Of a stretch of DNA of 64,000 nucleotides, positions 1 through 64,000 are shown piece after piece. The position numbers and the translations under genes were made by a program. This DNA is from Bacteroidales bacterium (GTDB lineage: Bacteria; Bacteroidota; Bacteroidia; Bacteroidales; VadinHA17). Location of the stretch: NCBI GenBank assembly GCA_016715075.1, contig JADKBK010000005.1:20541-84540 (forward strand), in the 5' to 3' direction. The notes under the pieces were generated by a model. That model searched no databases, was not told the DNA's origin, and saw only the letters and a list, made by a program, of their open reading frames with translations. Every line of letters begins with the position of its first letter. Positions within the stretch are counted from its first letter, which is position 1.

Positions 1-2493
1 TATCCCCATTCTCATGTTGATATCGGATATACCAACACGCATGAGAACGTTGAACTGATTCACAAAAGAAACCTGGTTTACGGCGTTGATCTGGCAAGGA
101 AGACTAAAGATTATCCAAAGGATGCAAGATATCTCTGGAATCCCGAGGTGCTGTGGCCTGTTGAAAGGTACCTCAGGAATGCTACTCCTGAGCAGAAACA
201 AACAATTGTCGAAGCTGTTCGCAAAGGCTGGCTGCACCTCGACGCAGGATATGTTCACACAAACACGACTGCTGCAGCCGATGAGGAACTATTTGAGTTT
301 TTCCGCGAGTGTGATAAAATGAGAGAACTTACTGGTAAGAACATTGAGACTCTTGTGCAGGTTGATATACCTGGCATGACCTGGGGCATTGTCCCTGTTG
401 CCGCTGAACTGGGGATTAAGTATTGTCTTGCAATGAATAACGGATCCGACAGGGTAGGCCTTTCCACCGATTTCAGTTTCAAGCCATTCTGGTGGAAGAG
501 TCCCGACGGTAAATCAAAAATACTCTTCTTCCAGCCCGGAAGCTATAATCCGGGTGCGGTTTATAAGGGATATCAGTACTGGCCATTAATGGCAGGTCAT
601 ACCGATAGCGCAACACTCCTTAAGATCGTAAAAACGGATAATCCAAGGGCTTACTTTGTTGATAAATACCTTGAGGACAAGCTGCCAATGCTTGAGAACT
701 CAGATTATTATCCCTACGATATATTTCTGATGACCTGGGCAATGGCCGATAATACTCCTATTGACGCCGATCTGCCTGATGCAGTAAAAAGCTGGAACGA
801 GGATTATGCATACCCTCATCTGGTAATTGCCAGCGCAACACAGATGATGCAGGCCTTTGACAAGAAGTATGGTGATAGACTGCCAGTACTTTCAGGCGAT
901 TTTACAGAATACTGGACAGACGGACTTGGTACTGCAGCAAAGCAGACAGCCATGAACAGGTCATCAAAGGAAAGATTGATACAGGCTGAAACACTCTGGT
1001 CTATGCTGAATCCATCAACCCCTGCCCCAAGAGCAGAGATAAGTGAGGCATGGAGGAATATCATTATGGGAACGGAACATACATGGTGCTTCATGGATCC
1101 TAAACGACAGCCGATCACAAATGATATTCTTAAGGTTAAGTTTGGCTTCTTCCAGAAGGGAGAGGATATAAGCAAATCTGTACTTATCGGATCAATGAAA
1201 AATGTGACAGCTGACAGGAGCAGCGAGATAGGTGTATTCAATACATTATCATGGAGCCGTGGCGGACTTGTATATCTTACATCCGGCCAATCGGGAAATT
1301 ATAATTCTGTTGTTGATTCGCAGGGAAAGAATGTTCCGGCTCAGAAACTTTCAACAGGAGAACTCGTCTTTATGGCCAGTCAGGTTCCTGCCCTGGGCTC
1401 AAAAAAATATATCCTGAAAGAGAGGAAAGTGAAAAATATGGATGGAATCGCTTCCGGGAATGTTCTGAATAATGGAATAGTTAAAATAGTTATTGACCAG
1501 CAGACAGGTGATATAAAGAGCTTTGTAAGCGGTAACTATGAATTTGCCGACAATAACTCAGCCACTCTGATAAACAGTTACAGGTACCTTCATGGAGAGG
1601 ATAATCCTGCTAAAGCAACGACAGCTCAAAAAGTAAGAATATCGGTAAAGGAAAATGGCCCCTTGCTGGGAACTCTGCTTGTAACATCAGAGGCTGAAGG
1701 CTGCCGCAGCCTGACACGTGAGATTACACTTATTTCAGGACAGTCACATCTGGAAATTGTAAATGTTATTGATAAACTTTCAGTAACTGAAAAGGAGGGG
1801 ATTCACTTCGGATTCGGATTTAATATTCCATCACCGGTTACCAGGTTTGACATTCCCTGGGGCATAGTAGAACTTGAAAAAGACCAGCTTTCCGCTGCAA
1901 ACCGCAACTGGATTACCTTTCAGAGGTGGCTTGATATCTCAAACGAAGAGAGGGGCATTACCTTCTGTTCACTCGATGCACCCATGATCGAAAATGGTAC
2001 AATGTCGGCCAATATTCTCGGAGCTGCAACTAATTCCCCAGCATGGATCCATAAGCTGGAGCCTTCCCCTACGATCTATTCATGGGCTTTAAACAATCAC
2101 TGGCATACAAATTTCCCTCTGAGCCAGGAAGGTGTTGTCTCATTCAGGTACCGGATTCTTCCACACAATACAAAATATGATGCTGTCACCGTGAACAGGT
2201 TTGGCCTGGAACAGGCTCAGCCTCTTATTACAACAAGCCTGAAGAAAGAAGCTGTCACTGAACAGCCATTTACAATTGAAGGAAGCAGCAGTATCTATGT
2301 CTCAATAGTTAAATCCGGCAGCGGTAGCGAGCCATCAAAGATCCGCCTGCGTTCAGTTTCGGACAAGACTGAATCTGTAAAGCTTGTATGGGAGAGCCGT
2401 AAACCTTTATCTGTTAAACTTAACGGAGCCGCCGTGTTAGGTGAAATAGAAGTGCCTCCAAAAGGGCTTGTTACTCTAGATGTTGTTTATTGA
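1..2493 (+). CDS. GH38-like alpha-mannosidase, 5-prime end outside the window
   Basis: Frame 1 is open from base 1 (YPHSHVDIGYTNTHENV...). The GH38 N-terminal H-x-H-x-D metal motif therefore lies upstream of the ATG at 148 used by the ORF track. QVDIPGMTWG resembles the GH38 nucleophile segment, and the length and C-terminal tail fit GH38. Confidence 0.75.
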   Translation, partial: YPHSHVDIGYTNTHENVELIHKRNLVYGVDLARKTKDYPKDARYLWNPEVLWPVERYLRNATPEQKQTIVEAVRKGWLHLDAGYVHTNTTAAADEELFEFFRECDKMRELTGKNIETLVQVDIPGMTWGIVPVAAELGIKYCLAMNNGSDRVGLSTDFSFKPFWWKSPDGKSKILFFQPGSYNPGAVYKGYQYWPLMAGHTDSATLLKIVKTDNPRAYFVDKYLEDKLPMLENSDYYPYDIFLMTWAMADNTPIDADLPDAVKSWNEDYAYPHLVIASATQMMQAFDKKYGDRLPVLSGDFTEYWTDGLGTAAKQTAMNRSSKERLIQAETLWSMLNPSTPAPRAEISEAWRNIIMGTEHTWCFMDPKRQPITNDILKVKFGFFQKGEDISKSVLIGSMKNVTADRSSEIGVFNTLSWSRGGLVYLTSGQSGNYNSVVDSQGKNVPAQKLSTGELVFMASQVPALGSKKYILKERKVKNMDGIASGNVLNNGIVKIVIDQQTGDIKSFVSGNYEFADNNSATLINSYRYLHGEDNPAKATTAQKVRISVKENGPLLGTLLVTSEAEGCRSLTREITLISGQSHLEIVNVIDKLSVTEKEGIHFGFGFNIPSPVTRFDIPWGIVELEKDQLSAANRNWITFQRWLDISNEERGITFCSLDAPMIENGTMSANILGAATNSPAWIHKLEPSPTIYSWALNNHWHTNFPLSQEGVVSFRYRILPHNTKYDAVTVNRFGLEQAQPLITTSLKKEAVTEQPFTIEGSSSIYVSIVKSGSGSEPSKIRLRSVSDKTESVKLVWESRKPLSVKLNGAAVLGEIEVPPKGLVTLDVVY

Positions 2494-2509
2494 TTTACTC
2501 CTTTAATTT

Positions 2510-2546
2510 CTTTGCGTCCTTTGCGTTTTATCTTTGCGGTTAAAGG
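2510..2546. repeat. Short box array: 3x CTTTGCG plus GGTTAAAGG tail
   Basis: CTTTGCG occurs at 2510, 2519 and 2532, followed by GGTTAAAGG. The complement of this box (CGCAAAGG/CACAAAGG) forms the array at 13731-13810. This is a one-armed member of the dispersed intergenic family. Confidence 0.5.
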
Positions 2547-2623
2547 AATTTTACCATTGATATTATTAAATCACCAAAAAGCACTATTTTAGTTGTGATT
2601 CATTTCAACCTAAATTAGTAATT

Positions 2624-5296
2624 ATGGTAACACTATCGGTGATTACAAAAATTACATACTCTTCTCTTTTTCTGCTTATTGTATCGGTAAATTTATTGGG
2701 ACAGGCCACTAAAACTGCTACTGATAAAAATAGTGATTACTCATATTTCAGGGGGGGCTCAATGAGTGTTGTTCCTTCCTCGCATCAGGATATTGCATGG
2801 ATGGACAGCATTGGCAAGTGCATCGAGTTTCGCGATGAGAAGATGATTACTCCTGTACTTGCGAGACTAAAGGCCAATAGTGATTTTAAGTTTTCAGTCG
2901 AAGACGGATTAAGTCTCAGGGAATATCTACAGAGGCATCCTGATTCATATGATGAGATCCTGAAGTATACCCGTGAAGGCCGCCTGGAATGGGGAGCCAC
3001 CTACAAGCAACCCTATGAATCTATGTATGATGGTGAGTCACTTATACGGCAGGCTTACCTGGGCAGGAAATGGCTTAAAAAAACACTTCCCGGCTGCGAC
3101 TCTAAGGTTTACTGGAATGAGGATGTCCCCGGACGCTCATTGCAGATGGCACAGATCCTGTCAAAATCTGGAATACCCTATATGCAGTTCAGCAGGCACC
3201 AGCCTGGTATCTACAGATGGTACAGTCCAGATGGAAGTTATATAACCTGCTATACACCGGGGCAATATGATGAGGTTGGCATACCTGTGAGAGAGGCAAA
3301 AACAGACATTGTTCCGCTTACAAAAGCCTTTACATCCATTATGACCGAGTGGAATGATTATTATAAAAAGAGGAAAATAAAGCCTGAATTGCAGTTCCTC
3401 TATTCACATGATTTTGCAACCCCTCCGGATTATGATGCTTTTTTTAATGACTGGAATTCAAAATCACAGAAGCAGGGTAAACCCACGATAAATTATGCTA
3501 CAGCAACCGAATGGTTCGATGCAGTTACAAAAGGCAAACCGGCTTTTGACAAAATACTTGGGGAAAGACCTGATGTATGGCTGTATATTCACGGCCCTTC
3601 ACATCAGAGAGCGCTAAAGGCATCCAGGGAAGGGTCCCGTCTTCTTACAGCTGCCGAGAAATTTGCAACCTTCGATGCTCTTCAGCAGGGATCATTCAGG
3701 GATTATCCCCAGGCATCTTTTACAAAAGCATGGGAAAATGCAATCTATCCCGACCACGGCTGGGGAGGTAAACATGGAGACATGACCGACAGAACATTCC
3801 GGACAGTTTATGAAACTGCAAGAACAATAGCATCGGGTATACTCGAAAAATCCATGAACAACATTGCCGGACGGATTAAACATACCAATGATGCAATCCC
3901 TGTTACTGTTTTCAATACCCTTTCCTGGGAACGGACTGACATTGTTAAATTCACACTCGATGCAGAAGGGAAACCCGAGAACACTTACAGACTGACCGAC
4001 CAGAATGGCCGGGAGATCGCTTATCAGCTTATTGATGAACATCAGATCAAAGGGAACAGGGATGAGGTTATTACATTCCTTTTTGTAGCAGACAATGTTC
4101 CTTCACTTGGCTATAAAACATATTATCTTGAGAATGGCAAGCCTTCACCTGTCTCTGATTCATTCAAAAATAACAACCGGAGCTATGAGAACACCTATTA
4201 TAAAGTTGATTTCTCAGATGGAGGTATTAAATCGCTGTATGATAAAGAATTATCTGTCAATCTGCTGAATACGGATAAGTTCCTCGGAGCGGAGCTGTTC
4301 ACTATGCAATCTGTTGGCAACGGAGCAGGGGAGTTCACCGATGTTCAGCTTCCGACAATGGAAGGATTCGCTAAAATGAGCCAGTTTGGTCAGCAATGGT
4401 CACTGGTTTCAGAAGGAGCTCTGAGGGATGTTTATGAATTCAGAAAGGAGATCAGCAATGTTACAGTTGTGCAACAGTTGATTTTCTATAAAACTATAAA
4501 ACGTATAGATATACACGTTGAACTGAATGGTTTTAACGGAGAGCGCTACCGTGAGTTCAGGCTTGCATTTCCTGTAAATCAGGCAAAATCTGAAGTTGCC
4601 TATGAGGTTCCGATGGGTGTGGTAAGGATTGGTAAGGATGAAATTGCAGGGGCTGCCGGATTCTCAAAGGCTTCACAGATCTATGATACACCGTGTTCCC
4701 AGGTTCACCCGCGTGAAGTTCAGGACTGGTTCTCTGCATCTGATGGCACAACCGGAATAACTATAAGCTCGGATGTGGCAGTTTTCGACTGGATTGATCC
4801 TACCTCAAACCCTGAGGGTTATACTATTCTTCAACCCGTGCTGCTGGCAAGTCGTAAGAGCTGTCATGGAGAAGGTAATTATTATCTTCAGCCTGGCGAT
4901 CATAACTACACATTTTCATTCTATTCTTACGGCGGAGACTGGAAAAACGGTTACCGATACGGCACACAGTCGAATCAGCCTTTGAAGGCAGTTGCTGCTA
5001 AACCGACTAGTGGCGGTACAATGCCAGAAACAATGAGTTTCATTTCCATTGAGAACAAAAATCTTATACTCAGCACAGTTAAAAAATGTGAAGATGACGA
5101 TAATGTGATAGTCAGATGCTACGATATTGAAGGTAAAGACAGTGATGCCAAAATAACTCTTTCCTCTCCAGTTCAGAAAGCTGAACTGACAAACATGATT
5201 GAGGAAGAGGGCAAATTGATTCCGGGAAGCGGCGCTTCGCTTAATCTGAGTGTGGGGCATAACGCAATTGAAACTGTAAAGTTGTTCGTAAAATAG
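2624..5296 (+). CDS. GH38 alpha-mannosidase (secreted)
   Basis: Hydrophobic N-terminus. GH38 motifs SSHQDIAWMD and WNEDVPGRSLQMAQIL are present. It shares long blocks with the 5556..8246 paralogue: ERPDVWLYIHGPSH, IYPDHGWGGK, FTMQSVGNGAGEF, AYEVPMGVV, LASRKSCH. Confidence 0.85.
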   Translation: MVTLSVITKITYSSLFLLIVSVNLLGQATKTATDKNSDYSYFRGGSMSVVPSSHQDIAWMDSIGKCIEFRDEKMITPVLARLKANSDFKFSVEDGLSLREYLQRHPDSYDEILKYTREGRLEWGATYKQPYESMYDGESLIRQAYLGRKWLKKTLPGCDSKVYWNEDVPGRSLQMAQILSKSGIPYMQFSRHQPGIYRWYSPDGSYITCYTPGQYDEVGIPVREAKTDIVPLTKAFTSIMTEWNDYYKKRKIKPELQFLYSHDFATPPDYDAFFNDWNSKSQKQGKPTINYATATEWFDAVTKGKPAFDKILGERPDVWLYIHGPSHQRALKASREGSRLLTAAEKFATFDALQQGSFRDYPQASFTKAWENAIYPDHGWGGKHGDMTDRTFRTVYETARTIASGILEKSMNNIAGRIKHTNDAIPVTVFNTLSWERTDIVKFTLDAEGKPENTYRLTDQNGREIAYQLIDEHQIKGNRDEVITFLFVADNVPSLGYKTYYLENGKPSPVSDSFKNNNRSYENTYYKVDFSDGGIKSLYDKELSVNLLNTDKFLGAELFTMQSVGNGAGEFTDVQLPTMEGFAKMSQFGQQWSLVSEGALRDVYEFRKEISNVTVVQQLIFYKTIKRIDIHVELNGFNGERYREFRLAFPVNQAKSEVAYEVPMGVVRIGKDEIAGAAGFSKASQIYDTPCSQVHPREVQDWFSASDGTTGITISSDVAVFDWIDPTSNPEGYTILQPVLLASRKSCHGEGNYYLQPGDHNYTFSFYSYGGDWKNGYRYGTQSNQPLKAVAAKPTSGGTMPETMSFISIENKNLILSTVKKCEDDDNVIVRCYDIEGKDSDAKITLSSPVQKAELTNMIEEEGKLIPGSGASLNLSVGHNAIETVKLFVK

Positions 5297-5320
5297 ATTA
5301 GTATATTTAACAACTCCGGC

Positions 5321-5465
5321 GCAGTTGAAAAAGTCCTCTGTGGAACTCTGTGATACCTCTGTGCTCTCTGTGTAAGTTTTTAATTTTTAGTTACACAGAG
5401 ATCCACAGAGAATTCACAGAGGCACACAGAGAAAGACAGTTAGAAGCTGCAACTTTTTCAACAGC
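5321..5465. repeat. Composite palindromic element, 4x CTCTGTG facing 4x CACAGAG
   Basis: CTCTGTG at 5336, 5346, 5357, 5366. CACAGAG at 5394, 5404, 5415, 5425. Outer inverted pair gcagttgaaaaagt / actttttcaacagc. A sister copy lies at 22580-22724. Confidence 0.8.
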
Positions 5466-5555
5466 CACTTACCCGAATGGGGAAATGATTTATTTAGTTA
5501 CATCCAAAGAATTGGTGATTTTAAATATATTTCAAAGACCGACTATAAATTTCCT

Positions 5556-8246
5556 ATGAAGAAGATAATAATCACATTAACATTTTCTCTTTTAATTCTT
5601 AATACTTCACATTCCCAGGTAGTAAACGGGGTTTTGAAATGCAAGGATGAGACATTTGGTCTTTTAAAAGAGATCTCAGGATCAGTATGTTCAAAGGGAG
5701 AGATCTTATTATCTATAACAACCCACCAGGATCTTGGCTGGGTAGATGAAGTGGAAAAGTGCATTATTCTGAGAGATACCCTGTGGCTTACACCATATCT
5801 TAAAAGACTTAAGGAAGATCCAGGATTTAAGATGGATATTGAGCAGACATCAATAATTATCGAATACCTGAACCGTCACCCCGATAAAAAAGCCGAGATA
5901 CAGAAAGGCCTTGACGAAGGAAGAATATTGATAGGGGCGACATTTACACAGCCTTATGAAGAGCTTTTCAGCGGCGAAGCACTGATAAGACAGCTCTACC
6001 TGGGCAAGAAATGGCTTTCTGACAATTTTAACGGCTACCAATCTGATACTTACTATAATTCTGATGTTCCGGGACGTACCCTGCAGATGTCTCAGATACT
6101 GGCTAAATCAGGTGTGAAAAATATGTTTGTGAGCCGCCATGAAAAAGGAGTTTATAACTGGTTCAGTCCCGACAACTCATTTGTTACAATGTTCTCATCA
6201 GGGCACTATATTGATTTTTTCAATATCCTCGGACTGGAGAGCGAAGAGGGCATTGCCCGGATGGCAAAAGAGGTTTCGTTCTGGGGCAGCTATTATGATA
6301 CTGATTCTAAAGAAGTAATAATTCCGGCTCTCCTGAATTATGAGTTTATATGGGATCAGAAACCTGTTAAGAACTGTGATCCTTTCATCAGCAGGTGGAA
6401 CAGCATATCATATATTGAAAATCAAAAAGGAGAGAAGATAAAAGTTTCACTTCCTCCCTTCAGATATGGTAATCTGAATACATGTCTGAATACTATCAGA
6501 GATAATTCAAAAAAGATCAGGGATATTTCAGGAGAGCGTCCGGCTGTGTGGTTATACATACATGGGCCATCTCATCATTTCGCTATTTCAGCAAGCAGGA
6601 AAGCAGACATACTCCTTCCTGATGCTGAGAAGTTCGCTGCTATAAACTGTTTGCTTGAGGGCAGTTTCAGGCATTATGATGAGGAAAAATTCAGGGAAGC
6701 CTGGGAAGCAAAGATCTATCCCGATCATGGATGGGGAGGTAAGGGAGGAGAGATAACCGACAGGCTTTTCCTCAGCAAATTTGTCAAGTCGTGTGAAGAT
6801 GCATCCTTCCTGCTGGACAATGCTCTTCAGAGAATTGCTTCGAGGATTGAATTTAAGAAGACCGGTATTCCAGTTGTTGTTTTTAATGGTCTGAACTGGA
6901 AGAGAAATGATCCGGTTAGCTTGATCCTGACATTCAAAAAAGGAGAAGCATTTGGATTAAACCTGTTTGATGCCCTAAGTAAACCCGTAATGAGCCAGCT
7001 GAGTGGGAAGGAGTTTTTTGATGATGGATCATTAAAATCATGTAATGTAACCTTTATAGCTTCAGACATTCCCTCAGTTGGGTACAGCACTTTTTATGCC
7101 GAACCATTGAAAAAAGCAGAGATCAATAAAGCATTATCTTTCAGTCATGATTTTGAAAATCAATTCTTTGCAATACAATTTGGAAAGGGCGGGATTGAAA
7201 AGCTCTTCGACAAACAACTCGGGAAAGAGATTATTGATGCATCAAAGTTCAGGCTGGGTGAGGTCTTCACTATGCAATCTGTAGGCAACGGAGCCGGTGA
7301 ATTTTCTGATGTTCAGCAGCCATCGATGGAGGGTTATGACAAGACAGGGAATTATCTCACACCCTGGGAAAAAATTGCTGATGGTCCTGTTTATTCATCT
7401 TTCAGGTACCGCCAGCCGGTCCGCTATGCTGTAGTTGAAGAGACAGTGATCATTTATAACCAGATAAAAAGAATTGACTTTGAGATAGATATTAAAAACT
7501 GGCAGGGAATTCTTTACAGGGAATTCAGGGCAGCCTTTCCACTGAATATGAGTTCCCCGGAAATTGCATATGAAGTCCCAATGGGTGTTGTGGAAGTAGG
7601 GAAGGACGAGCTGAAAGGTCCGGCCGGAAATAATTATTCTACTGATTGCAGGCTAATTCACCCAAGGACTATGGTTGACTGGGTGAATGCTTCAGGCGAA
7701 GGCTTTGGTGCAACAATAAGTTCAAGCGTCATTGCATTTGATTATCTGGATCCTACAACCAATCCGACTTCAAAAACTCTGATTCAGCCTATCCTTTTTG
7801 CATCAAGGAAAAGCTGCCACTGGGAGGGGAATGATTATATTCAGCTTGGAGACCATCATTTTTCATTCTCCCTGTATATTCAGGAACCAGGATGGAGAAA
7901 CGGATCCCATTCCGGTAAGCAGGGACAAAACATGCTCTATACAGTTCTTGATCCTTTGCGGTCTCAAGACAGAAAACTTCCTGAAAAACAAAGCTTTATA
8001 ACAACTGAAGGCGATCAGTTGCTACTCACCGCCTTTAAGAAAAGCGGTGATGACAACAGCCTTATAATCCGCCTGGCTGAAATGAATGGTAGCAGTCAGA
8101 AGATAGGACTCCACCTGTTTACTCCTTTTCAGAATCTTAAAAAAACCAATATAATTGAAGAGGACGAAAAGGATACCGGACAGAAAGGAATGAACTATAG
8201 TCTTGATATTGGCAAAAACTCAATTGAAACATATAAGTTAAAATAA
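5556..8246 (+). CDS. GH38 alpha-mannosidase (secreted), paralogue of 2624..5296
   Basis: Signal peptide MKKIIITLTFSLLILNTSHSQ. Motifs TTHQDLGWVDE and YNSDVPGRTLQMSQIL are present, plus the same conserved blocks as the neighbouring GH38. Confidence 0.85.
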   Translation: MKKIIITLTFSLLILNTSHSQVVNGVLKCKDETFGLLKEISGSVCSKGEILLSITTHQDLGWVDEVEKCIILRDTLWLTPYLKRLKEDPGFKMDIEQTSIIIEYLNRHPDKKAEIQKGLDEGRILIGATFTQPYEELFSGEALIRQLYLGKKWLSDNFNGYQSDTYYNSDVPGRTLQMSQILAKSGVKNMFVSRHEKGVYNWFSPDNSFVTMFSSGHYIDFFNILGLESEEGIARMAKEVSFWGSYYDTDSKEVIIPALLNYEFIWDQKPVKNCDPFISRWNSISYIENQKGEKIKVSLPPFRYGNLNTCLNTIRDNSKKIRDISGERPAVWLYIHGPSHHFAISASRKADILLPDAEKFAAINCLLEGSFRHYDEEKFREAWEAKIYPDHGWGGKGGEITDRLFLSKFVKSCEDASFLLDNALQRIASRIEFKKTGIPVVVFNGLNWKRNDPVSLILTFKKGEAFGLNLFDALSKPVMSQLSGKEFFDDGSLKSCNVTFIASDIPSVGYSTFYAEPLKKAEINKALSFSHDFENQFFAIQFGKGGIEKLFDKQLGKEIIDASKFRLGEVFTMQSVGNGAGEFSDVQQPSMEGYDKTGNYLTPWEKIADGPVYSSFRYRQPVRYAVVEETVIIYNQIKRIDFEIDIKNWQGILYREFRAAFPLNMSSPEIAYEVPMGVVEVGKDELKGPAGNNYSTDCRLIHPRTMVDWVNASGEGFGATISSSVIAFDYLDPTTNPTSKTLIQPILFASRKSCHWEGNDYIQLGDHHFSFSLYIQEPGWRNGSHSGKQGQNMLYTVLDPLRSQDRKLPEKQSFITTEGDQLLLTAFKKSGDDNSLIIRLAEMNGSSQKIGLHLFTPFQNLKKTNIIEEDEKDTGQKGMNYSLDIGKNSIETYKLK

Positions 8247-8334
8247 TTGATTTTCTTCGTTTACCCCGGCCCCAGGGGGAGCGAAGAAAATCAATTTACT
8301 CCCCTTGGGGTCGGGGTGAATAAATTGATTTTCG
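8245..8334. repeat. Interleaved inverted repeats (A-B-A'-B'-A) able to form mutually exclusive hairpins
   Basis: aattgattttcttcg (8245-8259) is the perfect reverse complement of cgaagaaaatcaatt (8282-8296). ttaccccggccccaggggga (8261-8280) pairs with tccccttggggtcggggtgaa (8300-8320). A third copy, aattgattttcg, lies at 8323-8334. Confidence 0.7.
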
Positions 8335-8374
8335 AGCGTATTTAAATGTAAAACAAAATAGTATAAAGCACAAC

Positions 8375-9640
8375 ATGAGTTCACTTAATAATGAATTAAA
8401 ACAGTACCACGGTTATTTCAGTAAAGAACTACATGACGACATACTTCCTTACTGGATGAAATACGGAGTTGAAAAAAACGGACATGGATTTTACGGAGCT
8501 GTTGATCTGAACGGGAATCCGGTGCTTACTGCTAATAAAACAAGTGTCCTGAATGCAAGGATCTTATGGACATTTTCTGCTGCAGCCATGCTGGAAGGAA
8601 ATGGAGAGTATGCCACTGTTGCAGACAAAGCATATAAAGTAGTTACTGAAGGTGTTGAAGATAAGGTGTTTGGCGGTTATTACATGGAACTGTCATCAGA
8701 TAATAAACTGGCGAACGATATTAAGCATACTTATGCCCAGGCTTTTGTAATATATTCACTCTGCAAATATTATGAGTTCCGACCGCTTGATTCTGTCATG
8801 AAGAAGATCAGGGCATTTTTTGCCCTGCTTGAGGAGAAGGCTAAAGATCCTGCGAATGCAGGTTACAGGGAATCATTTACCCGCGACTGGAAAATTTATG
8901 GTGAAAACAGGATGGCGGACAATAATGAGCCAAAATCAATGAATACACATCTGCATGTTCTGGAAGCCTGGGCAGCTCTCTATAAAGTCTGGAAGGACCC
9001 GCTTGTTGAAAAAAGACTCACTGAAATGATGAATCTGTTTCTTGACAGGATAATTCGTAAGTCAGGTCACTTTGGGATCTTCTTCGATGAAGGTTTCAAT
9101 GAGGCTGCTTCCTCAAAGGGAATATGTTCATTCGGACATGATATTGAAGGTTCATGGTTATTGTGGGAAGCTGCGGAGATATTGGGCAATAAGGAGATAA
9201 TTGAAAAGATGAAGCCTGTGGCTGTAAAAATGGTTGATAATATTGAGAGGGTGGCAGTTGACAAGGACGGCGGTCTTTTTCTGGAGTCAACCCGTTTCGG
9301 AAGCCATGTTAAGACAAATAAGCACTGGTGGCAACAGGCAGAGACGCTTGTAGGTTTTATGAACGCCTTTGAGCTGGCCGGTAATTTAAAGTACTGGAAT
9401 ACTGTAAAGCAGAGTTGGAGTTTTATTGATACCTGCCTCATTGATCACGAAAGAGGTGAATGGTTTACGAAGCTGAACCGTCTCGGTGTTCCATTTCTTA
9501 CAGAACCGGAGGATGATCCGTCACCATACTACAGGAATGACTGGAAAATTGATCCCTGGAAATGTCCATATCACAACGGCAGGGCAATGATGGAGATGAT
9601 GAAGAGAATTGATTTAATGTTGAAAAATCTTCAATTATGA
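8375..9640 (+). CDS. AGE-family epimerase/isomerase (N-acylglucosamine 2-epimerase / cellobiose 2-epimerase / mannose isomerase family)
   Basis: Blocks ILPYWMKYGVEKNGHGFYG, NARILWTFSAA, HDIEGSWLLWEA and YHNGRAMMEM are typical of the (alpha/alpha)6 AGE fold. The stop overlaps the next start (ATGA at 9637-9640). Confidence 0.8.
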   Translation: MSSLNNELKQYHGYFSKELHDDILPYWMKYGVEKNGHGFYGAVDLNGNPVLTANKTSVLNARILWTFSAAAMLEGNGEYATVADKAYKVVTEGVEDKVFGGYYMELSSDNKLANDIKHTYAQAFVIYSLCKYYEFRPLDSVMKKIRAFFALLEEKAKDPANAGYRESFTRDWKIYGENRMADNNEPKSMNTHLHVLEAWAALYKVWKDPLVEKRLTEMMNLFLDRIIRKSGHFGIFFDEGFNEAASSKGICSFGHDIEGSWLLWEAAEILGNKEIIEKMKPVAVKMVDNIERVAVDKDGGLFLESTRFGSHVKTNKHWWQQAETLVGFMNAFELAGNLKYWNTVKQSWSFIDTCLIDHERGEWFTKLNRLGVPFLTEPEDDPSPYYRNDWKIDPWKCPYHNGRAMMEMMKRIDLMLKNLQL

Positions 9641-10539
9641 CATCAGGGGAACGTGTTCTGACTGCTTTAAGAGGCGGTACCCCCGACAGGGTTCCGGTTT
9701 GGGAGTATCTGTTCAGTCTGAAGCTGATGAAGGAGGTGATGGGTTATACCACAGAACTTTATGATGGCACAACTCAGACAAAAATGGCCGCCAGAATGGG
9801 GCTCGATGTTATCTGGGCGCCTATAAACGGTTTTTGTGGCATCGAAGATGTCCCGCACGCTCTGAATGAGTTATATCTTGATGAATGGGGTGTTACATAC
9901 CAGAAGAATGGCTGGCCTATAATTGCTCAGATCAGCACTGCAGTAAAGACAAGGGAAGACTGGCTTCAGTACAAAATACCAGAGGTGAATACTCCGGGAA
10001 GGCTTAAGATCCTGAAGGATGTGATTAAGGCAAACGATTCAGATCTGGCCGTTGCAGCCGGCCTGTTGGGTCCGTTTACAATGATGTCATGGTATCTCAT
10101 GGATTTTGAGACCCTGTCTATGGCAATATTTATGGATCCTGATCTGGTACACGAAATGACAGATGCTTTTGTAACATGGGCATTGGAAGCTGCAGCGCTC
10201 GCATATCAGACCGGTGGTGTTGATGCATTTCATATCTCTGATGACTGGGGAGGCACAGGCGGTTTACTGATCTCACCCGACCATTTCAGGGAGTTTTTTC
10301 TTAAGCCTTTTGAAAGACTTGTATCGGGACTTAAATCTTATGGTGTGCCGGTAATTATGCACAATGACGGCAATTTATGGGAGATACTTGATGATCTGGT
10401 CGGTACAGGTATTGATGCTTACCATCCTGTGGAAAGGGCGGCTACAATGGATCTTGTCACTGTAAAGCAAAAGTATAGTGGGAGGATCTGCCCGATTGGA
10501 AACGTGAATGCACCTTGCACCTTGCACCTTGAACCTTGA
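9637..10539 (+). CDS. URO-D/MtaA-family protein, paralogue 1, C-terminally truncated (possible pseudogene)
   Basis: N-terminus GERVLTALRGGTPDRVPVW and core ISDDWGGTGGLLISPDHFREF fit the uroporphyrinogen decarboxylase-like fold. It aligns with 13896..14918 up to PIGNVN. The last 11 codons then read into the heptamer array, so about 50 C-terminal residues are missing. It has HND where the intact paralogue has HIC. Confidence 0.6.
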   Translation: MTSGERVLTALRGGTPDRVPVWEYLFSLKLMKEVMGYTTELYDGTTQTKMAARMGLDVIWAPINGFCGIEDVPHALNELYLDEWGVTYQKNGWPIIAQISTAVKTREDWLQYKIPEVNTPGRLKILKDVIKANDSDLAVAAGLLGPFTMMSWYLMDFETLSMAIFMDPDLVHEMTDAFVTWALEAAALAYQTGGVDAFHISDDWGGTGGLLISPDHFREFFLKPFERLVSGLKSYGVPVIMHNDGNLWEILDDLVGTGIDAYHPVERAATMDLVTVKQKYSGRICPIGNVNAPCTLHLEP

Positions 10540-10586
10540 ACCTTGAACCTTGAACCTTGAACCTTGAACCCTAACCCCTAACCCCC
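10510..10586. repeat. Heptamer tandem array (3x GCACCTT, 5x GAACCTT, 3 degenerate AACCCYN units)
   Basis: Read directly; period 7. It overlaps the 3-prime end of the truncated URO-D ORF and ends 8 nt before the MFS start codon. Confidence 0.9.
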
Positions 10587-10594
10587 GATCCCTC

Positions 10595-11947
10595 ATGAAC
10601 AAAGTCCTTATACAATGTACAATTGCTTCCGCCCTTGGCGGGTTGTTGTTTGGCTACGATACCGTGATCATTAACGGTGCAATGCTCGATCTGGTAAAGC
10701 ATTTTAACCTGACACCAGCTATCCAGGGCTGGACGGTCAGTTCGGCGCTTGTTGGCTGCATACTTGGAACAATACTGATGGGCAAGCCGGGTGATATATT
10801 TGGAGCTCAGAGATTATTGCAGCTGCTTGCAGTACTGTTTCTTATTTCTGCAGTTGGATGTGGTCTGGCTCCTACTATCAGTGTTTTCATTCTTTTCAGG
10901 TTTATCGGCGGTCTGGCCATAGGAGGTGCATCCGTCATCTGTCCTGTTTATATTTCGGAAATATCTCCGCCGAAACACAGGGGATTGCTTGCTTCAACAT
11001 TTCAGCTCGCAATAGTATTTGGGATATTGTTATCACTTATATCCAACTACCTGCTTCTCAATATCGGAGAAAATAACTGGCGTTGGATGCTTTTCAGCGG
11101 CGCATTGCCTGCCGTGGCATTTTTTGTTATGCTTTTCTTTATCAGGAAAAGTCCGCGCTGGCTGGTGAAAAAAGGCAGGATAGAAGAGGCAAGAAAGAAT
11201 ATTGAAGATCTTTCATCTCATGAAATAGATACTGAACAAACCTTATCGGAAATCAGGGAATCAATAAATATTGAGGATGCAGGAAAAAAAATAAACCTAT
11301 TTAAGAAGCCTTACAGGAAGATTGTCTGGCTAGGGATATTTGTTGGTATTTTTAGTCAGCTTACCGGAATAGGAGTTGTCTTCTATTACTCAGCTCAGAT
11401 TTTCAGTATTGCAGGTTTTTCTCCCGATACCTCCATGCTTCAAAGTGTGATACTAGGTTTGACCAACCTGGTCTTCACATTGATCGCAATGCTTCTCATT
11501 GACAGGGTAGGAAGAAAGAAACTGTTAATAATTGGACAGCTTGGAATGGTGGCTGTGCTGGGATTGTTCGGATACGGATTACTCTCGGGAAATATTACAG
11601 GTTACTGGCTTGTTGTACTGCTGGTTGCGTATATAGCTTTCTTCGCTGCTTCAATGGGGGTGGTGATCTGGGTCATGTTATCTGAAATGTTTCCGAATAT
11701 TATCAGGGCCAGGGGTGCTTCACTCGGGTCATTTGCGAACTGGGGAGTAAGTGCCTCTCTAAACTTCCTCTTTCCGCAGGTAGTCGGATTATTCGGAACA
11801 ACACTGGCTCAGCAGCAGATGGGCATGAGCTATGCTTTCCTGTTTCTCGCCGGGATGACACTCTTAGGATTCTTCTTCCTGAAGAACAAGATTATCGAAA
11901 CCAAAGGGAAATCACTGGAACAGATTGAAAAAGAGGTTCTTTGTTAA
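10595..11947 (+). CDS. MFS sugar porter family transporter
   Basis: GGLLFGYDTVIINGA, RKSPRWLVKKGR (the PESPRWL-like sugar porter signature), IDRVGRKKLL, and about 12 hydrophobic segments. Confidence 0.85.
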   Translation: MNKVLIQCTIASALGGLLFGYDTVIINGAMLDLVKHFNLTPAIQGWTVSSALVGCILGTILMGKPGDIFGAQRLLQLLAVLFLISAVGCGLAPTISVFILFRFIGGLAIGGASVICPVYISEISPPKHRGLLASTFQLAIVFGILLSLISNYLLLNIGENNWRWMLFSGALPAVAFFVMLFFIRKSPRWLVKKGRIEEARKNIEDLSSHEIDTEQTLSEIRESINIEDAGKKINLFKKPYRKIVWLGIFVGIFSQLTGIGVVFYYSAQIFSIAGFSPDTSMLQSVILGLTNLVFTLIAMLLIDRVGRKKLLIIGQLGMVAVLGLFGYGLLSGNITGYWLVVLLVAYIAFFAASMGVVIWVMLSEMFPNIIRARGASLGSFANWGVSASLNFLFPQVVGLFGTTLAQQQMGMSYAFLFLAGMTLLGFFFLKNKIIETKGKSLEQIEKEVLC

Positions 11948-11978
11948 TGCTAAATGAATAAATGCTAAATGCTTAATA
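11944..11978. repeat. Left arm of the four-helix-bundle cassette: 5 boxes T(T/A)AATG
   Basis: Boxes at 11944, 11951, 11959, 11966 and 11973, spaced 7-8 nt. They approximate the reverse complement (TTAATGG) of the CCATTAA array on the other side of the gene. Confidence 0.6.
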
Positions 11979-12051
11979 GAATATTTTATATGTTTTTAAG
12001 GTGAAGTATTAAATACTAATTATCTAATATTATTTATTTAATTATTTTGGT

Positions 12052-12414
12052 ATGAAAGAGAATATTCTAAAGACAAAATCTTATGCATTTGCATTAAATG
12101 TCATTAAACTTTATCAGAAGCTTTCTTCAGAAAAAAAAGAATTTGTCCTTTCAAAGCAAATACTCAGATCAGGTACTTCCATAGGTGCCAACATTGAGGA
12201 AGCTAATCAGGCTGAATCTAAACGAGATTTTATACATAAGCTTGGTATTGCACAAAAGGAGGCTAATGAGACACATTACTGGATTCGATTATTGACAGAT
12301 AGTAATTATATCGTTCAAAGTGTTTCCATAATCTTAAAGGATGATTGTGAGGAATTAATCAAATTGATAACATCATCCATTAAGACCGCAAAAAACAACC
12401 TTGATAATGCTTAA
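12052..12414 (+). CDS. Four-helix-bundle protein (23S rRNA intervening-sequence protein family)
   Basis: 120 aa. SYAFALNVIKLYQKL...ILRSGTSIGANIEEA...SKRDFIHKLGIAQKEANETHYWIRLL is the classic signature of this family. Confidence 0.85.
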   Translation: MKENILKTKSYAFALNVIKLYQKLSSEKKEFVLSKQILRSGTSIGANIEEANQAESKRDFIHKLGIAQKEANETHYWIRLLTDSNYIVQSVSIILKDDCEELIKLITSSIKTAKNNLDNA

Positions 12415-12431
12415 TGAAATAGTGCTGAATT

Positions 12432-12634
12432 CATTAACCATTAACCATTAACCATTAACCATTAACCATTAACCATTAACCATTAACCATTAACCATTAA
12501 CCATTAACCATTAACCATTAACCATTAACCATTAACCATTAACCATTAACCATTAACCATTAACCATTAACCATTAACCATTAACCATTAACCATTAACC
12601 ATTAACCATTAACCATTAACCATTAACCATTAAA
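12432..12634. repeat. Perfect tandem array, 29 x CCATTAA
   Basis: 203 nt with period 7. I could see no interruption across four sequence lines. Confidence 0.95.
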
Positions 12635-12645
12635 ACAAATTACCA

Positions 12646-13720
12646 AAACTAACGGGAGAGATACTTACAATTCTGGCAGGAAAAGGTCAGGGACCAGTTT
12701 GGCGGGTAGCTGTCGGATTACTGGGCTAACTCCCTTATCAAAAGAGGCCTTAAACCGAAGAATTTTATTCTTTCGGATGAGTATATCCAGTGGCACCGTG
12801 ACGGGGCCGCTCACCCCTTATACATTTTCTCTGGCTGTGAGGTAAAAGAATGGTATGAAGGTCATCGTCATTACAAAGAAATAGTTACACCCTGCGGTTC
12901 GGTAAGAGAATGCTGGGAATTCATCCCTACATCATTTTCTGATGCCCCTGTTGAACACTTCATGAAATCGGAAGCGGATATACCGATAATGAAGTTTATA
13001 TATGAAAATACAAGTTTTGAACCTGATTATGACCAGGCATATCTCAGAAAGAAACAGGTGGGTGAACAGGGCCTTGTCCTCTGTTACCTTCCTAAAAGCC
13101 CGTTTATGCATCTGCTGGCTCTTGAAGCTGGGGTCATGACAGTTACAATGGCTGCACTTACTGCCCCTGAAGAGTTTAAAGACCTTCTTGATACAATGAA
13201 AAAGGCCTTTGATCAGGCTGCCAGGATTGCTGTTGATAGTCCGGCTGAAGTACTTATGATCCCGGAGAACCTTTCCTCGGAAATGGTAGGCCCTGAACTG
13301 TTTGAGTTGTATATGTCAGGTTATCAGAAGGAATGGACAAAAAAGATCAGTGAAGCCGGTAAATACTCATTTATACATATTGATGGTACACTTGCCGGTT
13401 TACTGAAAGAGGAAGCCGCAGTAGGATTTACAGTACTTGAAGCCCTTACACCTGATCCGGTTGGAGATATGAAGTGGGAAGATCTTGAGTCATTTACCGG
13501 TGATTCGAAAAGTATCCTCTGGGGAGGCATCCCGGGTTCTTATTTTACTGATTGTGTAAGTGATGATGAATTTGACAGACATGTTAAATACCTGCTGGAG
13601 ATCATGGTCAGCAAACCCCGCTTTGTGCTTGGTGTTGCCGACCAGGTGCCTCCCGATGGATTGGAGCGCCGTGTAAAACGTGTTTCAGAACTTGTAAATA
13701 AATATGGATTTTATCATTAA
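12646..13720 (+). pseudogene. URO-D/MtaA-family protein, paralogue 2, start codon missing and frameshifted near 12715
   Basis: Frame 1 (12634-12729) reads NKLPKLTGEILTILAGKGQGPVWRVAVG with no ATG/GTG/TTG and begins directly after the heptamer array. Homology continues in frame 2 (DYWANSLIKRGL...) into the ORF-track ORF 12962..13720. Removing one G of GG 12715-12716 joins the frames. IHIDG and GVADQVPP replace the HxC...C motif. Confidence 0.55.
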
Positions 13721-13730
13721 TTTTAATTGC

Positions 13731-13810
13731 CACAAAGGCACAAAGGCATAAAGGCATAAAGGCACAAAGGCGCAAAGGCACAAAGGCACAAAGGCATAAA
13801 GGCATAAAAC
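13731..13810. repeat. Octamer tandem array, 10 x CA(C/T)AAAGG
   Basis: Read directly. It is followed by three approximate inverse boxes (TTGATG / CTTGATG / CCTTGATGG) at 13829-13854. Confidence 0.9.
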
Positions 13811-13895
13811 AACACAAGGGTTGTATTATTTGATGGGACTTGATGCCTTGATGGCTGAATAAATAAGAAAGTAATTATTTAAAAAAGAATGAATT

Positions 13896-14918
13896 ATGAA
13901 TGGCTATGAAAGAATAAACGCTGCATTGAAAGGTGAAAAGCCCGATAAGGTGCCGGTTATGCTGCATAATTTTATGCTGGCGGCAAGGGAACATAATATA
14001 ACAATGTCACAGTATCGGGATAATCCGAAACTGATAGCAGAATGTTTTATTGCTTCAATTGAGAAGTATCAATATGATGGTATACTTATCGATATCGATA
14101 CTGTTACACTGGCCGGTGCCGTGGGGGTGCCTGTTGATTTTCCGGTTGATGATCCGGCAAGGTCGCATGAAGGAAATCTGTTAAACCTGGAGGATGTATT
14201 CAAACTCAAACCCGCTAACATTGAAAACTACAGGTATGTCCAGAACTGTCTGGAAGCAGTGCGTATTCTTAAAGAGTATTATAAGGATGAGATATTTATA
14301 AGAGGCAACTGTGACCAGGCTCCTTTTTCACTTGCAAGTATGATGCGGGGAGCACAGACATGGATGCTCGATCTGATGATGGGTACGGGAGAGCAGATCA
14401 ACACTCTGCTTGAATATTGCCTTGATGCAGGTACTCAGTTTATAAAACTTATGTGCCAGACCGGTTGTGATATGGTCTCAAATGGCGATAGTCCTGCCGG
14501 CCCGGAGATGATATCTTCTGACATGTATGTGAAATATGCACTTCCATTTGAAAAAAGACTCGCTGACGCAGCCCACAATGAAGGGGTTAAATATGCCCTC
14601 CATATCTGCGGCAATACAGATGTCATTCTTGAGCATATGCTTACAACAGGAGCTGAAGCAATTGATCTGGATTATAAAACAGATATAAGAAAAATTTATG
14701 ATGCTTTTCATGATAAGACAACTCTTATCGGAACAATTGATCCCAGCGGAGTGCTGGCACTCGGAACACCCGATGATGTAAGAGAAAAAGCTTTGGAATT
14801 GCTGAACCTATACCGCAATTCAAACCGGTTTATCATTAATGCAGGATGTGCCATTCCTCCGACAACACCTTCCGTGAACATCAAAACTTTGATAGAAACT
14901 GCACGTAATTTCAGATAG
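13896..14918 (+). CDS. URO-D/MtaA-family protein, paralogue 3, intact, with MtaA-type HxC...C zinc motif
   Basis: 340 aa. YERINAALKGEKPDKVPVM at the N-terminus. LHICGNT and NAGCAIPPTTP match the His-x-Cys...Cys zinc ligand pattern of methylcobamide:CoM methyltransferase-like members of the URO-D fold. Confidence 0.75.
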   Translation: MNGYERINAALKGEKPDKVPVMLHNFMLAAREHNITMSQYRDNPKLIAECFIASIEKYQYDGILIDIDTVTLAGAVGVPVDFPVDDPARSHEGNLLNLEDVFKLKPANIENYRYVQNCLEAVRILKEYYKDEIFIRGNCDQAPFSLASMMRGAQTWMLDLMMGTGEQINTLLEYCLDAGTQFIKLMCQTGCDMVSNGDSPAGPEMISSDMYVKYALPFEKRLADAAHNEGVKYALHICGNTDVILEHMLTTGAEAIDLDYKTDIRKIYDAFHDKTTLIGTIDPSGVLALGTPDDVREKALELLNLYRNSNRFIINAGCAIPPTTPSVNIKTLIETARNFR

Positions 14919-15081
14919 AATTGATATTGCCAATAAGTGTGTGATATACCTTCGTGAATCTTAAAGAAGCACTTTATGCACCTCAGTGGTTAAAATGAAA
15001 TTTGAACAGCATCAGTACAAAGGATGTCAAAAAACAACAGATAGGGTAGAATAATATTCCTTACATTTAATTTTTAAGAAT

Positions 15082-17490
15082 ATGAACAGGTTGTTTGGAT
15101 CAACTATCAGATTATTCGTCTTCGCAGCATTTTTAGTTTTTTGCTGTTTCAGTGCTGTTAGTAAGGCCGCTGATCCGTCGAATGTAACCGCTTCCTCATC
15201 AGGATGGACAATAACGGCTGATACTAAAGCCGGCACTCTTCTCCTTTCCCATGATAGTCTTGGGGTGGTTCTGAAGGATATAACTCTTAATGTAAGAAAC
15301 AGGAACTATCTCCGACCATTGAAAGAATGGACTGTCGTAAAACAGGTTGATAACAGGCTTGAGCTTAGGACTGAGCATCCGGCTTCATCCTGGACCTTTG
15401 AATTGAATCATGACAATATAATTTTCTCTGCCACAACAGCCGATCTTTTTCTTTCCGCTAAAGCTCCTGCATCTTCTGACAGGGTAGTGGCACGGCTGAT
15501 TGATCCCGCTGGAGTACCTGTTAACTGGAGAGGAACTGAAGAGATCACTGTCTCCTGGAATGGGCAAGACACTCAGAATCCATCATTTCTTCCTTCCAGA
15601 AACCCTGAAGTGATGACCTTTGCCCTCGGGCAGGTATCCTCCTCAAACCTTCACAGCCTGTTTGACCGGAAAATGGATATTGCACTCAATTTCTCAGACC
15701 AGACTACGATGAGCCGTAATATACAGGATCATGATCTGCTTGATCTGGTAATTCCTGTTCCGGGCAGCACCATATTGCGATTGATCCCTGATTACTATAC
15801 AAAGAATCTGGGCCTTCCGTATTATAGCAGGTTTGATGACTCCGTATTTCCTTCTGCTCCTCTGATATGGGGCAGTTGGACGGCGTACTATTATGAAGCC
15901 CGTGAATCAGATATTATCGCAAACACTGACTGGCTTGCGCAAAATCTTAAGCCTTACGGATTTCAGTACGTCCAGCTTGATGACGGGTATGACAGAGGTA
16001 AGGATGAGGGACACTACTGGATCGAAAACTGGAATAAGACACTTTTTCCCCATGGGCCGGGATGGCTTGCGAATTATATAAAATCTAAGGGTTTGCACCC
16101 TGGACTATGGCTGGTTCCGAACTCTTATGCCGGTTTCATAGGTACCCATCCTGAATGGTACCTGTACAACAAATCGGGAAATGTTATCCAGGATTACAAG
16201 ACGCCGGCACTTGATCATACGAATCCTGCAGTTCAGGATTGGCTTGACAAACTATTCACCACACTGAAAGGGTGGGGATTCGAATACTATAAGTTCGACG
16301 GCGAATTCTCGCTTCCCAAATATGTTCCGGATCTGGATACCAGCAGACTTTTTGACAACTCCATCGATCCGCTAACAGCCTACCGTGAACGGTTGAAACT
16401 GATCCGAAAGGTTATTGGACCTGAAACATTTGTTGAGGGTTGTGTTGCCGGCACACCGCTGAACGGGATAGGCTATTTTAATTCCTGCTTCAACGGGGAT
16501 GATATGTATAACAGCTGGAAGGGATCATATGCAGTCTTCAGTTCCATCAATGCAAATGCTTTCCTGAATCATATGGTAATGTATGTCATGCCGGGGGAGG
16601 GAATTGATGTTTCCCCTCTGATGAGCGTGGAAGAATCCAGACAGAAGATGGCGCCAAGGTCAATCCAGGTAGCTCTTACAAGGGAAGATCCATTCACCGG
16701 ATTTGGAACTACTCTTCCTGAGGCACGAACTCTGGTGTCAATTATCTCCCTGACAGGGGTGGCATATCCTCTGACCAGCATTATGCCACGCCTCCCTGAG
16801 GAGAGAGTGTCCCTACTGAAGATGACAATGCCGACTCTGCCGATTATTCCTGTTGACCTTTTCAGCAGAGGCTCAGATATTACCTGGGATAAATTTAAAT
16901 TCACAACTCCCGAGAGTTACATCCATAATTATCCCGAAATTATCGATCTGAAGGTAAATGCAATTTCAGGAATTTATGATGTTGCAGCTTTCACCAACTG
17001 GAGAGGAGAAAAAATTTCAAAGTCACTATCCCTTCCGGACAAGCTTGGGCTGGAAAGTGGAAGATCATATATTATTTTTGATTTTTGGAATCAGAAACTG
17101 ATGGGAATATCAAATGAGATGATTGATGTGGATATTGAACCGCATGATACCCGGGTTCTTCTGATCCATAAGATCCAGGGACAACCGCAGCTGATAGGCA
17201 ACTCCAGGCATATTTCAGGTGTTCATTCCATCATAGATCTGAAATGGAACGCTGCCGAAAAAATGCTAAGAGGGGAATCAGAGACTATCAGCGGAGAGCT
17301 CTATTCTCTTTTTGTCTATGTGCCTGACGGAATGTACCTGGCAAATGTAAAAGCGGTCACAAAAGATAACCGGGAAGTACCGGCGACATCTGTTGTGGCA
17401 GGCAATTTATTAAAGATCAGTCTTGAAGGGCAGGCAGATCCGGTGCAATGGCAGGTTCAGTTCTCTAATGGTTCCAGAAACGGACGATAA
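15082..17490 (+). CDS. Clan GH-D (GH36-like) alpha-galactosidase-like glycoside hydrolase, secreted
   Basis: Signal peptide. YVQLDDGYDRGKDEGHYWIENWNKTLFPHGPGWLANYIKSKGLHPGLWLVP and YYKFDGEF resemble the GH36/GH27 catalytic (beta/alpha)8 core. The family assignment is approximate. Confidence 0.55.
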   Translation: MNRLFGSTIRLFVFAAFLVFCCFSAVSKAADPSNVTASSSGWTITADTKAGTLLLSHDSLGVVLKDITLNVRNRNYLRPLKEWTVVKQVDNRLELRTEHPASSWTFELNHDNIIFSATTADLFLSAKAPASSDRVVARLIDPAGVPVNWRGTEEITVSWNGQDTQNPSFLPSRNPEVMTFALGQVSSSNLHSLFDRKMDIALNFSDQTTMSRNIQDHDLLDLVIPVPGSTILRLIPDYYTKNLGLPYYSRFDDSVFPSAPLIWGSWTAYYYEARESDIIANTDWLAQNLKPYGFQYVQLDDGYDRGKDEGHYWIENWNKTLFPHGPGWLANYIKSKGLHPGLWLVPNSYAGFIGTHPEWYLYNKSGNVIQDYKTPALDHTNPAVQDWLDKLFTTLKGWGFEYYKFDGEFSLPKYVPDLDTSRLFDNSIDPLTAYRERLKLIRKVIGPETFVEGCVAGTPLNGIGYFNSCFNGDDMYNSWKGSYAVFSSINANAFLNHMVMYVMPGEGIDVSPLMSVEESRQKMAPRSIQVALTREDPFTGFGTTLPEARTLVSIISLTGVAYPLTSIMPRLPEERVSLLKMTMPTLPIIPVDLFSRGSDITWDKFKFTTPESYIHNYPEIIDLKVNAISGIYDVAAFTNWRGEKISKSLSLPDKLGLESGRSYIIFDFWNQKLMGISNEMIDVDIEPHDTRVLLIHKIQGQPQLIGNSRHISGVHSIIDLKWNAAEKMLRGESETISGELYSLFVYVPDGMYLANVKAVTKDNREVPATSVVAGNLLKISLEGQADPVQWQVQFSNGSRNGR

Positions 17491-17535
17491 CTGAAGAATA
17501 TTTTCCTCCGACAGGATACTTTAAAATATTAACAA

Positions 17536-20511
17536 ATGAGACTCCTTTTACCCCTAATCATCTCCGTTTTTTACCTAAGCACTATCTCGGGTAATCAGAT
17601 TGAAATTCCATATTCTGTTCCTGCAAAACCATGGCCTGAATCTTTCGGAAACCATAGGGCAGTTCTTCATATCTCAAATCCATCAGAGGTTGTTACACTG
17701 GATATTTTGTGGCGCCGGCATGATCCTGACCCGGATACCAGACGCTTTCTGATCATTAATGCATCAAGCGGCGACACAATTTCAAATATTTTCCGGTATA
17801 AGGTAAATAATGAAGAGTGCCGGATAGCATTCGGTCCTGTGAAAATGGCCGGAACTTACTATTTCTATTATCTGCCTTATGACATACAGGAGGAATGGGG
17901 CTTTTATGGGAAGGATTATCTGAAACGGGAGAGTGATCCTTCAGGAGAATGGCTGCTGAAGAATCATGTTAACAGACCTTCAAGATCAAAGAGTTTTGTT
18001 GCTGCCAGTATTACTGATTTTCAATCCCGCTTCGCATTCGATTCATTTTACCCTATGGAGGTAATAGCTCTTTTATCTGAAAAATCAGTGCTTCTTGAAA
18101 AATACACCAATGACTGGCTTGTATTCCCGGAGGACAGGTCATATCCGATCCGCATGCGCGATGAGATACCACTGAGATGGATACGTCAGGGACCATCAGA
18201 ACAGTTTACCGGTGAAGCACTGAAGAATGAATACTATGCTTTTCAGATCGGGGTATATGCATCAAAGGCCGGTCTTCAAAATCTGAAAGTTGAGTTTACA
18301 TCCCTGCAGGGCGCAAGTGTCAAAATCCCTGCTTCCTCGCTTACCTGTTTCAATACAGGAGGAATAGGACCATATGGTAAACCTTTTGAGAAGCGGGTCG
18401 ATGTAGGCCTCGGAATGGTTCAGCCCCTCTGGATAGGAATTGATATACCAGAGGCTATTCCTGCCGGCACCTATACGGGATCAGTCATAATTAAACCTGA
18501 AAATGCCAGGCCGCAGACTATAAAAATTTCACTTAAAATTGCGGATAAGATCATTGCAGATCGTGGTGATAGTGAACCATGGCGTCATTCACGGTTACGA
18601 TGGCTAAACTCTACTCTGGGTATTGATGATAAGACTGTTAAACCATATAAACCTATTGAATTTCTGGGTAATAACACCTATCGTCTTACTGAAAAAATTC
18701 TAAGAATGGACGATGGAGGAATGCCCGGGTCAATAAATGTATCCGGGACAGAACTTCTTTCAGATCCGATCTCATTCGTTGTTGAATCAGGTAAGGGCTT
18801 TGAGAAATTTACTTTGCCGGAAGATATATCCCTGATTAAAAACAAACCGGGGGCAATTGGAGGATCGTGGAGATGCCATTCTGACGGTTTTGAACTGACC
18901 GGAACAGGAATGGTAGAAGCTGATGGGTACATAAATTATAAAATAAAAATCAGAGCCCTCAGGGACATTTCCCTGAAGGATGTCAGGCTGGAGATTCCAT
19001 TTGCCGGGAACGTTGCACAGTATATAATAGGCATGGGGTTACCGGGAACTGTTGTGCCTGAGGCACATCAGGCACCATGGAGTGGCCCGTTTGACAGTTT
19101 CTGGATGGGTAATACTTATGCAGGTCTATGGTGCGAACTGAGGGGCGGAAGCTATAATGGTCCGCTGCTTAACCTGTACAATCCTGCCCCTCCGGCTTCA
19201 TGGTATAATAATGATAACGGCGGCTTCAGGATAACAAAAAACCAGTCGGGAACAAATGCAGTTGTTTACAGTGGAGCCAGGGAATTAAAATCAGGTGAAA
19301 AACTTGATTTTGAATGGTCAATGCTTATAACACCAGTTAAAAAAATCAATACAGGGAGCCAGTTCACAGACCGGTATTATCATAATGGAGGCAACCCAAT
19401 GCCATCCGATGCCGACCTGTCATGCGGTGTGAAGATAGTCAACCTCCATCATGCCAATAACTATAATCCGCATATCAATTACCCTTTTATTGCAACAGAC
19501 TCAATGAGATGGTTTGTTGATAAGATGCATTCAAAAGGACAGAAGGTAAAGATCTATTACACAATCCGCGAACTCACTAATTACACTACTGAGATCTGGG
19601 CACTTCGCAGCCTTGGCGATGAAATACTCGGTAATGGTGATGGCGGAGGATATACATGGCTCAGGGAACACTTTATTTCCGGTTACAGGCCTCAGTGGTA
19701 TCAGCACTTTCCGGATAAAAGTCCTGATGCATCTATTGTCAATGCACCTGGGGATTCCAGGTGGTATAACTATTATATCGAAGGACTGGCCTGGCTTGTC
19801 AGAAATGTTGATATAGATGGTTTGTACCTCGATGATGTTACTTATGACAGAAGAACTGTCAAGCGGATCAGAAAAGTACTTGACAATGAAAAGCCGGGCT
19901 GTATACTCGAGCTGCATTCCAATACCGGTTTTTCGAAAGGGCCTGCAAATCAGTATGCTGAATATTTCCCGTATATTGATAAGATATGGTTTGGAGAGAG
20001 CTTTTTATATGATAAAATGTCACCCGGGAACTGGCTTGTCGAAACCTCAGGTATCCCTTTCGGACTGATGGGCGATATGCTTCAGGGTGGAGGTAACAGA
20101 TGGAGAGGGATGGTTTATGGTATGACTGTACGTCATCCCTGGACAACAGAAGGGGTGCTTTGTGATCCTCGTCCTGTGTGGAAAATCTGGGATGAATTTG
20201 GAATTGAGTCTTCTGTAATGAAAGGATACTGGCAGAATGACTGTCCGGTCAAAACAGATCGTCCTGATGTTAAAGCTACTATCTATCTGAAAAATGGAGA
20301 ATCCCTTTTATCAGTGGCCAGCTGGGCTGAAGACCCGGTAAAGTTTTTATTGAAATTCGACTGGAAAGTTCTCGGGATAGATCCCTCGAAAGCTGAGCTG
20401 TACGCTCCTTCTGTTGAGAATTTTCAGGAAGAGAGGAGTTTTAGACCTGACGAAACTATCCCTGTGGAACCAGGAAAGGGCTGGATGATTATTGTGAAGG
20501 AGAAAAAGTAA
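17536..20511 (+). CDS. Large secreted putative glycoside hydrolase (GH123/DUF4091-like), family uncertain
   Basis: 991 aa with a signal peptide. The C-terminal TIM-barrel-like region (NLHHANNYNPHINYPF, KVKIYYTIRELT, DIDGLYLDDVTYDR, LELHSNTGF) reminds me of DUF4091/GH123-type proteins. The ORF is clear, but the family call is weak. Confidence 0.4.
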   Translation: MRLLLPLIISVFYLSTISGNQIEIPYSVPAKPWPESFGNHRAVLHISNPSEVVTLDILWRRHDPDPDTRRFLIINASSGDTISNIFRYKVNNEECRIAFGPVKMAGTYYFYYLPYDIQEEWGFYGKDYLKRESDPSGEWLLKNHVNRPSRSKSFVAASITDFQSRFAFDSFYPMEVIALLSEKSVLLEKYTNDWLVFPEDRSYPIRMRDEIPLRWIRQGPSEQFTGEALKNEYYAFQIGVYASKAGLQNLKVEFTSLQGASVKIPASSLTCFNTGGIGPYGKPFEKRVDVGLGMVQPLWIGIDIPEAIPAGTYTGSVIIKPENARPQTIKISLKIADKIIADRGDSEPWRHSRLRWLNSTLGIDDKTVKPYKPIEFLGNNTYRLTEKILRMDDGGMPGSINVSGTELLSDPISFVVESGKGFEKFTLPEDISLIKNKPGAIGGSWRCHSDGFELTGTGMVEADGYINYKIKIRALRDISLKDVRLEIPFAGNVAQYIIGMGLPGTVVPEAHQAPWSGPFDSFWMGNTYAGLWCELRGGSYNGPLLNLYNPAPPASWYNNDNGGFRITKNQSGTNAVVYSGARELKSGEKLDFEWSMLITPVKKINTGSQFTDRYYHNGGNPMPSDADLSCGVKIVNLHHANNYNPHINYPFIATDSMRWFVDKMHSKGQKVKIYYTIRELTNYTTEIWALRSLGDEILGNGDGGGYTWLREHFISGYRPQWYQHFPDKSPDASIVNAPGDSRWYNYYIEGLAWLVRNVDIDGLYLDDVTYDRRTVKRIRKVLDNEKPGCILELHSNTGFSKGPANQYAEYFPYIDKIWFGESFLYDKMSPGNWLVETSGIPFGLMGDMLQGGGNRWRGMVYGMTVRHPWTTEGVLCDPRPVWKIWDEFGIESSVMKGYWQNDCPVKTDRPDVKATIYLKNGESLLSVASWAEDPVKFLLKFDWKVLGIDPSKAELYAPSVENFQEERSFRPDETIPVEPGKGWMIIVKEKK

Positions 20512-20530
20512 CTGTTTTTTTGCTAAAAAA

Positions 20531-20616
20531 CTACGGAGTTACGCGGAGTTATTACAGAGTTCCACTGTTTAGGCCTCCGTGTTTTACTCCGTGCAACACT
20601 GTGCAACTCCGTGGTT
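20531..20616. repeat. Palindromic box element, opposite polarity (3x NCGGAG/ACAGAG facing 4x CTCCGTG/CACTGTG)
   Basis: ctacggag, acgcggag and ttacagag on the left. ctccgtg, ctccgtg, cactgtg and ctccgtgg on the right. Ends in GTGGTTTTA. Confidence 0.7.
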
Positions 20617-20656
20617 TTATACTATATTTGGTTATTAAACTAAAATAAGTCTTAAG

Positions 20657-21412
20657 ATGTCGAATCACAAGAAAACACTTATGTTGCTGGTTGTAACAGC
20701 TCTCACGTTATCATTCGTATATGCCCAGGAAGGAATGATCTCCTTCGGGAAATCCTCATCCTTAGACAGGGCGCTGTTTAAGACAAAGGAGAAAGAAATA
20801 CCTCTTCTCTGGAAGAATGTTAATACTGCACCTGATACCTGGCATCTTGAAAAAGATCTCCTGGTTTGTTCCGGCCATCCTATCGGAGTAATGCGGTCAG
20901 AGAAGCAGTATGAGAATTTCATCCTTCACATAGAGTGGATGCACATGGAACCGGGCGGTAATTCCGGGACCTTTGTATGGAGCAATGCCACTCCTCCTGA
21001 GGGGGGCAATCTGCCTAATGGAGTTGAGGTTCAGATGCTTGAGCTTGAATGGGTCAGACTTAATACTAAAGACGGAGTTGTTCCACCAATAGCATATGTT
21101 CATGGTGAACTTTTTGGAGTTGGCGGAGTTGAAACGGTACCGGATACCCCCAGAGGCACAAGAAGCAAATCAATTGAGAACCGTTGCAAGGGGAAGGGGG
21201 AATGGAATATTTATGATGTCGTTTGTGTTGACGGTGTGGTGAAGCTTTCAGTGAACGGTAAATTTGTGAACGGAATTGCGAAAGCAACGCAGAAAAAAGG
21301 TTATATATGTCTTGAATCGGAAGGAGCGGAGATACATTTCCGGAATATCAGGATTATTGAATTGCCTTCCGGTGTTATTACCCCTGAACAAATAGCAAAT
21401 GAGTTAAAATGA
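20657..21412 (+). CDS. DUF1080 (3-keto-disaccharide hydrolase-like) domain protein, secreted
   Basis: Signal peptide. [35 protein letters not shown] and [22 protein letters not shown] are typical DUF1080 concanavalin-like blocks. Confidence 0.7.
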
Positions 21413-22539
21413 AAGATTCTGACAAAACAACACAGGTTTCCGCCAAAGGGAGGCTCCTTTCGCTTGATGCGCTCAGAGGTTTCGATATGTTATGGATAAT
21501 AGGCGGAAGTGGCGTAATAACCTCTCTTGCAAAATATACAGATGCGGGCTGGCTTAATTCAATTGCAGCACAGATGCAGCATGTAACCTGGAATGGATTT
21601 CATTTCTATGATCTTATCTTTCCACTGTTCATGTTCATCTCAGGAATAGCAATTCCCTACTCTGTTAAATCGGCATTATCAAAAGATCCATCAAAGAGTA
21701 AGCTCTTACTGAGGTTCTTAAAAAGGATGGTCATCCTATTCATCCTGGGATTATTATATAACGGGGTCTTTCAGGATGGTTTCGCCACTGCCAGATATGC
21801 CAGTGTCCTTGCACAGATAGGAATCGCATACTTCTTTGCTGCGGTCATATATACCTTTTCAGGATCAGTAAAGGCAACAATTTTTTGGATAGCAGGCATT
21901 CTGGCCGGGGTATCGGTAATGCAGTTATTTGTACCTGTGCCTGGTTTTGGGCCGGGTGTTTTTACTCCAGAGGGATCAATAAACGGATATATTGACAGGT
22001 TATACCTGCCAGGCAGACTGGCATATTTCAATGGCATTTTTGATGCCCTAGGGATATTATCAGTTGTTTCTGCCATTGGTATAACACTAATGGGAATAAT
22101 TGCCGGAAAGATATTACAGCACCAAACCTTCTCTGAATATCGAAAAACAGGAATTCTTGCCCTTATTGGGGCGGTTTTGATTCCTGCTGCAGTGCTTCTA
22201 TCTCCTTTCTATCCTATCATAAAAGTCTGTTGGACAACAACATATAACCTGCTGGCCGCTGGAATCAGTTTTATTCTGATAGCTCTCTTTTATCTTATAA
22301 TAGATGTCTGGGGTTATCAGAAATGGTCCTATTTCTTCAGGATAATAGGTATAAATTCAATCTTTATTTACCTGTTCGGAAGAATTGTCCCTGTTGGTGA
22401 AATTACCGGCTTTTTTGTTGGCTGGATAACTAAGCCATTGGGAAGCCTTGGAGAGGTGATCGGGGCATTGGTTATTATAGGTGCAGAATGGTTGTTGCTG
22501 TGGTTTATGTACAAAAAAAAGGTGTTTGTTAAGGTCTGA
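21409..22539 (+). CDS. DUF5009 / heparan-alpha-glucosaminide N-acetyltransferase (HGSNAT)-like polytopic membrane protein
   Basis: [18 protein letters not shown] at the N-terminus and about 10 hydrophobic segments. The start overlaps the DUF1080 stop (ATGA 21409-21412). Confidence 0.65.
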
Positions 22540-22579
22540 TTTAACTGATCTCTTTATTTATTACAGATTCTGTATCTTT

Positions 22580-22724
22580 CTCTGTGAAACTCTGTGCTCC
22601 CGATAGTCATCGGGACTCTGTGATCTCTGTGTAAGTTCTTAGCTTAATATTACACAGAGAGCACAGAGAATACACGGAGTAACACAGAGATAGCTGCAGT
22701 TGCAGAATCGAATTTCTCAACAGC
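22580..22724. repeat. Composite palindromic element, sister of 5321-5465
   Basis: CTCTGTG at 22580, 22590, 22616, 22625. CACAGAG/CACGGAG at 22653, 22662, 22673, 22683. Nested hairpin cccgat/atcggg at 22599-22614. Tail tagctgcag...atttctcaacagc. Confidence 0.8.
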
Positions 22725-22776
22725 ATCCCGGAGTTCTTTATTTAAATAAACTATTAATATTCAAATATATATAATC

Positions 22777-24189
22777 ATGAAACACTTTAGAATGATTCTC
22801 TTGCTGTTACCTGTTGTTCTTCTTTTGGCATGCAGTTCACATGAACTACCACAACCATTAAGTCTTAATCCGCAAAATCCACACTATTTCCTTTTCAGGG
22901 GGGAACCGGCTATACTCATTGGTTCAACAGAGCATTATGGCGCTGTTATGAACCTGGACTTTGACTATATCGCATACCTTAATGAAATATCAGGATCAGG
23001 ACTTAATGTAACGCGTACTTTTTCAGGAGCTTATGTTGAACCTGTCGGAGCCTTTGGAATTAAGAAGAACACCCTTGCACCTGCAGCAGAAAGGTATATA
23101 TGCCCTTGGTCAAGGAGTAAAGAGCCTGGATATGCCAACGGTGGCAATAAATTTGACCTTTCGGAGTGGGATGAGACATATTTTAAACGACTTAAGGACT
23201 TTGTAGCAGAAGCAGGAAAGAGAGATATAATAGTTGAACTTGACCTTTTTTCAAATTATTATGATACGGTTCAGTGGAAGCTGTCACCACTGAATATTCT
23301 CAATAATATCAACAGGATAGGCGACATTAAAGATCATAAGGAAGTATTGTCACTTAAGCATGCAGAGCTGCTTAATGTGCAGGAAAACATGGTCAGGAAG
23401 ATTATTCATGAACTTAAGGACTTTGACAACCTTTATTTTGAAGTCTGTAATGAACCTTATTTTGGAGATACACTTGCGTTGAGGCAGTGGGAAGAGCATA
23501 TGACAGAAGTTGTAGCTGAGGCTGAAAAGGATTTTAAATTCAGGCACCTTATTTCCAACAATATTGCCAATAATCATAAGCTTGTAGGAGAGCCCCGTAA
23601 TGGAGTTTCGATTTATAATTTTCATTATGCCAGACCTCCAAAAACAGTTGGTATTAATTACAATCTTAAAGGAGTTATCGGGGATAATGAAACCGGCTTT
23701 GACGGAATTGAGGATTCACAGTACCGTACTGAAGCATGGGACTTTATTCTTGCTGGCGGAGGACTATTTAACCACCTTGATTACTCTTTTACTACTGACA
23801 ATGAGGATGGTAGTTTAAAAATTGAAGAAGGCCAGCCTGGTGGAGGCGGAAAAGTCTTGCGAAGCCAGTTTAAGATACTTGCTGAATTTATGGGGTCGGT
23901 CGATTTTATTAATATGATGCCTGTAAGTAATGATAAAATTCGATTACAGGAAGGTGAAAAAACAACTGTTAATGCCCTCGCCAGAGGTGATGATTATATT
24001 ATTCTCTATCTGCACAGAAAAGATACAGCCAGTCTGAGCTCTGTTATTGAAATTGACCTTCAGGGAGCATCATATAACCTTAACTGGGTGGATACAAAAA
24101 CAGCCGGAGTAACTACTGAAAAACTGATGGATCATCCTGGCGGCATGACCAGTATTGCATCTCCCCTTTTGCCGGAGATATTGCCTTGA
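22777..24189 (+). CDS. Clan GH-A (GH5-like) glycoside hydrolase lipoprotein
   Basis: Lipoprotein signal LLLLACSS. YFEVCNEPYFGD contains the NEP acid/base motif of GH-A TIM barrels. The exact family is uncertain. Confidence 0.5.
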   Translation: MKHFRMILLLLPVVLLLACSSHELPQPLSLNPQNPHYFLFRGEPAILIGSTEHYGAVMNLDFDYIAYLNEISGSGLNVTRTFSGAYVEPVGAFGIKKNTLAPAAERYICPWSRSKEPGYANGGNKFDLSEWDETYFKRLKDFVAEAGKRDIIVELDLFSNYYDTVQWKLSPLNILNNINRIGDIKDHKEVLSLKHAELLNVQENMVRKIIHELKDFDNLYFEVCNEPYFGDTLALRQWEEHMTEVVAEAEKDFKFRHLISNNIANNHKLVGEPRNGVSIYNFHYARPPKTVGINYNLKGVIGDNETGFDGIEDSQYRTEAWDFILAGGGLFNHLDYSFTTDNEDGSLKIEEGQPGGGGKVLRSQFKILAEFMGSVDFINMMPVSNDKIRLQEGEKTTVNALARGDDYIILYLHRKDTASLSSVIEIDLQGASYNLNWVDTKTAGVTTEKLMDHPGGMTSIASPLLPEILP

Positions 24190-24273
24190 AAATTATTAAG
24201 GCAGATTAAAATGTTACAAGTATCCCTTAAATGGAGTCGGGACAGATAAAGTCGTTTCGTTTATTATATTATC

Positions 24274-24828
24274 GTGATTAAGAATAACCCCATACTTGAA
24301 CAATTAATAGTTGGAAGACTTAAAGCGGCTGATCCGGATATGTTTACTGAAATATTTTCAGTCTACTACAAGGACTTGGTATTGTTTGCATATAGCTTTA
24401 CTCATGAAAAAGAGGATTCAGAAGAAATTGTTCAGGATGTTTTTGTAAAACTTTGGGAAGACCATGAAAAGATTAATATCTCGACTTCCATTAAATCGTA
24501 TCTTCTTAAATCCATACAAAATAAGTGCATCGATTGGCACCGTCACAAAAAAGTCATTAATCATCACAGTAATTATATTATCGAAAATTCTCTGCTTTAT
24601 GAATATGATACTGATAATTATATTCTCAGCTCTGAAATGGAACTTATTATTGAAAAGGCACTAGCCAGCCTGCCTGAAAATGTCAAAGAAACATTCGAAA
24701 TGAGCAGGTTTGAAGGAATGAAATATCAAGAGATTGCAGACAAGCTGAATGTATCGGTCAGAACTATAGAAGTACGGATCAGTAAAGCATTGGAGTTGCT
24801 TAGGGAGAGCTTAATTGATTTTTTGTAA
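24274..24828 (+). CDS. ECF-type RNA polymerase sigma-70 factor
   Basis: GTG start. Region 2 (EEIVQDVFVKLWE) and region 4 (YQEIADKLNVSVRTIEVRISKAL) blocks are present. It lies upstream of a FecR-like gene and an STN-domain SusC. Confidence 0.85.
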   Translation: MIKNNPILEQLIVGRLKAADPDMFTEIFSVYYKDLVLFAYSFTHEKEDSEEIVQDVFVKLWEDHEKINISTSIKSYLLKSIQNKCIDWHRHKKVINHHSNYIIENSLLYEYDTDNYILSSEMELIIEKALASLPENVKETFEMSRFEGMKYQEIADKLNVSVRTIEVRISKALELLRESLIDFL

Positions 24829-25064
24829 AGAGTAAGAGTTGTTACACGGAAAGTCCTTAGCATTAGTAAGCCCGTCGTTTGTGTTTTAAGACGCGTCTCA
24901 TTCTCATCTTAATAGTATTCATAAAAAACCGATTAGAAGGTATACTCAATCTGATGAGATCAGGGAGACAGTCTTTTTTGCTGGATTCCCGGAAGTCATT
25001 TTATCTGATTATCCTATTTTCCATTGTGGGTTATAGTTTCTGAAACGTCTTTATTCAGATATTA

Positions 25065-26132
25065 ATGGAAATGGATAGTATAGAAGAAGAAAACAACAGG
25101 ATCTTAATTGTCAGATACCTGTCAGGGGAAGCGAGTCCGGAAGAAGTTACTGAGCTTAATAAATGGCTGGGAGCCTCCGGTGCTAATTTATTATATTTCC
25201 AGCAGGTAAAGAATATCTGGTATAGCTCTAACCGCCATTCTTTAAAAGACTTATCAGATACCAACAAAGCTTTCAAAGAGGTAAATAAAAGAATCACTCT
25301 GAGATCCCCAGGGTTCAATTTTTGGACAACATGGAAAAAGATTGCTGCCATATTAATAATTCCACTTATTTTAGGGAACCTGCTTTACTTTCTTTTTCTT
25401 ACAAATAATAATCCTGGCCGACAGGAACCTGTTTACAATGAGTTGTTTGCAGCATTTGGTACCAGGTCGGCATTAAAACTTTCCGATGGCACATCTGTCT
25501 GGCTCAATTCAGGAAGCAGTATTAAATATCCTGATAAATTCATAGATAAGGATCGCAAAGTCTTCCTCAATGGGGAAGCTTATTTTGAAGTTGAAAGTAA
25601 TCCTGAGAAACCATTTATTGTCGAGACATCATCAATTAAGGTAAGAGCAACGGGTACAAAATTTAATGTATTAGGCTATTCCTCGATTAATGAGAATGAA
25701 GTGACACTTGTTTCAGGGAAAGTTGAAGTTGGTCTTCCATGCAGCAATGATAAATTTAAGAGTACCAACATGGAAATAAACCAGCATTTGACATTTGATA
25801 AGAACACCGGAGCGGTTACTATTGTAAATGAAGATACCTATAAATATATATCATGGAAAGAGGGGAAGCTTGTATTCCGGAACGAACCTTTAACTGAGGT
25901 TGCAAAAAAAATAAGTCAGGTCTTCAACATTGATATTGAAATTAGGGGGAAAGAGATTGAGAATTACTCCTACAGGGCTACTTTTCAGGACGAGTCACTG
26001 GCAGAGATCCTGAAATTATTAAAGATATCTTCGCCAATAAATTATTATGAAATAAAGCGTAATCCTCTACCGGACGGTTCATTCCCCAGGAAAAAGGTTA
26101 TAATCTATCCTGCCGGGAAAAAAGGAATTTGA
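25065..26132 (+). CDS. FecR-family anti-sigma factor
   Basis: N-terminal YLSGEASPEE motif, a single TM segment (AAILIIPLILGNLLYFLFL), and C-terminal FecR blocks (LSDGTSVWLNSGS, GEAYFEV, KFNV). Confidence 0.85.
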   Translation: MEMDSIEEENNRILIVRYLSGEASPEEVTELNKWLGASGANLLYFQQVKNIWYSSNRHSLKDLSDTNKAFKEVNKRITLRSPGFNFWTTWKKIAAILIIPLILGNLLYFLFLTNNNPGRQEPVYNELFAAFGTRSALKLSDGTSVWLNSGSSIKYPDKFIDKDRKVFLNGEAYFEVESNPEKPFIVETSSIKVRATGTKFNVLGYSSINENEVTLVSGKVEVGLPCSNDKFKSTNMEINQHLTFDKNTGAVTIVNEDTYKYISWKEGKLVFRNEPLTEVAKKISQVFNIDIEIRGKEIENYSYRATFQDESLAEILKLLKISSPINYYEIKRNPLPDGSFPRKKVIIYPAGKKGI

Positions 26133-26324
26133 AAAGATAAGCTTAATTAATACAAACCCTATTATAAACCTAAACCAGTTGCCTATGTAAATTCCTGAAA
26201 ATGACCATAACCCTCTAAAAAAAAGGAAAAGTGCGCTAACACTTTTCCCCGATGTCAGAGGATAATAAACCGATTCCTGGCTGTTATTCAAAAATCTTAT
26301 TATTTACCCTAACACTTCAAAAAT

Positions 26325-29300
26325 ATGAAAAAAAATCTGGATTACTATGGTCTTATCAGACCAAAAAGTAATTGGCACAAAATCCTTCTAACCATGAAAA
26401 TTTCAGCTTTTCTTATGTTTTGCAGTTTGGTGAACATTTTTGCTGCCCCATCTTACTCTCAATCAACAAAGATTTCGCTCAATTTCAAAGATGCAACTAT
26501 AGAAGAAGTTCTTAACAAAATTGAGGATGAAAGTGAGTTCTATTTTCTGTACAATCAAAAACTTGTTGATGTAACCCGCAAAGTGAATGTTGAAGCAGAT
26601 AAGGAACCTATTGGTGATATTCTGGCTGATATCTTCAGGAATGATATTAGATTTATCGTCTATGACAGGCAGATAATACTCACGAAAAACGATTCAGAGC
26701 CCATTTCATTGGCTCCGCAGCAACAGAGGATATCCGGAACTGTGACAGATAAGCAGGGGTCTCCTCTTCCTGGTGTAAACGTAGTTGTGACCGGAACAGC
26801 ACAGGGTACGATAACCGATATAGCCGGCAGTTATAGTATTGATGTGCCAAAAGGATCCCAAAGTCTTACATTCACATTTGTCGGAATGCAATCCCAGGAA
26901 GTAGTCATAGGGTCATTGACCCAGATCAATATTGCAATGATTGAGTCTGCGATTGGTCTCGATGAAGTTGTTGTAACCGCCCTTGGAATAAAACGTGAAG
27001 TAAAAGCTCTTGGTTTTGCTGCACAGAAAATTGGAGAACAAGACTTGTCAGCATCCAGGGAAACAAGCATTACCAATTATCTGACAGCTAAAGTTGCCGG
27101 GGTACAGGTTTTGAAAACAGCTAGTGGAACAGGTGGTTCTACCAATGTTGTTATCCGTGGTAATAAATCTTTTACTGGGAGCAACCAGCCTCTCTATGTA
27201 GTAGATGGGATGCCTATTTATAATAACTCAAATGATAATAAGTATAACGCTGTTGCCTCAGCCGGTATTGATTATGGTGATGGTATTGGCGGCATTAATC
27301 CACAGGATGTAGAATCGATGAACGTTTTGAAAGGTCCTGCAGCAACAGCGCTTTATGGTTCACGAGGGTCCAATGGTGTAGTAGTTATTACCACAAAATC
27401 GGGAAAAGGTGCAAAGAAAGGTATTGGTGTAGAAGTTAATTCAGGCGTGACATTTGAGAAATTATACCTGGTACCTAACTACCAGAACCAATTTGGTTCC
27501 GGATACGGTGATGAAGGTTATGCTGATCAGGGCTGGGGTACCGAAATCAACGGAGTTTTCTATCTCTGGCCGGATAACGGTCAGTTAGATAGCTGGGGTG
27601 CTCCTTTGGACGGAAAAACAATGATACCCAATTGGTGGACAATGCCTTCACCACTTACATCATCACAAATTTGGGATTGTCCTATAAATGATGTAATTCC
27701 TCTTGTTCCACAACCGAAGAATAATGTAAGGAATTTCTTTAATACAGGTGTTACCTATTCAAATAACCTTGCTGTAACCTCATCAAACGACAAGAGCTCG
27801 ATGAGATTATCAGTGGGGAGTATTAAAACTCAGGGTATTGTCCCCAATGAAGAGATATCAAATAGATCGGTCAGTTTCAATGGGAGTACAAGGGTGAACG
27901 ATATACTTTCCTTTGAGGCCAAGGTAAACTATATTCGTACTGAAGGTGATCAGCGTCCGCTAACCGGATATAGTGAAGCAAATCCCATGTATAATTTAAT
28001 AAGCATGCCCAGAAGTACTCCACTTGATTTTGTAAAACAACAATATGAAATCACAAGGACCAATATTCGCTACCCTGGCATTAACTATAATCCATATTAT
28101 ATGGTCAATGAGATAAAAAACAATGACTTTAAAGACAGGGTAATCGGATCAGCTTCCACAACTCTGAAATTGAGGAGTTGGTTGAGTTTAATGGGCAGAG
28201 TCGGTGTTGATTTTTACAGCCAGATGAAGCAGAATACATGGCCTCAGGATCCAAGTTCCAAGAATTATAATTCCCGGCTGGGTCAATTGACACAGGAAAT
28301 TAGCCGGATGCGTGATTTTAATGCAGATGTTATGCTTACAGCTGACAGGAAGATTACCGAAAACATTAATCTGAACGGATTAGTAGGTGCCAGCATTCGT
28401 ACCTTCAGGGATGATAATCTGTCGGTGGATGGCAGAGGATTTAAGGCAAAAGATGTTTATGATATATCAAATTTTACAGATGTCCGTACCGGTTCCTATC
28501 TGAGTGAAAAAGAGATGCAGTCGGTATTTTTTACAGGGCAGATCGCTTATAAAAACTACTTATTCTTAGATGTTACTGGTCGTAACGACTGGTCTTCTGC
28601 TCTTGGTGTCGATAATCAGTCCTTCTTTTATCCATCTGTAAGTACCGGTTTTATCTTTACTGATGCTTTTAACATTAAGAGCAATATTTTAAGTTATGGC
28701 AAAGTGCGTGCTTCCTGGGCACAGTCAGGAAATGACTCCAGACCTTATATGACACGTGAAGGCTATAACCTGTTTACAACCGGTTGGAATGGTTTATCCT
28801 ATGCTTCCAAGAATAGTACTTTGCCATTATACAATTTGAAAAACGAGCTTACGGAATCGATTGAATTTGGTGCTGACCTCAGATTTCTGCAAAACAGAAT
28901 AAGCCTTGATTTGACATATTACGACGGGAAAACCTCGAATCAAATCTTAGAGTTAGGTATTTCCAGCGCTTCAGGTTATGGTTCGCAGGTTCTGAATGCC
29001 GGTGAGGTAAGAAACAGCGGTATTGAGGCTACTTTGGGAATTACCCCTGTTAAATTGACCGATTTCCGGTGGGACATTAATTTCAATTATGCAGCTAACC
29101 ATTCCAAAGTAGTCACTCTTGATGGTAAAATCCAGACTTATCCCCTTATCGAAAGTTCCGGAGGTGAACCGGGGCTTGCCAATATTGAAGCAAGAGTGGG
29201 TGAAGCTTATGGAAATATTATAGGTTACGCATATCAAAGGGCTCCTGACGGGCAGAAAATTGTTGATGGCTCAGGATCATATGTTCGTGAAAGTAAATTG

Positions 29301-29942
29301 TCGGTTCTTGGCAACATAACACCAAAATGGATTGGTGGTTTAAATAACACATTCTCTTATAAAGGATTTGCATTAAACGTACTCCTCGATTTTAAAGAAG
29401 GTGGTAAAATTATCTCAGCTACGAAATATGAAATGACAAGGAAAGGATTGGGAGCCTGGACAGTGGAAGGAAGAAGGCCAAAGGCCAGATATGAAGAGGG
29501 TGATGTTATTCCTACAGGATCAACAATTGGCGACCCAATGCCATATACCGGTGTTTTGGATGGAGTTGTTGAAATAAAGGATGCAAGTGGTAATGTAACC
29601 GGATACGAAAAGAATACGAAAGCAGTGCCAGGTATGATATACTGGGGCAATAGAGCATGGAATGGAATTGCCGAAGAATTTGTTGAAGATGGCAGTTATA
29701 TCTCCCTGAGAGAGGCCATGCTTAGCTATACTTTTCAACCTGCACTCCTGGCAAAAACACCAATCAGCGGTTTGACAATATCAGTATTTGGCCGGAATTT
29801 GCTATATCTTCAAAATGGGATGGATTATATTGGCGTATCTCCGGAATCTGCTCCTAACACCGCAGGTGGCGCTTCAGGAATGGAGTCTTTGACTATTCCT
29901 TCAACCCGTACTTATGGCTTTAATGTTAGGATAACATTTTAA
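26325..29942 (+). CDS. susC: SusC/RagA-type TonB-dependent receptor with N-terminal STN signalling domain
   Basis: 1205 aa. STN block (ISLNFKDATIEEVLNKIEDESEFYFLY), carboxypeptidase-regulatory-like block (ISGTVTDKQGSPLPGVNVVV), plug (NVLKGPAATALYGSRGSNGVVVITTK), and a C-terminal beta-barrel ending in F. Confidence 0.9.
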   Translation: MKKNLDYYGLIRPKSNWHKILLTMKISAFLMFCSLVNIFAAPSYSQSTKISLNFKDATIEEVLNKIEDESEFYFLYNQKLVDVTRKVNVEADKEPIGDILADIFRNDIRFIVYDRQIILTKNDSEPISLAPQQQRISGTVTDKQGSPLPGVNVVVTGTAQGTITDIAGSYSIDVPKGSQSLTFTFVGMQSQEVVIGSLTQINIAMIESAIGLDEVVVTALGIKREVKALGFAAQKIGEQDLSASRETSITNYLTAKVAGVQVLKTASGTGGSTNVVIRGNKSFTGSNQPLYVVDGMPIYNNSNDNKYNAVASAGIDYGDGIGGINPQDVESMNVLKGPAATALYGSRGSNGVVVITTKSGKGAKKGIGVEVNSGVTFEKLYLVPNYQNQFGSGYGDEGYADQGWGTEINGVFYLWPDNGQLDSWGAPLDGKTMIPNWWTMPSPLTSSQIWDCPINDVIPLVPQPKNNVRNFFNTGVTYSNNLAVTSSNDKSSMRLSVGSIKTQGIVPNEEISNRSVSFNGSTRVNDILSFEAKVNYIRTEGDQRPLTGYSEANPMYNLISMPRSTPLDFVKQQYEITRTNIRYPGINYNPYYMVNEIKNNDFKDRVIGSASTTLKLRSWLSLMGRVGVDFYSQMKQNTWPQDPSSKNYNSRLGQLTQEISRMRDFNADVMLTADRKITENINLNGLVGASIRTFRDDNLSVDGRGFKAKDVYDISNFTDVRTGSYLSEKEMQSVFFTGQIAYKNYLFLDVTGRNDWSSALGVDNQSFFYPSVSTGFIFTDAFNIKSNILSYGKVRASWAQSGNDSRPYMTREGYNLFTTGWNGLSYASKNSTLPLYNLKNELTESIEFGADLRFLQNRISLDLTYYDGKTSNQILELGISSASGYGSQVLNAGEVRNSGIEATLGITPVKLTDFRWDINFNYAANHSKVVTLDGKIQTYPLIESSGGEPGLANIEARVGEAYGNIIGYAYQRAPDGQKIVDGSGSYVRESKLSVLGNITPKWIGGLNNTFSYKGFALNVLLDFKEGGKIISATKYEMTRKGLGAWTVEGRRPKARYEEGDVIPTGSTIGDPMPYTGVLDGVVEIKDASGNVTGYEKNTKAVPGMIYWGNRAWNGIAEEFVEDGSYISLREAMLSYTFQPALLAKTPISGLTISVFGRNLLYLQNGMDYIGVSPESAPNTAGGASGMESLTIPSTRTYGFNVRITF

Positions 29943-29962
29943 TACTTTAAATTATTGAAAAT

Positions 29963-31636
29963 ATGAAAAATTATTTAAAAATAATAGCTGCATTTTCATT
30001 GGTGTTTCTGATGAACAACTCCTGCACCAAAGATTTTGATCAGATGAACATATCAAGAAGCCTTGTTACTCAGGAAATTGTTGACATTAAAATGATTTTT
30101 ACAAAAGTACTGGCCGATGCAGTAGTAAACGGCGAAAATGGTTTTGGTGGTGTCTATAGTGGTATGGCGGCTGCAAATGCCTGGAATCCTTTTCAGACAG
30201 GTGAAAACAATGGTGTATGGGATGCTACTTATGGCAATTTTGGCCCTAACTTAAGTGATATTGTTGATATTTGTACAAAAAGGGCAAATGCAGAAGACCT
30301 TGTAAATTATAAAGCTATTGCACGGATACTTAAGGTTTGGGCATTTGCAAGATGTACGGATACCTATGGCGACATTCCTTATTTTGAATCGTGCCTTCCT
30401 GTCGAAAAAGCTGTCACAACTCCAAAGTACGACCTGCAGAAGGATATATATAATGATTTCTTTAAAGAACTGAAGGAAGCTGTCGCTGAACTGGATGCTG
30501 ATAAACCCGGTTATGGAAGCGCCGATATACTGTATAATGGCGACATTAATAAATGGAAAAAGTTTGCCAATTCATTAAGGCTCCGTTTGGCATTACGTCT
30601 TCGTTATGTGGATGCAGCAACAGCGACTGCCCAAATGGCTGACCTGACTGAGGCTGATTTGATTACATCAAGAGATGACGATGCTTTTATTGCCAATATT
30701 ACTGATTATCCTGAGCATAAAAACAGCCTGTATACCGATCTTGCTGCCAGACAGGCAACTGTTGTTAAGGCAAATGTTGGGAAAACACTACTAGATATAC
30801 TAAATGATAACAGCGACCCACGTTTACGGGTATTTTCAGATACGGTAAAAGGATATTATCCGCAAGTTCCTGACTATCATTACTTAAAGTACAGGGGAAT
30901 GCCTTTACTCACTGGTGCTAATCCGGAAGAAGGTTATGCATATGGCAATAATACTGTTTGTAAATGGACTGACCTGTTTTGGGTTGAGATTCGGAAATTT
31001 TATTTATTTAAAGCTTCTGAAACCTATTTTAATCTTGCCGAAGCTGCCTTGTTTAACATAAAAGCGGGAGATGCTCAGTCATATTATAAAAAAGGAATAG
31101 AGCTGGCTATGGCTGATACCAAACAGATGTACGATGATGCTGTACCTCAGCTGAAGGATGTAGTTGCGTTTTTCAATTCCGGAAAAACTCAGGAAGAGAT
31201 CGATGCCGCCCTTGCAAGTGATATTGCCCAAACAGAGATAACACAAGCTCAAATTGATGATTTTCTTAACATTGCCCCGGTAGTGACACTGACCGGCACT
31301 GACGAACAAAAACTGGAACAGATTATTAATCAGAAAATGATTGGCATGTTCCCAATGGAGCACGAAGGTTGGTGTGATCAGAGGAGGACCGGATATCCAA
31401 GAATACTGGTCGGGCAGGATAATGGTCCGCTACAGGGACATATCCCTCGCCGGATGCCGTGGCCAGGATCAGAAAAACTTATTAATACGGAACAGTACGA
31501 TATTGCATTGGCTGCCATTGGTGGTGCGGGTAAAGATGAACGAACCACCAATATCTGGTGGGAAGCCAATCCCGATCCATTCAAAGAGCATCCTGGTACA
31601 GTCGAAACACGTTCCTCTCCATGGGTTTCACAGTAG
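29963..31636 (+). CDS. susD: SusD/RagB-family nutrient-binding outer-membrane lipoprotein
   Basis: Lipoprotein signal (FLMNNSC). It sits immediately downstream of SusC. TPR-like helical content; RLRLALRLRY and the W/Y-rich C-terminus are typical of SusD-like_2 proteins. Confidence 0.8.
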   Translation: MKNYLKIIAAFSLVFLMNNSCTKDFDQMNISRSLVTQEIVDIKMIFTKVLADAVVNGENGFGGVYSGMAAANAWNPFQTGENNGVWDATYGNFGPNLSDIVDICTKRANAEDLVNYKAIARILKVWAFARCTDTYGDIPYFESCLPVEKAVTTPKYDLQKDIYNDFFKELKEAVAELDADKPGYGSADILYNGDINKWKKFANSLRLRLALRLRYVDAATATAQMADLTEADLITSRDDDAFIANITDYPEHKNSLYTDLAARQATVVKANVGKTLLDILNDNSDPRLRVFSDTVKGYYPQVPDYHYLKYRGMPLLTGANPEEGYAYGNNTVCKWTDLFWVEIRKFYLFKASETYFNLAEAALFNIKAGDAQSYYKKGIELAMADTKQMYDDAVPQLKDVVAFFNSGKTQEEIDAALASDIAQTEITQAQIDDFLNIAPVVTLTGTDEQKLEQIINQKMIGMFPMEHEGWCDQRRTGYPRILVGQDNGPLQGHIPRRMPWPGSEKLINTEQYDIALAAIGGAGKDERTTNIWWEANPDPFKEHPGTVETRSSPWVSQ

Positions 31637-31723
31637 ATATTCATAAGAAAGATTGAATGGTGTGAACCCTTATGGTTATGAAAGTAAGTTCTTTTTAGGT
31701 GAGTGGTGATCATATGTGTTTGA

Positions 31724-31757
31724 GCCCATAGAGGTGACACTTCTATGGGCTTTTTTT
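31724..31757 (+). terminator. Rho-independent terminator after susD
   Basis: gcccataga (31724-31732) pairs with tctatgggc (31742-31750), followed by T7 (31751-31757). Confidence 0.7.
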
Positions 31758-31864
31758 AAATCTTTGATTTATTTGCTTTATTATTGCCTTTGAGAATAAA
31801 TGTTGTAAATTCTCACTTCAAATAACTGCATGTTATATCGACATAATTCATTAACAGTGTAATA

Positions 31865-33865
31865 TTGTATCCAATGACCAAAAATTACATTCATTCTCTA
31901 AAAACAATTCTGCTGATTCTGTTATTCGTCAGAACGGGAGATGTCAGTGCCATTATTGGAATGGATCCTGTGATTGTTAAAAAGAATAACCCAGATTGTA
32001 TTTATAACTCTGTTGACAGACCAGGGGGGGATGAACCTCTAAAATCCATGAACAATCAAAACAGGAATGTACAAGGGCAAACATTTATAATTAACACCTG
32101 CATTACTGATTTGATTCAATTCAAAGAGTTAGTAAAAGCCGCAAGTCGGTTAAAAAAATTTGGTACTGTAAGGATTAACGTCAGTACGCTTGCAGATAAG
32201 GGCTTTCATGAGATCCCGGAAGGAGGTAATCCGTGGAATGAGTATGCCAGCAATCTGGGTGCATTGTATAAATTTTTTCCCGATCCTAAGATTGCACCTT
32301 TTATCCCTGCTGATTTTGTATTGAAAAACAGAAAATTACTACTTGATAAAACTAAAATATTACGTGAAAATGGTATGGAGGCAGCTTTTTTTGCAAATGA
32401 ACCTGCTTTTCTGCCTTCTGCTTTTTTTGATTCGTATCCGCAACTGCGAGGCCCCAGAGTTGATCATCCAAGAAGAAGTAATTTCCCATGCTTTGCACCC
32501 TGCCTGAGTGTTCTGGAAACAGAGAATATCTATTCAAATATGATGTCTGAAATGCTGAAAAATGCACCAGAGGTAAAAACGATTTATTTCAAAACAAATG
32601 ATGCCGGCTCAGGCAATTGCTGGTCCGACTGGTTATATACCGGTCCTAATGGGCCTGGGCATTGTAAAGGGGAAACAACAGGAGAAAGGATCAGTGAGTT
32701 GATGAGTGCATTTCAGGCTGGCGCTGCAAAGGCAGGCAGTAAATTAGATGTTTATCTTTCATATAGTCAGGGTTCTTCAAATTTTTCAGATGAAGAAAGA
32801 ACCGATATAGAAAGCCGCTTACCTGAAAATTGTTACTTCAAAAGCAATCCTGACAATAAGATGATATCAATAGGCAGTGACATTGGATTTCTCTATCCGG
32901 TGAAAGGAATCTGTAATGTTCTTTCAGTATTGGACGATCTGCATAAGATCGATAAAAAATCATCCCAGACTATCTTTATCAGTTTTAGCTCATTTTATGA
33001 CAGAGGTTATGAAAGTTTTAAAGTCGAAGATCTTATATTACGAATGCTGGAAGATCACCTTCTTGACAGTGCGGTGAATGATGAGCCAATACTTCAAAAA
33101 CTTCATAAATATAGCGTCGGGTGGACTGATGATAAAAATGGAGACAACTTATATAATGCCCTCATAGAATTGGATGAAGCATTCAATTATAAAAACTCCA
33201 ATCTAAGAAAATTATACGGCATATACTGGGCTGTTTCCTCCAGAATGATTAACCGTCCGCTGGTTGTAGCCCCTCAGCGACTCTCGAAGCAGGAAGAATC
33301 ATACTTCCTTCCATATATTTTCAATGTATCGGAGGAGGAAGCACGGATGGATTACCTGGATATTCACGGAGGGAGATGGACAACTTTACCGGATTCGGTC
33401 AGGATTTATGTAGGAAAAATCAGGGATGTTTGTCTTAAGCTTGAAGCCATCCCTGCATCTGCTCCAAAATATGATTTCCTCAGGGAAATGGCTCTGGCCT
33501 TAAGGGTCCATGCCAGCCTTATGCAAAGCTGTGGTAATTTTACCGAGGCACAGGAAATACGCGACAGAAACTCAACTAAGCTAAATGGTCCGGTACACAG
33601 ACCAGATAAAGAAAGCAACTGGACCGGCGATCCCGATTTGCAAAAATTCAATACAATAATGAGGGATGAATTGGATAATACGGTTGAATTGGAAAGCATT
33701 TTAAAGAGAGGTGGAATTAATGTTCTTTGCCTGGCAAAAGACAACGCTCACGAAGATTGCTTTTTATTAAATCCGGACATTATCGGACAATTAAAGAAAA
33801 AGCGTATGATCATGATCGATCACTGGCGCGATATTGAAGATTATCTCACTTCTCCATTTAAATAA
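31865..33865 (+). CDS. Secreted protein of unknown function (666 aa), possible novel glycan-active enzyme
   Basis: Long clean ORF. TTG start at 31865 per the ORF track, with an alternative ATG at 31874. Hydrophobic N-terminus. I recognise no family. The segment HPRRSNFPCFAPCL...NDAGSGNCWSDW loosely recalls DUF4838-type TIM barrels. Confidence 0.55.
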   Translation: MYPMTKNYIHSLKTILLILLFVRTGDVSAIIGMDPVIVKKNNPDCIYNSVDRPGGDEPLKSMNNQNRNVQGQTFIINTCITDLIQFKELVKAASRLKKFGTVRINVSTLADKGFHEIPEGGNPWNEYASNLGALYKFFPDPKIAPFIPADFVLKNRKLLLDKTKILRENGMEAAFFANEPAFLPSAFFDSYPQLRGPRVDHPRRSNFPCFAPCLSVLETENIYSNMMSEMLKNAPEVKTIYFKTNDAGSGNCWSDWLYTGPNGPGHCKGETTGERISELMSAFQAGAAKAGSKLDVYLSYSQGSSNFSDEERTDIESRLPENCYFKSNPDNKMISIGSDIGFLYPVKGICNVLSVLDDLHKIDKKSSQTIFISFSSFYDRGYESFKVEDLILRMLEDHLLDSAVNDEPILQKLHKYSVGWTDDKNGDNLYNALIELDEAFNYKNSNLRKLYGIYWAVSSRMINRPLVVAPQRLSKQEESYFLPYIFNVSEEEARMDYLDIHGGRWTTLPDSVRIYVGKIRDVCLKLEAIPASAPKYDFLREMALALRVHASLMQSCGNFTEAQEIRDRNSTKLNGPVHRPDKESNWTGDPDLQKFNTIMRDELDNTVELESILKRGGINVLCLAKDNAHEDCFLLNPDIIGQLKKKRMIMIDHWRDIEDYLTSPFK

Positions 33866-33877
33866 TTAAAACAGTTT

Positions 33878-34699
33878 ATGATGAAGACTTTAATCAGGAT
33901 TCTATTTGTTTTTGGAATTGTTCTGCTGGGTATTAATATTTTCGGACTGTTTAAATCAATGAGAAATCCTGCTGTCTATTCAGAGGAGCTTACTCTGCGA
34001 AACAGAATTAACGATATTTCGATAAAATATCCTGAAATAAAGGATCTGCTCAAAAGAAAAGAGTCAGAAAGCAATAAGGATTTTGCCATAAGGATAAATC
34101 AGATTGTTAAGGATGGTTTTATTCACTACTGGAAAGCTGAGGGTACAGATAAATATCACCTGCGGATTCCGGTCTGGGAAAATTACCTGTTGTATATTGC
34201 CTCATATGTAAATCCAGAGAGGTATGAACGTTATGAGTTCAGCAATTATAAGAAGAACCTTGAAAGAGGAGTGGGCTTGTGCTCAACTCACTCTACAATA
34301 GTCAAAGGAGTCCTGCTGGATAACAAAATCAAAGCTGAATTGCTTGATGTAGGAAAACATCATGTTGTGGTGAGAGCGGAGCTTGATGACTCCACAGTAT
34401 ATATCCTTGATCCTGATTTTGGTATAGTAGTTCCTTTCGATACCGCTGCCATCTCAGCAAATCCTGAATTGGTAAGAGCTCCATACAGCAAACTGGCAGA
34501 TCAGTATTACTCCGATGCAAAGGAGCCTTATACAACCGATATCCTTGTTGATATTTTTGGCAGGAAAAAATATGTCTACTCGGTGGAGAACTGGTTTGAA
34601 CCTTTCTCTTACCTGGCCATCTGGATTATTCCTTTATTATTGATATTACCTTATTTATTGAACCTGTTTTCTGTAAGGAAGATACAGACACCTGAATAA
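33878..34699 (+). CDS. Membrane-anchored protein with a transglutaminase-like Cys-His-Asp core
   Basis: TM segments at both ends. GVGLCSTHS ... GKHHVVVRAEL ... VYILDPDFG follows the order and spacing of the C/H/D triad in transglutaminase-like cysteine peptidase folds. Confidence 0.4.
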   Translation: MMKTLIRILFVFGIVLLGINIFGLFKSMRNPAVYSEELTLRNRINDISIKYPEIKDLLKRKESESNKDFAIRINQIVKDGFIHYWKAEGTDKYHLRIPVWENYLLYIASYVNPERYERYEFSNYKKNLERGVGLCSTHSTIVKGVLLDNKIKAELLDVGKHHVVVRAELDDSTVYILDPDFGIVVPFDTAAISANPELVRAPYSKLADQYYSDAKEPYTTDILVDIFGRKKYVYSVENWFEPFSYLAIWIIPLLLILPYLLNLFSVRKIQTPE

Positions 34700-34742
34700 C
34701 TGGATGGCGGTTAAAAATCACAAAACCTGGTGTTTTATTGCT

Positions 34743-34767
34743 AAAATGCAGTAATAGCTGCATTTTT
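34743..34767 (+). terminator. Hairpin plus T-run (also a tail module of the dispersed repeat family)
   Basis: aaaatgcag (34743-34751) pairs perfectly with ctgcatttt (34758-34766), with loop taatag. It is followed by tgaacgg, resembling the TTGAACAGC tail. Confidence 0.55.
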
Positions 34768-34853
34768 GAACGGTATAAGTCCTGAATATTTTTATATTGC
34801 ATTATATATAAGGTTCTTCCGGAATATCTTCCTAACACTAATAATTATCAGGT

Positions 34854-36200
34854 ATGAGACGAAGAGATTTTGTTTCAAAAGCACTTCTGGCAGGAGGTGC
34901 ACTAAGCCTCGGGATTGGTTGCAAGCGCAGGATCGAACCTGTTAATAGTGTTGACAGTAAGCCGCAGGTAATATTAAAAAGTGCCCCCGGACAGTCTATT
35001 AGGGAACCTGAAAGAGAGATCCCTGTTCTTGCAGAGACTGATGTCCTTGTAATCGGAGGTGGCCCAGCCGGTACAGCAGCTGCCATAGCTGCAAGTCGCA
35101 CAGGTGCTGAAACCTACCTCGTTGAAAGGTATAATCATCTGGGTGGACTGTGGACCGGTGGCCTTGTTCTGCCCCTTCTCTCCACCCATGCAGTGGACAA
35201 GCAGAAAAGAAACAAACAGGTAATATTCGGTATAGGAGGTGAAATGTCTCAGCGACTGGCTGATCTTGGGATGTCAATAAATGTAGAAAATCCTACAGTT
35301 GATCCTGAGGCTGCCAAGTACATTCTTGAGGAGATGATCCGTGAATCAGGAGTAAAAATGCTCTACCACACATGGGGAGCAAATGTGATCATGGATGGCA
35401 ATGCGATAAAAGGAGTGTTTGTGGAGAGTAAATCAGGAAGGATGGCTATTCTGGCAAAGGTTGTAATTGACTGTACCGGTGATGGAGACATATTCAATCT
35501 GGCCGGCGAAAATTACGATGTTATGAATTATGCAATCGGACTTGTACACAGGTTGGGCAATGTAGACCGTATTGATACAAAGAAACCCGGTTATATAAAG
35601 ATGGAAGTTGGACAGCCAACGCCTCTTCCCAGTGTCAATTGGGTAAATATGTGGGGTAAAGAAAATCAGGATGCTCTTGATGTTAATAACCTTTCGCAAC
35701 TGCAAATGGACTATCGGAGAGAAATATGGGAGAGTGTGCAGAAAATAAAAAAAACACCGGGACATGAGGAAGTATTTCTTCTGGATACGGCCTCACAGCT
35801 TGGAGTCAGGATGTCAAGGATTCTGGAAGGTGAGTATAAGCTGACTCTCAAGGATACAATGACATTCAGATCATTTGACGACGTCATTGGAATCAGCGGG
35901 GCATGGACGTCAATTCTTTATAAAGGAAAGAAAGTACCCAAAGATGAACGGCCTTTATGGCAGATACCTTATCGCTCATTGCTGCCTGTGAAAACAGATA
36001 ACCTTCTCGTCGCCGGTCGTTGTTTCTGTTTTGAAAAGGAGCTCGTTGAAGACACAAGGATAATCGGCACCTGCCTTATAACAGGACACGGAGCAGGTGT
36101 AGCCGCCGGGTTGGCAGTGAAGGATAACACAATAGTAAGAAATATTGATATTAAAAGACTAAAAGAAACTCTCAGGCAACAGGGAGCCTGGCTGGGATGA
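34854..36200 (+). CDS. TAT-exported FAD-dependent oxidoreductase (FAD_oxidored-type), probable lipoprotein
   Basis: MRRRDFVSKALLAGGALSLGIGC combines a twin-arginine motif with a lipobox-like Cys. DVLVIGGGPAGTAAAIAASRTGAETYLVERYNHLGG is a dinucleotide-binding GxGxxG motif. Confidence 0.75.
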   Translation: MRRRDFVSKALLAGGALSLGIGCKRRIEPVNSVDSKPQVILKSAPGQSIREPEREIPVLAETDVLVIGGGPAGTAAAIAASRTGAETYLVERYNHLGGLWTGGLVLPLLSTHAVDKQKRNKQVIFGIGGEMSQRLADLGMSINVENPTVDPEAAKYILEEMIRESGVKMLYHTWGANVIMDGNAIKGVFVESKSGRMAILAKVVIDCTGDGDIFNLAGENYDVMNYAIGLVHRLGNVDRIDTKKPGYIKMEVGQPTPLPSVNWVNMWGKENQDALDVNNLSQLQMDYRREIWESVQKIKKTPGHEEVFLLDTASQLGVRMSRILEGEYKLTLKDTMTFRSFDDVIGISGAWTSILYKGKKVPKDERPLWQIPYRSLLPVKTDNLLVAGRCFCFEKELVEDTRIIGTCLITGHGAGVAAGLAVKDNTIVRNIDIKRLKETLRQQGAWLG

Positions 36201-37366
36201 GAAAAATCTTCAGGTTGGAAAATGTGCGTCCGTTATCTGCAATACTTGCTATAGCTCTTGCTGTTCCTGTATCCCTGAATCTTTTTACAGGATTTTCTTC
36301 CTGGCTTAGTCCGTATATAATGTTAAATTCAGTTTTCTCGCTTAAATCTTTTGTTGGATTAAACCTGCTTGCATCTTTCGTTCTTGTGGCAGTTTTATTT
36401 CGAAAAAGATGGTTTTGCCGCTATCTCTGTCCTCTGGGCTGGAGTTGCGATATGGTATCGGATCTTAGTCGTAATAAGTCGTTTACATATAAGCGCTTAC
36501 CTGATTTTGGCAAATGGATAGCTCTCCTTTCCCTTTCAGCTGCCATAGTTGGTTTTCCATTGTTTATTATTTTCGATCCGCTGGCGATCTTCAATGGTTT
36601 TTTTTCAATCTTTTCAGGAAAGTTAAACTTCATTGCTTTACTATCTTTATCAGGTCTGCCAGTTCTGCTCCTTATCCATCTGATTTTTCCGGGAATATGG
36701 TGCGCAAAGCTTTGCCCACTGGGCGGACTGCAATTGATATTTGCAGATTTAAAAACCCGGTCAGGACTTTTGTTTAACAGTAAAAAATCAGGATCTCCGT
36801 CACATGATCCTGGCAGAAGATATTTACTGATGTCCGGATTGGGGTTATTGGCTGGAGCCGCAATTCCAGGATTCCTTAAACCATTTGCAGGAAAGAGTAT
36901 CAGGCCACCAGGTGCTGTTGAACCGATATTATTCAACACTCTGTGCTGCCGATGCGGCAATTGCATTAAGGCCTGTCCGACAGATATTATTATTCCCCAT
37001 GCTGATTTTAACAATATTCTTTCTTGGATGACACCTGAGATCAGTTTCAAATCAGGATATTGCCTTGAAACATGTAATTTATGCAGCAGAGTATGCCCCA
37101 GCGGGGCTATAACCCTCTTTAATGTTGAAGCTAAAAATCAGCTGTTTATCGGCTCTGCAGAGGTTCATCTGGCAAATTGCCTTCTTGTAAACAATAAAGA
37201 ATGTGTCAGATGCAGGGAATCATGTAAATTCGATGCAATATCGTTTGTATCACAGGAGAGTATTTTGAAAGTAAAGCCGGAGGTTAACATCAGGAAGTGT
37301 GTAGGTTGCGGAGCCTGCGCAGTAATTTGTCCCGTCAGCTGTATAGCAATCAACCCCATTCAGTAA
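36197..37366 (+). CDS. NapH/YccM-like membrane polyferredoxin (4Fe-4S binding protein)
   Basis: The N-terminal TM region carries CRYLCPLGW and WCAKLCPLGG. The C-terminal part carries CCRCGNCIKACP, CNLCSRVCP, CVRCRESC and CVGCGACAVICP. The start overlaps the FAD gene stop (ATGA 36197-36200). Confidence 0.7.
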   Translation: MRKIFRLENVRPLSAILAIALAVPVSLNLFTGFSSWLSPYIMLNSVFSLKSFVGLNLLASFVLVAVLFRKRWFCRYLCPLGWSCDMVSDLSRNKSFTYKRLPDFGKWIALLSLSAAIVGFPLFIIFDPLAIFNGFFSIFSGKLNFIALLSLSGLPVLLLIHLIFPGIWCAKLCPLGGLQLIFADLKTRSGLLFNSKKSGSPSHDPGRRYLLMSGLGLLAGAAIPGFLKPFAGKSIRPPGAVEPILFNTLCCRCGNCIKACPTDIIIPHADFNNILSWMTPEISFKSGYCLETCNLCSRVCPSGAITLFNVEAKNQLFIGSAEVHLANCLLVNNKECVRCRESCKFDAISFVSQESILKVKPEVNIRKCVGCGACAVICPVSCIAINPIQ

Positions 37367-39577
37367 ACCCGGATCTCATCCATAAAGAGCCATACCGGAT
37401 ATCCAACGCCATAATGCCAGGCCGGACCTATTCCAACATTCCCGAGGTGTATTTTGACATACCTTGCCCTGGTCTTTTGCAAAGCCTTTACCTCATAGCT
37501 TGCATATTTCACCTCGGGTGAGCGGTCTTCCGGAATATCGACTTTTCCAAGAAGTGTAAAATTTATGTTATCGGTTGAGATATAACAGGTCATGCTTTTT
37601 GGAAGCAGTATCCATGATCCGAGTTTATGAAGGAAATCTGCTTCAATGGTCTCTATATCCTCAATCTCATTCAGATCTATAATTACCTCCCCGTCATTCT
37701 TTTCCCAGCCGACCCAGCTTTCGTTGAAGGTAGCACCTCCAAGAAGGCCATCAGTCAGTGCCACGTCTGCTATTTTATCATATGGCTTGTTCGGAGGTAA
37801 TGTATATGATACAGAAGCATTTGCAGCAAGGCTTTTTCTTGGATTCGGAATGTTGCGTTTGAGATAAAGATCACAGTATTCTTCTACTGTATTATTCCTT
37901 TCATTCAGAGCTGTTACTCCAAGAATCTGAGCTCTTTTTCTGAATAATTCAAGCTCATCTTTTATTCTCTTTGCATTCGTCATATCACCTGTACGGGCTA
38001 TCTCCAGTTCTGCAAACTGTATCGATAACCGTTGCTGCCAAACCCTTTTCAGAAAGACACTGTCGTATGAGACAGCCTGCTCTGCTTTATCAAACAGATC
38101 CCTGTAAATTTTTATCATATTAGGATTTAACATCCCGTTCTTATGTGTGATAGGAGTGTCGTAGATCCATAATCCGATCTTACTGCCAACCAAAGCACCT
38201 TCCTGGAGGTTCATGTATTTATAGAGAAAAGGAGCGGCATTACCGTAGTAACCCGCCAGGAACGACTGTACTACCGAATCAACATTGCAGTTCACATTCC
38301 ATAGAAGCTTAGATACAACATAGCTTCTCAGTTCAGAGAAATCACCTCCCTTGCTGCCGGCTATCTGAGAAAAATGCATATTGACATTGTTCTCTTTGAA
38401 CAACTTCATGTTAGCCTGGAGAATATGGAAATTGGGAAAAGGCGAAATATAATTGTCAAAGTTGATGCCGTAATCCCATACAAAAATATTATCCGAGATA
38501 GCAGACCATCCCTCAAGAGCCTTCATAAAGTGTTGTCCTGAAGGATTGTCTGTTAGCGGCACCTCTCTGTAACAATCAATATCACAAAGCATTATATTTA
38601 CATTAGGCAAAGGCTTGATGTTCTTTGGCGGATTCATTGAATACAGGTATGCCAGGGTTGAAAACTCCTTGTCGGGGAACCTGGCAGCAAGCTTGTTCAA
38701 AAAATATATTATGCTTCCTGAAGGTCCGCCTTCAGCTTCATCTGTCTTTTTTACAGTTCTCACACTGACAGTTTGTAAAGTTACCGTCATTCTGACTTAC
38801 TGAGATCATTTTCATTCCTGGATTGGCCCTGAAGATAGAGTCAATCCTTTTAGATACAGTCTCGAAAACATCAGGATTTGTAAGGCACCATTGGCTTGCT
38901 GACCCGGGACGTCGCATTCCGTTAATGTACGAATAATATTCAGGGTGGGTTTTTCCAAGTTTCTCCGAGGGGAGCAATCTGTCAAAAGTATGTACCCAGT
39001 AAGAGGCGGCGAACAGTTCTCCAGGTTCCTCAAGCCTGTGCCATACTTTATAAAAAGAATCTTCAGCTATGCTGTAGGCCTGTGTCTGCCTGTAACGAAA
39101 GCTGGGATTTTCAATAATGTTAATGAACGACGGGAGATGCAGTTCAGATCTCTTTGGAAATTCACCAGAATTGGCAGCATAATACCTGATACCAAAATAA
39201 TTCTCAAGCAGGGTAACTATACCATTTATGGTTCCGGAACCGTTGCTTCCTGTAATCCTGAAAACAGAACTGTCCGAAGAGAGAATGAATCCATCCTCAG
39301 TTATTCCGTAAGAACTGACAACTGAGCCAGAAAGTGGAAGACTCTTAATAATGATGTCACCCTTTTTAACCTTTGCCCAGGGATCTGCCAAAGGTAATTC
39401 AGTCCCGGTAATTTTCTTAATTGATAAGTTTAGAAGCTCAGCTGCCTGATATTCTGTTTTGCTGATCTTATCAACAACGATTCTTCCTGTGGCCCTGCCG
39501 TTTTTTACAATTTCAATCTGTCCAGAAACAGGGGGCACAAGTAAAAATATAATAAATAAGAGCAGGATTTTTTTCAT
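37360..39577 (-). pseudogene. DUF4838-domain protein (GH20-like fold plus C-terminal F5/8 type C domain), split by a frameshift in a homopolymer
   Basis: ORFs 38738..39577 (ends ...CQCENCKKDR*) and 37360..38790 (...VKKTDEAEGGPSGS...) overlap. Removing one A from the A6 run (T6 at 38747-38752 on the plus strand) gives CQCENCKKTDEAEGGPSGS, the usual DUF4838 junction. The C-terminus ARYVKIHL...WLFMDEIRVY looks like a discoidin domain. Confidence 0.7.
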
Positions 39578-40473
39578 TATGAAGTGGCGATACGCATCAC
39601 TCTGCTGACAGCATCGTCAATCTGTTCCCTGCTTTCGAGTCCAAGGGTCATACAATGTACGTTGCCGCTTTTTATCACGTAATTAAGTGATTTCTCACGC
39701 TGATCATCCTGGATCAGTTCACCCATGCCAAACACCTTCATCCCGATAACACCTTTCCCGTTTTTGCGTGCTGTCTCCAGAACCTTCATCACCTGGTCGG
39801 GTGTACCATCCATTTTTGGGCCCTTGTGGTTGATCCTTGCAAGCAGCACATCAACCCATGGATTATTTGCAGCTTCAACCATGGCTTCCATGTTGTGACA
39901 GGATATTCCGACCGTTTTGATAATTCCCTTTTCTTTTGCCTTCGACAAGTCATCCATGTATTTCCTGTACTCTGTTGACCACTCTCCGTTCATCATACAA
40001 TGCAAAAGCAAAATATCAAAGTATTCAGTTCCTATCTCTTTTCTGAAGCGGTCGAGGCTTTTCTGGAACGGTTCAACTTTATACCATCCCTCCTGGTCAT
40101 ATGTCATTACTTTTGTAAGAATTGTAACTTTATCACGTGGGATTACCTTAAGTGCTTCACCTACATAAGTATGGGAGCCGTACATGTCGGCAGTATCAAA
40201 AAACTTAATCCCTTTGTCGTAGGCATATTGTGATAATTCTACGAATTTTTTGGTGCCTAGCCTTGTCTGGTTAGATGCCTTGGCCCATCCTCCCGATCCG
40301 GTACCTATGGCAACACGCGGAACCATAAGGCCGGTATTGCCCAGTTTCACCTTATCGATTGTAGCTCCTGCAGGAGTAAAATCTAAGCTTTTAAGCCCTG
40401 AAGAAAAGGCAGCTATTCCTGCAAGTCCGGCTACACTTTTCTGTATAAATTCGCGACGGTTTGTCTTTTTCAT
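39577..40473 (-). CDS. Aldo/keto reductase with twin-arginine signal peptide
   Basis: MKKTNRREFIQKSVAGLAGIAAFSSG is a TAT-type leader. AKR blocks: FFDTADMYGSH, DILLLHC, GISCHN. The stop overlaps the start of the DUF4838 gene (TAATG). Confidence 0.8.
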   Translation of the reverse strand: MKKTNRREFIQKSVAGLAGIAAFSSGLKSLDFTPAGATIDKVKLGNTGLMVPRVAIGTGSGGWAKASNQTRLGTKKFVELSQYAYDKGIKFFDTADMYGSHTYVGEALKVIPRDKVTILTKVMTYDQEGWYKVEPFQKSLDRFRKEIGTEYFDILLLHCMMNGEWSTEYRKYMDDLSKAKEKGIIKTVGISCHNMEAMVEAANNPWVDVLLARINHKGPKMDGTPDQVMKVLETARKNGKGVIGMKVFGMGELIQDDQREKSLNYVIKSGNVHCMTLGLESREQIDDAVSRVMRIATS

Positions 40474-40752
40474 ATTTAATATTTTACTGCTGAAACTTGA
40501 ATTAAAGAAACTAATACATACATTATTGCCCTTACAATAAATTCCGGACTTTGTAAAGATATACTATTGTTTATATATTGAAAACAGTTATGCAGATGGT
40601 TTTGTTGTGAATTTCCATGTTTACTTTTGATCCCGATATCATGTCTGCCTTCAAAAATCAGTACCCGGTAGAAATCCCTAACAGACATTGCCAATATTAT
40701 TGATAATCCGCCTGCATTGAATTAACTTCGCTAACACATAAACATCATAAAT

Positions 40753-42750
40753 ATGAATCCAGGAATAAATAAATTGCGAAACTTATCGCTCTGCACCATC
40801 TTTTTGATGGTAAATCTGATTGCTTTTTCAAACGATACACTTAGGGTAAGTTCACCATCGGGTAAAATATTTGTGAAAGTATGGATGGGCAAACAGTTGA
40901 CTTATACAATTTCATACGATAATAAAACCATACTGAAGCCTTCATCTATAGATCTCCTTATGGAAAATAGCCGGGCTTTGTCGTTAAATAATGCTATCAG
41001 ATCCTCCTCGGTGAAAAAGTTCAGTGAACAGATCATCTCACCCGTACCTGAGAAGCGCAGGATCATTCCGGATGTGTATAATCTTCTGTCGATTGGATTC
41101 AGACAACCCTTCAAAGTTGAGTTCAGGGTTTATGATGATGGGGTAGCTTACAGAATTTCAACTCTGTACAAAGATTCTGTTTATATAAATAATGAAGTGG
41201 CGGAATTCTCTTTTCCCGGAACCCCTTCAATCTATATTCCGCTTGTTCAGAAGCGGGAAGATGCAGATATCTTCCATACGAGCTTTGAAGAGGAGTATCC
41301 ATTAAGGAAAATGGATGCTCTTTTGGATGGTATGATAGGTTATACACCTGTTCTTGTTGCTCCTGAATCTGATCCCAAAATTGGTATAACTGAGTCTGAC
41401 CTGGAAGATTATCCGGGAATGTTCTTAGGAGGAACCGGTACTTCAAAATTAAAGGGAGTATTTGCCGGTTATCCTCTGGAAGAACAAGTGTCAGGTGATA
41501 CATATAAACAGTTAAAGGTCACAAAGCGGGCATCTTATATTGCGAGAACAAAAGGAACAAGAAGTTTACCATGGAGGGTTCTTCTGATAGCAGGGGAGGA
41601 TAAGGATCTGCCTGGCAATGATATAGTCTACCGGCTCGGTGCCCCTTCAAGGATTGCGGATGCTTCATGGGTCAAACCCGGAAATCTGACGGATGAATGG
41701 ATCATCGATCTCAATCTTTTTAATGTTCCGTTCAGGGCAGGACTAAATACGGCATCCTACAAATACTATATCGATTTTGCCAAAAGGTTCGGATTTGACC
41801 GTGTAATGATGGATGCAGGCTGGAGCGATAATGATGATCTTTTCAAGGTAATTCCTGCAATCAGTATGGATACCCTGACTGCTTATGCAAAAGAGAAAGG
41901 GATTAAAATATGTATGTGGACGCTTGCTATGACGCTTGACAGACAGCTGGAAGGTGCTCTTGAACAGTTCAATAAATGGGGAATTGATTTTATCATGACC
42001 GATTTTATGGACCGTGATGATCAGAAGACTGTCAATTTTTATCAGCGGGTTGCAAAGGCATGTGCCGACCATAAGATTATGATTATGTATCATGGTGCAT
42101 TCGCTCCGAAAGGATTTAACAGGACCTGGCCCAATGCTGTCGGAAGAGAAGGACTGCTAGGTTCCGAATATAATATGTGGAGTACCAGAGTCAACCCGGG
42201 GCATGATGTAATGCTTGCTTTTACACGCATGCTGGCCGGAGGATTTGATTATGAACCAGGGATGTTTAATAACGCCACAAAGAATGGGACAAGGCCGGTA
42301 GCGGGAATAGTTACCAGTCCCGGTACACGTTCCCACCAGCTCGCCATGTTTATTGTATATGACAGTCCCATGCAGATCTTTGCAGGAAATCCTTCAGATG
42401 GCATGCGTGAGCCTGAATTCATGGAGCTTCTGGGCAATCTGCCTACACTGTGGGATGAGACCATAATACCAGATGCAAAGGTGGCAGAATATATTGTCAG
42501 TGCCAGGAAGAAAGGTAACGACTGGTTCATAGGCGGAATGTGTGATTGGACTCCAAGGGACGTCACGGTAAAATTTGATTTTCTTGATGCTGGCATTTAC
42601 AGGGCAACTATCTGTAAAGATGGTATAAATGCAGACCGATATGCCTCTGATTATGTAATTCAGAAAAATGTCATAATTAAAAATAATGACGCAATGAAAA
42701 TACATCTCGCACCAGGTGGTGGCTTCCTGATTCGCCTTGAAAAACAGTAA
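40753..42750 (+). CDS. GH97 glycoside hydrolase (alpha-glucosidase/alpha-galactosidase family)
   Basis: Signal peptide. The N-terminal block LRVSSPSGKIFVKVWMGKQLTYTISYDNKTIL and the catalytic barrel blocks (FGFDRVMMDAGW, WGIDFIMTDFMDRDDQ, MYHGAFAPKG, GREG, GFDYEPG) are typical of GH97. Confidence 0.8.
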   Translation: MNPGINKLRNLSLCTIFLMVNLIAFSNDTLRVSSPSGKIFVKVWMGKQLTYTISYDNKTILKPSSIDLLMENSRALSLNNAIRSSSVKKFSEQIISPVPEKRRIIPDVYNLLSIGFRQPFKVEFRVYDDGVAYRISTLYKDSVYINNEVAEFSFPGTPSIYIPLVQKREDADIFHTSFEEEYPLRKMDALLDGMIGYTPVLVAPESDPKIGITESDLEDYPGMFLGGTGTSKLKGVFAGYPLEEQVSGDTYKQLKVTKRASYIARTKGTRSLPWRVLLIAGEDKDLPGNDIVYRLGAPSRIADASWVKPGNLTDEWIIDLNLFNVPFRAGLNTASYKYYIDFAKRFGFDRVMMDAGWSDNDDLFKVIPAISMDTLTAYAKEKGIKICMWTLAMTLDRQLEGALEQFNKWGIDFIMTDFMDRDDQKTVNFYQRVAKACADHKIMIMYHGAFAPKGFNRTWPNAVGREGLLGSEYNMWSTRVNPGHDVMLAFTRMLAGGFDYEPGMFNNATKNGTRPVAGIVTSPGTRSHQLAMFIVYDSPMQIFAGNPSDGMREPEFMELLGNLPTLWDETIIPDAKVAEYIVSARKKGNDWFIGGMCDWTPRDVTVKFDFLDAGIYRATICKDGINADRYASDYVIQKNVIIKNNDAMKIHLAPGGGFLIRLEKQ

Positions 42751-42909
42751 TTTCTGTCTTTTTGATGAAATGAATATCTGGCCTTTCTTTGATGTCTATT
42801 CCCATTACTATCGAGTGCTCTATAACAGAAACAGAGAAAATAACTCTAAGGACCAGGGTATATGCGATATCATATAAGTAAAAGCAATGCTGGCAGTTGT
42901 ATTTATGAA

Positions 42910-43380
42910 CTAAACATTTAATAGCTTCTCTATATCGAATTTCTTCATTTTCAGGAAAGCTTCAGTTACCCTGCCTGATCTTGCCGGATCGCTCATCAAT
43001 TTTGAGAGTATCGAGGGGATAACCTGCCATGAGAGACCGAATTTATCCTTAAGCCATCCGCACTGGCTCTCTTCACCACCTTCTGTCAGCCTGTTCCAGT
43101 AATAGTCAATTTCTTCCTGATTGTCGCAGAATACCTGAAGTGATACAGCTTCATTGAATTTGAAGATGGGACCTCCGTTAAGTGCAATAAATGACTGATC
43201 ATTAATAGAGAAACCTACGGTCATTGCTGTACCCTCCTTCTGACCATGGATTTCGAAACCTTCCTTGCCATATCTGCTTATACTCTCAATTTTTGAGTTT
43301 TTAAATACAGAGGTGTAAAAAACTGCGGCTTCTTCAGCCTGATTATCAAACCAGAGACATATTGTGAAATGATCTTTCAT
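42910..43380 (-). CDS. VOC-superfamily protein (3-demethylubiquinone-9 3-methyltransferase-like/PhnB-like domain)
   Basis: ITICLWFDNQAEEAAVFYTSVFKNSKI ... CGWLKDKFGLSWQV is the typical pattern of this small glyoxalase-fold family. Confidence 0.65.
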   Translation of the reverse strand: MKDHFTICLWFDNQAEEAAVFYTSVFKNSKIESISRYGKEGFEIHGQKEGTAMTVGFSINDQSFIALNGGPIFKFNEAVSLQVFCDNQEEIDYYWNRLTEGGEESQCGWLKDKFGLSWQVIPSILSKLMSDPARSGRVTEAFLKMKKFDIEKLLNV

Positions 43381-43399
43381 TATTCAGATATAAAAATTA

Positions 43400-43828
43400 T
43401 TATTTTCTTGACTCGGTAAATTTCTTGAAATTATCCATTATAGATTGCCATCCAGTGCGCTGCATTTCAATTGAATTAGTCTTTTCAGCTTCAAAGGTCT
43501 CAATGATATCTGTTTTTTTCCCTTTTTCAGAAAATGTAATTTTAACCTTTCTGCCATCTCCTAAAGTATAGTCAATTTGTTTATTTACTATTACATTGTT
43601 ATATACTCCTTCAAAATCAAATCCCATACTACCGTCCCGGGCTTCCATCCTTATATTGAACTTACCATCCTTTCTGAGGTCATTCACTGCCCTGGGAGAA
43701 TGCCAGTCATCAGAGGCGTTATTCCAACCGGTTATACTTTCTGGAGTGGTCCAGTGTTTCCATACAGTCTCCACAGGTGCATTTACTGTTGCACGAACTG
43801 TTATTAGCGTTTTTTGATTGTTACCCAT
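43400..43828 (-). CDS. SRPBCC-superfamily protein (AHSA1/START-like)
   Basis: ITVRATVNAPVETVWKHWTTPESITGWN and later beta-rich blocks, 142 aa. Confidence 0.7.
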   Translation of the reverse strand: MGNNQKTLITVRATVNAPVETVWKHWTTPESITGWNNASDDWHSPRAVNDLRKDGKFNIRMEARDGSMGFDFEGVYNNVIVNKQIDYTLGDGRKVKITFSEKGKKTDIIETFEAEKTNSIEMQRTGWQSIMDNFKKFTESRK

Positions 43829-43953
43829 GATTTGAGTTTTATGATTTAGTAGCCATGAAGTTGAGATATGTGTTGCCTCTTTCCAGGTTATTCAGTTTTT
43901 TGATCTGTAGAAGAATAACAAACAGCGGTTAAATTTGTTTGTGAATTTCCTGT

Positions 43954-44664
43954 TTAGCCAGATAAGTTGGTCCGTCTCGTATTATAACTCCTTAGCAGTT
44001 GTGATCTTGTTTTCGAACCCCCATGCGACGGGAGAAAGATTCTGCTGTTTGTTTCTAGCAAAAGGCCCCAGCTGTTTATGAGTTGACTGATATTGTTTGC
44101 ATAAGGGGGAAAAACACCGCCCGGGAAAAAACCGAACATTGTATCGCCGACAATAGCTATTTCATCATCTACTATGATACTCAGAGAGCCTGGACTGTGT
44201 CCGGGAGTATGCATTATGTATGCATCAAATCCAAAAATCTTAAGATCCAATTTCTTGTCAATCAGAATATCAGAAAGGCAGGGATCACATTTCAGCCGGT
44301 TCGAGAATTTTAATGCAAAATTATTGACAATAAACCTGCTGAAAGCATTTGTCCCTTTAGGAGTGCAGATGTCACCGGTTTGCAGATAATAATCTTCGGC
44401 ATAGTGCAGAATGATGGGGCATCCGAATTTGTTTTTAATCTTTCCTGCATTTCCTGCATGGTCAAAATGGGAATGTGTCAGGATAAGATAATCAATCCGG
44501 TCAATTTTATTGTCCCTGATTTTTTTCTCAAGCTTGTTCCATTTATTTGCAGGACTCGTATCAATAAGGATATTCTCAGATCCATTTGTCAGAAGGAATA
44601 CATTGCTTCTGCCCGACAGCATCCTTAGAATTTTAATGCCGCTCCTTGTTTTCCAGGACTTCAT
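43954..44664 (-). CDS. MBL-fold metallo-hydrolase
   Basis: LILTHSHFDHAGN (HxHxDH motif), followed by HTPGHSPGS and a later H. Confidence 0.8.
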   Translation of the reverse strand: MKSWKTRSGIKILRMLSGRSNVFLLTNGSENILIDTSPANKWNKLEKKIRDNKIDRIDYLILTHSHFDHAGNAGKIKNKFGCPIILHYAEDYYLQTGDICTPKGTNAFSRFIVNNFALKFSNRLKCDPCLSDILIDKKLDLKIFGFDAYIMHTPGHSPGSLSIIVDDEIAIVGDTMFGFFPGGVFPPYANNISQLINSWGLLLETNSRIFLPSHGGSKTRSQLLRSYNTRRTNLSG

Positions 44665-45014
44665 ATTGTTCTGTTATCAATCAGTTTAAAGATCAGGAAA
44701 GCAGTTAATCCTCCGGCTATCGATGCCGCAATATCAATAAAATCGATATGTCCCGATGAGACTGATTGTTTAATTTCAAAGAGGAGAGAGGCAAGAGTCA
44801 CAATGGAGATTATTAGAACAGGAAATCTTACTGGTCGTATCATCAATAATAATGAGAAACCGGCAACATAAAAATAACTCGGAAGAAAACCTTCTATACC
44901 AAAATCGTTGATTTGGTTTGACACGATAAAGTCACGGTAAACGGACTTGCCAAGAAAGCCAAGAGCTACTGCCAGGAAACCGGCTGATCCATATAGCAAA
45001 TTCTTTTTTGGCAA
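44661..45014 (-). CDS. Small integral membrane protein, unknown function
   Basis: 117 aa with 3-4 hydrophobic segments. Its stop overlaps the MBL gene start by 4 nt. Confidence 0.4.
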   Translation of the reverse strand: MPKKNLLYGSAGFLAVALGFLGKSVYRDFIVSNQINDFGIEGFLPSYFYVAGFSLLLMIRPVRFPVLIISIVTLASLLFEIKQSVSSGHIDFIDIAASIAGGLTAFLIFKLIDNRTI

Positions 45015-45057
45015 TTTCTCTGGGTAATCTATACTCCCGGACCCGGGGATCAGTATT

Positions 45058-45501
45058 TTATTCTGTCACTTTTTCTATTTCAATCTCTGCCTTATAGGCA
45101 CGCGGAAGGACAATATTTTTGATATTAGGGTAGGGGGTTACTGCCTTGAGAGTGAATTTATATTCCCCGATAATTGTATCGGTGGTAAATGCAGGGTAAG
45201 TATTTAAGCTAAAGAAGACAGGATTTTCGTCCGTTTTAACGAATTTAAATTTTGCCTCGGCATTTCCCTGCCAGATACATTGAACTCCTTCCGGGCATCG
45301 CGAATCACCCACAATGGATTCGAAACAAATATAAGTTTGAGCCTGGAGATCACCTGCACAGTCTCCCTCTGAAATAATAATTGCATTATTAAGTACAAAT
45401 TCGCTGGTAACATCCATATTCTCATAGGTAGGGAAATTGCTGGTTTTCTCACATGAGAATATAAAAGCTGATATCGATGCAATGATAATTAACTTTTTCA
45501 T
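45058..45501 (-). CDS. Lipoprotein of unknown function
   Basis: MKKLIIIASISAFIFSC lipobox. 147 aa, Cys-containing beta-rich sequence. Confidence 0.45.
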   Translation of the reverse strand: MKKLIIIASISAFIFSCEKTSNFPTYENMDVTSEFVLNNAIIISEGDCAGDLQAQTYICFESIVGDSRCPEGVQCIWQGNAEAKFKFVKTDENPVFFSLNTYPAFTTDTIIGEYKFTLKAVTPYPNIKNIVLPRAYKAEIEIEKVTE

Positions 45502-45625
45502 AGGGTAAATTTATTATTATTTCAATAAATCCTTTCTACATCTCCAACAAAAATTATTCCAAAAAAGATCATTGAAAGCAGGGATGTTTTTTCTAGTGTA
45601 ATGGTTTCAGAAAGAACTTTTTCAG

Positions 45626-46372
45626 CTAAGGTTCATAAATCATTTTTTTTGTCATTCCTCCATCAATTGTAATATTGGTGCCATTAATGAAATTGTTTCC
45701 TTCAGCAGTAATGTAAAGACAGGCACTGGCTACATCCTCTGGTTTACCAACCCTTCCGGAAAGATGCTGCAGATGATCAGCTTCCTTAATAAGGCTGTAA
45801 TTTCCAGTCTCTATCCAGCCAGGGCTGATACAGTTCACCTGGATCAGGTCACAAGAGAATGATGCTGCCATTGAGTGGGTTAGTGCCACTAATCCTCCTT
45901 TTGCAGCTGCATAAGCTTCCGAGTTTGGTTCTGACATAAATGCTCTTGTTGATGAGATATTTACTATAGAGCCGCCACCATGCATTTTCATTATTTTTGC
46001 TGCCTCCCTTGAACAGAGGAAAGCACTGCGGAGATTGGTGTTGATTACTTTATCCCACTCATCAACCGACAGGTCATAGGGCGATTCCCATTTTGATATT
46101 CCGGTATTATTAATCAGGATATCAATAGTACCGAACATCTCTGCTGTTTTTCTGACCATTTCAGTAATTTCATCCGGAGATGTTACATCAGTTTTAATAA
46201 ATATTGCATTGCCTCCATCAGATACTATCAGCTTTTCCGTCTCTTGGCCAGATGCTGTATCTTTCTCAGCGATCACAACAAGGGCTCCTTTTGCTGCATA
46301 GGTTTGAGCAATACAACGACCAATGCCTTTACCTGAACCTGTAACTATAACAACTTTCCCTTCAAATTCCAT
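45626..46372 (-). CDS. SDR-family oxidoreductase (FabG-like)
   Basis: TGSGKGIGR (TGxxxGxG), NNTG, and the S...YAAAK catalytic tetrad region. 248 aa. Confidence 0.9.
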   Translation of the reverse strand: MEFEGKVVIVTGSGKGIGRCIAQTYAAKGALVVIAEKDTASGQETEKLIVSDGGNAIFIKTDVTSPDEITEMVRKTAEMFGTIDILINNTGISKWESPYDLSVDEWDKVINTNLRSAFLCSREAAKIMKMHGGGSIVNISSTRAFMSEPNSEAYAAAKGGLVALTHSMAASFSCDLIQVNCISPGWIETGNYSLIKEADHLQHLSGRVGKPEDVASACLYITAEGNNFINGTNITIDGGMTKKMIYEP

Positions 46373-46515
46373 TTTGGTTTCGTTTGATTCATACTACAAA
46401 ATCCGTAAGAGTAAATTTAGTGATTTCTGCCGGTTTGGAATTGGAAGAAACTCCGGAATATATCAGAATTGAAATGTATCTGAATTGTTAAATTTTCGGG
46501 CATGAACTTTTATTT

Positions 46516-46586
46516 TACCATGGATTACTCGGAGATTTTTTTTACCACGGATTACATGGAGGACACGGAGTAAGCACGGAAAAAAA
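46516..46586. repeat. Left arm of the GxxExxY cassette (CGGAG/CACGGA boxes)
   Basis: ttaccatggattactcggag and tttaccacggattacatggaggacacggagtaagcacgga. accacggatta (46544-46554) is the exact reverse complement of taatccgtggt (46816-46826). Confidence 0.7.
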
Positions 46587-46658
46587 CCCTGAATCAATTT
46601 ATGCCCGGAAAAATAAAAAATCGTAATTCTATTAGTCGTCTCGCTAAAAACTAATAAT

Positions 46659-46797
46659 ATGGAACTACTGTACAGGGAATGAACTGGTACAATCGTGGAC
46701 TGTGCTGTTAACGTTCATAGATTTTTAGGGCCCGGGCTTCTGGAATCAGCGTATGAAGAGTGACTTCAATATAAGTTATACGAATATGTATTAAAAA
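46659..46797 (+). pseudogene. Remnant of a GxxExxY-family protein gene (N-terminal ~45 codons, two in-frame TGA)
   Basis: MELLYRE*TGTIVDCAVNVHRFLGPGLLESAYEE*LQYKLYEYVLK contains the family-defining G-LL-E-SA-Y motif. The ~80 C-terminal residues are absent and the reading frame runs into the right repeat arm. Confidence 0.65.
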
Positions 46798-46798
46798 C

Positions 46799-46840
46799 TT
46801 TCCGTGCTCTCCGTGTAATCCGTGGTTAAATAAAAGAATT
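46799..46840. repeat. Right arm plus conserved tail of the GxxExxY cassette
   Basis: ttccgtg, ctctccgtg, taatccgtggttaaataaaagaatt. The tail is near-identical to ccagtggctaaataaaagaat at 61707-61727. Confidence 0.7.
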
Positions 46841-46841
46841 A

Positions 46842-47270
46842 CTATAAGAATTCACTTTTTAATTTATGATTGCATTTCAGGCAAGTATCCCTGTGTATAC
46901 TCAGATTTGCCCCGCAGTTAGGACAACTCCATTTCATTACCTCATTGGCAAGGAAGGACTCCATTCCGTTTTCCCCTATCGTTTCAAGGTTCCCTATCAG
47001 GCTTGTATGGTATCTTGTCCTGTATCTTTTATCCAGCTGCTTCATCCTCGTGCAAGGGAATTTCTGGCAATCAATGCATAATTTTGACTCTGTTTTTGCC
47101 AGGTTCTCACAGTTCTTAATTCTGCAGCTCATCCTTGATTTCGGAATATTCAGATCTGCATGGCGACATCCGTGACATCTGTTTTTATCTCTTAAATAAG
47201 CTAAACATGTTCCGCAGTTTATTCCGCAGGGTGCTATCAGCTCCTCTGTAAACTTAATCAGCTGTTCCAT
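46842..47270 (-). CDS. Cys-rich DUF3795-like protein
   Basis: CGINCGTCLAYL..NRCHGC, plus further CxxC pairs (CIDCQKFPC, CPNCG, CLKC). 142 aa. Confidence 0.5.
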   Translation of the reverse strand: MEQLIKFTEELIAPCGINCGTCLAYLRDKNRCHGCRHADLNIPKSRMSCRIKNCENLAKTESKLCIDCQKFPCTRMKQLDKRYRTRYHTSLIGNLETIGENGMESFLANEVMKWSCPNCGANLSIHRDTCLKCNHKLKSEFL

Positions 47271-47758
47271 CAGAGTCGCGCTTGCATGTTAACAAGATCA
47301 TCTATTTCTGATAGATGCAGTTTCAGATGTCTTACGAAATCTATTACCATATCCCGGAGGGTTATATTATGTTCAGGACCGGCAATCCATTCATTTTCCA
47401 GTTTGCTGTCATCAATGTTTCCAATCACATGACAGAGATGGAGCAGGGAATATTTCCAGAGCTGGACCATATTTGTCCATTCTTCATTCTGGTAATCCTG
47501 TATTACTATCCACCGGTCATTATTACCATTTGATGCATAATTCGGATATACAAGAGGAGAAGGGAGGTTCTGGAGATGTACTATCCGGTGGATATTATTC
47601 GATGTTGAATCGATCATGTGACCCAGTATCTGTTTGATTGTCCGGTTCTGTGAATTCCTGCGGTGAGTGATTACCTCTTCAGGCAGTGACACCAGAGCAT
47701 ATTCCCGGCTCTGAACCAGGGAGATTATTTCATTAATTATTGCTGTGTGTTTTGACAT
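47270..47758 (-). CDS. DinB-superfamily (four-helix, His-rich) protein
   Basis: ILGHMIDSTSNNIHRIVHL and a C-terminal H (FVRHLKLH) fit the DinB/YfiT-like metal triad pattern. Weak call. Confidence 0.4.
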   Translation of the reverse strand: MSKHTAIINEIISLVQSREYALVSLPEEVITHRRNSQNRTIKQILGHMIDSTSNNIHRIVHLQNLPSPLVYPNYASNGNNDRWIVIQDYQNEEWTNMVQLWKYSLLHLCHVIGNIDDSKLENEWIAGPEHNITLRDMVIDFVRHLKLHLSEIDDLVNMQARL

Positions 47759-47828
47759 GTTTCAGATTAAAGTTGTTAATATTCGGGGATTGTGTGGATT
47801 ATAGCAGTATTGTTTGGTTATAATTGTT

Positions 47829-49172
47829 TTACAGGTTAAGATCTTTTATATACCTGTAAACAGTTGCCCTGCTGATACCAAGTTTCTTGGCAGCAATAGT
47901 CGGGTTGAAGTTGTATCGGATCAGACACTCCCTGACATATTCAAGTATGCGATCATTAAGTGTCATTTCGTCGGTTTTCATAATTTCAGCTGAGGAGACA
48001 GGTCTGAAATTAATATGGGCGGCGTCTATCTTATCATCATCGCATAGTATTGTGGCGAGTTCAATAGTGGTTTTGAGTTCCCTGATATTACCGGGCCAGG
48101 GATAAGATAGTAGTTTTTTAACGGCTGCTTCAGTAAAAACAGCTTTTGTCTTTTGATTCTCCTGTCTGAAAGTATCCGCAAAATGTTTTGACAGCAGGAT
48201 AATATCATTTCCTCTTTCTCTGAGCGGAGCAAGGTGAATGGGAAACCCCATTATCCTGTAAAAGAGATCCGACCGGAAGAGGCCCTTCTTAACTTCATCA
48301 GAGAGATCTTTATTTGTTGCTGTAATAACTCTTACATCTATCTTAATATCCTTTTTACCGCCAAGCCGTCTGACCTCTCTCTCCTGAAGGACCCTAAGCA
48401 GCCTGGTCTGCATATGAAGTTCCATATCAGCAATCTCATCGAGGAATATTGTACCTGTGTCTGCCTCCTCAAAAAGGCCGGATTTTCGTTCAGAGGCACC
48501 GGTAAATGCCCCTTTTTCATATCCGAAGAGTTCACTTTCAATCAACTCCTTGGGAATAGCTCCCATATTTACTGCTACGAATGGATTATTTTTTCTGTTT
48601 GAATGATAATGAATTGCTTTGGCGACCAGCTCCTTTCCCGTGCCTGTCTCTCCTGTAATTGAAACTGTGATATTTGAACCGGCAGCTTTCTCCATCAGAC
48701 TGAAAGTCTCCTTCACTCTGCCGCTCGAGCCTAAAATTACATTGGAAAAGTCATATTTTCTTTCGACCTCTTTCCTCAGTCTGTTATTCTCCTCCCTGAG
48801 AAAAAGATTTTGGCGCAACAATATTACTGAATGCCACAAGCGGTCTGCCGTATTCTCATCCTTAACAATATAATCATAAGCCCCGTCCTTTAGAAGCTCA
48901 ATTGCTGTATTTATGTCCTTTTGTCCCGAGATAATTATAACAGCACCTCCCTGGCCGCTGGCAATTAGTTTTTCAAATAATTCCCTGCCCGACATATCAG
49001 GAAGGTTATAATCTATAGTAATAATATCAGGATTTTTGTAAAGGTTATTGAGACAATCGGTCCCATTGGAAAATGACTCAACCTGAAAATCAGGATTCAG
49101 GGTAAGATGGTAATAAAGGAATTCAGAATAGAGAGGGTCATCCTCAACAAGGAAAATTGTGAATTGCCCCAT
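47829..49172 (-). CDS. Sigma-54-dependent response regulator (NtrC family: REC + AAA+ + Fis-type HTH)
   Basis: REC domain (LVEDDP...ITIDYNLPDMSG). AAA+ domain with GETGTGKE Walker A, GAFTGA-like EKGAFTGA, and DEIADM Walker B. C-terminal HTH AAKKLGISRATVYRYIK. Confidence 0.9.
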   Translation of the reverse strand: MGQFTIFLVEDDPLYSEFLYYHLTLNPDFQVESFSNGTDCLNNLYKNPDIITIDYNLPDMSGRELFEKLIASGQGGAVIIISGQKDINTAIELLKDGAYDYIVKDENTADRLWHSVILLRQNLFLREENNRLRKEVERKYDFSNVILGSSGRVKETFSLMEKAAGSNITVSITGETGTGKELVAKAIHYHSNRKNNPFVAVNMGAIPKELIESELFGYEKGAFTGASERKSGLFEEADTGTIFLDEIADMELHMQTRLLRVLQEREVRRLGGKKDIKIDVRVITATNKDLSDEVKKGLFRSDLFYRIMGFPIHLAPLRERGNDIILLSKHFADTFRQENQKTKAVFTEAAVKKLLSYPWPGNIRELKTTIELATILCDDDKIDAAHINFRPVSSAEIMKTDEMTLNDRILEYVRECLIRYNFNPTIAAKKLGISRATVYRYIKDLNL

Positions 49173-49413
49173 TGATCGTTTTACCTTATTTCAAGTATAA
49201 AGTTAACCAATTCATATCTATTTATACCTGTTGTAATATTTTTTTAATGACAGAAATTCCTTCTTTGTTTTAAGATCATCGCAGTTTAACTTGTTGTCAG
49301 GCCTAATCCTGTTCTGTTAGAAGTGTATAGTTCTGAGACAAATTATCTCATGTTTGTACAATCAGGTAAAACCTTTTGTTTTTAAATAGCACATAATGAA
49401 TCTGTTATGATAA

Positions 49414-49429
49414 TGGCACGGTAGTAGTA
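49414..49429 (+). promoter_or_regulatory. Candidate sigma-54 (-24/-12) promoter for the LruC-domain gene
   Basis: TGGCACG gtag TAGT. The -24 half matches the TGGCACG consensus exactly. The -12 half (TAGT versus TTGC) is a poor match. It lies about 40 nt upstream of ATG 49471 and is divergent from the sigma-54 activator gene. Confidence 0.3.
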
Positions 49430-49470
49430 TAATAGATAATTGTAAAAAAAATAGTCTAAATAAAAATAAA

Positions 49471-51525
49471 ATGAAAACAGACATAATCAAAAAGAATTTA
49501 GTTGAATTTCTTCTTATTGGATCCCTTCCTTTCCTTGGTTCCTGTAATAAGAGTTTTGACAACCTTTCTTCAAAAAACACAAATGTGCTGAATATGGATG
49601 TCAGTCCGACTTTTAAATTCAGAACTACCAAGTTGGTAAAGCTGGAAATAGCAGCTCTGGATAACGTCGGAGGAGCTGTACCCGGAATCAGATTTGACGT
49701 ATATACTTCTAATCCTGACAAGGGTGGACTGTTGATAATGAGCGGGGTAACAGACAAAAACGGAATTCTCGCAACTGAGCTAAAGTTACCGGCTGATGCA
49801 GATTCGCTGTCAGTGGGCACAAAGTCTATAGGGTTCTTAACGTTACAGGAAATTCCTATAGAAGCAGGTACTGCAGGTTGTGTCTTCGGTGGGAAGCTGG
49901 TTAATTCGGGGCTCAAAGGTCAGGAAGTAAAAACTGCGATGTCTCTTGGTAAAGGAACTACTGTTTTTCAGCCATTAGGTCCATACACTACTTTAGGAGT
50001 TCCTACTGAACTTGTCAAGCCTGATGATATTATTGATGTTTCCTTTCTGACAGATTTAAATAACCTGCTTCCTGAAAAGATATCTCTTCCTTCAACCCAT
50101 CCCCAGTATTTCTTTGATTCAAATCAGTCTGATATAATCCTTAATTCTGCATCAGACTTATGGATGACGTTTGTCAGTGAAGGATCAGGAACGTCTAATA
50201 CCCTGGCTTTTTACAAATTCAGGGAAGGCAAACCACCTGTTCTGGCCACTGATATCGATACACTTTTTATAGTATTCCCGAATATCAGATTTTCCGGCCA
50301 TAACGGAGGTCTTGTTTCGGGAAATAAAGTTTTCCTCGGATCCTTTCCTAAGGGAACAGGTATAGGCTTTGCCATGATAACGAATGGATGGAATGGCAAG
50401 TCACTTTCTAAAGGGATTAACACGTTCTATACCGACAAGATGCTGAATCCGGAGAAAGATGTTGCCCTGAGAAATCACGCAGTGCTTCTTAATGATTCCG
50501 GGAGAGGAAGATACCTGCTTTCATTCGAGGAGAAAATCCGTAACTCTGGCGGAGGAGCTGATGATGATTTCAATGACGCAATATTCTATGTGACCGCAAA
50601 CCCTGTCAAGGCAGTGAATCCTGAAAATGTTATTGTTACGGAATATGCAACACACGATGCAGATAATGATGGTATTACTGATGTTTTTGATGATTATCCT
50701 AAAGATCCGGAGAAAGCTTTCAACAACTACTATCCTTCCAAAGGGAGTGTTGGTACACTGGCTTTTGAAGATTCATGGCCTGAAAGTGGCGATTATGACC
50801 TTAATGATATGGTTCTCGATTATAACTTCAACAGGATAACCAATGCTAATAATATGGTTGTCTCGGTAGAAGCAAGTGTTATAGTTAAGGCTCTGGGCGC
50901 CAATTATCACAGCGGATTCGGTTTACAGTTGCCGGTAGGTCCTGAGTATATTTCAGGGGTGAAAGGTAATGATGTAAGGAGATCTCTGTCCGGTGAAAAC
51001 CCTAATGGCACTGAGGCAGGTCAGTCAAAAGCCACTGTTTTATTTTTCGATGATGCATTCAATGAATTACCTTATCCAGGTGGTAAGATAATTGGAGTGA
51101 ATACAACAATGGACGCTGAATATGTTACTCCGGATACAATGGTGGTCACCATTGATCTTACCAAGCCGCTTAATATGAGTGATCTGGGTGTTCCTCCCTA
51201 TAATTCATTTATAATGATTGGCGGCGACAGATCGAGAGAAGAGCATCTAATAGATAATAGTCCCACGGACCTTGCTGATCCATCACTTTTTACTACCGGT
51301 GCAGACGACAGCAAACCTGGTTCCGGCCGTTATTATGTTACAGCACAGAATTTGCCTTTCGCAATTGATATTGCCGGCCCTTTCGATTACCCTGTAGAAA
51401 AAGTTTCAATAACGAAGGCCCATCTGAAATTCTTTGAATGGGCACAGTCAGGCGGTACTTTGTATCTCGACTGGTACAAAACAGCGGCAGGTTACAGGGA
51501 TGATCAAAATATTTATACACACTAA
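49471..51525 (+). CDS. LruC-domain (DUF4842) protein, secreted/lipoprotein
   Basis: Lipobox-like LPFLGSC. DDDFNDAIFYV and SGDYDLNDMVLDYNFN are the LruC-domain signature blocks. DADNDGITDVFDDYPKDPE is a thrombospondin type-3-like calcium-binding motif. Confidence 0.7.
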   Translation: MKTDIIKKNLVEFLLIGSLPFLGSCNKSFDNLSSKNTNVLNMDVSPTFKFRTTKLVKLEIAALDNVGGAVPGIRFDVYTSNPDKGGLLIMSGVTDKNGILATELKLPADADSLSVGTKSIGFLTLQEIPIEAGTAGCVFGGKLVNSGLKGQEVKTAMSLGKGTTVFQPLGPYTTLGVPTELVKPDDIIDVSFLTDLNNLLPEKISLPSTHPQYFFDSNQSDIILNSASDLWMTFVSEGSGTSNTLAFYKFREGKPPVLATDIDTLFIVFPNIRFSGHNGGLVSGNKVFLGSFPKGTGIGFAMITNGWNGKSLSKGINTFYTDKMLNPEKDVALRNHAVLLNDSGRGRYLLSFEEKIRNSGGGADDDFNDAIFYVTANPVKAVNPENVIVTEYATHDADNDGITDVFDDYPKDPEKAFNNYYPSKGSVGTLAFEDSWPESGDYDLNDMVLDYNFNRITNANNMVVSVEASVIVKALGANYHSGFGLQLPVGPEYISGVKGNDVRRSLSGENPNGTEAGQSKATVLFFDDAFNELPYPGGKIIGVNTTMDAEYVTPDTMVVTIDLTKPLNMSDLGVPPYNSFIMIGGDRSREEHLIDNSPTDLADPSLFTTGADDSKPGSGRYYVTAQNLPFAIDIAGPFDYPVEKVSITKAHLKFFEWAQSGGTLYLDWYKTAAGYRDDQNIYTH

Positions 51526-51548
51526 GAGTCTTTTGTCCGGTTTACCTG

Positions 51549-51595
51549 GCTTCACAGTCTGTCTGTAAAACGACACGGCTGTGAAGTTTTTTTTT
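51549..51595 (+). terminator. Rho-independent terminator after the LruC-domain gene
   Basis: gcttcacag (51549-51557) pairs with ctgtgaag (51579-51586), followed by T9 (51587-51595). Confidence 0.6.
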
Positions 51596-51659
51596 AAGAC
51601 AATTCAGGGATTCATTATATTTGAAATGGTTTTAACATTCTACCATCAATAATAATCCG

Positions 51660-53372
51660 ATGAAAGTATTCATAAAGTGCATGATGACAATTTCTGTCCT
51701 GTCATTGATAATTTTCTCCGGGACTCGCTCTTTATACGCTATCCAGGATCCTTCCAGACCATCAAAAACGCAATATCTGTGGCATGAGCAGGAGAGGATA
51801 ATGTTCGTATGTCTGGATCCATGTACATGGCAGGGTAGGGAATATGACAACCATACGACTCCGCTATCGGGAATAAACCCTGCGAGGTTGAATACTGACC
51901 AGTGGTGTGAGACAGCAAAATCATGGGGAGCCAGGGAAATCCTCTATGTGGCGAAACATACGGGTGGATTCTGCTGGTGGCAGACACAGACGTCGGAATA
52001 TAGTATACGTAATACCCCGTATAAAGGGGGCAGGGGAGATGTGCTCAGAGAGCTTTCAGAATCATGCAGAAAATATGGGCTTAATCTTGGCATATATGTT
52101 TACCCTGGTGATGATACCTGGGGTGCCGGAATAGGCAGCGGAGGAAGGACAGCCGATCCGTCAAGGCAGGAGGGTTATAACAGGGTTTTCAGGCAGCAGC
52201 TGACCGAAGTCCTGTCAGAATACGGCCATATTACCGAAGTGTGGTTCGACGGCAGCTGCATAATTGATGTAAATGATATTCTTGATAAATACGCCTCAGG
52301 TTCTGTAATCCTTCAGGGTCCCAAAGCCAGCCTGCGATGGCCGGGCACAGAGTCTGGGAAATTGTTTTATCCGGCATGGAATACATTGAAGAAAAGCGCT
52401 CTTGATTCAGGTATATCGACCCAGTACGACGATGATCCGGATGGGGACGCCTGGGCCCCGCTGGAAGCAGATGTAACGCTCTACAACCATAACTGGTTCT
52501 GGTCGCCTGAGAATGAGAAAAAGAGGCGCAGCCTTGGTGAGCTGATGGGTATCTATTATAAATCAGCAGGATACGGAGGTGTATTATTGCTCAACTCCAC
52601 CCCTGATACCACAGGTTTAATCCCTTCAGCAGATGTAAAACTGTATTCCGAATTCGGGAAAGAGATTAGCCGCAGGTTTGATACACCACTGACTTCTATA
52701 AGAGATACAGCAGGTGTTGATCTTGAAATCAGGATGAATACTCCTGTCAGGGTCAACCATGTGATACTTATGGAAGACTACAGGGAGGGGCATCATATCA
52801 GGGAATATCAGATTGAGGGACTTCAGGGAAGTGAATGGAAATTACTTGCTCAGGGAAGTGCCGTAGGAAGAATGAAGATAGAACCGTTTCAGACCGTCGA
52901 AGTCTCAGCAGTGCGTCTTAAAATAAAGAAATATTCAGCCAGGCCTCTGATACGCTCTTTTGCTGTATACAATGTAGCTGATTATAATTACAGTCCTGAT
53001 CCTTATACTGAAAATGAATGGAAGCAATGTGGCTCCTGGGATACTAAATCGTTCAAAAACAAAACGGGAAGGATTACAATTGATCTCAGTCGATTTATTA
53101 CCAAACCCGGACAATATGAGGTAGTTTTTACATCATCTGTTGTTATAACGGGGATGAAGGTCACAAATGCAGAGATCTTCTTTGATAATGACAAACTCAC
53201 TCAGCAGTCATTTCTTAAACGTATTAATGATTCAAATGGCTTTTACATTAACCGGACAGCCCAGGTAGCTGAAGGGAGCAGTTCCATCCTGGAGGTTGAG
53301 ATGAGCTCCGATAATGCCGTCTTTCAGAACAGGGGCGAGATTAAGATCAGGGAGAGAGGCGCTGGAGACTGA
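51660..53372 (+). CDS. GH29-like alpha-L-fucosidase with C-terminal F5/8 type C-like domain
   Basis: Signal peptide. FNPARLNTDQWCETAKSWGAREILYVAKHTGGFCWWQT, RGDVLRELSESCRKYGLNLGIYV and ITEVWFDGS follow the GH29 pattern. The C-terminal REYQIEGLQGSEWKLL...VRLKI looks discoidin-like. Confidence 0.7.
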   Translation: MKVFIKCMMTISVLSLIIFSGTRSLYAIQDPSRPSKTQYLWHEQERIMFVCLDPCTWQGREYDNHTTPLSGINPARLNTDQWCETAKSWGAREILYVAKHTGGFCWWQTQTSEYSIRNTPYKGGRGDVLRELSESCRKYGLNLGIYVYPGDDTWGAGIGSGGRTADPSRQEGYNRVFRQQLTEVLSEYGHITEVWFDGSCIIDVNDILDKYASGSVILQGPKASLRWPGTESGKLFYPAWNTLKKSALDSGISTQYDDDPDGDAWAPLEADVTLYNHNWFWSPENEKKRRSLGELMGIYYKSAGYGGVLLLNSTPDTTGLIPSADVKLYSEFGKEISRRFDTPLTSIRDTAGVDLEIRMNTPVRVNHVILMEDYREGHHIREYQIEGLQGSEWKLLAQGSAVGRMKIEPFQTVEVSAVRLKIKKYSARPLIRSFAVYNVADYNYSPDPYTENEWKQCGSWDTKSFKNKTGRITIDLSRFITKPGQYEVVFTSSVVITGMKVTNAEIFFDNDKLTQQSFLKRINDSNGFYINRTAQVAEGSSSILEVEMSSDNAVFQNRGEIKIRERGAGD

Positions 53373-53396
53373 GAAGTTTTGGAGGATTTGAGAGAA

Positions 53397-53478
53397 GAGA
53401 TATGAGATATGAGATGAGTGAGATGAGATATGAGATATGAGATATGAGATATGAGATGTGAGATGTGAGATGTGAGGG
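53397..53478. repeat. Heptamer tandem array, about 12 x GAGAT(A/G)T with two irregular units
   Basis: Read directly. It is followed by a single inverse unit (gatatctcc, 53478-53486). It lies between the GH29 stop and the CDF start. Confidence 0.9.
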
Positions 53479-53501
53479 ATATCTCCATTGTGGGAGAAAA
53501 A

Positions 53502-54455
53502 ATGAACTTACTGCTTATTGCGATTGTTGAAGTATTTGAAAATATGGGAATGGAGAATTCACATCATCAAGGTTTGACAGGATCTCAGACTAAAGTGAAT
53601 AATGCTTATATAATAGGCATTTCACTGAACTTTATTTTTGTTGTTATAGAGGCGACTGTCGGGCTTGTTGTAAATTCTCTGTCATTGCTTTCGGATGCCG
53701 GACACAATCTGGCAGACGTAGTGGCTCTGGCACTATCATTACTTGCTTTCAGGCTGATGAAGATCAGATCAAATGAAAAATATACTTATGGCTATCGCAA
53801 AACATCAATTCTTGTAGCTCTTTTAAATACAATGTTCCTGCTGGTTTCAATCGGAGCGATAATGTATGAAGCTGTTCACCGGATTTTTAATCCTAATCCG
53901 ACATCAGGCAGCACAATAGCCATTGTAGCAGCTGTTGGTATAGTGATCAACAGCGTAACTGCACTGATGTTTCTGAGCAACAAGGATAAAGACATAAATA
54001 TCAAAAGCGCATACCTCCATTTAATGAATGATGCCCTCATTTCAGCGGGAATCGTAGCCGGTGGCATCATTATTTATTTCACAAACTGGTTCTGGATTGA
54101 CAGCACAATAAGTATTGTAGTTGTAATAGTTATCCTCATCAGTGCCTGGAAGCTGCTCAGATCGAGTCTGCGATTGTCTCTGGACGGTGTCCCAGGATAT
54201 ATCAGCATGGAGGATATAATAGCCACTGCCACCGGAATTGAAGGAGTGAAGGGGATACATCATATTCATATCTGGGCAATCAGCACTACGGAAAATGCAC
54301 TGACTGCACATCTGGTCATGCAGCCTTATACAAACAGCGAGGATGAACAAAGAATAAAAAATGATCTGAAACATCAGCTCGAAATAAAAAATATCCATCA
54401 TGTTACCCTTGAAACCGAAAAAGGTGATATTGATTGTGAAACTATCACCTGTTGA
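53502..54455 (+). CDS. Cation diffusion facilitator (CzcD-like) metal efflux transporter
   Basis: LLSDAGHNLADV and HLMNDAL (HxxxD motifs of TM2/TM5), six TM segments, and a C-terminal cytoplasmic domain (HHIHIWAIS). I prefer ATG 53502 or 53544 over the repeat-embedded GTG 53472 of the ORF track. Confidence 0.85.
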   Translation: MNLLLIAIVEVFENMGMENSHHQGLTGSQTKVNNAYIIGISLNFIFVVIEATVGLVVNSLSLLSDAGHNLADVVALALSLLAFRLMKIRSNEKYTYGYRKTSILVALLNTMFLLVSIGAIMYEAVHRIFNPNPTSGSTIAIVAAVGIVINSVTALMFLSNKDKDINIKSAYLHLMNDALISAGIVAGGIIIYFTNWFWIDSTISIVVVIVILISAWKLLRSSLRLSLDGVPGYISMEDIIATATGIEGVKGIHHIHIWAISTTENALTAHLVMQPYTNSEDEQRIKNDLKHQLEIKNIHHVTLETEKGDIDCETITC

Positions 54456-54541
54456 ATTATTTTCGGACTATTCTGTGAATCGCATTGGCATATTATTTAC
54501 TTTCATACAATTTCTTTACTTTTCATGTAAATTTCAATGTT

Positions 54542-55855
54542 ATGAAAAAGACATTTAACAGACTTTATATGAGTCTTCTTATAATTTTGATCTGCAATAT
54601 CATGTCGGGTCAGCAGGCGAATAATAATGGTTCTGCCGGTGGGAAGCAGTTCCGGGCATCTGTAGTTAAGATAAATATAACCCCCGGTAATTCTCAGAAT
54701 CTCCTTGGTTACAGCGCCAGAAAGTCCACCGGAGTTCATGACTCTATTTATCATAGAATTGTAGCCCTTGATGATGGCACAAATCAGTTTTTTCTTGTTT
54801 CGACGGAAATTTGCATTATCTCGCCAACCGAGTATGACAAGGTAGCTGCAGAGATAAACAGACAGCTTGGTATCAGCCCGATGAATCTATGGTGGACTGC
54901 AACCCATACACATTCTGCTCCGGAGTGTGGAAAGGCGGGACTGGATAAGGTTTTCATGGGTGAACGTTATCAGCATGAAGTTGATTCTTTTTATACAGCG
55001 TTTGTTGAGCAAAAGCTGATTGACGGAATAAAGCAAGCTAAGAAACAGCTGGCAGCTGCAAGGCTCGGAGTTGGTTGGGGCTTTTCCCAGGCAAACATTA
55101 ACCGACGGGCTGTGGATATTGACGGAGAAGCCTCTCTCGGGCTCAATCCTGACGGTCCTGTTGACAGAAGAATTGGTCTTCTGAGGATTGAAAAGGAAGA
55201 CGGTACAGTAATGGCTTTGATAGCCAATTACCCTATACATGGTACTGTATTGGGAGGAGAGAACCTTCTGATCAGTGGGGATGCACCCGGAATTGTTTCG
55301 GCTTACGTGGAGGAGAAGATAGGTGCTCCACTGATCTTTATAAATGGCGCTGCAGGAAATCTTGCACCGATATATAGTGTTTATCCAAGTCCTGAATCGG
55401 GGCATCTGGGCGAGTTCCGTGTTTTGCTCGGAGATAAAATCCTTGATGCAAACCGGAAGATTTCTTCCGCAACCAGGGTGGTTTCACTTAGTTCAGGAGC
55501 AATAACTGTTGAAACTCCCAGAAAAGCCGGTCTTGGATGGCCAGCCCATTTTGCAAACTATACCCGGACAACAAATACCGGCGTTAACATGGTAAGGCTT
55601 CCGATTCGCTTCCTTCGGATAAATGACGATATTGCCATCTGGAGTGCACCAGTGGAGTTATTCTGTGAGATCTCAAATGAAATACGTGAACGTTCACCAT
55701 TTCCATATACCTTTTATTTTGGCTATACTAATGGGTGGCTGGGATACCTTTTAACCGCAAAGGAATTTTTAATGTTGTATTATGAAATTAAATGTGATTT
55801 TCACCGGTTTTATTCTGGTTACATTTTTTACAGGTATTTATTCGCAAAAGAGTAA
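54542..55855 (+). CDS. Neutral/alkaline ceramidase N-terminal-domain-like hydrolase, secreted; atypical 3-prime end
   Basis: Signal peptide from ATG 54542 (MKKTFNRLYMSLLIILICNIMSGQ). Blocks KINITPG...LLGYSARKSTGVHDSIYHRIVALDDG and TATHTHSAPE are present. The last ~25 codons overlap the next gene by 74 nt and look unrelated to the family. Confidence 0.55.
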   Translation: MKKTFNRLYMSLLIILICNIMSGQQANNNGSAGGKQFRASVVKINITPGNSQNLLGYSARKSTGVHDSIYHRIVALDDGTNQFFLVSTEICIISPTEYDKVAAEINRQLGISPMNLWWTATHTHSAPECGKAGLDKVFMGERYQHEVDSFYTAFVEQKLIDGIKQAKKQLAAARLGVGWGFSQANINRRAVDIDGEASLGLNPDGPVDRRIGLLRIEKEDGTVMALIANYPIHGTVLGGENLLISGDAPGIVSAYVEEKIGAPLIFINGAAGNLAPIYSVYPSPESGHLGEFRVLLGDKILDANRKISSATRVVSLSSGAITVETPRKAGLGWPAHFANYTRTTNTGVNMVRLPIRFLRINDDIAIWSAPVELFCEISNEIRERSPFPYTFYFGYTNGWLGYLLTAKEFLMLYYEIKCDFHRFYSGYIFYRYLFAKE

Positions 55856-57032
55856 GTCAAATCCGGATAAAAGCAGGGAATATGAAGTAGCAGTTTATTA
55901 TTTCCCGAATTATCATCCTGATAGTATCAATTCAAGGTGGCATGGGAAAGGCTGGACTGAATGGGACGTGGTTAAAGCTGCCAGACCTAGATTTGCAGGT
56001 CATGAACAGCCAAAAGTGCCGGTATGGGGATATTTTAATGAAGCAAACCCTGAATGGGCTGCCAAGGAAATTGACCTCGCTGCTGACAATGGTATTGATT
56101 GTTTTATCTATGATTGGTACTGGTATTCCAACACCGGGCAATATTTGCAGGAGGGATTAGAAGAAGGTTTCCTGAAAGCACCTAATCGCAACAGGTTGAA
56201 ATTTGCGTTAATGTGGGCAAACCATGACTGGTTGAATATTCAGCCGGCCACTTACGACAATAACCGTGTAAAACTTACAGAAGGAGAAGTTTCTCAGGCT
56301 CTTTGGGATACCATCTCTACATATATTGTTGAAAAGTACTTTACGCAACCCAATTATTGGCTGATAGATGGCAAGCCTTATTTTTCAATATATGAAATTA
56401 TTACATTCATAAATGGATTAGGCGGTATTGAGGAAGCCGAAAAAGCAATTCAGCTTCTTGATGCGAAAGCGAAGAAGGCGGGTTTTCCAGGTGTGCATTT
56501 CAATATTATGAGCTGGATGGTAAATGATGAACTGGTCAAGACCATAACTGGACCGGATGCACCCCTGAACGCCAAAGCTATGGTAAAAGCTCTGGCCCCT
56601 GAAAGCGTATCAACCTATTGCTACATACACCATTATACCAACGTAAATAGTGACGGTTTTCCAACTGTCCCCGTGGAAAAAGCATTTGAGTCAGCGAAAG
56701 AGTATTGGAAAGAATTCACTTCGGCATATCCGGATGTTTTATACACTCCGAATGTATCAATGGGGTGGGATGCAAGCCCCCGTTGTATGCAGAGTGATAA
56801 ATTTGAGAAGAAAGATTATCCTTGGACCCCTGTTTTTACCGGAAATACCCCTGCATCATTTCAGAAGCAATTAACTGAGGCTAAATCATTTTTAGACAAG
56901 TATAATCCCCGGCATAAGATTTTGGTTATTAATTCCTGGAATGAATGGACTGAAGGCAGTTATTTACTGCCGGAGAAGAAATACGGAGACGGTTATCTGA
57001 AGGCTATAAAAGCAGTTTTTGGCAAGTATTAG
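55782..57032 (+). CDS. GH99-like / WbsX-family domain protein, secreted
   Basis: Signal peptide. VAVYYFPNYHPDSINSRWHGKGWTEWDVVKAARPRFAGHEQPKVPVWGYFNE, IDCFIYDWYWY and a C-terminal NSWNEWTEGSYL are characteristic of this family. Confidence 0.65.
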   Translation: MKLNVIFTGFILVTFFTGIYSQKSKSNPDKSREYEVAVYYFPNYHPDSINSRWHGKGWTEWDVVKAARPRFAGHEQPKVPVWGYFNEANPEWAAKEIDLAADNGIDCFIYDWYWYSNTGQYLQEGLEEGFLKAPNRNRLKFALMWANHDWLNIQPATYDNNRVKLTEGEVSQALWDTISTYIVEKYFTQPNYWLIDGKPYFSIYEIITFINGLGGIEEAEKAIQLLDAKAKKAGFPGVHFNIMSWMVNDELVKTITGPDAPLNAKAMVKALAPESVSTYCYIHHYTNVNSDGFPTVPVEKAFESAKEYWKEFTSAYPDVLYTPNVSMGWDASPRCMQSDKFEKKDYPWTPVFTGNTPASFQKQLTEAKSFLDKYNPRHKILVINSWNEWTEGSYLLPEKKYGDGYLKAIKAVFGKY

Positions 57033-57068
57033 TATCTATTCCTTTTAAATTTTTAAAAAAGTTACAAA

Positions 57069-58538
57069 ATGAGGGAAAAAAACAGCTGTGAGTTTTACTG
57101 GCTGCTCATGCCTGCTTTGGTGGCAAGTATAATATTTGTTAATGTTCAGTGCCGGAGAGTAAATGGTACTGCCGTATCAGTATATTCATCATCACAGGAT
57201 GGCGACAGGCTGGCAATCAAGGATGATTTGAGATTTACCGCAGAAAAAAAATCCATTCTTCCTGAAATAAATATTGATGATAGCATGCATTTTCAGACAA
57301 TTGACGGCTTCGGCGCATCTTTTAACGAAGCAGGAATGATCTGTCTTAATTCTCTTGATTCTGAAACGCAGAATTCCGTTTTCAAAATGTTATTTGATCC
57401 GGATTCAGGTGCCGGTTACACACTGATGAAATCTCCGATAGCAGCCTGTGATTTCGCCTCTGCAGGTCCATGGTACAGTTACAACGATACACCGGATGAC
57501 ACCCTTATGGAACATTTTACAATTGAAAGAGATCTGGGACCAAATGGTCTGATCACTTTTATCAAAAAGGCATCCGCTTACGGGAAGTTCCAAATCGAAT
57601 CTCCGATGGACTTTGCACCCGATTGGATGTACTATGGGATGCAAAAAAAGGAAGAAAAGAATATCAAACCCCAATACTATGCTGCTTTGGCAGATTATTA
57701 TATCAAATATTTGCAGTCCTATGCCTACAACGGCGTGAGTGTTGACTATCTGGTTCTTTTTAACGAGTCGGTATGTGATACTTGTCCTGATCATGGCTAC
57801 TCGAGCGTTACTTATAAAGAAATGAGAGATATTTTAAAATATTTCCTCATCCCCTGTTTACAAAAAAGCAAGCTGGATACCAGGATTATCCTGGGTGAAA
57901 CCTGTTTCCGTTACAGCGGAATAGAGGCATTTCCTGTAGTATTGGATGATGCTGAAACAAATAAATATATTAATAAGCTTGCCGTTCATGGTTACGACTG
58001 GGACAAGTACAGCTCCCTTACTGATCTGCATGAAAAGTATCCTGACTTTCCAATCTGGATGACAGAGATCTGTTATGTTAAAATGCCTGTATATGAGTTT
58101 TCAGATGGCGAATATTGGGGAAACATGATAATAAATGATTTGAAGAACTATGTTTCGGGCTGGATTTACTGGAACATGATCCTTGATCAGGAAGGCGGTC
58201 CATGGTTAACTTCACCTGAGCACGGAGATCCTGATAACAATCACCAGCATCCTGTGGTTATTATTGACCGGAATACAAAAGAAGTTACTTATACAGGCCT
58301 GTATTACTATCTGGCCCACTTCAGTAAATTCGTCAGACCCGGTGCGCACCGTATTGATTGTACAGGCGGGTCATCGCAGTTTAATTTCGTTGGTTTTCAG
58401 AATAAAGATGGCAGCATTGTACTTAATGTGATTAACAATGGTGATGAAACCGACTGCAAGATATCCTGGAGAAATAAAATGGTAATTCAAAAATTTAAGG
58501 CTCATTCAATAACAACCTTAAAGTGGCAGGGAGTTTAA
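57069..58538 (+). CDS. GH30 glycoside hydrolase (glucosylceramidase / beta-glycosidase family)
   Basis: FQTIDGFGASFNEAG, LVLFNES (acid/base region), IWMTEIC (nucleophile region), and a C-terminal beta-sandwich. Confidence 0.75.
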   Translation: MREKNSCEFYWLLMPALVASIIFVNVQCRRVNGTAVSVYSSSQDGDRLAIKDDLRFTAEKKSILPEINIDDSMHFQTIDGFGASFNEAGMICLNSLDSETQNSVFKMLFDPDSGAGYTLMKSPIAACDFASAGPWYSYNDTPDDTLMEHFTIERDLGPNGLITFIKKASAYGKFQIESPMDFAPDWMYYGMQKKEEKNIKPQYYAALADYYIKYLQSYAYNGVSVDYLVLFNESVCDTCPDHGYSSVTYKEMRDILKYFLIPCLQKSKLDTRIILGETCFRYSGIEAFPVVLDDAETNKYINKLAVHGYDWDKYSSLTDLHEKYPDFPIWMTEICYVKMPVYEFSDGEYWGNMIINDLKNYVSGWIYWNMILDQEGGPWLTSPEHGDPDNNHQHPVVIIDRNTKEVTYTGLYYYLAHFSKFVRPGAHRIDCTGGSSQFNFVGFQNKDGSIVLNVINNGDETDCKISWRNKMVIQKFKAHSITTLKWQGV

Positions 58539-58615
58539 TTGTTAAATCCTGTTTGCAACTCTTATTAATGTGTGACAAATTCCTGAATGGATTCGAGCCG
58601 GTCCAAAAATCAGGT

Positions 58616-59903
58616 CTATTCTCCTCCAATCCTGTAAAGGTATTTTTGTGTTCTCATTATCATTGAGTTCCTTAATATTGCCGGTGTTGCCCATATCCCT
58701 GAATCCATTGTGTTCTGAGAGATAACTTCATATTGACGGCCGGCCTTTAACACAAGCACTTCACCCTTTACTGAAAAAAACCAGATATTACCGTCAATAT
58801 ATACCGGTGAAGCATTATAATGGGCGGTCACACGCCTTGACCATATTTCTTCTCCGGTGCCAGCATCAATACACATCATGATATTTCTGGTTGTGACTGT
58901 ATATATCAGACCATCTTTAATCAGAGGCGAAAGCATCTGGTTATCGGATGTTTCATCTTTCTTCTTCCAGATGATATTTGTACCTGCTATATCACCTGCA
59001 CCATCAGGATTAACTGCCAGCAGATCAGTATACGGTTTGCCATCTTCAGCAACATTAAATCCGGTGTACCAGTATAGTACTCCATTTTCTGTGAATGGCA
59101 TTGCTATTGTGGTTTCAGCTCCATCCACAATTCTCCATATTTCCTTACCGGTAATCGGATCTAAGGCCTGACAAATGGCGGATCCATTGGATATCAGCAT
59201 ATCACGCCCTTTTACGTTTATTATTATCGGAGTAATAAATGCCGGTTTTCCATAAGTCGGCAGGTGTTCATATGGCTCCAGTGGTCTCTCTCTTTTCCAT
59301 ACAACATCTCCCGTACTTTTATTAAGAGCCGTAATATACCTGTTATCTATTCCTTCAAAATGAAGGATGACCAGGTTCTTATAAATTATTGGAGACGAGC
59401 CTGCAGCATGCACCTGGTTGCACTTCAACCCGGTCTGCTTCCATATAACCGATCCGTCTGATGTATTAATACAGGCTGTCCCTATGCTTCCGTAATGAAC
59501 GTACACAAAACCTTTTTCGATACATGGAGTCGGAGTGGCATATGTTTACAGTATGACGCCCTTCTACTTCCTCAGGAGTAAAAACCTTTATATCATAAAT
59601 TATTTTTCCTGATTTATAGTCAGCACAGACTGCATATACTTCTTTACCATCTGCTTTTGCTGTTGTTATCCAAATCTGGTCCTCAAATACTACAGGTGAT
59701 GAATAGCCATTATCATGAATCTCAGTTTTCCACTTTATGGCTGATTCATCCCATTTCAGGGGGATATTACCCTTTTCTGCGATACCGTTCAAATTGGCAC
59801 CTCTGAATCCAGTCCAGTTCTGAGCCAGGCGTTCTGGCTGCTTACATCCAAAAAGTGAGGCAATAAAGAAAAGAGTGAGCAGGGGGCGAGTGTTGGAGTT
59901 CAT
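58616..59903 (-). pseudogene. PQQ-like beta-propeller repeat lipoprotein, split by a 1-nt frameshift near 59543
   Basis: ORFs 59466..59903 (lipobox LFGC, NWTGFRGANLNG...) and 58616..59506 overlap. Deleting the single base at 59543 gives ...GRHTVNYATPTPCIEKGFVYVHYGSIGTACI..., a continuous propeller sequence. Confidence 0.7.
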
Positions 59904-60087
59904 ATAATTCTTCGGTTTTATCCAGTAAAGGCGAATATATAAAATTTGGGTAAACCTTTATTAATCAAATCAAATATAGCTCAAATAACAGTATGAGAAC
60001 TATTATCTTTGTGATAAAGCATACACTTCACAACGTAACGTTGGAGAATTCGAAGAAAGCTGTGAAGAGGAATATAATACAAATGAT

Positions 60088-61368
60088 ATGGAATTACTTG
60101 TTGTCGGGATACTGATTTTACTTAATGGTTTTTTTGCACTCTCCGAAATTGCTCTTATATCAAGTAAGAAGTCAAGACTTGAACAGATGAAGATCGACAG
60201 GAAACGGGGTGCCAAAACTGCTTTGAAACTACTCGAAAAATCAGAGAATTTTCTTTCAGCGGTTCAGGTTGGGATAACTTTGATAGGGATTGTAACAGGT
60301 GTATATGGAGGATTGAATATTGCTGAAGATATAGCCCCTCTCTTTCAAAAAATCGATTTCCTGGAATCCTCAGCTAATGAAATCGCTCTTGGTGTAACGA
60401 TTGTGATAATAACTTATTTTTCAATTGTTTTGGGTGAACTGGTGCCAAAAACAATTGCATTAAGCAATCCTGAGAAAATTGCTGTCAAAATTGCCCCGGT
60501 TATTTTATATTTCAGCAAATTATTCTATCCCTTCGTTAAACTACTATCTCTGTCAACAAATCTGTTTAACAATCTGATCGGGATAGAAAAAAAGACTGAA
60601 CGCTTAACTGAGGCGGAATTAAGGCAGATGATTAAAATTGCTTCTCATCAGGGAGTGATAGAAAAGGAACAAAACCTGATTCATGAAAAAGTATTCTACT
60701 TTGCAGATAAAAAAGCAAAGCATATTATGACTCATCGGGTTGATGTCGAATGGGTAGATTTGAAAGGAACTGAGGAAGATGTAAGATCTGTTGTCCTGGG
60801 ATCACGGCACAGTAAAATAATTTGCTGTAACGATGGACTGGATAATTTTGTCGGAATACTCTCTGTAAAGGATTATCTTTTTGCCTTCAATGCCGGAGAA
60901 GCAATAAAGATTCCTGATTTAATAATTCCTCCCTTAATTGTACCTGAGAATGCCCCGGCCCGAAGAGTTCTGAAACTATTCAGACTGAAGCAATCATATT
61001 TTTGCATAGTGGTGAACGAATATGGCACATTCGAGGGAATAATCACTTTGCATGATATAATGGAAAATTTAATCGGAGAGATGCCTGAGGAAGGAGAATC
61101 AGATGAGCCGGATATTTTTATCAGGAATGATAAATCGGTTTTGGTAAGTGGAGATGCACCGGTTGAAGTACTTGACGGAATAATTGAGGGCTTTGTAATT
61201 GATTTTGGAAAAATCGACTATTCAACAGTAGCCGGATTTGTTTTTGACAGCATTGGGAAAATTCCTCAGGTTGGGGATAAATTTGAGTATTCAGGATATA
61301 CAATTGAAATCGTAGATATTGACGGGAACAGGATCGATAAGGTGCTTGTATATAAAAATAAGGATTAA
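60088..61368 (+). CDS. CNNM/TlyC-family hemolysin-like protein (DUF21 + CBS pair + CorC_HlyC)
   Basis: N-terminal TM DUF21 region (LNGFFALSEIALIS), a CBS region, and the C-terminal transporter-associated block GFVFDSIGKIPQVGDKFEYSGYTIEIVDIDGNRIDKV. Confidence 0.85.
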   Translation: MELLVVGILILLNGFFALSEIALISSKKSRLEQMKIDRKRGAKTALKLLEKSENFLSAVQVGITLIGIVTGVYGGLNIAEDIAPLFQKIDFLESSANEIALGVTIVIITYFSIVLGELVPKTIALSNPEKIAVKIAPVILYFSKLFYPFVKLLSLSTNLFNNLIGIEKKTERLTEAELRQMIKIASHQGVIEKEQNLIHEKVFYFADKKAKHIMTHRVDVEWVDLKGTEEDVRSVVLGSRHSKIICCNDGLDNFVGILSVKDYLFAFNAGEAIKIPDLIIPPLIVPENAPARRVLKLFRLKQSYFCIVVNEYGTFEGIITLHDIMENLIGEMPEEGESDEPDIFIRNDKSVLVSGDAPVEVLDGIIEGFVIDFGKIDYSTVAGFVFDSIGKIPQVGDKFEYSGYTIEIVDIDGNRIDKVLVYKNKD

Positions 61369-61736
61369 AAAACAGTTATCATTTCTTATTTTCACATAAA
61401 TGGGAATATGACCTTTGGAAGAAATATTTCTGAACTCTATCTTTGGCATTCATTTTGACAATTATTTATGAATAATATTTCTTGGTAATTATTCAGATTT
61501 GTTAAAGGTTGAATTAAAAAATCTGGCAGTGAGAACATTTTATCGGATTAATTCAATTAAATTGGAAAGATATTATCGGAATAAAAACAGAGCAAAAGCC
61601 TAACGTCAGTGGTTACATGAAAATGAATGCAATTAAATCTCTGCTTTTTTTGAAATTGAGATCCGGTTACCCGGACCGGGATGGCAATATTCTTTTTTCG
61701 AAAGAACCAGTGGCTAAATAAAAGAATGACACTAAT

Positions 61737-62132
61737 ATGAATAAGGTTATATTATTGGCATTAATGTGTTTAGTCATTTCATGCGGTACATCGAAAAAAT
61801 CCTCTCCTTTTCCTAAAGAAGATGAATTATACAGCACAAGAAAATATATCGGTGATTTTCTGGATTATCGCCACACCGGACCAGAGGTAGTTGGAGGCAA
61901 AGATCTTATCTGGATTAAAACTACGATTTACAGCACTTTTGGCAGGATATCTGCATACGGTAAGACATGTGAATTTGCTATCGGTGATAAAATTTATTTA
62001 AAGTCGACCTCCGCCTCCCCTGGAAATTATGGATACTGGGAATATCAGATTGAGAATGATTATTTGGTTACTTACAAGGTAAGCGAATTTAAATTCGAAA
62101 ATAACGTTTTTAAGCGGTCAAGGTCTTTCTGA
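61737..62132 (+). CDS. Small lipoprotein of unknown function
   Basis: MNKVILLALMCLVISC lipobox. 131 aa. Confidence 0.45.
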   Translation: MNKVILLALMCLVISCGTSKKSSPFPKEDELYSTRKYIGDFLDYRHTGPEVVGGKDLIWIKTTIYSTFGRISAYGKTCEFAIGDKIYLKSTSASPGNYGYWEYQIENDYLVTYKVSEFKFENNVFKRSRSF

Positions 62133-62263
62133 TTAACGCTTAAAATCAGTAATTGCCATACTGGCTATGATGTTTATTTTGCCATGTCTCACTTACACTC
62201 ACCCTCACTCGGTCTTTTGTCCCTCTTCCTCAAAAATGTCTATATTTGCGGTTTTTATAAAAG

Positions 62264-63586
62264 GTGGATATAACTGAGAGGCTTACAAGCCGGACGATTT
62301 TTCGTTTCTGGAGTCCGCTTGCACTTACCTGGCTGATGATGGCACTTGAGCAGCCGATCCTCATCGCATTTATCGCCCGGTTGAATGATGCAAAATTCAA
62401 TCTTGCTGCCTTTGGCATCGCAGGATCGTTCGCCATGATCATTGAATCTCCCATAATAATGCTGATGAGCGCTTCCACAGCCCTTGTCACAGGACGACAC
62501 TCCTATAAGAAGCTGAAAAAATTTACCGATATTCTGAACGCGGTAATCACTACTATGCAGATTATTATGCTGATTCCTCCGGTATTCAGATTTATTGTTA
62601 TCGGTCTCATGGAAGTGCCTGAGGATATTGCCAGACTTGCCCATATTGCCCTTCTTGTTTTTCTTCCCTGGGCTGCGTCAATTGGATACAGGCGGTTCTA
62701 CCAGGGCATCCTTATCAGGAATAATCTTACAAGACGTGTAACCTATGGGACACTCGTGAGGCTGTCTGTAATTGTGATAACAGGATTGCTTCTTTATACT
62801 GCAGGGGTGAAAGGAGCATACGTAGGAGCCGGAGCAATGTCACTGGCAGTCTTATGTGAAGCGATAGCCACCAGGCTTATGGTTTCAAAAACCCTTAAGA
62901 CACTGCTTCTTAAGGAAGATAAGGAGAATGGAAATCTTAAATTAAGATCAATTGCAAGGTTCTATTATCCTCTCGCTCTGACCTCAGTATTATCTCTGGG
63001 TGTTCATCCCTTTGTTACATTTTTCCTTGGCAGGAGCTATATGGCTGTGGAGTCGCTGGCTGTCCTTCCTGTTGTGAGTTCGCTGGTATTTATTTTCAGA
63101 AGCCTGGGATTATCATATCAGGAGGCGAATATTGCACTGATAGGAAAGGAAAAGCAGAATTACTGGATTTTAAGAGATTTTGCAGTATACCTTGGTTTGC
63201 TGGTTACTGTTATGATTACAGTGCTGGCTTTCACCCCTCTTGCTGATTTCTGGTTTATAAACATCTCCGGCCTGAGTAAAGAGCTTGCCGATTTGTCATA
63301 TCTTCCGTTAAAAATAATGATCCTCCTGCCGGCGCTTACCGTGTATCTTAACTTCCAGAGATCGTGTCTTATAATAAACGGTAACACAGGCCCGATGTCA
63401 ATCTCAACAGCAATTGAGCTTATCAGTATTATTGCGGTTTTACTTGTGTGTGTGGTATTTCTGAACCTTGTCGGTGTGGTCGCTGCTTCTATTGCTTATG
63501 TTGCAGGTAAAGGCATATCGAACATTTACCTTGCAAAAAAACAGGTGGATGTAGTAGATGGATGGAATTTGAAAAAACAGGTGTAA
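62264..63586 (+). CDS. MATE/MOP-superfamily-like polytopic membrane transporter
   Basis: GTG start. About 12 hydrophobic segments. The N-terminal FWSPLALTWLMMALEQPIL block resembles MATE-like families. Weak family call. Confidence 0.45.
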   Translation: MDITERLTSRTIFRFWSPLALTWLMMALEQPILIAFIARLNDAKFNLAAFGIAGSFAMIIESPIIMLMSASTALVTGRHSYKKLKKFTDILNAVITTMQIIMLIPPVFRFIVIGLMEVPEDIARLAHIALLVFLPWAASIGYRRFYQGILIRNNLTRRVTYGTLVRLSVIVITGLLLYTAGVKGAYVGAGAMSLAVLCEAIATRLMVSKTLKTLLLKEDKENGNLKLRSIARFYYPLALTSVLSLGVHPFVTFFLGRSYMAVESLAVLPVVSSLVFIFRSLGLSYQEANIALIGKEKQNYWILRDFAVYLGLLVTVMITVLAFTPLADFWFINISGLSKELADLSYLPLKIMILLPALTVYLNFQRSCLIINGNTGPMSISTAIELISIIAVLLVCVVFLNLVGVVAASIAYVAGKGISNIYLAKKQVDVVDGWNLKKQV

Positions 63587-63648
63587 TATCCAGTCCTTCT
63601 TTTCATCCAGTCTCTGACTATCACTCTTTATGGCCATGAAGGGAAGAT

Positions 63649-64000
63649 CTATATTTTAAATCTTACAAGTAACTGAAATGAATGATGGATCTCTTTGGTA
63701 TCCACAGAAAATAAAGTAGCTCCGGAATCGAGCAAGACTTTTTTTGTATATGAGGCACGTCCCTGATTATATCTTAACCCTATATCTATATTTTTAATAA
63801 TGTTATAATTAATACCTATCAGTCCGGATATCTCTGTTTTATTTCCGGATACCGGAATATCGAATGAATTGCTTTTATGTTTATACTTCTCTTTCACCAG
63901 GTAACTGATCCCTGGTCCGGCTGATACAAATAACCTTTTTGATATATAGAAATCAATCAGAATGGGCAATTCGATATAGTTGAACTGGAATTTACCCTCG
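63649..64000 (-). CDS. Outer-membrane beta-barrel (porin-family) protein, N-terminus outside the window
   Basis: The frame stays open to base 64000 (EGKFQFNYIELPILIDFY...). It has an alternating beta-strand pattern and a terminal aromatic (LLVRFKI). Confidence 0.5.
   Translation of the reverse strand, partial: EGKFQFNYIELPILIDFYISKRLFVSAGPGISYLVKEKYKHKSNSFDIPVSGNKTEISGLIGINYNIIKNIDIGLRYNQGRASYTKKVLLDSGATLFSVDTKEIHHSFQLLVRFKI

Follow-up and report, generated by a model that had tools for sequence, protein, structure and literature searches.

Flavoenzymes that act in the periplasm and are connected to the quinone pool are already known. The membrane-bound, FAD-dependent glucoside 3-, fructose, and gluconate dehydrogenases of Proteobacteria oxidize sugars in the periplasm and feed the quinone pool; their complexes combine a catalytic subunit of the GMC family with a multihaem cytochrome c subunit and a small Tat hitch-hiker subunit. 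Polyferredoxins in which NapH and NapG are fused are known as well, as a curiosity of membrane biogenesis, and neither an enzyme partner nor a physiological role has so far been assigned to this class. [quoted passage not shown] Furthermore, Wolinella and Campylobacter possess MfrABE (SdhABE), a periplasm-facing methylmenaquinol:fumarate reductase (PMC2680327), and Bacteroides and Alistipes a periplasmic 3-keto-glycoside pathway of broad specificity (BT2156-2160), which comprises a Tat-exported oxidoreductase and a DUF1080 lyase/hydratase (10.1101/2024.03.25.586180). Here, we analyzed two adjacent genes within a stretch of 64,000 nucleotides from a Bacteroidales bacterium, which is referred to as a whole as the window. 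Judging from their sequences, these genes on balance probably encode a two-subunit, periplasm-facing flavo-iron-sulfur oxidoreductase that passes electrons to or from the quinone pool.

Organization and conservation of the gene pair

Both ORFs are as an earlier reading of the letters (the sequence-only reading) had given them. The first (34854..36200, + strand) encodes an FAD flavoprotein of 448 aa with a predicted Tat export signal, which falls into PF12831 and the PFD-paired subfamily, and the second (36197..37366, + strand) a polytopic polyferredoxin of 389 aa that, based on NCBIfam matches, combines a NapH-type membrane core with a NapG-type four-cluster ferredoxin. The ATGA overlap between both genes, described in the same reading, is present at 36197..36200 (+ strand, read directly from the sequence): the TGA stop of the flavoprotein gene shares bases with the ATG of the polyferredoxin gene (ctgggATGAgaaa), which suggests translational coupling. 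The two ORFs also overlap in about 30 related loci, by 4 nt in 18 of these.

Of 80 genome loci with the polyferredoxin gene, drawn from Bacteroidota, Planctomycetota, Verrucomicrobiota, Acidobacteriota, Desulfobacterota, Anaerolineales, and Hydrogenedentota, 65 have the FAD gene immediately upstream and in the same orientation. Among metagenome loci, a polyferredoxin gene followed in 26 of the 32 that encode an FAD protein of at least 40% identity and have enough sequence downstream of the FAD gene, whereas it followed in none of the 31 with less than 40% identity, which mostly encode signal-less PF12831 proteins. Likewise, it was present downstream of all 7 close flavoprotein homologues that were looked up. 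Six FAD homologues with at least 40% identity lack a polyferredoxin gene within 1-4 kb downstream, including one flanked by three sulfatase genes (L091). Glycan-degrading bacteria from at least five phyla share the pair; with adjacency kept and start/stop overlaps frequent across phyla, it behaves as one unit. The sequence-only reading had named a missing conservation of the pairing as evidence against its proposal, and these counts show the opposite. No third gene was conserved with the pair among the loci compared, and we found published characterizations neither of the pair nor of any PF12831 member.

Predicted architecture and topology of the two proteins

As a whole protein, the flavoprotein (N-terminus: MRRRDFVSKALLAGGALSLGIGC) matched PF12831 (FAD_oxidored) in Pfam with 285.9 bits (cut-off, 27; E = 9.2e-85). 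Its GGGPAG dinucleotide-binding motif comprises residues 68-73 (35055..35072, + strand); in a cross-phylum alignment of 17 sequences (A5), G68, G70, and G73 are invariant and G69 nearly so, and P71 is variable, with GGGSAG or GGGAAG in other homologues. The dinucleotide fold is followed by an E...GG motif (ERYNHLGGLWTGG, residues 91-103), of which E91, R92, Y93, G97, and G98 are invariant in the same alignment. Beyond the Rossmann part, a solved structural relative was not found: the AF2 model (pLDDT 74) matched the generic GR2-fold only, with the geranylgeranyl reductase 3oz2 as top Foldseek match (TM 0.40-0.45) and all structural matches being weak (TM about 0.4). The score against the geranylgeranyl reductase model TIGR02032 (NCBIfam) was 39.6 bits, below the cut-off of 158.8 (E = 4.8e-10), and the alpha subunit of PAPS reductase was among the best distant matches. 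N- and C-terminal GMC oxidoreductase domains were absent from the Pfam and NCBIfam matches. The only flavoprotein cysteines conserved across phyla are C407 (61/64 sequences) and C390 (50/64), and there is no conserved redox-active Cys pair. Within the 120 best matches, identity was 72-90% for the flavoprotein compared to 51-98% for the polyferredoxin.

At its N-terminus, the flavoprotein carries a twin-arginine signal (MRRRDFV...LGIGC; 34854..34922, + strand; based on the homologue alignment) that ends at the lipobox-like Cys23 and is of Tat type, with an S/T-R-R-x-F-L-K-like motif and a hydrophobic stretch (MRRRDFVSKALLAGGALSLG). R3, R4, F6, and C23 are invariant among 62 close homologues. 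Since an RRxF/L-type motif recurs in homologues of every phylum sampled, the flavoprotein is predicted to be periplasmic; the cytoplasmic location that would have spoken against the proposal of the sequence-only reading was not indicated. The lipobox-like Cys, however, is invariant among close, Bacteroidota-type homologues but not beyond these, being present in 25/64 sequences across phyla and mostly confined to Bacteroidota, and the -3 residue of LGIGC is non-canonical for a lipobox. Of 40 N-termini of the paired flavoprotein subfamily, 27 contain a strict Tat motif, compared to 5 of 35 among unpaired relatives, which for the most part begin directly at the Rossmann fold. We propose the flavoprotein as a candidate partner of the NapH-NapG fusion polyferredoxins, based on a two-way, cross-phylum pairing that coincides with its gain of a Tat signal.

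The polyferredoxin is predicted to begin with four hydrophobic helices (residues ~13-34, 50-69, 105-126, and 145-165; 36233..36691, + strand) in an N-in orientation, as judged by hydropathy and by K+R counts of 4/0/7/1/7 in successive loops, a positive-inside pattern. Its AF2 model was unusable (pLDDT 43), and the helices therein coincide with these four. Two CX3CP motifs, C74-P79 (36416..36433, + strand) and C169-P174 (36701..36718, + strand), correspond to two Fer4_5 stretches in Pfam (C74xxxC78P and C169xxxC173P) and are kept in 94-97% and 100%, respectively, of 69 homologues from several phyla. While both motifs had been placed in the TM region, their predicted position is outside the helices, at the cytoplasmic ends of TM2 and TM4. 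The loop from TM4 to the twin arginine (residues 166-208) contains only the second CX3CP (C169 and C173), without a ferredoxin-type Cys motif.

A conserved internal twin-arginine before the fifth helix of the polyferredoxin was absent from the earlier reading. R207 and R208, which together with the following TM5 (residues 209-227) span 36815..36877 (+ strand; from conservation and hydropathy), are conserved in 100% and 99% of the 69 homologues, and basic residues follow the helix (K228, K233, and R236). TM5 is weakly hydrophobic, with a peak of 1.69 in a 19-residue Kyte-Doolittle window, a proxy for the delta-Gapp scale used in PMC5449189, compared to 2.05-2.5 for TM1-4; its segment mean equals that of TM2. 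The C-terminal ferredoxin domain (36932..37363, + strand; from NapF/NapG/MauM-type and polyferredoxin matches) is predicted to be periplasmic and contains four Cys4 motifs (C250/253/256/260, C289/293/296/300, C328/336/339/343, and C368/371/374/378), whose 16 cysteines are conserved in 96-100% of the same homologues. Since the cysteines, the CX3CP motifs, and the twin arginine are conserved throughout the 69 homologues, these motifs do not represent chance occurrences.

In NCBIfam, positions 44-184 (of 255) of the napH_ model align to residues 38-179, which is the membrane part only, and positions 20-194 (of 213) of the mauM_napG model align to residues 215-385, from the signal region of the model onward. 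The scores are below the curated cut-offs for both NapH (TIGR02163, 36.4 vs 213; NF007013, 28.3 vs 234) and NapG/MauM (TIGR00397, 57.4 vs 178.85; NF007012, 48.6 vs 269). The polyferredoxin has four TM helices and two CX3CP motifs at the predicted cytoplasmic side in common with NapH/MauN, and a twin-arginine signal, internal instead of N-terminal, and four Cys4 motifs in common with NapG/MauM. The C-terminal cytoplasmic domain of NapH/MauN with its two ferredoxin-type [4Fe-4S] motifs is absent, and the Cys-rich domain follows TM5. Thus, describing the protein as a NapH-like polyferredoxin was correct with respect to NapH/NapG kinship and the four Cys clusters but incomplete, as it is a fusion of a NapH core and NapG with an internal Tat signal. 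The full-length family comprises 198 clusters (50% identity) at E<=1e-30. By its sequence features, the polyferredoxin has the Sec/Tat dual-targeted architecture of Tooke et al. 2017, so that its Fe-S clusters should be periplasmic, beside the exported flavoprotein.

Genomic context, proposed electron flow, and candidate substrates

In the window, genes for GH36-like, GH123_N, DUF1080, membrane, GH5-like, FAD, and polyferredoxin proteins form an array on the same strand, followed by a convergent Tat-AKR gene, and the same array with the convergent Tat-AKR is conserved in the closest relative. A block at 24198-34853, encoding ECF-sigma, anti-sigma, SusC, SusD, and two unknowns, is missing from this relative, in which the GH5-like gene directly abuts the FAD gene. 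This SusCD block was inserted in a lineage-specific manner, and in the window a terminator-like hairpin is located downstream of SusD. Since the closest relative does without the block, the pair constitutes an autonomous cassette. The pair does lie inside a glycan locus by position, and the DUF1080 and Tat-AKR genes are real, but its tie to the SusCD PUL proved weak.

Across loci, the neighbors of the pair are variable and mostly glycan-related. In many loci, the pair has neighbors encoding SusC/SusD, GH3, GH43, GH9, GH42, GH78, GH106, GH141, DUF4838 (GH163/GH185 catalytic domain), CE7, SASA, sulfatases, or Gfo/Idh/MocA, the last of which directly adjoins the pair in three loci (L047, L080, and L061). 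Some loci have housekeeping neighbors (L019 and L022), and certain loci are without any carbohydrate genes. Given these housekeeping neighbors and the lack of a conserved third gene, the carbohydrate link is contextual, and it could partly reflect CAZyme-rich genomes.

In the two-subunit oxidoreductase that we favor, the flavoprotein (subunit A) would be an FAD enzyme that folds in the cytoplasm before Tat export and is probably lipid-anchored in Bacteroidota; should this lipoprotein form end up in the outer membrane, docking on its inner-membrane partner would be prevented. For the polyferredoxin (subunit B), Sec would insert the four NapH-like helices with both CX3CP motifs facing the cytoplasm, and Tat would then recognize the internal twin arginine, insert the fifth helix, and move the pre-assembled NapG-like domain with its four [4Fe-4S] clusters into the periplasm. 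Through its cluster chain, B would link the flavin of A with its own membrane part, which, by analogy to NapGH, would exchange electrons with menaquinone. We infer that A and B are in physical contact and, from the same analogy, that quinone is the membrane partner of B; instead of quinone, a cytoplasmic electron partner may act via a CX3CP-bound cluster. Because of the genomic context, the substrate is likely a carbohydrate or a carbohydrate-derived small molecule freed by neighboring periplasmic glycan-degrading enzymes. A dehydrogenase direction, from the substrate via FAD and Fe-S clusters to quinone, is tentatively favored, since the module spans aerobic- and anaerobic-named lineages (assigned from taxon names) with different terminal acceptors.

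That electrons flow outward instead, from menaquinol or, via CX3CP, from a cytoplasmic reductant through the polyferredoxin and the flavoprotein to a periplasmic acceptor, is a possibility that we take seriously while considering it rather unlikely. Candidate acceptors are keto-sugars, unsaturated sugar acids, and other compounds with C=C or C=O bonds, and the pair would act as a terminal reductase or in a salvage step. By analogy, the closest homologous system speaks against the dehydrogenase direction, as NapGH delivers electrons outward as a quinol dehydrogenase (PMC5449189). At a distance, the flavoprotein best matches folds of ferredoxin-dependent reductase type (geranylgeranyl reductase and PAPS reductase alpha), with all structural matches being weak (TM about 0.4), and the nearby periplasmic Tat-AKR and Gfo/Idh/MocA proteins hint at keto-sugar chemistry. 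NosR, RdhC/PceC, and CcoG, which are NapH-type and related systems, deliver electrons outward as well. However, four-cluster ferredoxin subunits function both ways, with FdnH and HybA feeding quinone, and therefore homology does not fix the direction. Furthermore, the module occurs in MAGs of Pirellulales, Acidobacteriota, and Verrucomicrobiota, groups with many aerobes, in which an anaerobic terminal reductase is less expected.

A more specific subset of the explanation favored here, which takes up the proposal of the sequence-only reading, is that A is a broad-specificity glycoside dehydrogenase converting a sugar hydroxyl, such as C3-OH, to a ketone, followed by non-hydrolytic cleavage of the glycosidic bond by DUF1080-type lyases/hydratases, with electrons passing to menaquinone. 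It agrees with the retention of the array from GH36-like to polyferredoxin, together with Tat-AKR, in the window and the closest relative, with the Gfo/Idh/MocA genes directly beside the pair at L047, L080, and L061, and with the highly variable GH neighbors, which suit a broad-specificity enzyme. In the published 3-keto pathway, moreover, the Tat-exported oxidoreductase has a tightly bound NAD, whose re-oxidation in vivo might involve specialized proteins such as cytochromes (10.1101/2024.03.25.586180). We nevertheless regard the proposal as doubtful, as only about 4 of 80 loci have DUF1080 in the vicinity of the pair and none has AKR there, the flavoprotein is outside the GMC family of known FAD glucoside 3-dehydrogenases, and certain pair loci are free of carbohydrate genes.

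Instead of being a catabolic enzyme, the pair might serve periplasmic redox maintenance or protein maturation in general, for example by oxidizing protein thiols or converting sulfatase Ser/Cys to formylglycine, with electrons passing to quinone; we consider this very improbable. An autonomous two-gene cassette in variable, at times housekeeping, context would fit such a role, as would the unusually high conservation of the flavoprotein relative to the polyferredoxin, the thioredoxin-like genes adjoining the pair at L082 and L087, and the close homologue among three sulfatase genes (L091). The pair also occurs in phyla that are rich in sulfatases. However, only 11 of 80 genome loci and 3 of 42 metagenome loci contained sulfatase genes in the vicinity of the pair, with none in the window and a frequency at about background in Planctomycetota; the flavoprotein offers C407 and C390 but no conserved redox-active Cys pair, and we know of no precedent.

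Finally, the topology of B is a prediction and the ferredoxin-type clusters of NapH itself are cytoplasmic (PMC5449189), but a cytoplasmic ferredoxin domain with the twin arginine as a mere positive-inside determinant, which would place A and B on opposite membrane sides, either unconnected or joined through quinone only, appears highly unlikely, as four helices and N-in force TM5 to cross from inside to outside, conservation of the twin arginine at 99-100% across phyla exceeds the need of a charge bias, the alignment of this segment to NapG/MauM sets in at the signal region, a homologous architecture was shown to be Tat-translocated (PMC5449189), and the flavoprotein gained its Tat signal precisely in the polyferredoxin-paired subfamily.

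For the favored periplasm-facing oxidoreductase, a carbohydrate-derived substrate would add a membrane-coupled redox step to the periplasmic glycan catabolism of the main glycan-degrading phyla and provide a function for the common annotation "FAD-dependent oxidoreductase" in PULs; with any other substrate, the pair would still represent a new family of respiratory dehydrogenases or reductases in the periplasm. More speculatively, and with little probability in our estimate, the cassette of Bacteroidota, Planctomycetota, Verrucomicrobiota, and others might be a respiratory front end for the degradation of carbohydrates in the periplasm, in which broad-specificity PF12831 flavoenzymes oxidize glycosides or released sugars, for instance yielding keto-sugars open to cleavage by DUF1080-type or other lyases, with electrons passing via a Sec/Tat-assembled polyferredoxin to menaquinone. 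Glycan depolymerization would then be directly energy-conserving, and hydrolysis-resistant linkages would become accessible without NAD recycling.

Comparison with known systems

The 3-keto-glycoside pathway of BT2156-2160 resembles the locus in that a bound redox cofactor must be recycled, and the window also encodes DUF1080 and Tat-AKR near the pair. However, the oxidoreductases of that pathway are NAD-bound Gfo/Idh/MocA proteins, its cycle is redox-neutral without a membrane link, and neither an FAD nor an Fe-S component has been reported for it. The FAD sugar dehydrogenases of Proteobacteria are the functional model that the idea of the sequence-only reading resembles; their GMC, multihaem cytochrome c, and Tat hitch-hiker families had no match in the pair (Pfam). 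MfrABE likewise has a Tat-exported periplasmic FAD subunit and an Fe-S route to the menaquinone pool, but its flavoprotein is a member of the fumarate reductase family (FAD_binding_2), its Fe-S subunit is separate and of FrdB type, its anchor contains a CCG domain, and its substrate is known.

NapGH of E. coli and Wolinella succinogenes shares with the polyferredoxin the NapH core with CX3CP and the Tat-exported four-cluster NapG module, and connects a redox enzyme of the periplasm with the quinone pool. While these modules are separate in NapGH, they are fused into one polypeptide in the window, where the cytoplasmic clusters of NapH are missing and the partner is a PF12831 flavoprotein instead of NapAB/NapC, with no nap genes in the window. 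With the MLMS-1 protein Q1NSB0, the polyferredoxin has in common five TM segments, the NapH-like core, two CX3CP motifs, the twin-arginine just before a weak TM5, the basic residues thereafter, and the NapG-like four-cluster domain, with a sequence identity of 28% over TM2-TM3 only (E = 6e-4). It lacks the ~70-residue cytoplasmic ferredoxin-type insert of Q1NSB0 between TM4 and the twin arginine and has four clusters, plus possibly one that is CX3CP-bound, compared to seven (three of them cytoplasmic) in the MLMS-1 protein. Furthermore, no partner enzyme has been described for the MLMS-1 protein, whereas the polyferredoxin of the window is accompanied by a conserved flavoprotein partner.

Genomic pairing of the flavoprotein and the polyferredoxin

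The flavoprotein gene (window 34854-36200, +, 448 aa, starting MRRRDFVSKALLAGGALSLGIGC, with GGGPAG at residues 68-73) is followed on the same strand by the polyferredoxin gene (36197-37366, +, 389 aa), the stop codon of the former overlapping the start codon of the latter as ATGA. Such stop/start overlaps recur among many loci carrying the pair. The sequence-only reading had described a Tat-type start, the GGGPAG motif, the ATGA overlap, two CxxxCP motifs, and four Cys clusters, all of which were confirmed. In open-access papers and preprints, we found no description of this pairing or characterization of PF12831. Comparative evidence at the sequence level strongly supports the architecture and the pairing.

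In order to survey the pair from the polyferredoxin side, a polyferredoxin alignment was scanned against one genome per species, yielding 80 loci from Bacteroidota, Planctomycetota, Verrucomicrobiota, Acidobacteriota, Desulfobacterota, Anaerolineales, and Hydrogenedentota. In 65 of these, the gene immediately 5' of the polyferredoxin, on the same strand, encodes a flavoprotein homologue. Among the other 15, the upstream sequence was too short for judgement in 4, a 993-aa PF12831 protein is encoded directly upstream in 1, and a flavoprotein homologue lies nearby, outside the directly upstream position, in 4 (one gene off in L062 and L064, approximately 2.6 kb off in L045, and adjacent and inverted in L072). 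The remaining 6, with Planctomycetota-type polyferredoxins, revealed no flavoprotein homologue in the available upstream sequence. Planctomycetota-type polyferredoxins without an adjoining flavoprotein gene are encoded in L031, L033, L039, L057, L070, and L071, and several of them have Arg-rich N-termini (e.g., RLRRRLRL); L038 and L078 likewise lack an upstream flavoprotein gene, with unclean ORF calls at both loci. Apparent flavoprotein-polyferredoxin fusions of 880-950 aa in L030, L055, L061, and L066 were rejected as ORF-calling artefacts in GC-rich DNA, since the two tblastn matches lie in different reading frames.

For the reverse survey, a cross-phylum flavoprotein alignment was searched against metagenome contigs, with at least 600 nt of downstream sequence required in the group with at least 40% identity. 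Within this group, a polyferredoxin is encoded immediately downstream in 26 of 32 loci, compared to 0 of 31 loci for PF12831 relatives below 40% identity. Furthermore, close flavoprotein homologues that were looked up singly had a polyferredoxin downstream in 7 out of 7 cases. Conservation of the pairing, which the sequence-only reading had named as a check, is therefore evident from both sides. The Tat signal of the flavoprotein tracks with this pairing at the sequence level: 27 of 40 members of the paired group have a strict Tat motif versus 5 of 35 unpaired relatives, most of which start straight at the Rossmann fold, and homologues adjoining a polyferredoxin carry RRxF/L-type motifs in every phylum sampled. 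Taken together, the two-way pairing, the tracking of the Tat signal, and the stop/start overlaps make a strong comparative case for the two proteins functioning jointly in the periplasm.

A flavoprotein with 69% identity, a Tat signal, and a lipobox is encoded between three sulfatase genes in L091 (1506-7695), with no polyferredoxin within 4 kb; either its partner gene lies at another site or the L091 copy acts differently. In the Desulfobacterota loci L062 (approximately 450-20400), L051, and L064, the polyferredoxin gene comes after those for two distant flavoprotein paralogues (32-35% identity) and an unknown 428-aa protein. Other genes of the cluster are of the carboxylesterase, esterase, tannase/feruloyl-esterase, MFS, URO-D-like, and FAD_binding_2 types, which suggests that the substrate of the Desulfobacterota branch is a different one, possibly an aromatic ester.

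Architecture of the two proteins

The flavoprotein is a clear member of the PF12831 FAD_oxidored family (285.9 bits, Pfam cut-off 27) and belongs to a distinct Tat-exported subfamily within it. A profile search of PDB sequences revealed no solved structure related past the first 150-180 residues of the flavoprotein domain, and Foldseek comparison of the AF2 model (pLDDT 74) against the PDB returned only generic two-domain flavoprotein folds at a TM score of approximately 0.4, including geranylgeranyl reductase, aromatic hydroxylases, and halogenases. These matches therefore do not allow a functional assignment. Similarly, no source in the homologue search supplied a specific functional name, the names being generic or COG-derived ('FAD-dependent oxidoreductase', 'ribulose 1,5-bisphosphate synthetase/thiazole synthase'). 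Among the residues that are conserved from phylum to phylum are R319, R322, R374, H112, H172, and H411. In close homologues, the lipobox Cys does not vary, and it is otherwise mostly limited to Bacteroidota. Most homologues from outside Bacteroidota have Ala, Ser, or Thr in place of C207 and C392, and an Fe-S cluster in the flavoprotein, with C207, C390, C392, and C407 as candidate ligands, was therefore rejected.

The polyferredoxin contains two Fer4_5 stretches with the motifs C74xxxC78P and C169xxxC173P, as well as 16 Cys that make up four ferredoxin-type motifs. Its residues 38-179 resemble the membrane part of NapH (positions 44-184 of 255 in the NCBIfam model), and residues 215-385 resemble NapG/MauM from model position 20, its signal region, with all of these NCBIfam scores far under the curated cut-offs. 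The stretch GRRYLLMSGLGLLAGAAIPGFL joins the two parts. Among 69 aligned homologues from several phyla, the CX3CP motifs are 94-100% and the 16 ferredoxin Cys 96-100% conserved, as are R207 (100%) and R208 (99%). The family is well defined, comprising 198 clusters (50% identity) at E<=1e-30, mostly of 380-430 aa and matching end to end. A structure model of the polyferredoxin was unusable (pLDDT 43).

Hydropathy analysis indicates 4 strong helices, and the number of K+R in successive loops (4, 0, 7, 1, and 7) predicts an N-in orientation in which both CX3CP motifs face the cytoplasm. One further segment, the fifth, is weaker (peak KD of 1.69 in a 19-residue window versus 2.05-2.5 for the other helices); RR stands before it, and K228, K233, and R236 come after it. 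The four-cluster domain is thus predicted to be periplasmic, on the same side of the membrane as the Tat-exported flavoprotein. The analysis shows motifs, conservation, pairing, and a predicted topology.

Genomic surroundings of the pair

The window is a glycan-degradation region that encodes three GH38-like proteins as well as GH36-like, GH123_N, DUF1080, and GH5-like proteins, together with an ECF-sigma, anti-sigma, SusC, and SusD set, a frameshifted DUF4838 protein, a Tat-signal AKR, GH97, GH29, and GH30. The closest relative, L081, whose flavoprotein is 90% identical, keeps the order GH36-like, GH123_N, DUF1080, membrane protein, GH5-like, flavoprotein, and polyferredoxin, followed by a convergent AKR. 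Absent from L081 is a block of 10.6 kb (24198-34853) encoding the ECF sigma factor, a FecR-like anti-sigma factor, SusC, SusD, unk666 (31865-33865, 666 aa), and unk273 (33878-34699, 273 aa); at this position, the GH5-like gene of L081 adjoins the flavoprotein gene. A strong, terminator-like hairpin (31722-31752) lies 3' of SusD. Since neither unk666 nor unk273 has a family match or a homologue in related loci, they are uninformative with respect to the pair.

The gene for DUF4838, which is the catalytic domain of GH163/GH185, also encodes an F5/8 type C domain and is split (37360-39577, -) into ORFs 38738-39577 and 37360-38790. The frame changes within their 53-nt overlap, which contains an A6 run ('tgtaaaaaagacagatga', approximately 38747-38752), and the split reflects either a homopolymer error in sequencing or recent conversion to a pseudogene. 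At the corresponding position in L081, the gene is missing. The DUF1080 gene, whose family is that of 3-keto-disaccharide hydrolases, overlaps by 4 nt (21409-21412) with the start of the gene for a 376-aa polytopic membrane protein (20657-22539 in total), a gene pair that is kept in L081. The membrane protein has no Pfam match, and its N-terminus resembles HGSNAT/DUF1624-type acyltransferases.

All-against-all ORF clustering of the 80 loci and pooled Pfam scans of the neighbours revealed no third conserved gene. Recurrent neighbours were found in a minority of loci only (DUF4838, GH3, PD40, URO-D-like, Gfo/Idh/MocA, and sulfatase), and most neighbours are periplasmic glycan-processing genes. 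GH3 lies directly upstream of the pair in at least 5 loci, DUF4838 nearby in at least 7, SusC/SusD in approximately one-quarter of Bacteroidota-type loci, and Gfo/Idh/MocA in seven, three of them with direct adjacency. Further neighbours include GH43, GH9, GH42, GH78, GH106, GH141, CE7, and SASA, and the surroundings in L019 and L022 are of a housekeeping type. Thus, the pair acts as an autonomous cassette, found time and again among glycan-degrading genes of widely differing specificities.

URO-D-like (PF01208) genes recur near the pair in three phyla: in the window (9637-10539, 12962-13720, and 13896-14918), in L047 (approximately 11173-12120), L080 (approximately 10996-11943), L009, L051, L062, and L085/L086. 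In two Verrucomicrobiota loci, a gene of this type comes immediately after the polyferredoxin. Of 102 neighbours of unpaired, cytoplasmic PF12831 relatives, 2 are likewise URO-D-like, and PF12831 and URO-D-like proteins may be functionally linked. One Bacteroidales and one Pirellulales locus (L008, approximately 4011-8272, and L034, approximately 1267-7303) share three further genes beside the pair, which encode a DegT-type aminotransferase, a protein resembling neutral ceramidase, and a conserved protein whose only match, of the strictosidine-synthase-like type, is sub-threshold. The ceramidase-like gene of the window (54485-55855) lies 17 kb from the pair, beside WbsX-like, GH30, and GH29 genes. 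Directly 3' of the pair, L082 (10672-14346) encodes a SIS-domain protein, a PfkB-kinase/hydrolase fusion, and an unknown 372-aa protein, an arrangement that recalls phosphosugar or Amadori-compound catabolic operons; ORFs after the pair in L002 (approximately 11329-15003) match those of L082 in a comparison of size only.

Proposed function and comparison with known systems

The best-supported reading is that the pair forms a two-subunit, periplasm-facing flavo-iron-sulfur oxidoreductase. Contact between its subunits, its quinone site, the class of its substrate, and the direction in which electrons flow are all inferred. Electrons would be exchanged along its Fe-S chain between the flavin and the NapH-like core in the membrane, and, by analogy with NapGH, between this core and menaquinone. 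We lean towards a dehydrogenase that feeds the quinone pool, as the module occurs in MAGs assigned to typically anaerobic as well as typically aerobic groups and a dehydrogenase alone would not depend on which terminal acceptor is used. NapGH, a homologous system, nevertheless runs the opposite way, and a reductase therefore remains a serious rival.

The earlier proposal that a sugar is oxidized to a 3-keto-glycoside, with electrons passing to menaquinone, is compatible with the dehydrogenase reading. While DUF1080 and Tat-AKR genes are local to the window, and a published periplasmic 3-keto pathway with bound NAD that needs recycling (10.1101/2024.03.25.586180) would fit, neither DUF1080 nor AKR is generally associated with the pair across loci, and the flavoprotein falls outside the GMC type of known glucoside 3-dehydrogenases. 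A role in sulfatase maturation was rejected, as sulfatase genes near the pair (11 of 80 genome loci) are no more frequent than a plausible background.

For the polyferredoxin subunit of the proposed oxidoreductase, a counterpart has been studied experimentally. Tooke et al. (eLife 2017, PMC5449189) established a signature of membrane proteins whose insertion involves both Sec and Tat, and one of the two five-helix proteins tested in that study is a polyferredoxin described as a NapH-NapG fusion. Judged by sequence, the internal RR, the weak fifth helix, and the basic residues of the window polyferredoxin match this signature. The membrane part of the published protein (sequence from the supplement) aligns with the window protein over TM2-TM3 with 28% identity (E = 6e-4), and the motif order is identical, although the window protein is shorter, having no cytoplasmic insert of the ferredoxin type between TM4 and RR. 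Since its scores lie under the curated NapH and NapG thresholds and, unlike NapH, it lacks cytoplasmic clusters, it is a short variant of this class rather than a NapH. By sequence likeness, it is built like the Sec/Tat-dependent polytopic polyferredoxins and NapGH and would also work like them.

Follow-up and report, generated by a model that had tools for sequence, protein, structure and literature searches.

Remains of a GxxExxY gene flanked by inverted, phased heptad arrays in a Bacteroidales genome

The GxxExxY remnant and its intact ortholog

The stretch of DNA analysed here, in the following called the window, comprises 64,000 nucleotides and corresponds to C5:20541-84540 of a 5.36-Mb draft genome (G000; 42 contigs, completeness 92.8%). 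Between an SDR gene and a gene for a Cys-rich protein it contains a small cassette, the ends of which are inverted arrays of phased CACGGAN heptads bounded by TTAACC and GGTTAA. The left arm (46536-46581, plus strand) begins with a T-run and an ACC terminus (TTTTTTTTAC), which are followed by the four heptads CACGGAT (46546-46552), CATGGAG (46555-46561), CACGGAG (46564-46570) and CACGGAA (46575-46581), separated by spacers of 2 (ta), 2 (ga) and 4 nt (taag). The right arm (46800-46837, plus strand) comprises three boxes only, TTCCGTG (46800-46806), CTCCGTG (46809-46815) and ATCCGTG (46818-46824), which are separated by ct and ta and followed by the terminus GGTTAAATAAAAG. Both arms share an exact inverted match of 11 nt (46544-46554 and 46816-46826), and a repeat search paired the arms as inverted repeats over 34 nt (85% identity) and over 29 nt (90%). 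The pattern CACGGA-N3-CACGGA occurs twice in the 64-kb window, both times in the right arm (0 expected from 100 shuffles). In the predicted RNA fold of the remnant stretch the arms form the closing stem (z = -5.7). Neither Rfam families nor intrinsic terminators were found in 46300-46950.

The left arm is preceded by a partial tandem duplicate of the left terminus (46509-46535, plus strand; TTTATTTTAC-CATGGAT-ta-CTCGGAG-a), which is 27 nt long and was detected as a direct repeat of 26 nt at 85% identity. The region between the left arm and the gene (46582-46658, plus strand) is the leader of the cassette and a putative promoter region. Its last part (46624-46658, GTAATTCTATTAGTCGTCTCGCTAAAAACTAATAAT) has a near-identical counterpart at the orthologous site of a species of the same genus (G006), and the motif GTCTCGCTAAA is found again upstream of other genes of the CACGGA clades.

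The enclosed gene remnant (46659-46799, plus strand) covers codons 1-47 and translates from the ATG at 46659 to MELLYRE, a stop, TGTIVDCAVNVHRFLGPGLLESAYEE, a second stop and LQYKLYEYVLKT. Both stops are in-frame TGA codons, at codon 8 (46680-46682), where G006 has TTG, and at codon 35 (46761-46763), where G006 has TGT. The GPGLLESAY segment of helix 2, which carries the GxxExxY motif, is retained. The remnant matches positions 2-37 of the 116 positions of TIGR04256 with E = 1.9e-8 and 34.7 bits, a score which is lowered by the truncation and lies just below the cut-off of 35, and it reaches 31.5 bits on PF13366, above the cut-off of 22. The profile searches agree with the family assignment which an earlier note on this DNA had made from the letters alone; its description of an N-terminal remnant with two in-frame TGA codons and the rest missing is confirmed. 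The extent of the missing part follows from pairwise alignment: at the junction 46798-46799 a stretch of 264 bp is absent relative to G006 (L002:1235-1498), which extended from codon 48 through the end of the gene (codon 125 and the stop) and the 3' spacer to the innermost heptad on the right. The lost codons include the PD-(D/E)XK core (D, ExK) and QhxxY, and with them all invariant catalytic residues of the family (D67, E77, K79 and Q91).

When 40 relatives were searched at the DNA level, one syntenic match was obtained, in G006. The right neighbours are shared between the two sites (amino-acid identity of 78% for the Cys-rich protein of 143 residues and of 64% for a DinB-like protein), and the left spacers are homologous. 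Homologues of the Cys-rich protein gene in G001, G002, G004, G005, G009, G012 and G033 lie elsewhere and without a cassette, and were rejected as further syntenic comparisons, so that only G006 is informative. The relatives are distant, with about 75-80% gene identity, so that the insertion boundaries are coarse; all genomes compared are drafts.

At the orthologous site G006 carries an intact gene of 125 codons (L002:1095-1472; MELLYKELTGTIVDCAVTGHRFLGPGLLESAYEECLQYELNGYGLKT...), which scores 139.4 bits on TIGR04256. Four heptads are present on each side of it. The left arm reads CCACGGAT-ta-CACTGAG-at-CACGGAG-agca-CACGGAT (the arm was also given as starting TTAACCACGGAT), and the right arm reads ATCCGTG-tatt-CTCCGTG-cc-CTCAGTG-ta-ATCCGTGGTTAA. 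The odd box CACTGAG of the left arm is mirrored by CTCAGTG in the opposite arm. The left terminus is single-copy in G006, where the duplicate at 46509-46535 is missing. The intact unit of about 540 bp thus starts with a TTAACC terminus and four CACGGAN heptads; a leader some 75 nt long and the 125-codon gene follow, and four inverted heptads with GGTTAA close it; its predicted RNA fold has a perfect terminal helix of 21 bp (z = -7.4).

The existence of an intact ortholog at the same site indicates that the copy in the window decayed in place and that the cassette is older than the split of the two species. The decay is not very old, since the protein identity between the remnant and its ortholog (81%) is comparable to that of the adjoining genes. 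The locus is a pseudogene fragment and no longer a functional member of the GxxExxY family. We consider it almost certain that it represents a dead GxxExxY mini-cassette, inactivated by two nonsense changes and the 264-bp deletion, with the loss of the catalytic core. Its arms persist and are still able to pair, and it marks a stage on the way from a loaded cassette to a gene-less hairpin. The reading of the earlier note, in which a GxxExxY gene had decayed between its inverted CACGGA/TCCGTG arms, is supported by the intact ortholog at the same site.

It could be argued that the gene is still functional through recoding or read-through of TGA, or that the stops and the deletion are errors of metagenome assembly, since both stops are TGA and the genome is a draft. 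We regard this as extremely improbable. Under table 11 the adjoining genes read as long open frames, and even if TGA was read through, the 78 C-terminal codons with every catalytic residue would be absent. TGA as a sense codon was rejected for the same reason, since the deletion has in any case taken away the catalytic two thirds. The deletion junction, finally, lies in unique sequence within one contig.

Cassettes in the genome, the genus and other phyla

Besides the remnant, this genome has a single GxxExxY gene, which is intact (C19:9496-9843), and it encodes seven proteins of the four-helix-bundle family (TIGR02436). The intact gene is flanked by four CACAGAG boxes on one side and four CTCTGTG boxes on the other; an intact copy free of arms, which the earlier note had named as evidence against its reading, is thus not present in this genome. 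All seven four-helix-bundle genes are also located between inverted arrays of a short tandem unit, which varies from copy to copy and is unrelated to the GxxExxY heptads. As these genes do not encode nucleases, the layout as such does not need a GxxExxY nuclease.

A kinship in kind between the two types of cassette, as proposed in the earlier note, is supported by this layout around all seven genes and by a tRNA-Glu site which is common to both. At this site G000 carries a four-helix-bundle cassette with TTGCCAACT arrays, and G006 a GxxExxY cassette with CACGGRG arms, after which two leftover TTGCCAACT boxes are found. The cassettes are otherwise single and lie at scattered sites. A four-helix-bundle gene within 1.5 kb of a GxxExxY cassette was seen at only two of 110 loci, and tandem cassette arrays of the integron kind were rejected on this basis. 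Neither an integrase nor another recombinase adjoins the loci examined, as judged from the open reading frames in their flanks, and no transposase was found inside or beside the cassettes examined.

Among 31 genomes of the genus the number of GxxExxY copies ranges from 0 to 6, and inverted heptad arms are present at nearly all copies. The box types CACAGAG, CACGGAG/T, CGCAGRG, CGCAAAG and CACAAAG occur, usually with the termini TTAACC and GGTTAA, and within one cassette all boxes are of the same variant. Such arms were also sought around the genes of 78 relatives from more than ten phyla (Bacteroidota, Ignavibacteriota, Chlorobiota, Acidobacteriota, Proteobacteria, Planctomycetota, Elusimicrobiota and others). 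Two culturable species, Aequorivita vitellina and Mucilaginibacter psychrotolerans, are among the carriers of relatives (L085, L087). At least two exact inverted 6-mers per side were found around 41 of these 78 genes, compared to one of 66 displaced control flanks, and the inverted words in the arms are always variants of CRCRRAG. If a run of CRCRRAG boxes is designated F and a run of their reverse complement R, both orders, F-gene-R and R-gene-F, enclose genes among these relatives.

The function of PF13366 is listed as unknown in Pfam and in the superfamily survey of 2012 (PMC3424549). The AlphaFold model of the protein (pLDDT 95) contains an alpha-beta PD-(D/E)XK core, and in the protein alignment the residues E27, D67, E77, K79 and Q91 are invariant among intact copies. 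No PDB entry was found to match by sequence; the nearest solved folds, all of them weak matches, are Cas4 SSO0001, LHK-Exo, Bax1 and lambda exonuclease. Based on the model and the motifs E, D, ExK and QhxxY, the GxxExxY protein is probably a minimal RecB/Cas4-like PD-(D/E)XK nuclease.

The layout shared with the four-helix-bundle genes invites the explanation that the cassettes are RNA elements comparable to the IVS of 23S rRNA. RNase III would cut the arm stem in read-through RNA of the host and release or destroy the insert, as in the S23p-coding 23S IVS; the gene would serve as an addiction factor or be carried as a passenger, with no action of the nuclease on the repeats. That the four-helix-bundle family includes the 23S IVS protein, that both cargos occupy one common site at tRNA-Glu, and that excision of the Coxiella IVS by RNase III is documented (PMC4990558) all speak for such elements, as do the long stem closed by the arms in both predicted RNA folds and the box variants, which are mostly purine transitions, a path open to G:U pairs. 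Nevertheless we judge this explanation unlikely. In G007 the arms pair CACAAAG with CTTTGCG, so that A.C mismatches arise on the gene's sense strand, and no Rfam match was obtained. The conservation of CRCRRAG across phyla also exceeds the needs of a stem alone. The pairing of the gene-less copies, which is treated below, raises further difficulties.

The age of the cassettes is best seen at the C19 site, where eight species carry a GxxExxY cassette between the same two flanking genes and the divergence of the protein matches that of the neighbours. Four of the species have CACAGAG boxes at this site, two have CGCAGRG and another two CRCAAAG, and a gene-less element in the adjacent spacer bears the box type of its own genome. 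One cassette site has persisted for the age of a genus, while all eight boxes changed together. In a maximum-likelihood tree the proteins cluster by box type (support of 94/95 for the CACGGAT clade, 92/92 for CACGGAG, 99/97 for CACAAAG and 99/98 for CGCAGRG plus CRCAAAG), and copies from other sites nest inside the diversity of the C19-site copies. The ortholog of the locus in the window is a member of the CACGGAT clade.

Decay is not restricted to the window, as about eight of 43 loci in the genus are affected by stops or deletions. The intermediate deletion states which the earlier note had suggested looking for do exist. Two remnants, on G006:C21 and G010:C31, result from internal deletions and still have arms around them. 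In addition, at two further pairs of orthologous sites a loaded cassette in one species faces a gene-less counterpart in the second, so that the arms outlive the gene. In the first pair, a loaded cassette of G006 (L028) corresponds to a site in G000 (C1:325.5k) at which only TTTAACCACGGAG...CTCCGTGTTTAA is left and both CACGGAG termini are kept, with a CGCAAAG-armed relic nested inside them. In the second pair, a loaded cassette of G008 (L043) corresponds to arms alone in G000 (C2:7107-7273), with a loop of about 45 nt.

Gene-less palindromes and dispersed arrays

The G000 genome contains 176 CACAGAG, 102 CGCAAAG, 46 CACAAAG and 39 CACGGAG arrays. The palindromes formed by them follow fixed topologies, which depend on the box type: CACAGAG palindromes are arranged as R-loop-F in 48 cases and as F-loop-R in four, CGCAAAG palindromes as F-loop-R in 31 cases (in 27 the loop measures exactly 21 nt) and never as R-loop-F, and CACGGAG palindromes as F-loop-R in three cases and in none as R-loop-F.

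Three gene-less palindromes of the window, at 5321, 20531 and 22580, had been proposed in the earlier note to be cassettes which lost their cargo, or sites awaiting it. For the hairpin at 20531 (20526-20619) the first idea may hold. It consists of TACGGAG, CGCGGAG and TACAGAG, a loop of 15 nt, and CTCCGTG, CTCCGTG, CACTGTG and CTCCGTG-GG, and thereby resembles the cassette of the window in box family as well as in topology. Yet the hairpin is also present at the orthologous site of G006, where its right arm shows about 97% identity, and there too it is gene-less. A former cargo at this hairpin, which adjoins a promoter-like TATATTTG, may be suspected.

For the other two palindromes the idea does not hold. 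In both, at 5321 and at 22580, the arms are in the reverse order, R-loop-F (CTCTGTG x4, loop, CACAGAG x4), and both are members of a dispersed, regular gene-less family with at least 48 copies, which lie within a further outer inverted repeat. The element at 22580 comprises, with its flanks, about 230 nt (22535-22765; CTCTGTG x4, a loop of 21 nt, CACAGAG x4) and is missing from the orthologous spacer of G006, which indicates an insertion or deletion of a gene-less unit and not a loss of cargo in place. A comparison with this empty site, the one alignable pair, revealed no target-site duplication. On the basis of the topology and the empty G006 site, the reading of R-loop-F palindromes as gene-deleted cassettes was rejected. 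Nothing was found in support of sites awaiting cargo.

As a separate observation, the loop of the R-loop-F palindromes equals the two stretches that border the loaded C19 cassette on its outside, in the manner of a circular permutation.

The regular palindromes also show what is conserved in these elements. In 17 G000 palindromes with eight perfect boxes the set of spacers differs in every copy. Spacers between perfect boxes are complementary at 20% of positions, which corresponds to chance, and their lengths keep a pattern of 3, 4 and 2-3 nt, often unequal across the arms. It is the heptad and its phasing that are conserved, neither a continuous stem nor a master copy. Differing and non-complementary spacers fit neither copy-and-paste from a master copy nor a simple stem. 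For an IVS-like RNA element this is unfavourable, since only the heptads pair in the regular palindromes; such an element would also leave the dispersed gene-less copies in two fixed topologies unexplained. The free spacers, together with the four-helix-bundle cassettes, likewise weigh against a copying driven purely by the nuclease.

To relate arrays and genes across a larger sample, 151 genomes of the class were inspected, and arrays were counted as present if at least one triple of CRCRRAG heptads occurred. The GxxExxY gene is found in 100 genomes and arrays in 56, of which 51 also carry the gene. Arrays are thus present in 51 of 100 gene-bearing and in five of 51 gene-less genomes (odds ratio 9.6, p = 3e-7), an association which is partly due to the cassettes' own arms being counted. 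By far the highest number of triple-heptad matches among the 151 genomes, 252, belongs to G000.

Within the genus the summed array counts are greater in genomes with the gene (Mann-Whitney p = 0.009), and CACAGAG arrays are most abundant where a gene of the CACAGAG type is intact (p = 0.004). The corresponding colour-matched test for CACGGA gave p = 0.0004, but became non-significant (p = 0.10) after the cassettes' own arms had been subtracted. There are clear exceptions as well: G000 has its 102 CGCAAAG arrays and no gene of the CGCAAAG type, G041 has many arrays and no GxxExxY gene, and G018 has 92 CACAGAG matches and no CACAGAG-type gene among the copies whose arms were read. The proposal that the number of boxes tracks an intact cognate gene was for these reasons not retained as more than suggestive.

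The abundance of arrays could also mean that they belong to the host, as protein binding sites, terminators or nucleoid elements, and that genes came to lie between them by chance or recombination; the sites awaiting cargo mentioned above would be one form of this, and the remnant would be a pseudogene located by accident between two host repeats. The arrays counted in G000 far exceed its one intact gene, some genomes carry arrays without a gene, nested and mixed arrays exist, and the hairpin at 20531 is conserved in G006 next to its promoter-like TATATTTG. This explanation is nonetheless quite improbable, as arrays are rare in gene-less genomes (5/51) and gene clade and box type diversify together. 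The termini TTAACC and GGTTAA and the arm layout are conserved along with the gene across phyla, and the enclosed genes come from just two unrelated families, GxxExxY and four-helix-bundle, which is unlike a random sample. Nor is an integrase or recombinase present beside the loci examined.

Possible role of the nuclease and comparison with known systems

As an alternative to host-owned repeats and IVS-like elements, we propose that the GxxExxY nuclease acts on its own heptad arrays. It would recognise arrays of CRCRRAG heptads about one helical turn apart, either in the duplex or in a folded strand, and by cutting or resolving at the heptads it would maintain its own arms. The same activity would maintain or spread the gene-less palindromes bearing the same heptad. 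Such a scheme would resemble the partnership of RAYT and REPIN, although the enzyme has another fold. In common with RAYT genes, the GxxExxY gene is present in few copies, is for the most part passed on vertically at fixed intergenic positions and is often lost, after which the repeats linger and erode.

By analogy, this action of the nuclease on its own arrays is a plausible but still tentative proposal. The conservation of the heptad across phyla weighs against a mere stem, whereas the large regular arrays without a cognate gene (CGCAAAG in G000, and those in G041 and G018) weigh against the nuclease mechanism. The combined explanation, in which the locus of the window is a dead, vertically inherited GxxExxY cassette and the nuclease acts on the heptads in the intact element, appears to us to be the probable one, with moderate confidence. 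The wider generalisation, that GxxExxY and phased CRCRRAG arrays form a second vertically inherited enzyme-repeat partnership with a Cas4-like fold, spread over more than ten phyla and with box colours specific to clades, is rather doubtful at present. If it is true, the window shows the death of the CACGGAN colour, with its gene broken and few irregular cognate hairpins left, and the CACAGAG colour, with its gene intact, has expanded to about 180 arrays.

PF13366/TIGR04256 is a very large family of unknown function, and heptad arrays are common in Bacteroidota and other phyla. Full-text literature searches did not reveal a published link between GxxExxY or PF13366 and repeat arrays; the repeat-bounded GxxExxY cassettes are widespread and apparently undescribed. 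The single locus is a pseudogene, and its value lies in the evolutionary series which it anchors. It adds a time axis, as one cassette is intact in one species, broken in another and on its way to a gene-less hairpin. Many orphan intergenic hairpins may be explained as fossils or partners of GxxExxY cassettes. The series also yields concrete substrates (4 x CACGGAN or 4 x CACAGAG with a phasing of 9-11 nt) and proteins for tests.

The closest parallel is the REPIN-RAYT system, in which REP-associated tyrosine transposases are partnered with palindromic doublets of repeats (PMC3116915; bioRxiv 10.1101/2021.07.10.451892). Both have a low-copy enzyme gene (0-6 copies per genome here) between its own short palindromic repeats, which occupies the same extragenic space across species (eight species at the C19 site, G000 and G006 at the site of the window), and in both many gene-less extragenic palindromes with the same repeat are dispersed in the genome. 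Enzyme clades are matched to repeat "colours", and the gene is often lost while the repeats remain and then erode. In contrast to the HUH/Y1 IS200-like tyrosine transposase of RAYT, the enzyme is, by profile and predicted fold, a PD-(D/E)XK protein of 120 amino acids. The arrays consist of three to four phased heptads with free spacers instead of a single REP hairpin. Dispersed arrays of the GxxExxY type share their boxes and not their spacers, and an action of the enzyme on them is only inferred. While REPIN-RAYT is known mainly from Proteobacteria, the GxxExxY system is present in Bacteroidota and more than ten other phyla.

With the IVS of 23S rRNA from Coxiella burnetii and Leptospira (PMC4990558) the cassettes have in common an ORF of 100-130 codons within stem-forming terminal inverted repeats, an element size of about 0.4-0.55 kb and a reductive decay of the ORF with retention of the stem; the 23S IVS protein family is in addition the four-helix-bundle cargo of the sister cassettes. 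They differ by their position between protein genes, by the nuclease as cargo and by arms made of phased heptad arrays. Integron cassettes differ in that no integrase ORF occurs in the flanks examined here.

MITEs and their parent IS elements also have inverted termini and derivatives which keep their ends after internal deletion, and gene-less copies of MITEs are, like the element at 22535-22765 in comparison to G006, present in one species and absent in another. However, no DDE, HUH or serine transposase is involved in the present case, and a target-site duplication was not observed. In the commonest gene-less family the order of the arms is opposite to that of the loaded cassette, and loaded copies are largely vertical and low-copy. 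Finally, the motifs of the protein (E, D, ExK, QhxxY) are also those of the Cas4/RecB nucleases (SSO0001, PDB 4ic1; lambda exonuclease), whose folds come closest to the model, if only as weak matches (TM of about 0.45-0.53, E of about 3e-3). Compared to them the protein has half the size, no Fe-S cysteine cluster and no CRISPR context.

Gene-less palindromes and two kinds of cargo at one site

The gene-less palindromes of reversed arm order at 5337-5430 and 22581-22688 of the window share a 21-nt loop (TAACAAA..TAATTAAGAACTTA), which is identical to the outer flanks, right followed by left, of the loaded cassette on contig C19 (C19:9430-9930), the carrier of the only intact GxxExxY gene in the source genome. 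To judge from the sequences, such a palindrome looks like the two ends of the C19 cassette joined side by side.

Next to tRNA-Glu(ttc) the source genome has a four-helix-bundle (TIGR02436) cassette with arrays of TTGCCAACT (C20:87,900-88,900), and the same neighbourhood in the same-genus sister species G006 (L045:1150-2000) is occupied by a GxxExxY cassette with CACGGRG arms, which is followed by two leftover TTGCCAACT boxes. At this site the two kinds of cargo take each other's place or adjoin. The source-genome locus orthologous to L028, a loaded cassette of G006, is found at C1:325,540-325,890 and retains from the cassette only the outer CACGGAG termini. Between these termini lie C-rich/G-rich hairpins and another gene-less element, whose arms consist of CGCAAAG boxes, and the locus is an example of nested relics.

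Palindrome families of the source genome

The whole source genome contains 31 highly regular palindromes that read TTAAC-CGCAAAG x4 / 21-nt loop / CTTTGCG x4-GTTAA (for example at C5:276639, C7:240110 and C15:71116), and it has no GxxExxY gene of the CGCAAAG type. Many palindromes of this family, together with several of the CACAGAG family, are enclosed by an outer inverted repeat of roughly GGGGCTGTYGAAAAAGTC ... GACTTTTTCRACAGCCCC. At C14:165,952-166,011 at least six CACGGAG-TTTT units follow each other in tandem with a period of 11 nt; no inverted partner of this run was found nearby among the pattern matches.

Leaders, possible promoters and a neighbouring gene

The CACGGA-type cassettes have a leader motif, GTCTCGCTAAA, in common, which lies about 15-20 nt 5' of the ATG and is conserved far above the level of the surrounding DNA. 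It is present in the window (46624-46658), in the cassette with the intact ortholog in G006 (L002:1060-1094) and in L023, L024, L028, L032, L044 and L045. The motif may serve as a promoter element or act as an RNA signal.

On the minus strand at 46842-47270 of the window a cysteine-rich protein of 142 aa (CGINCGTC..., CHGC, CPNCG) is encoded, which has no NCBIfam match and has homologues in at least seven further genomes of the genus.

The right arm of the gene-less hairpin at 20531 and the next 30 nt (20575-20640) are about 97% identical to G006, compared with 79% for the flanking genes. The segment contains TATATTTG, which fits TAnnTTTG, the -7 promoter motif of Bacteroidota. The right arm may also serve the downstream gene as its promoter region.
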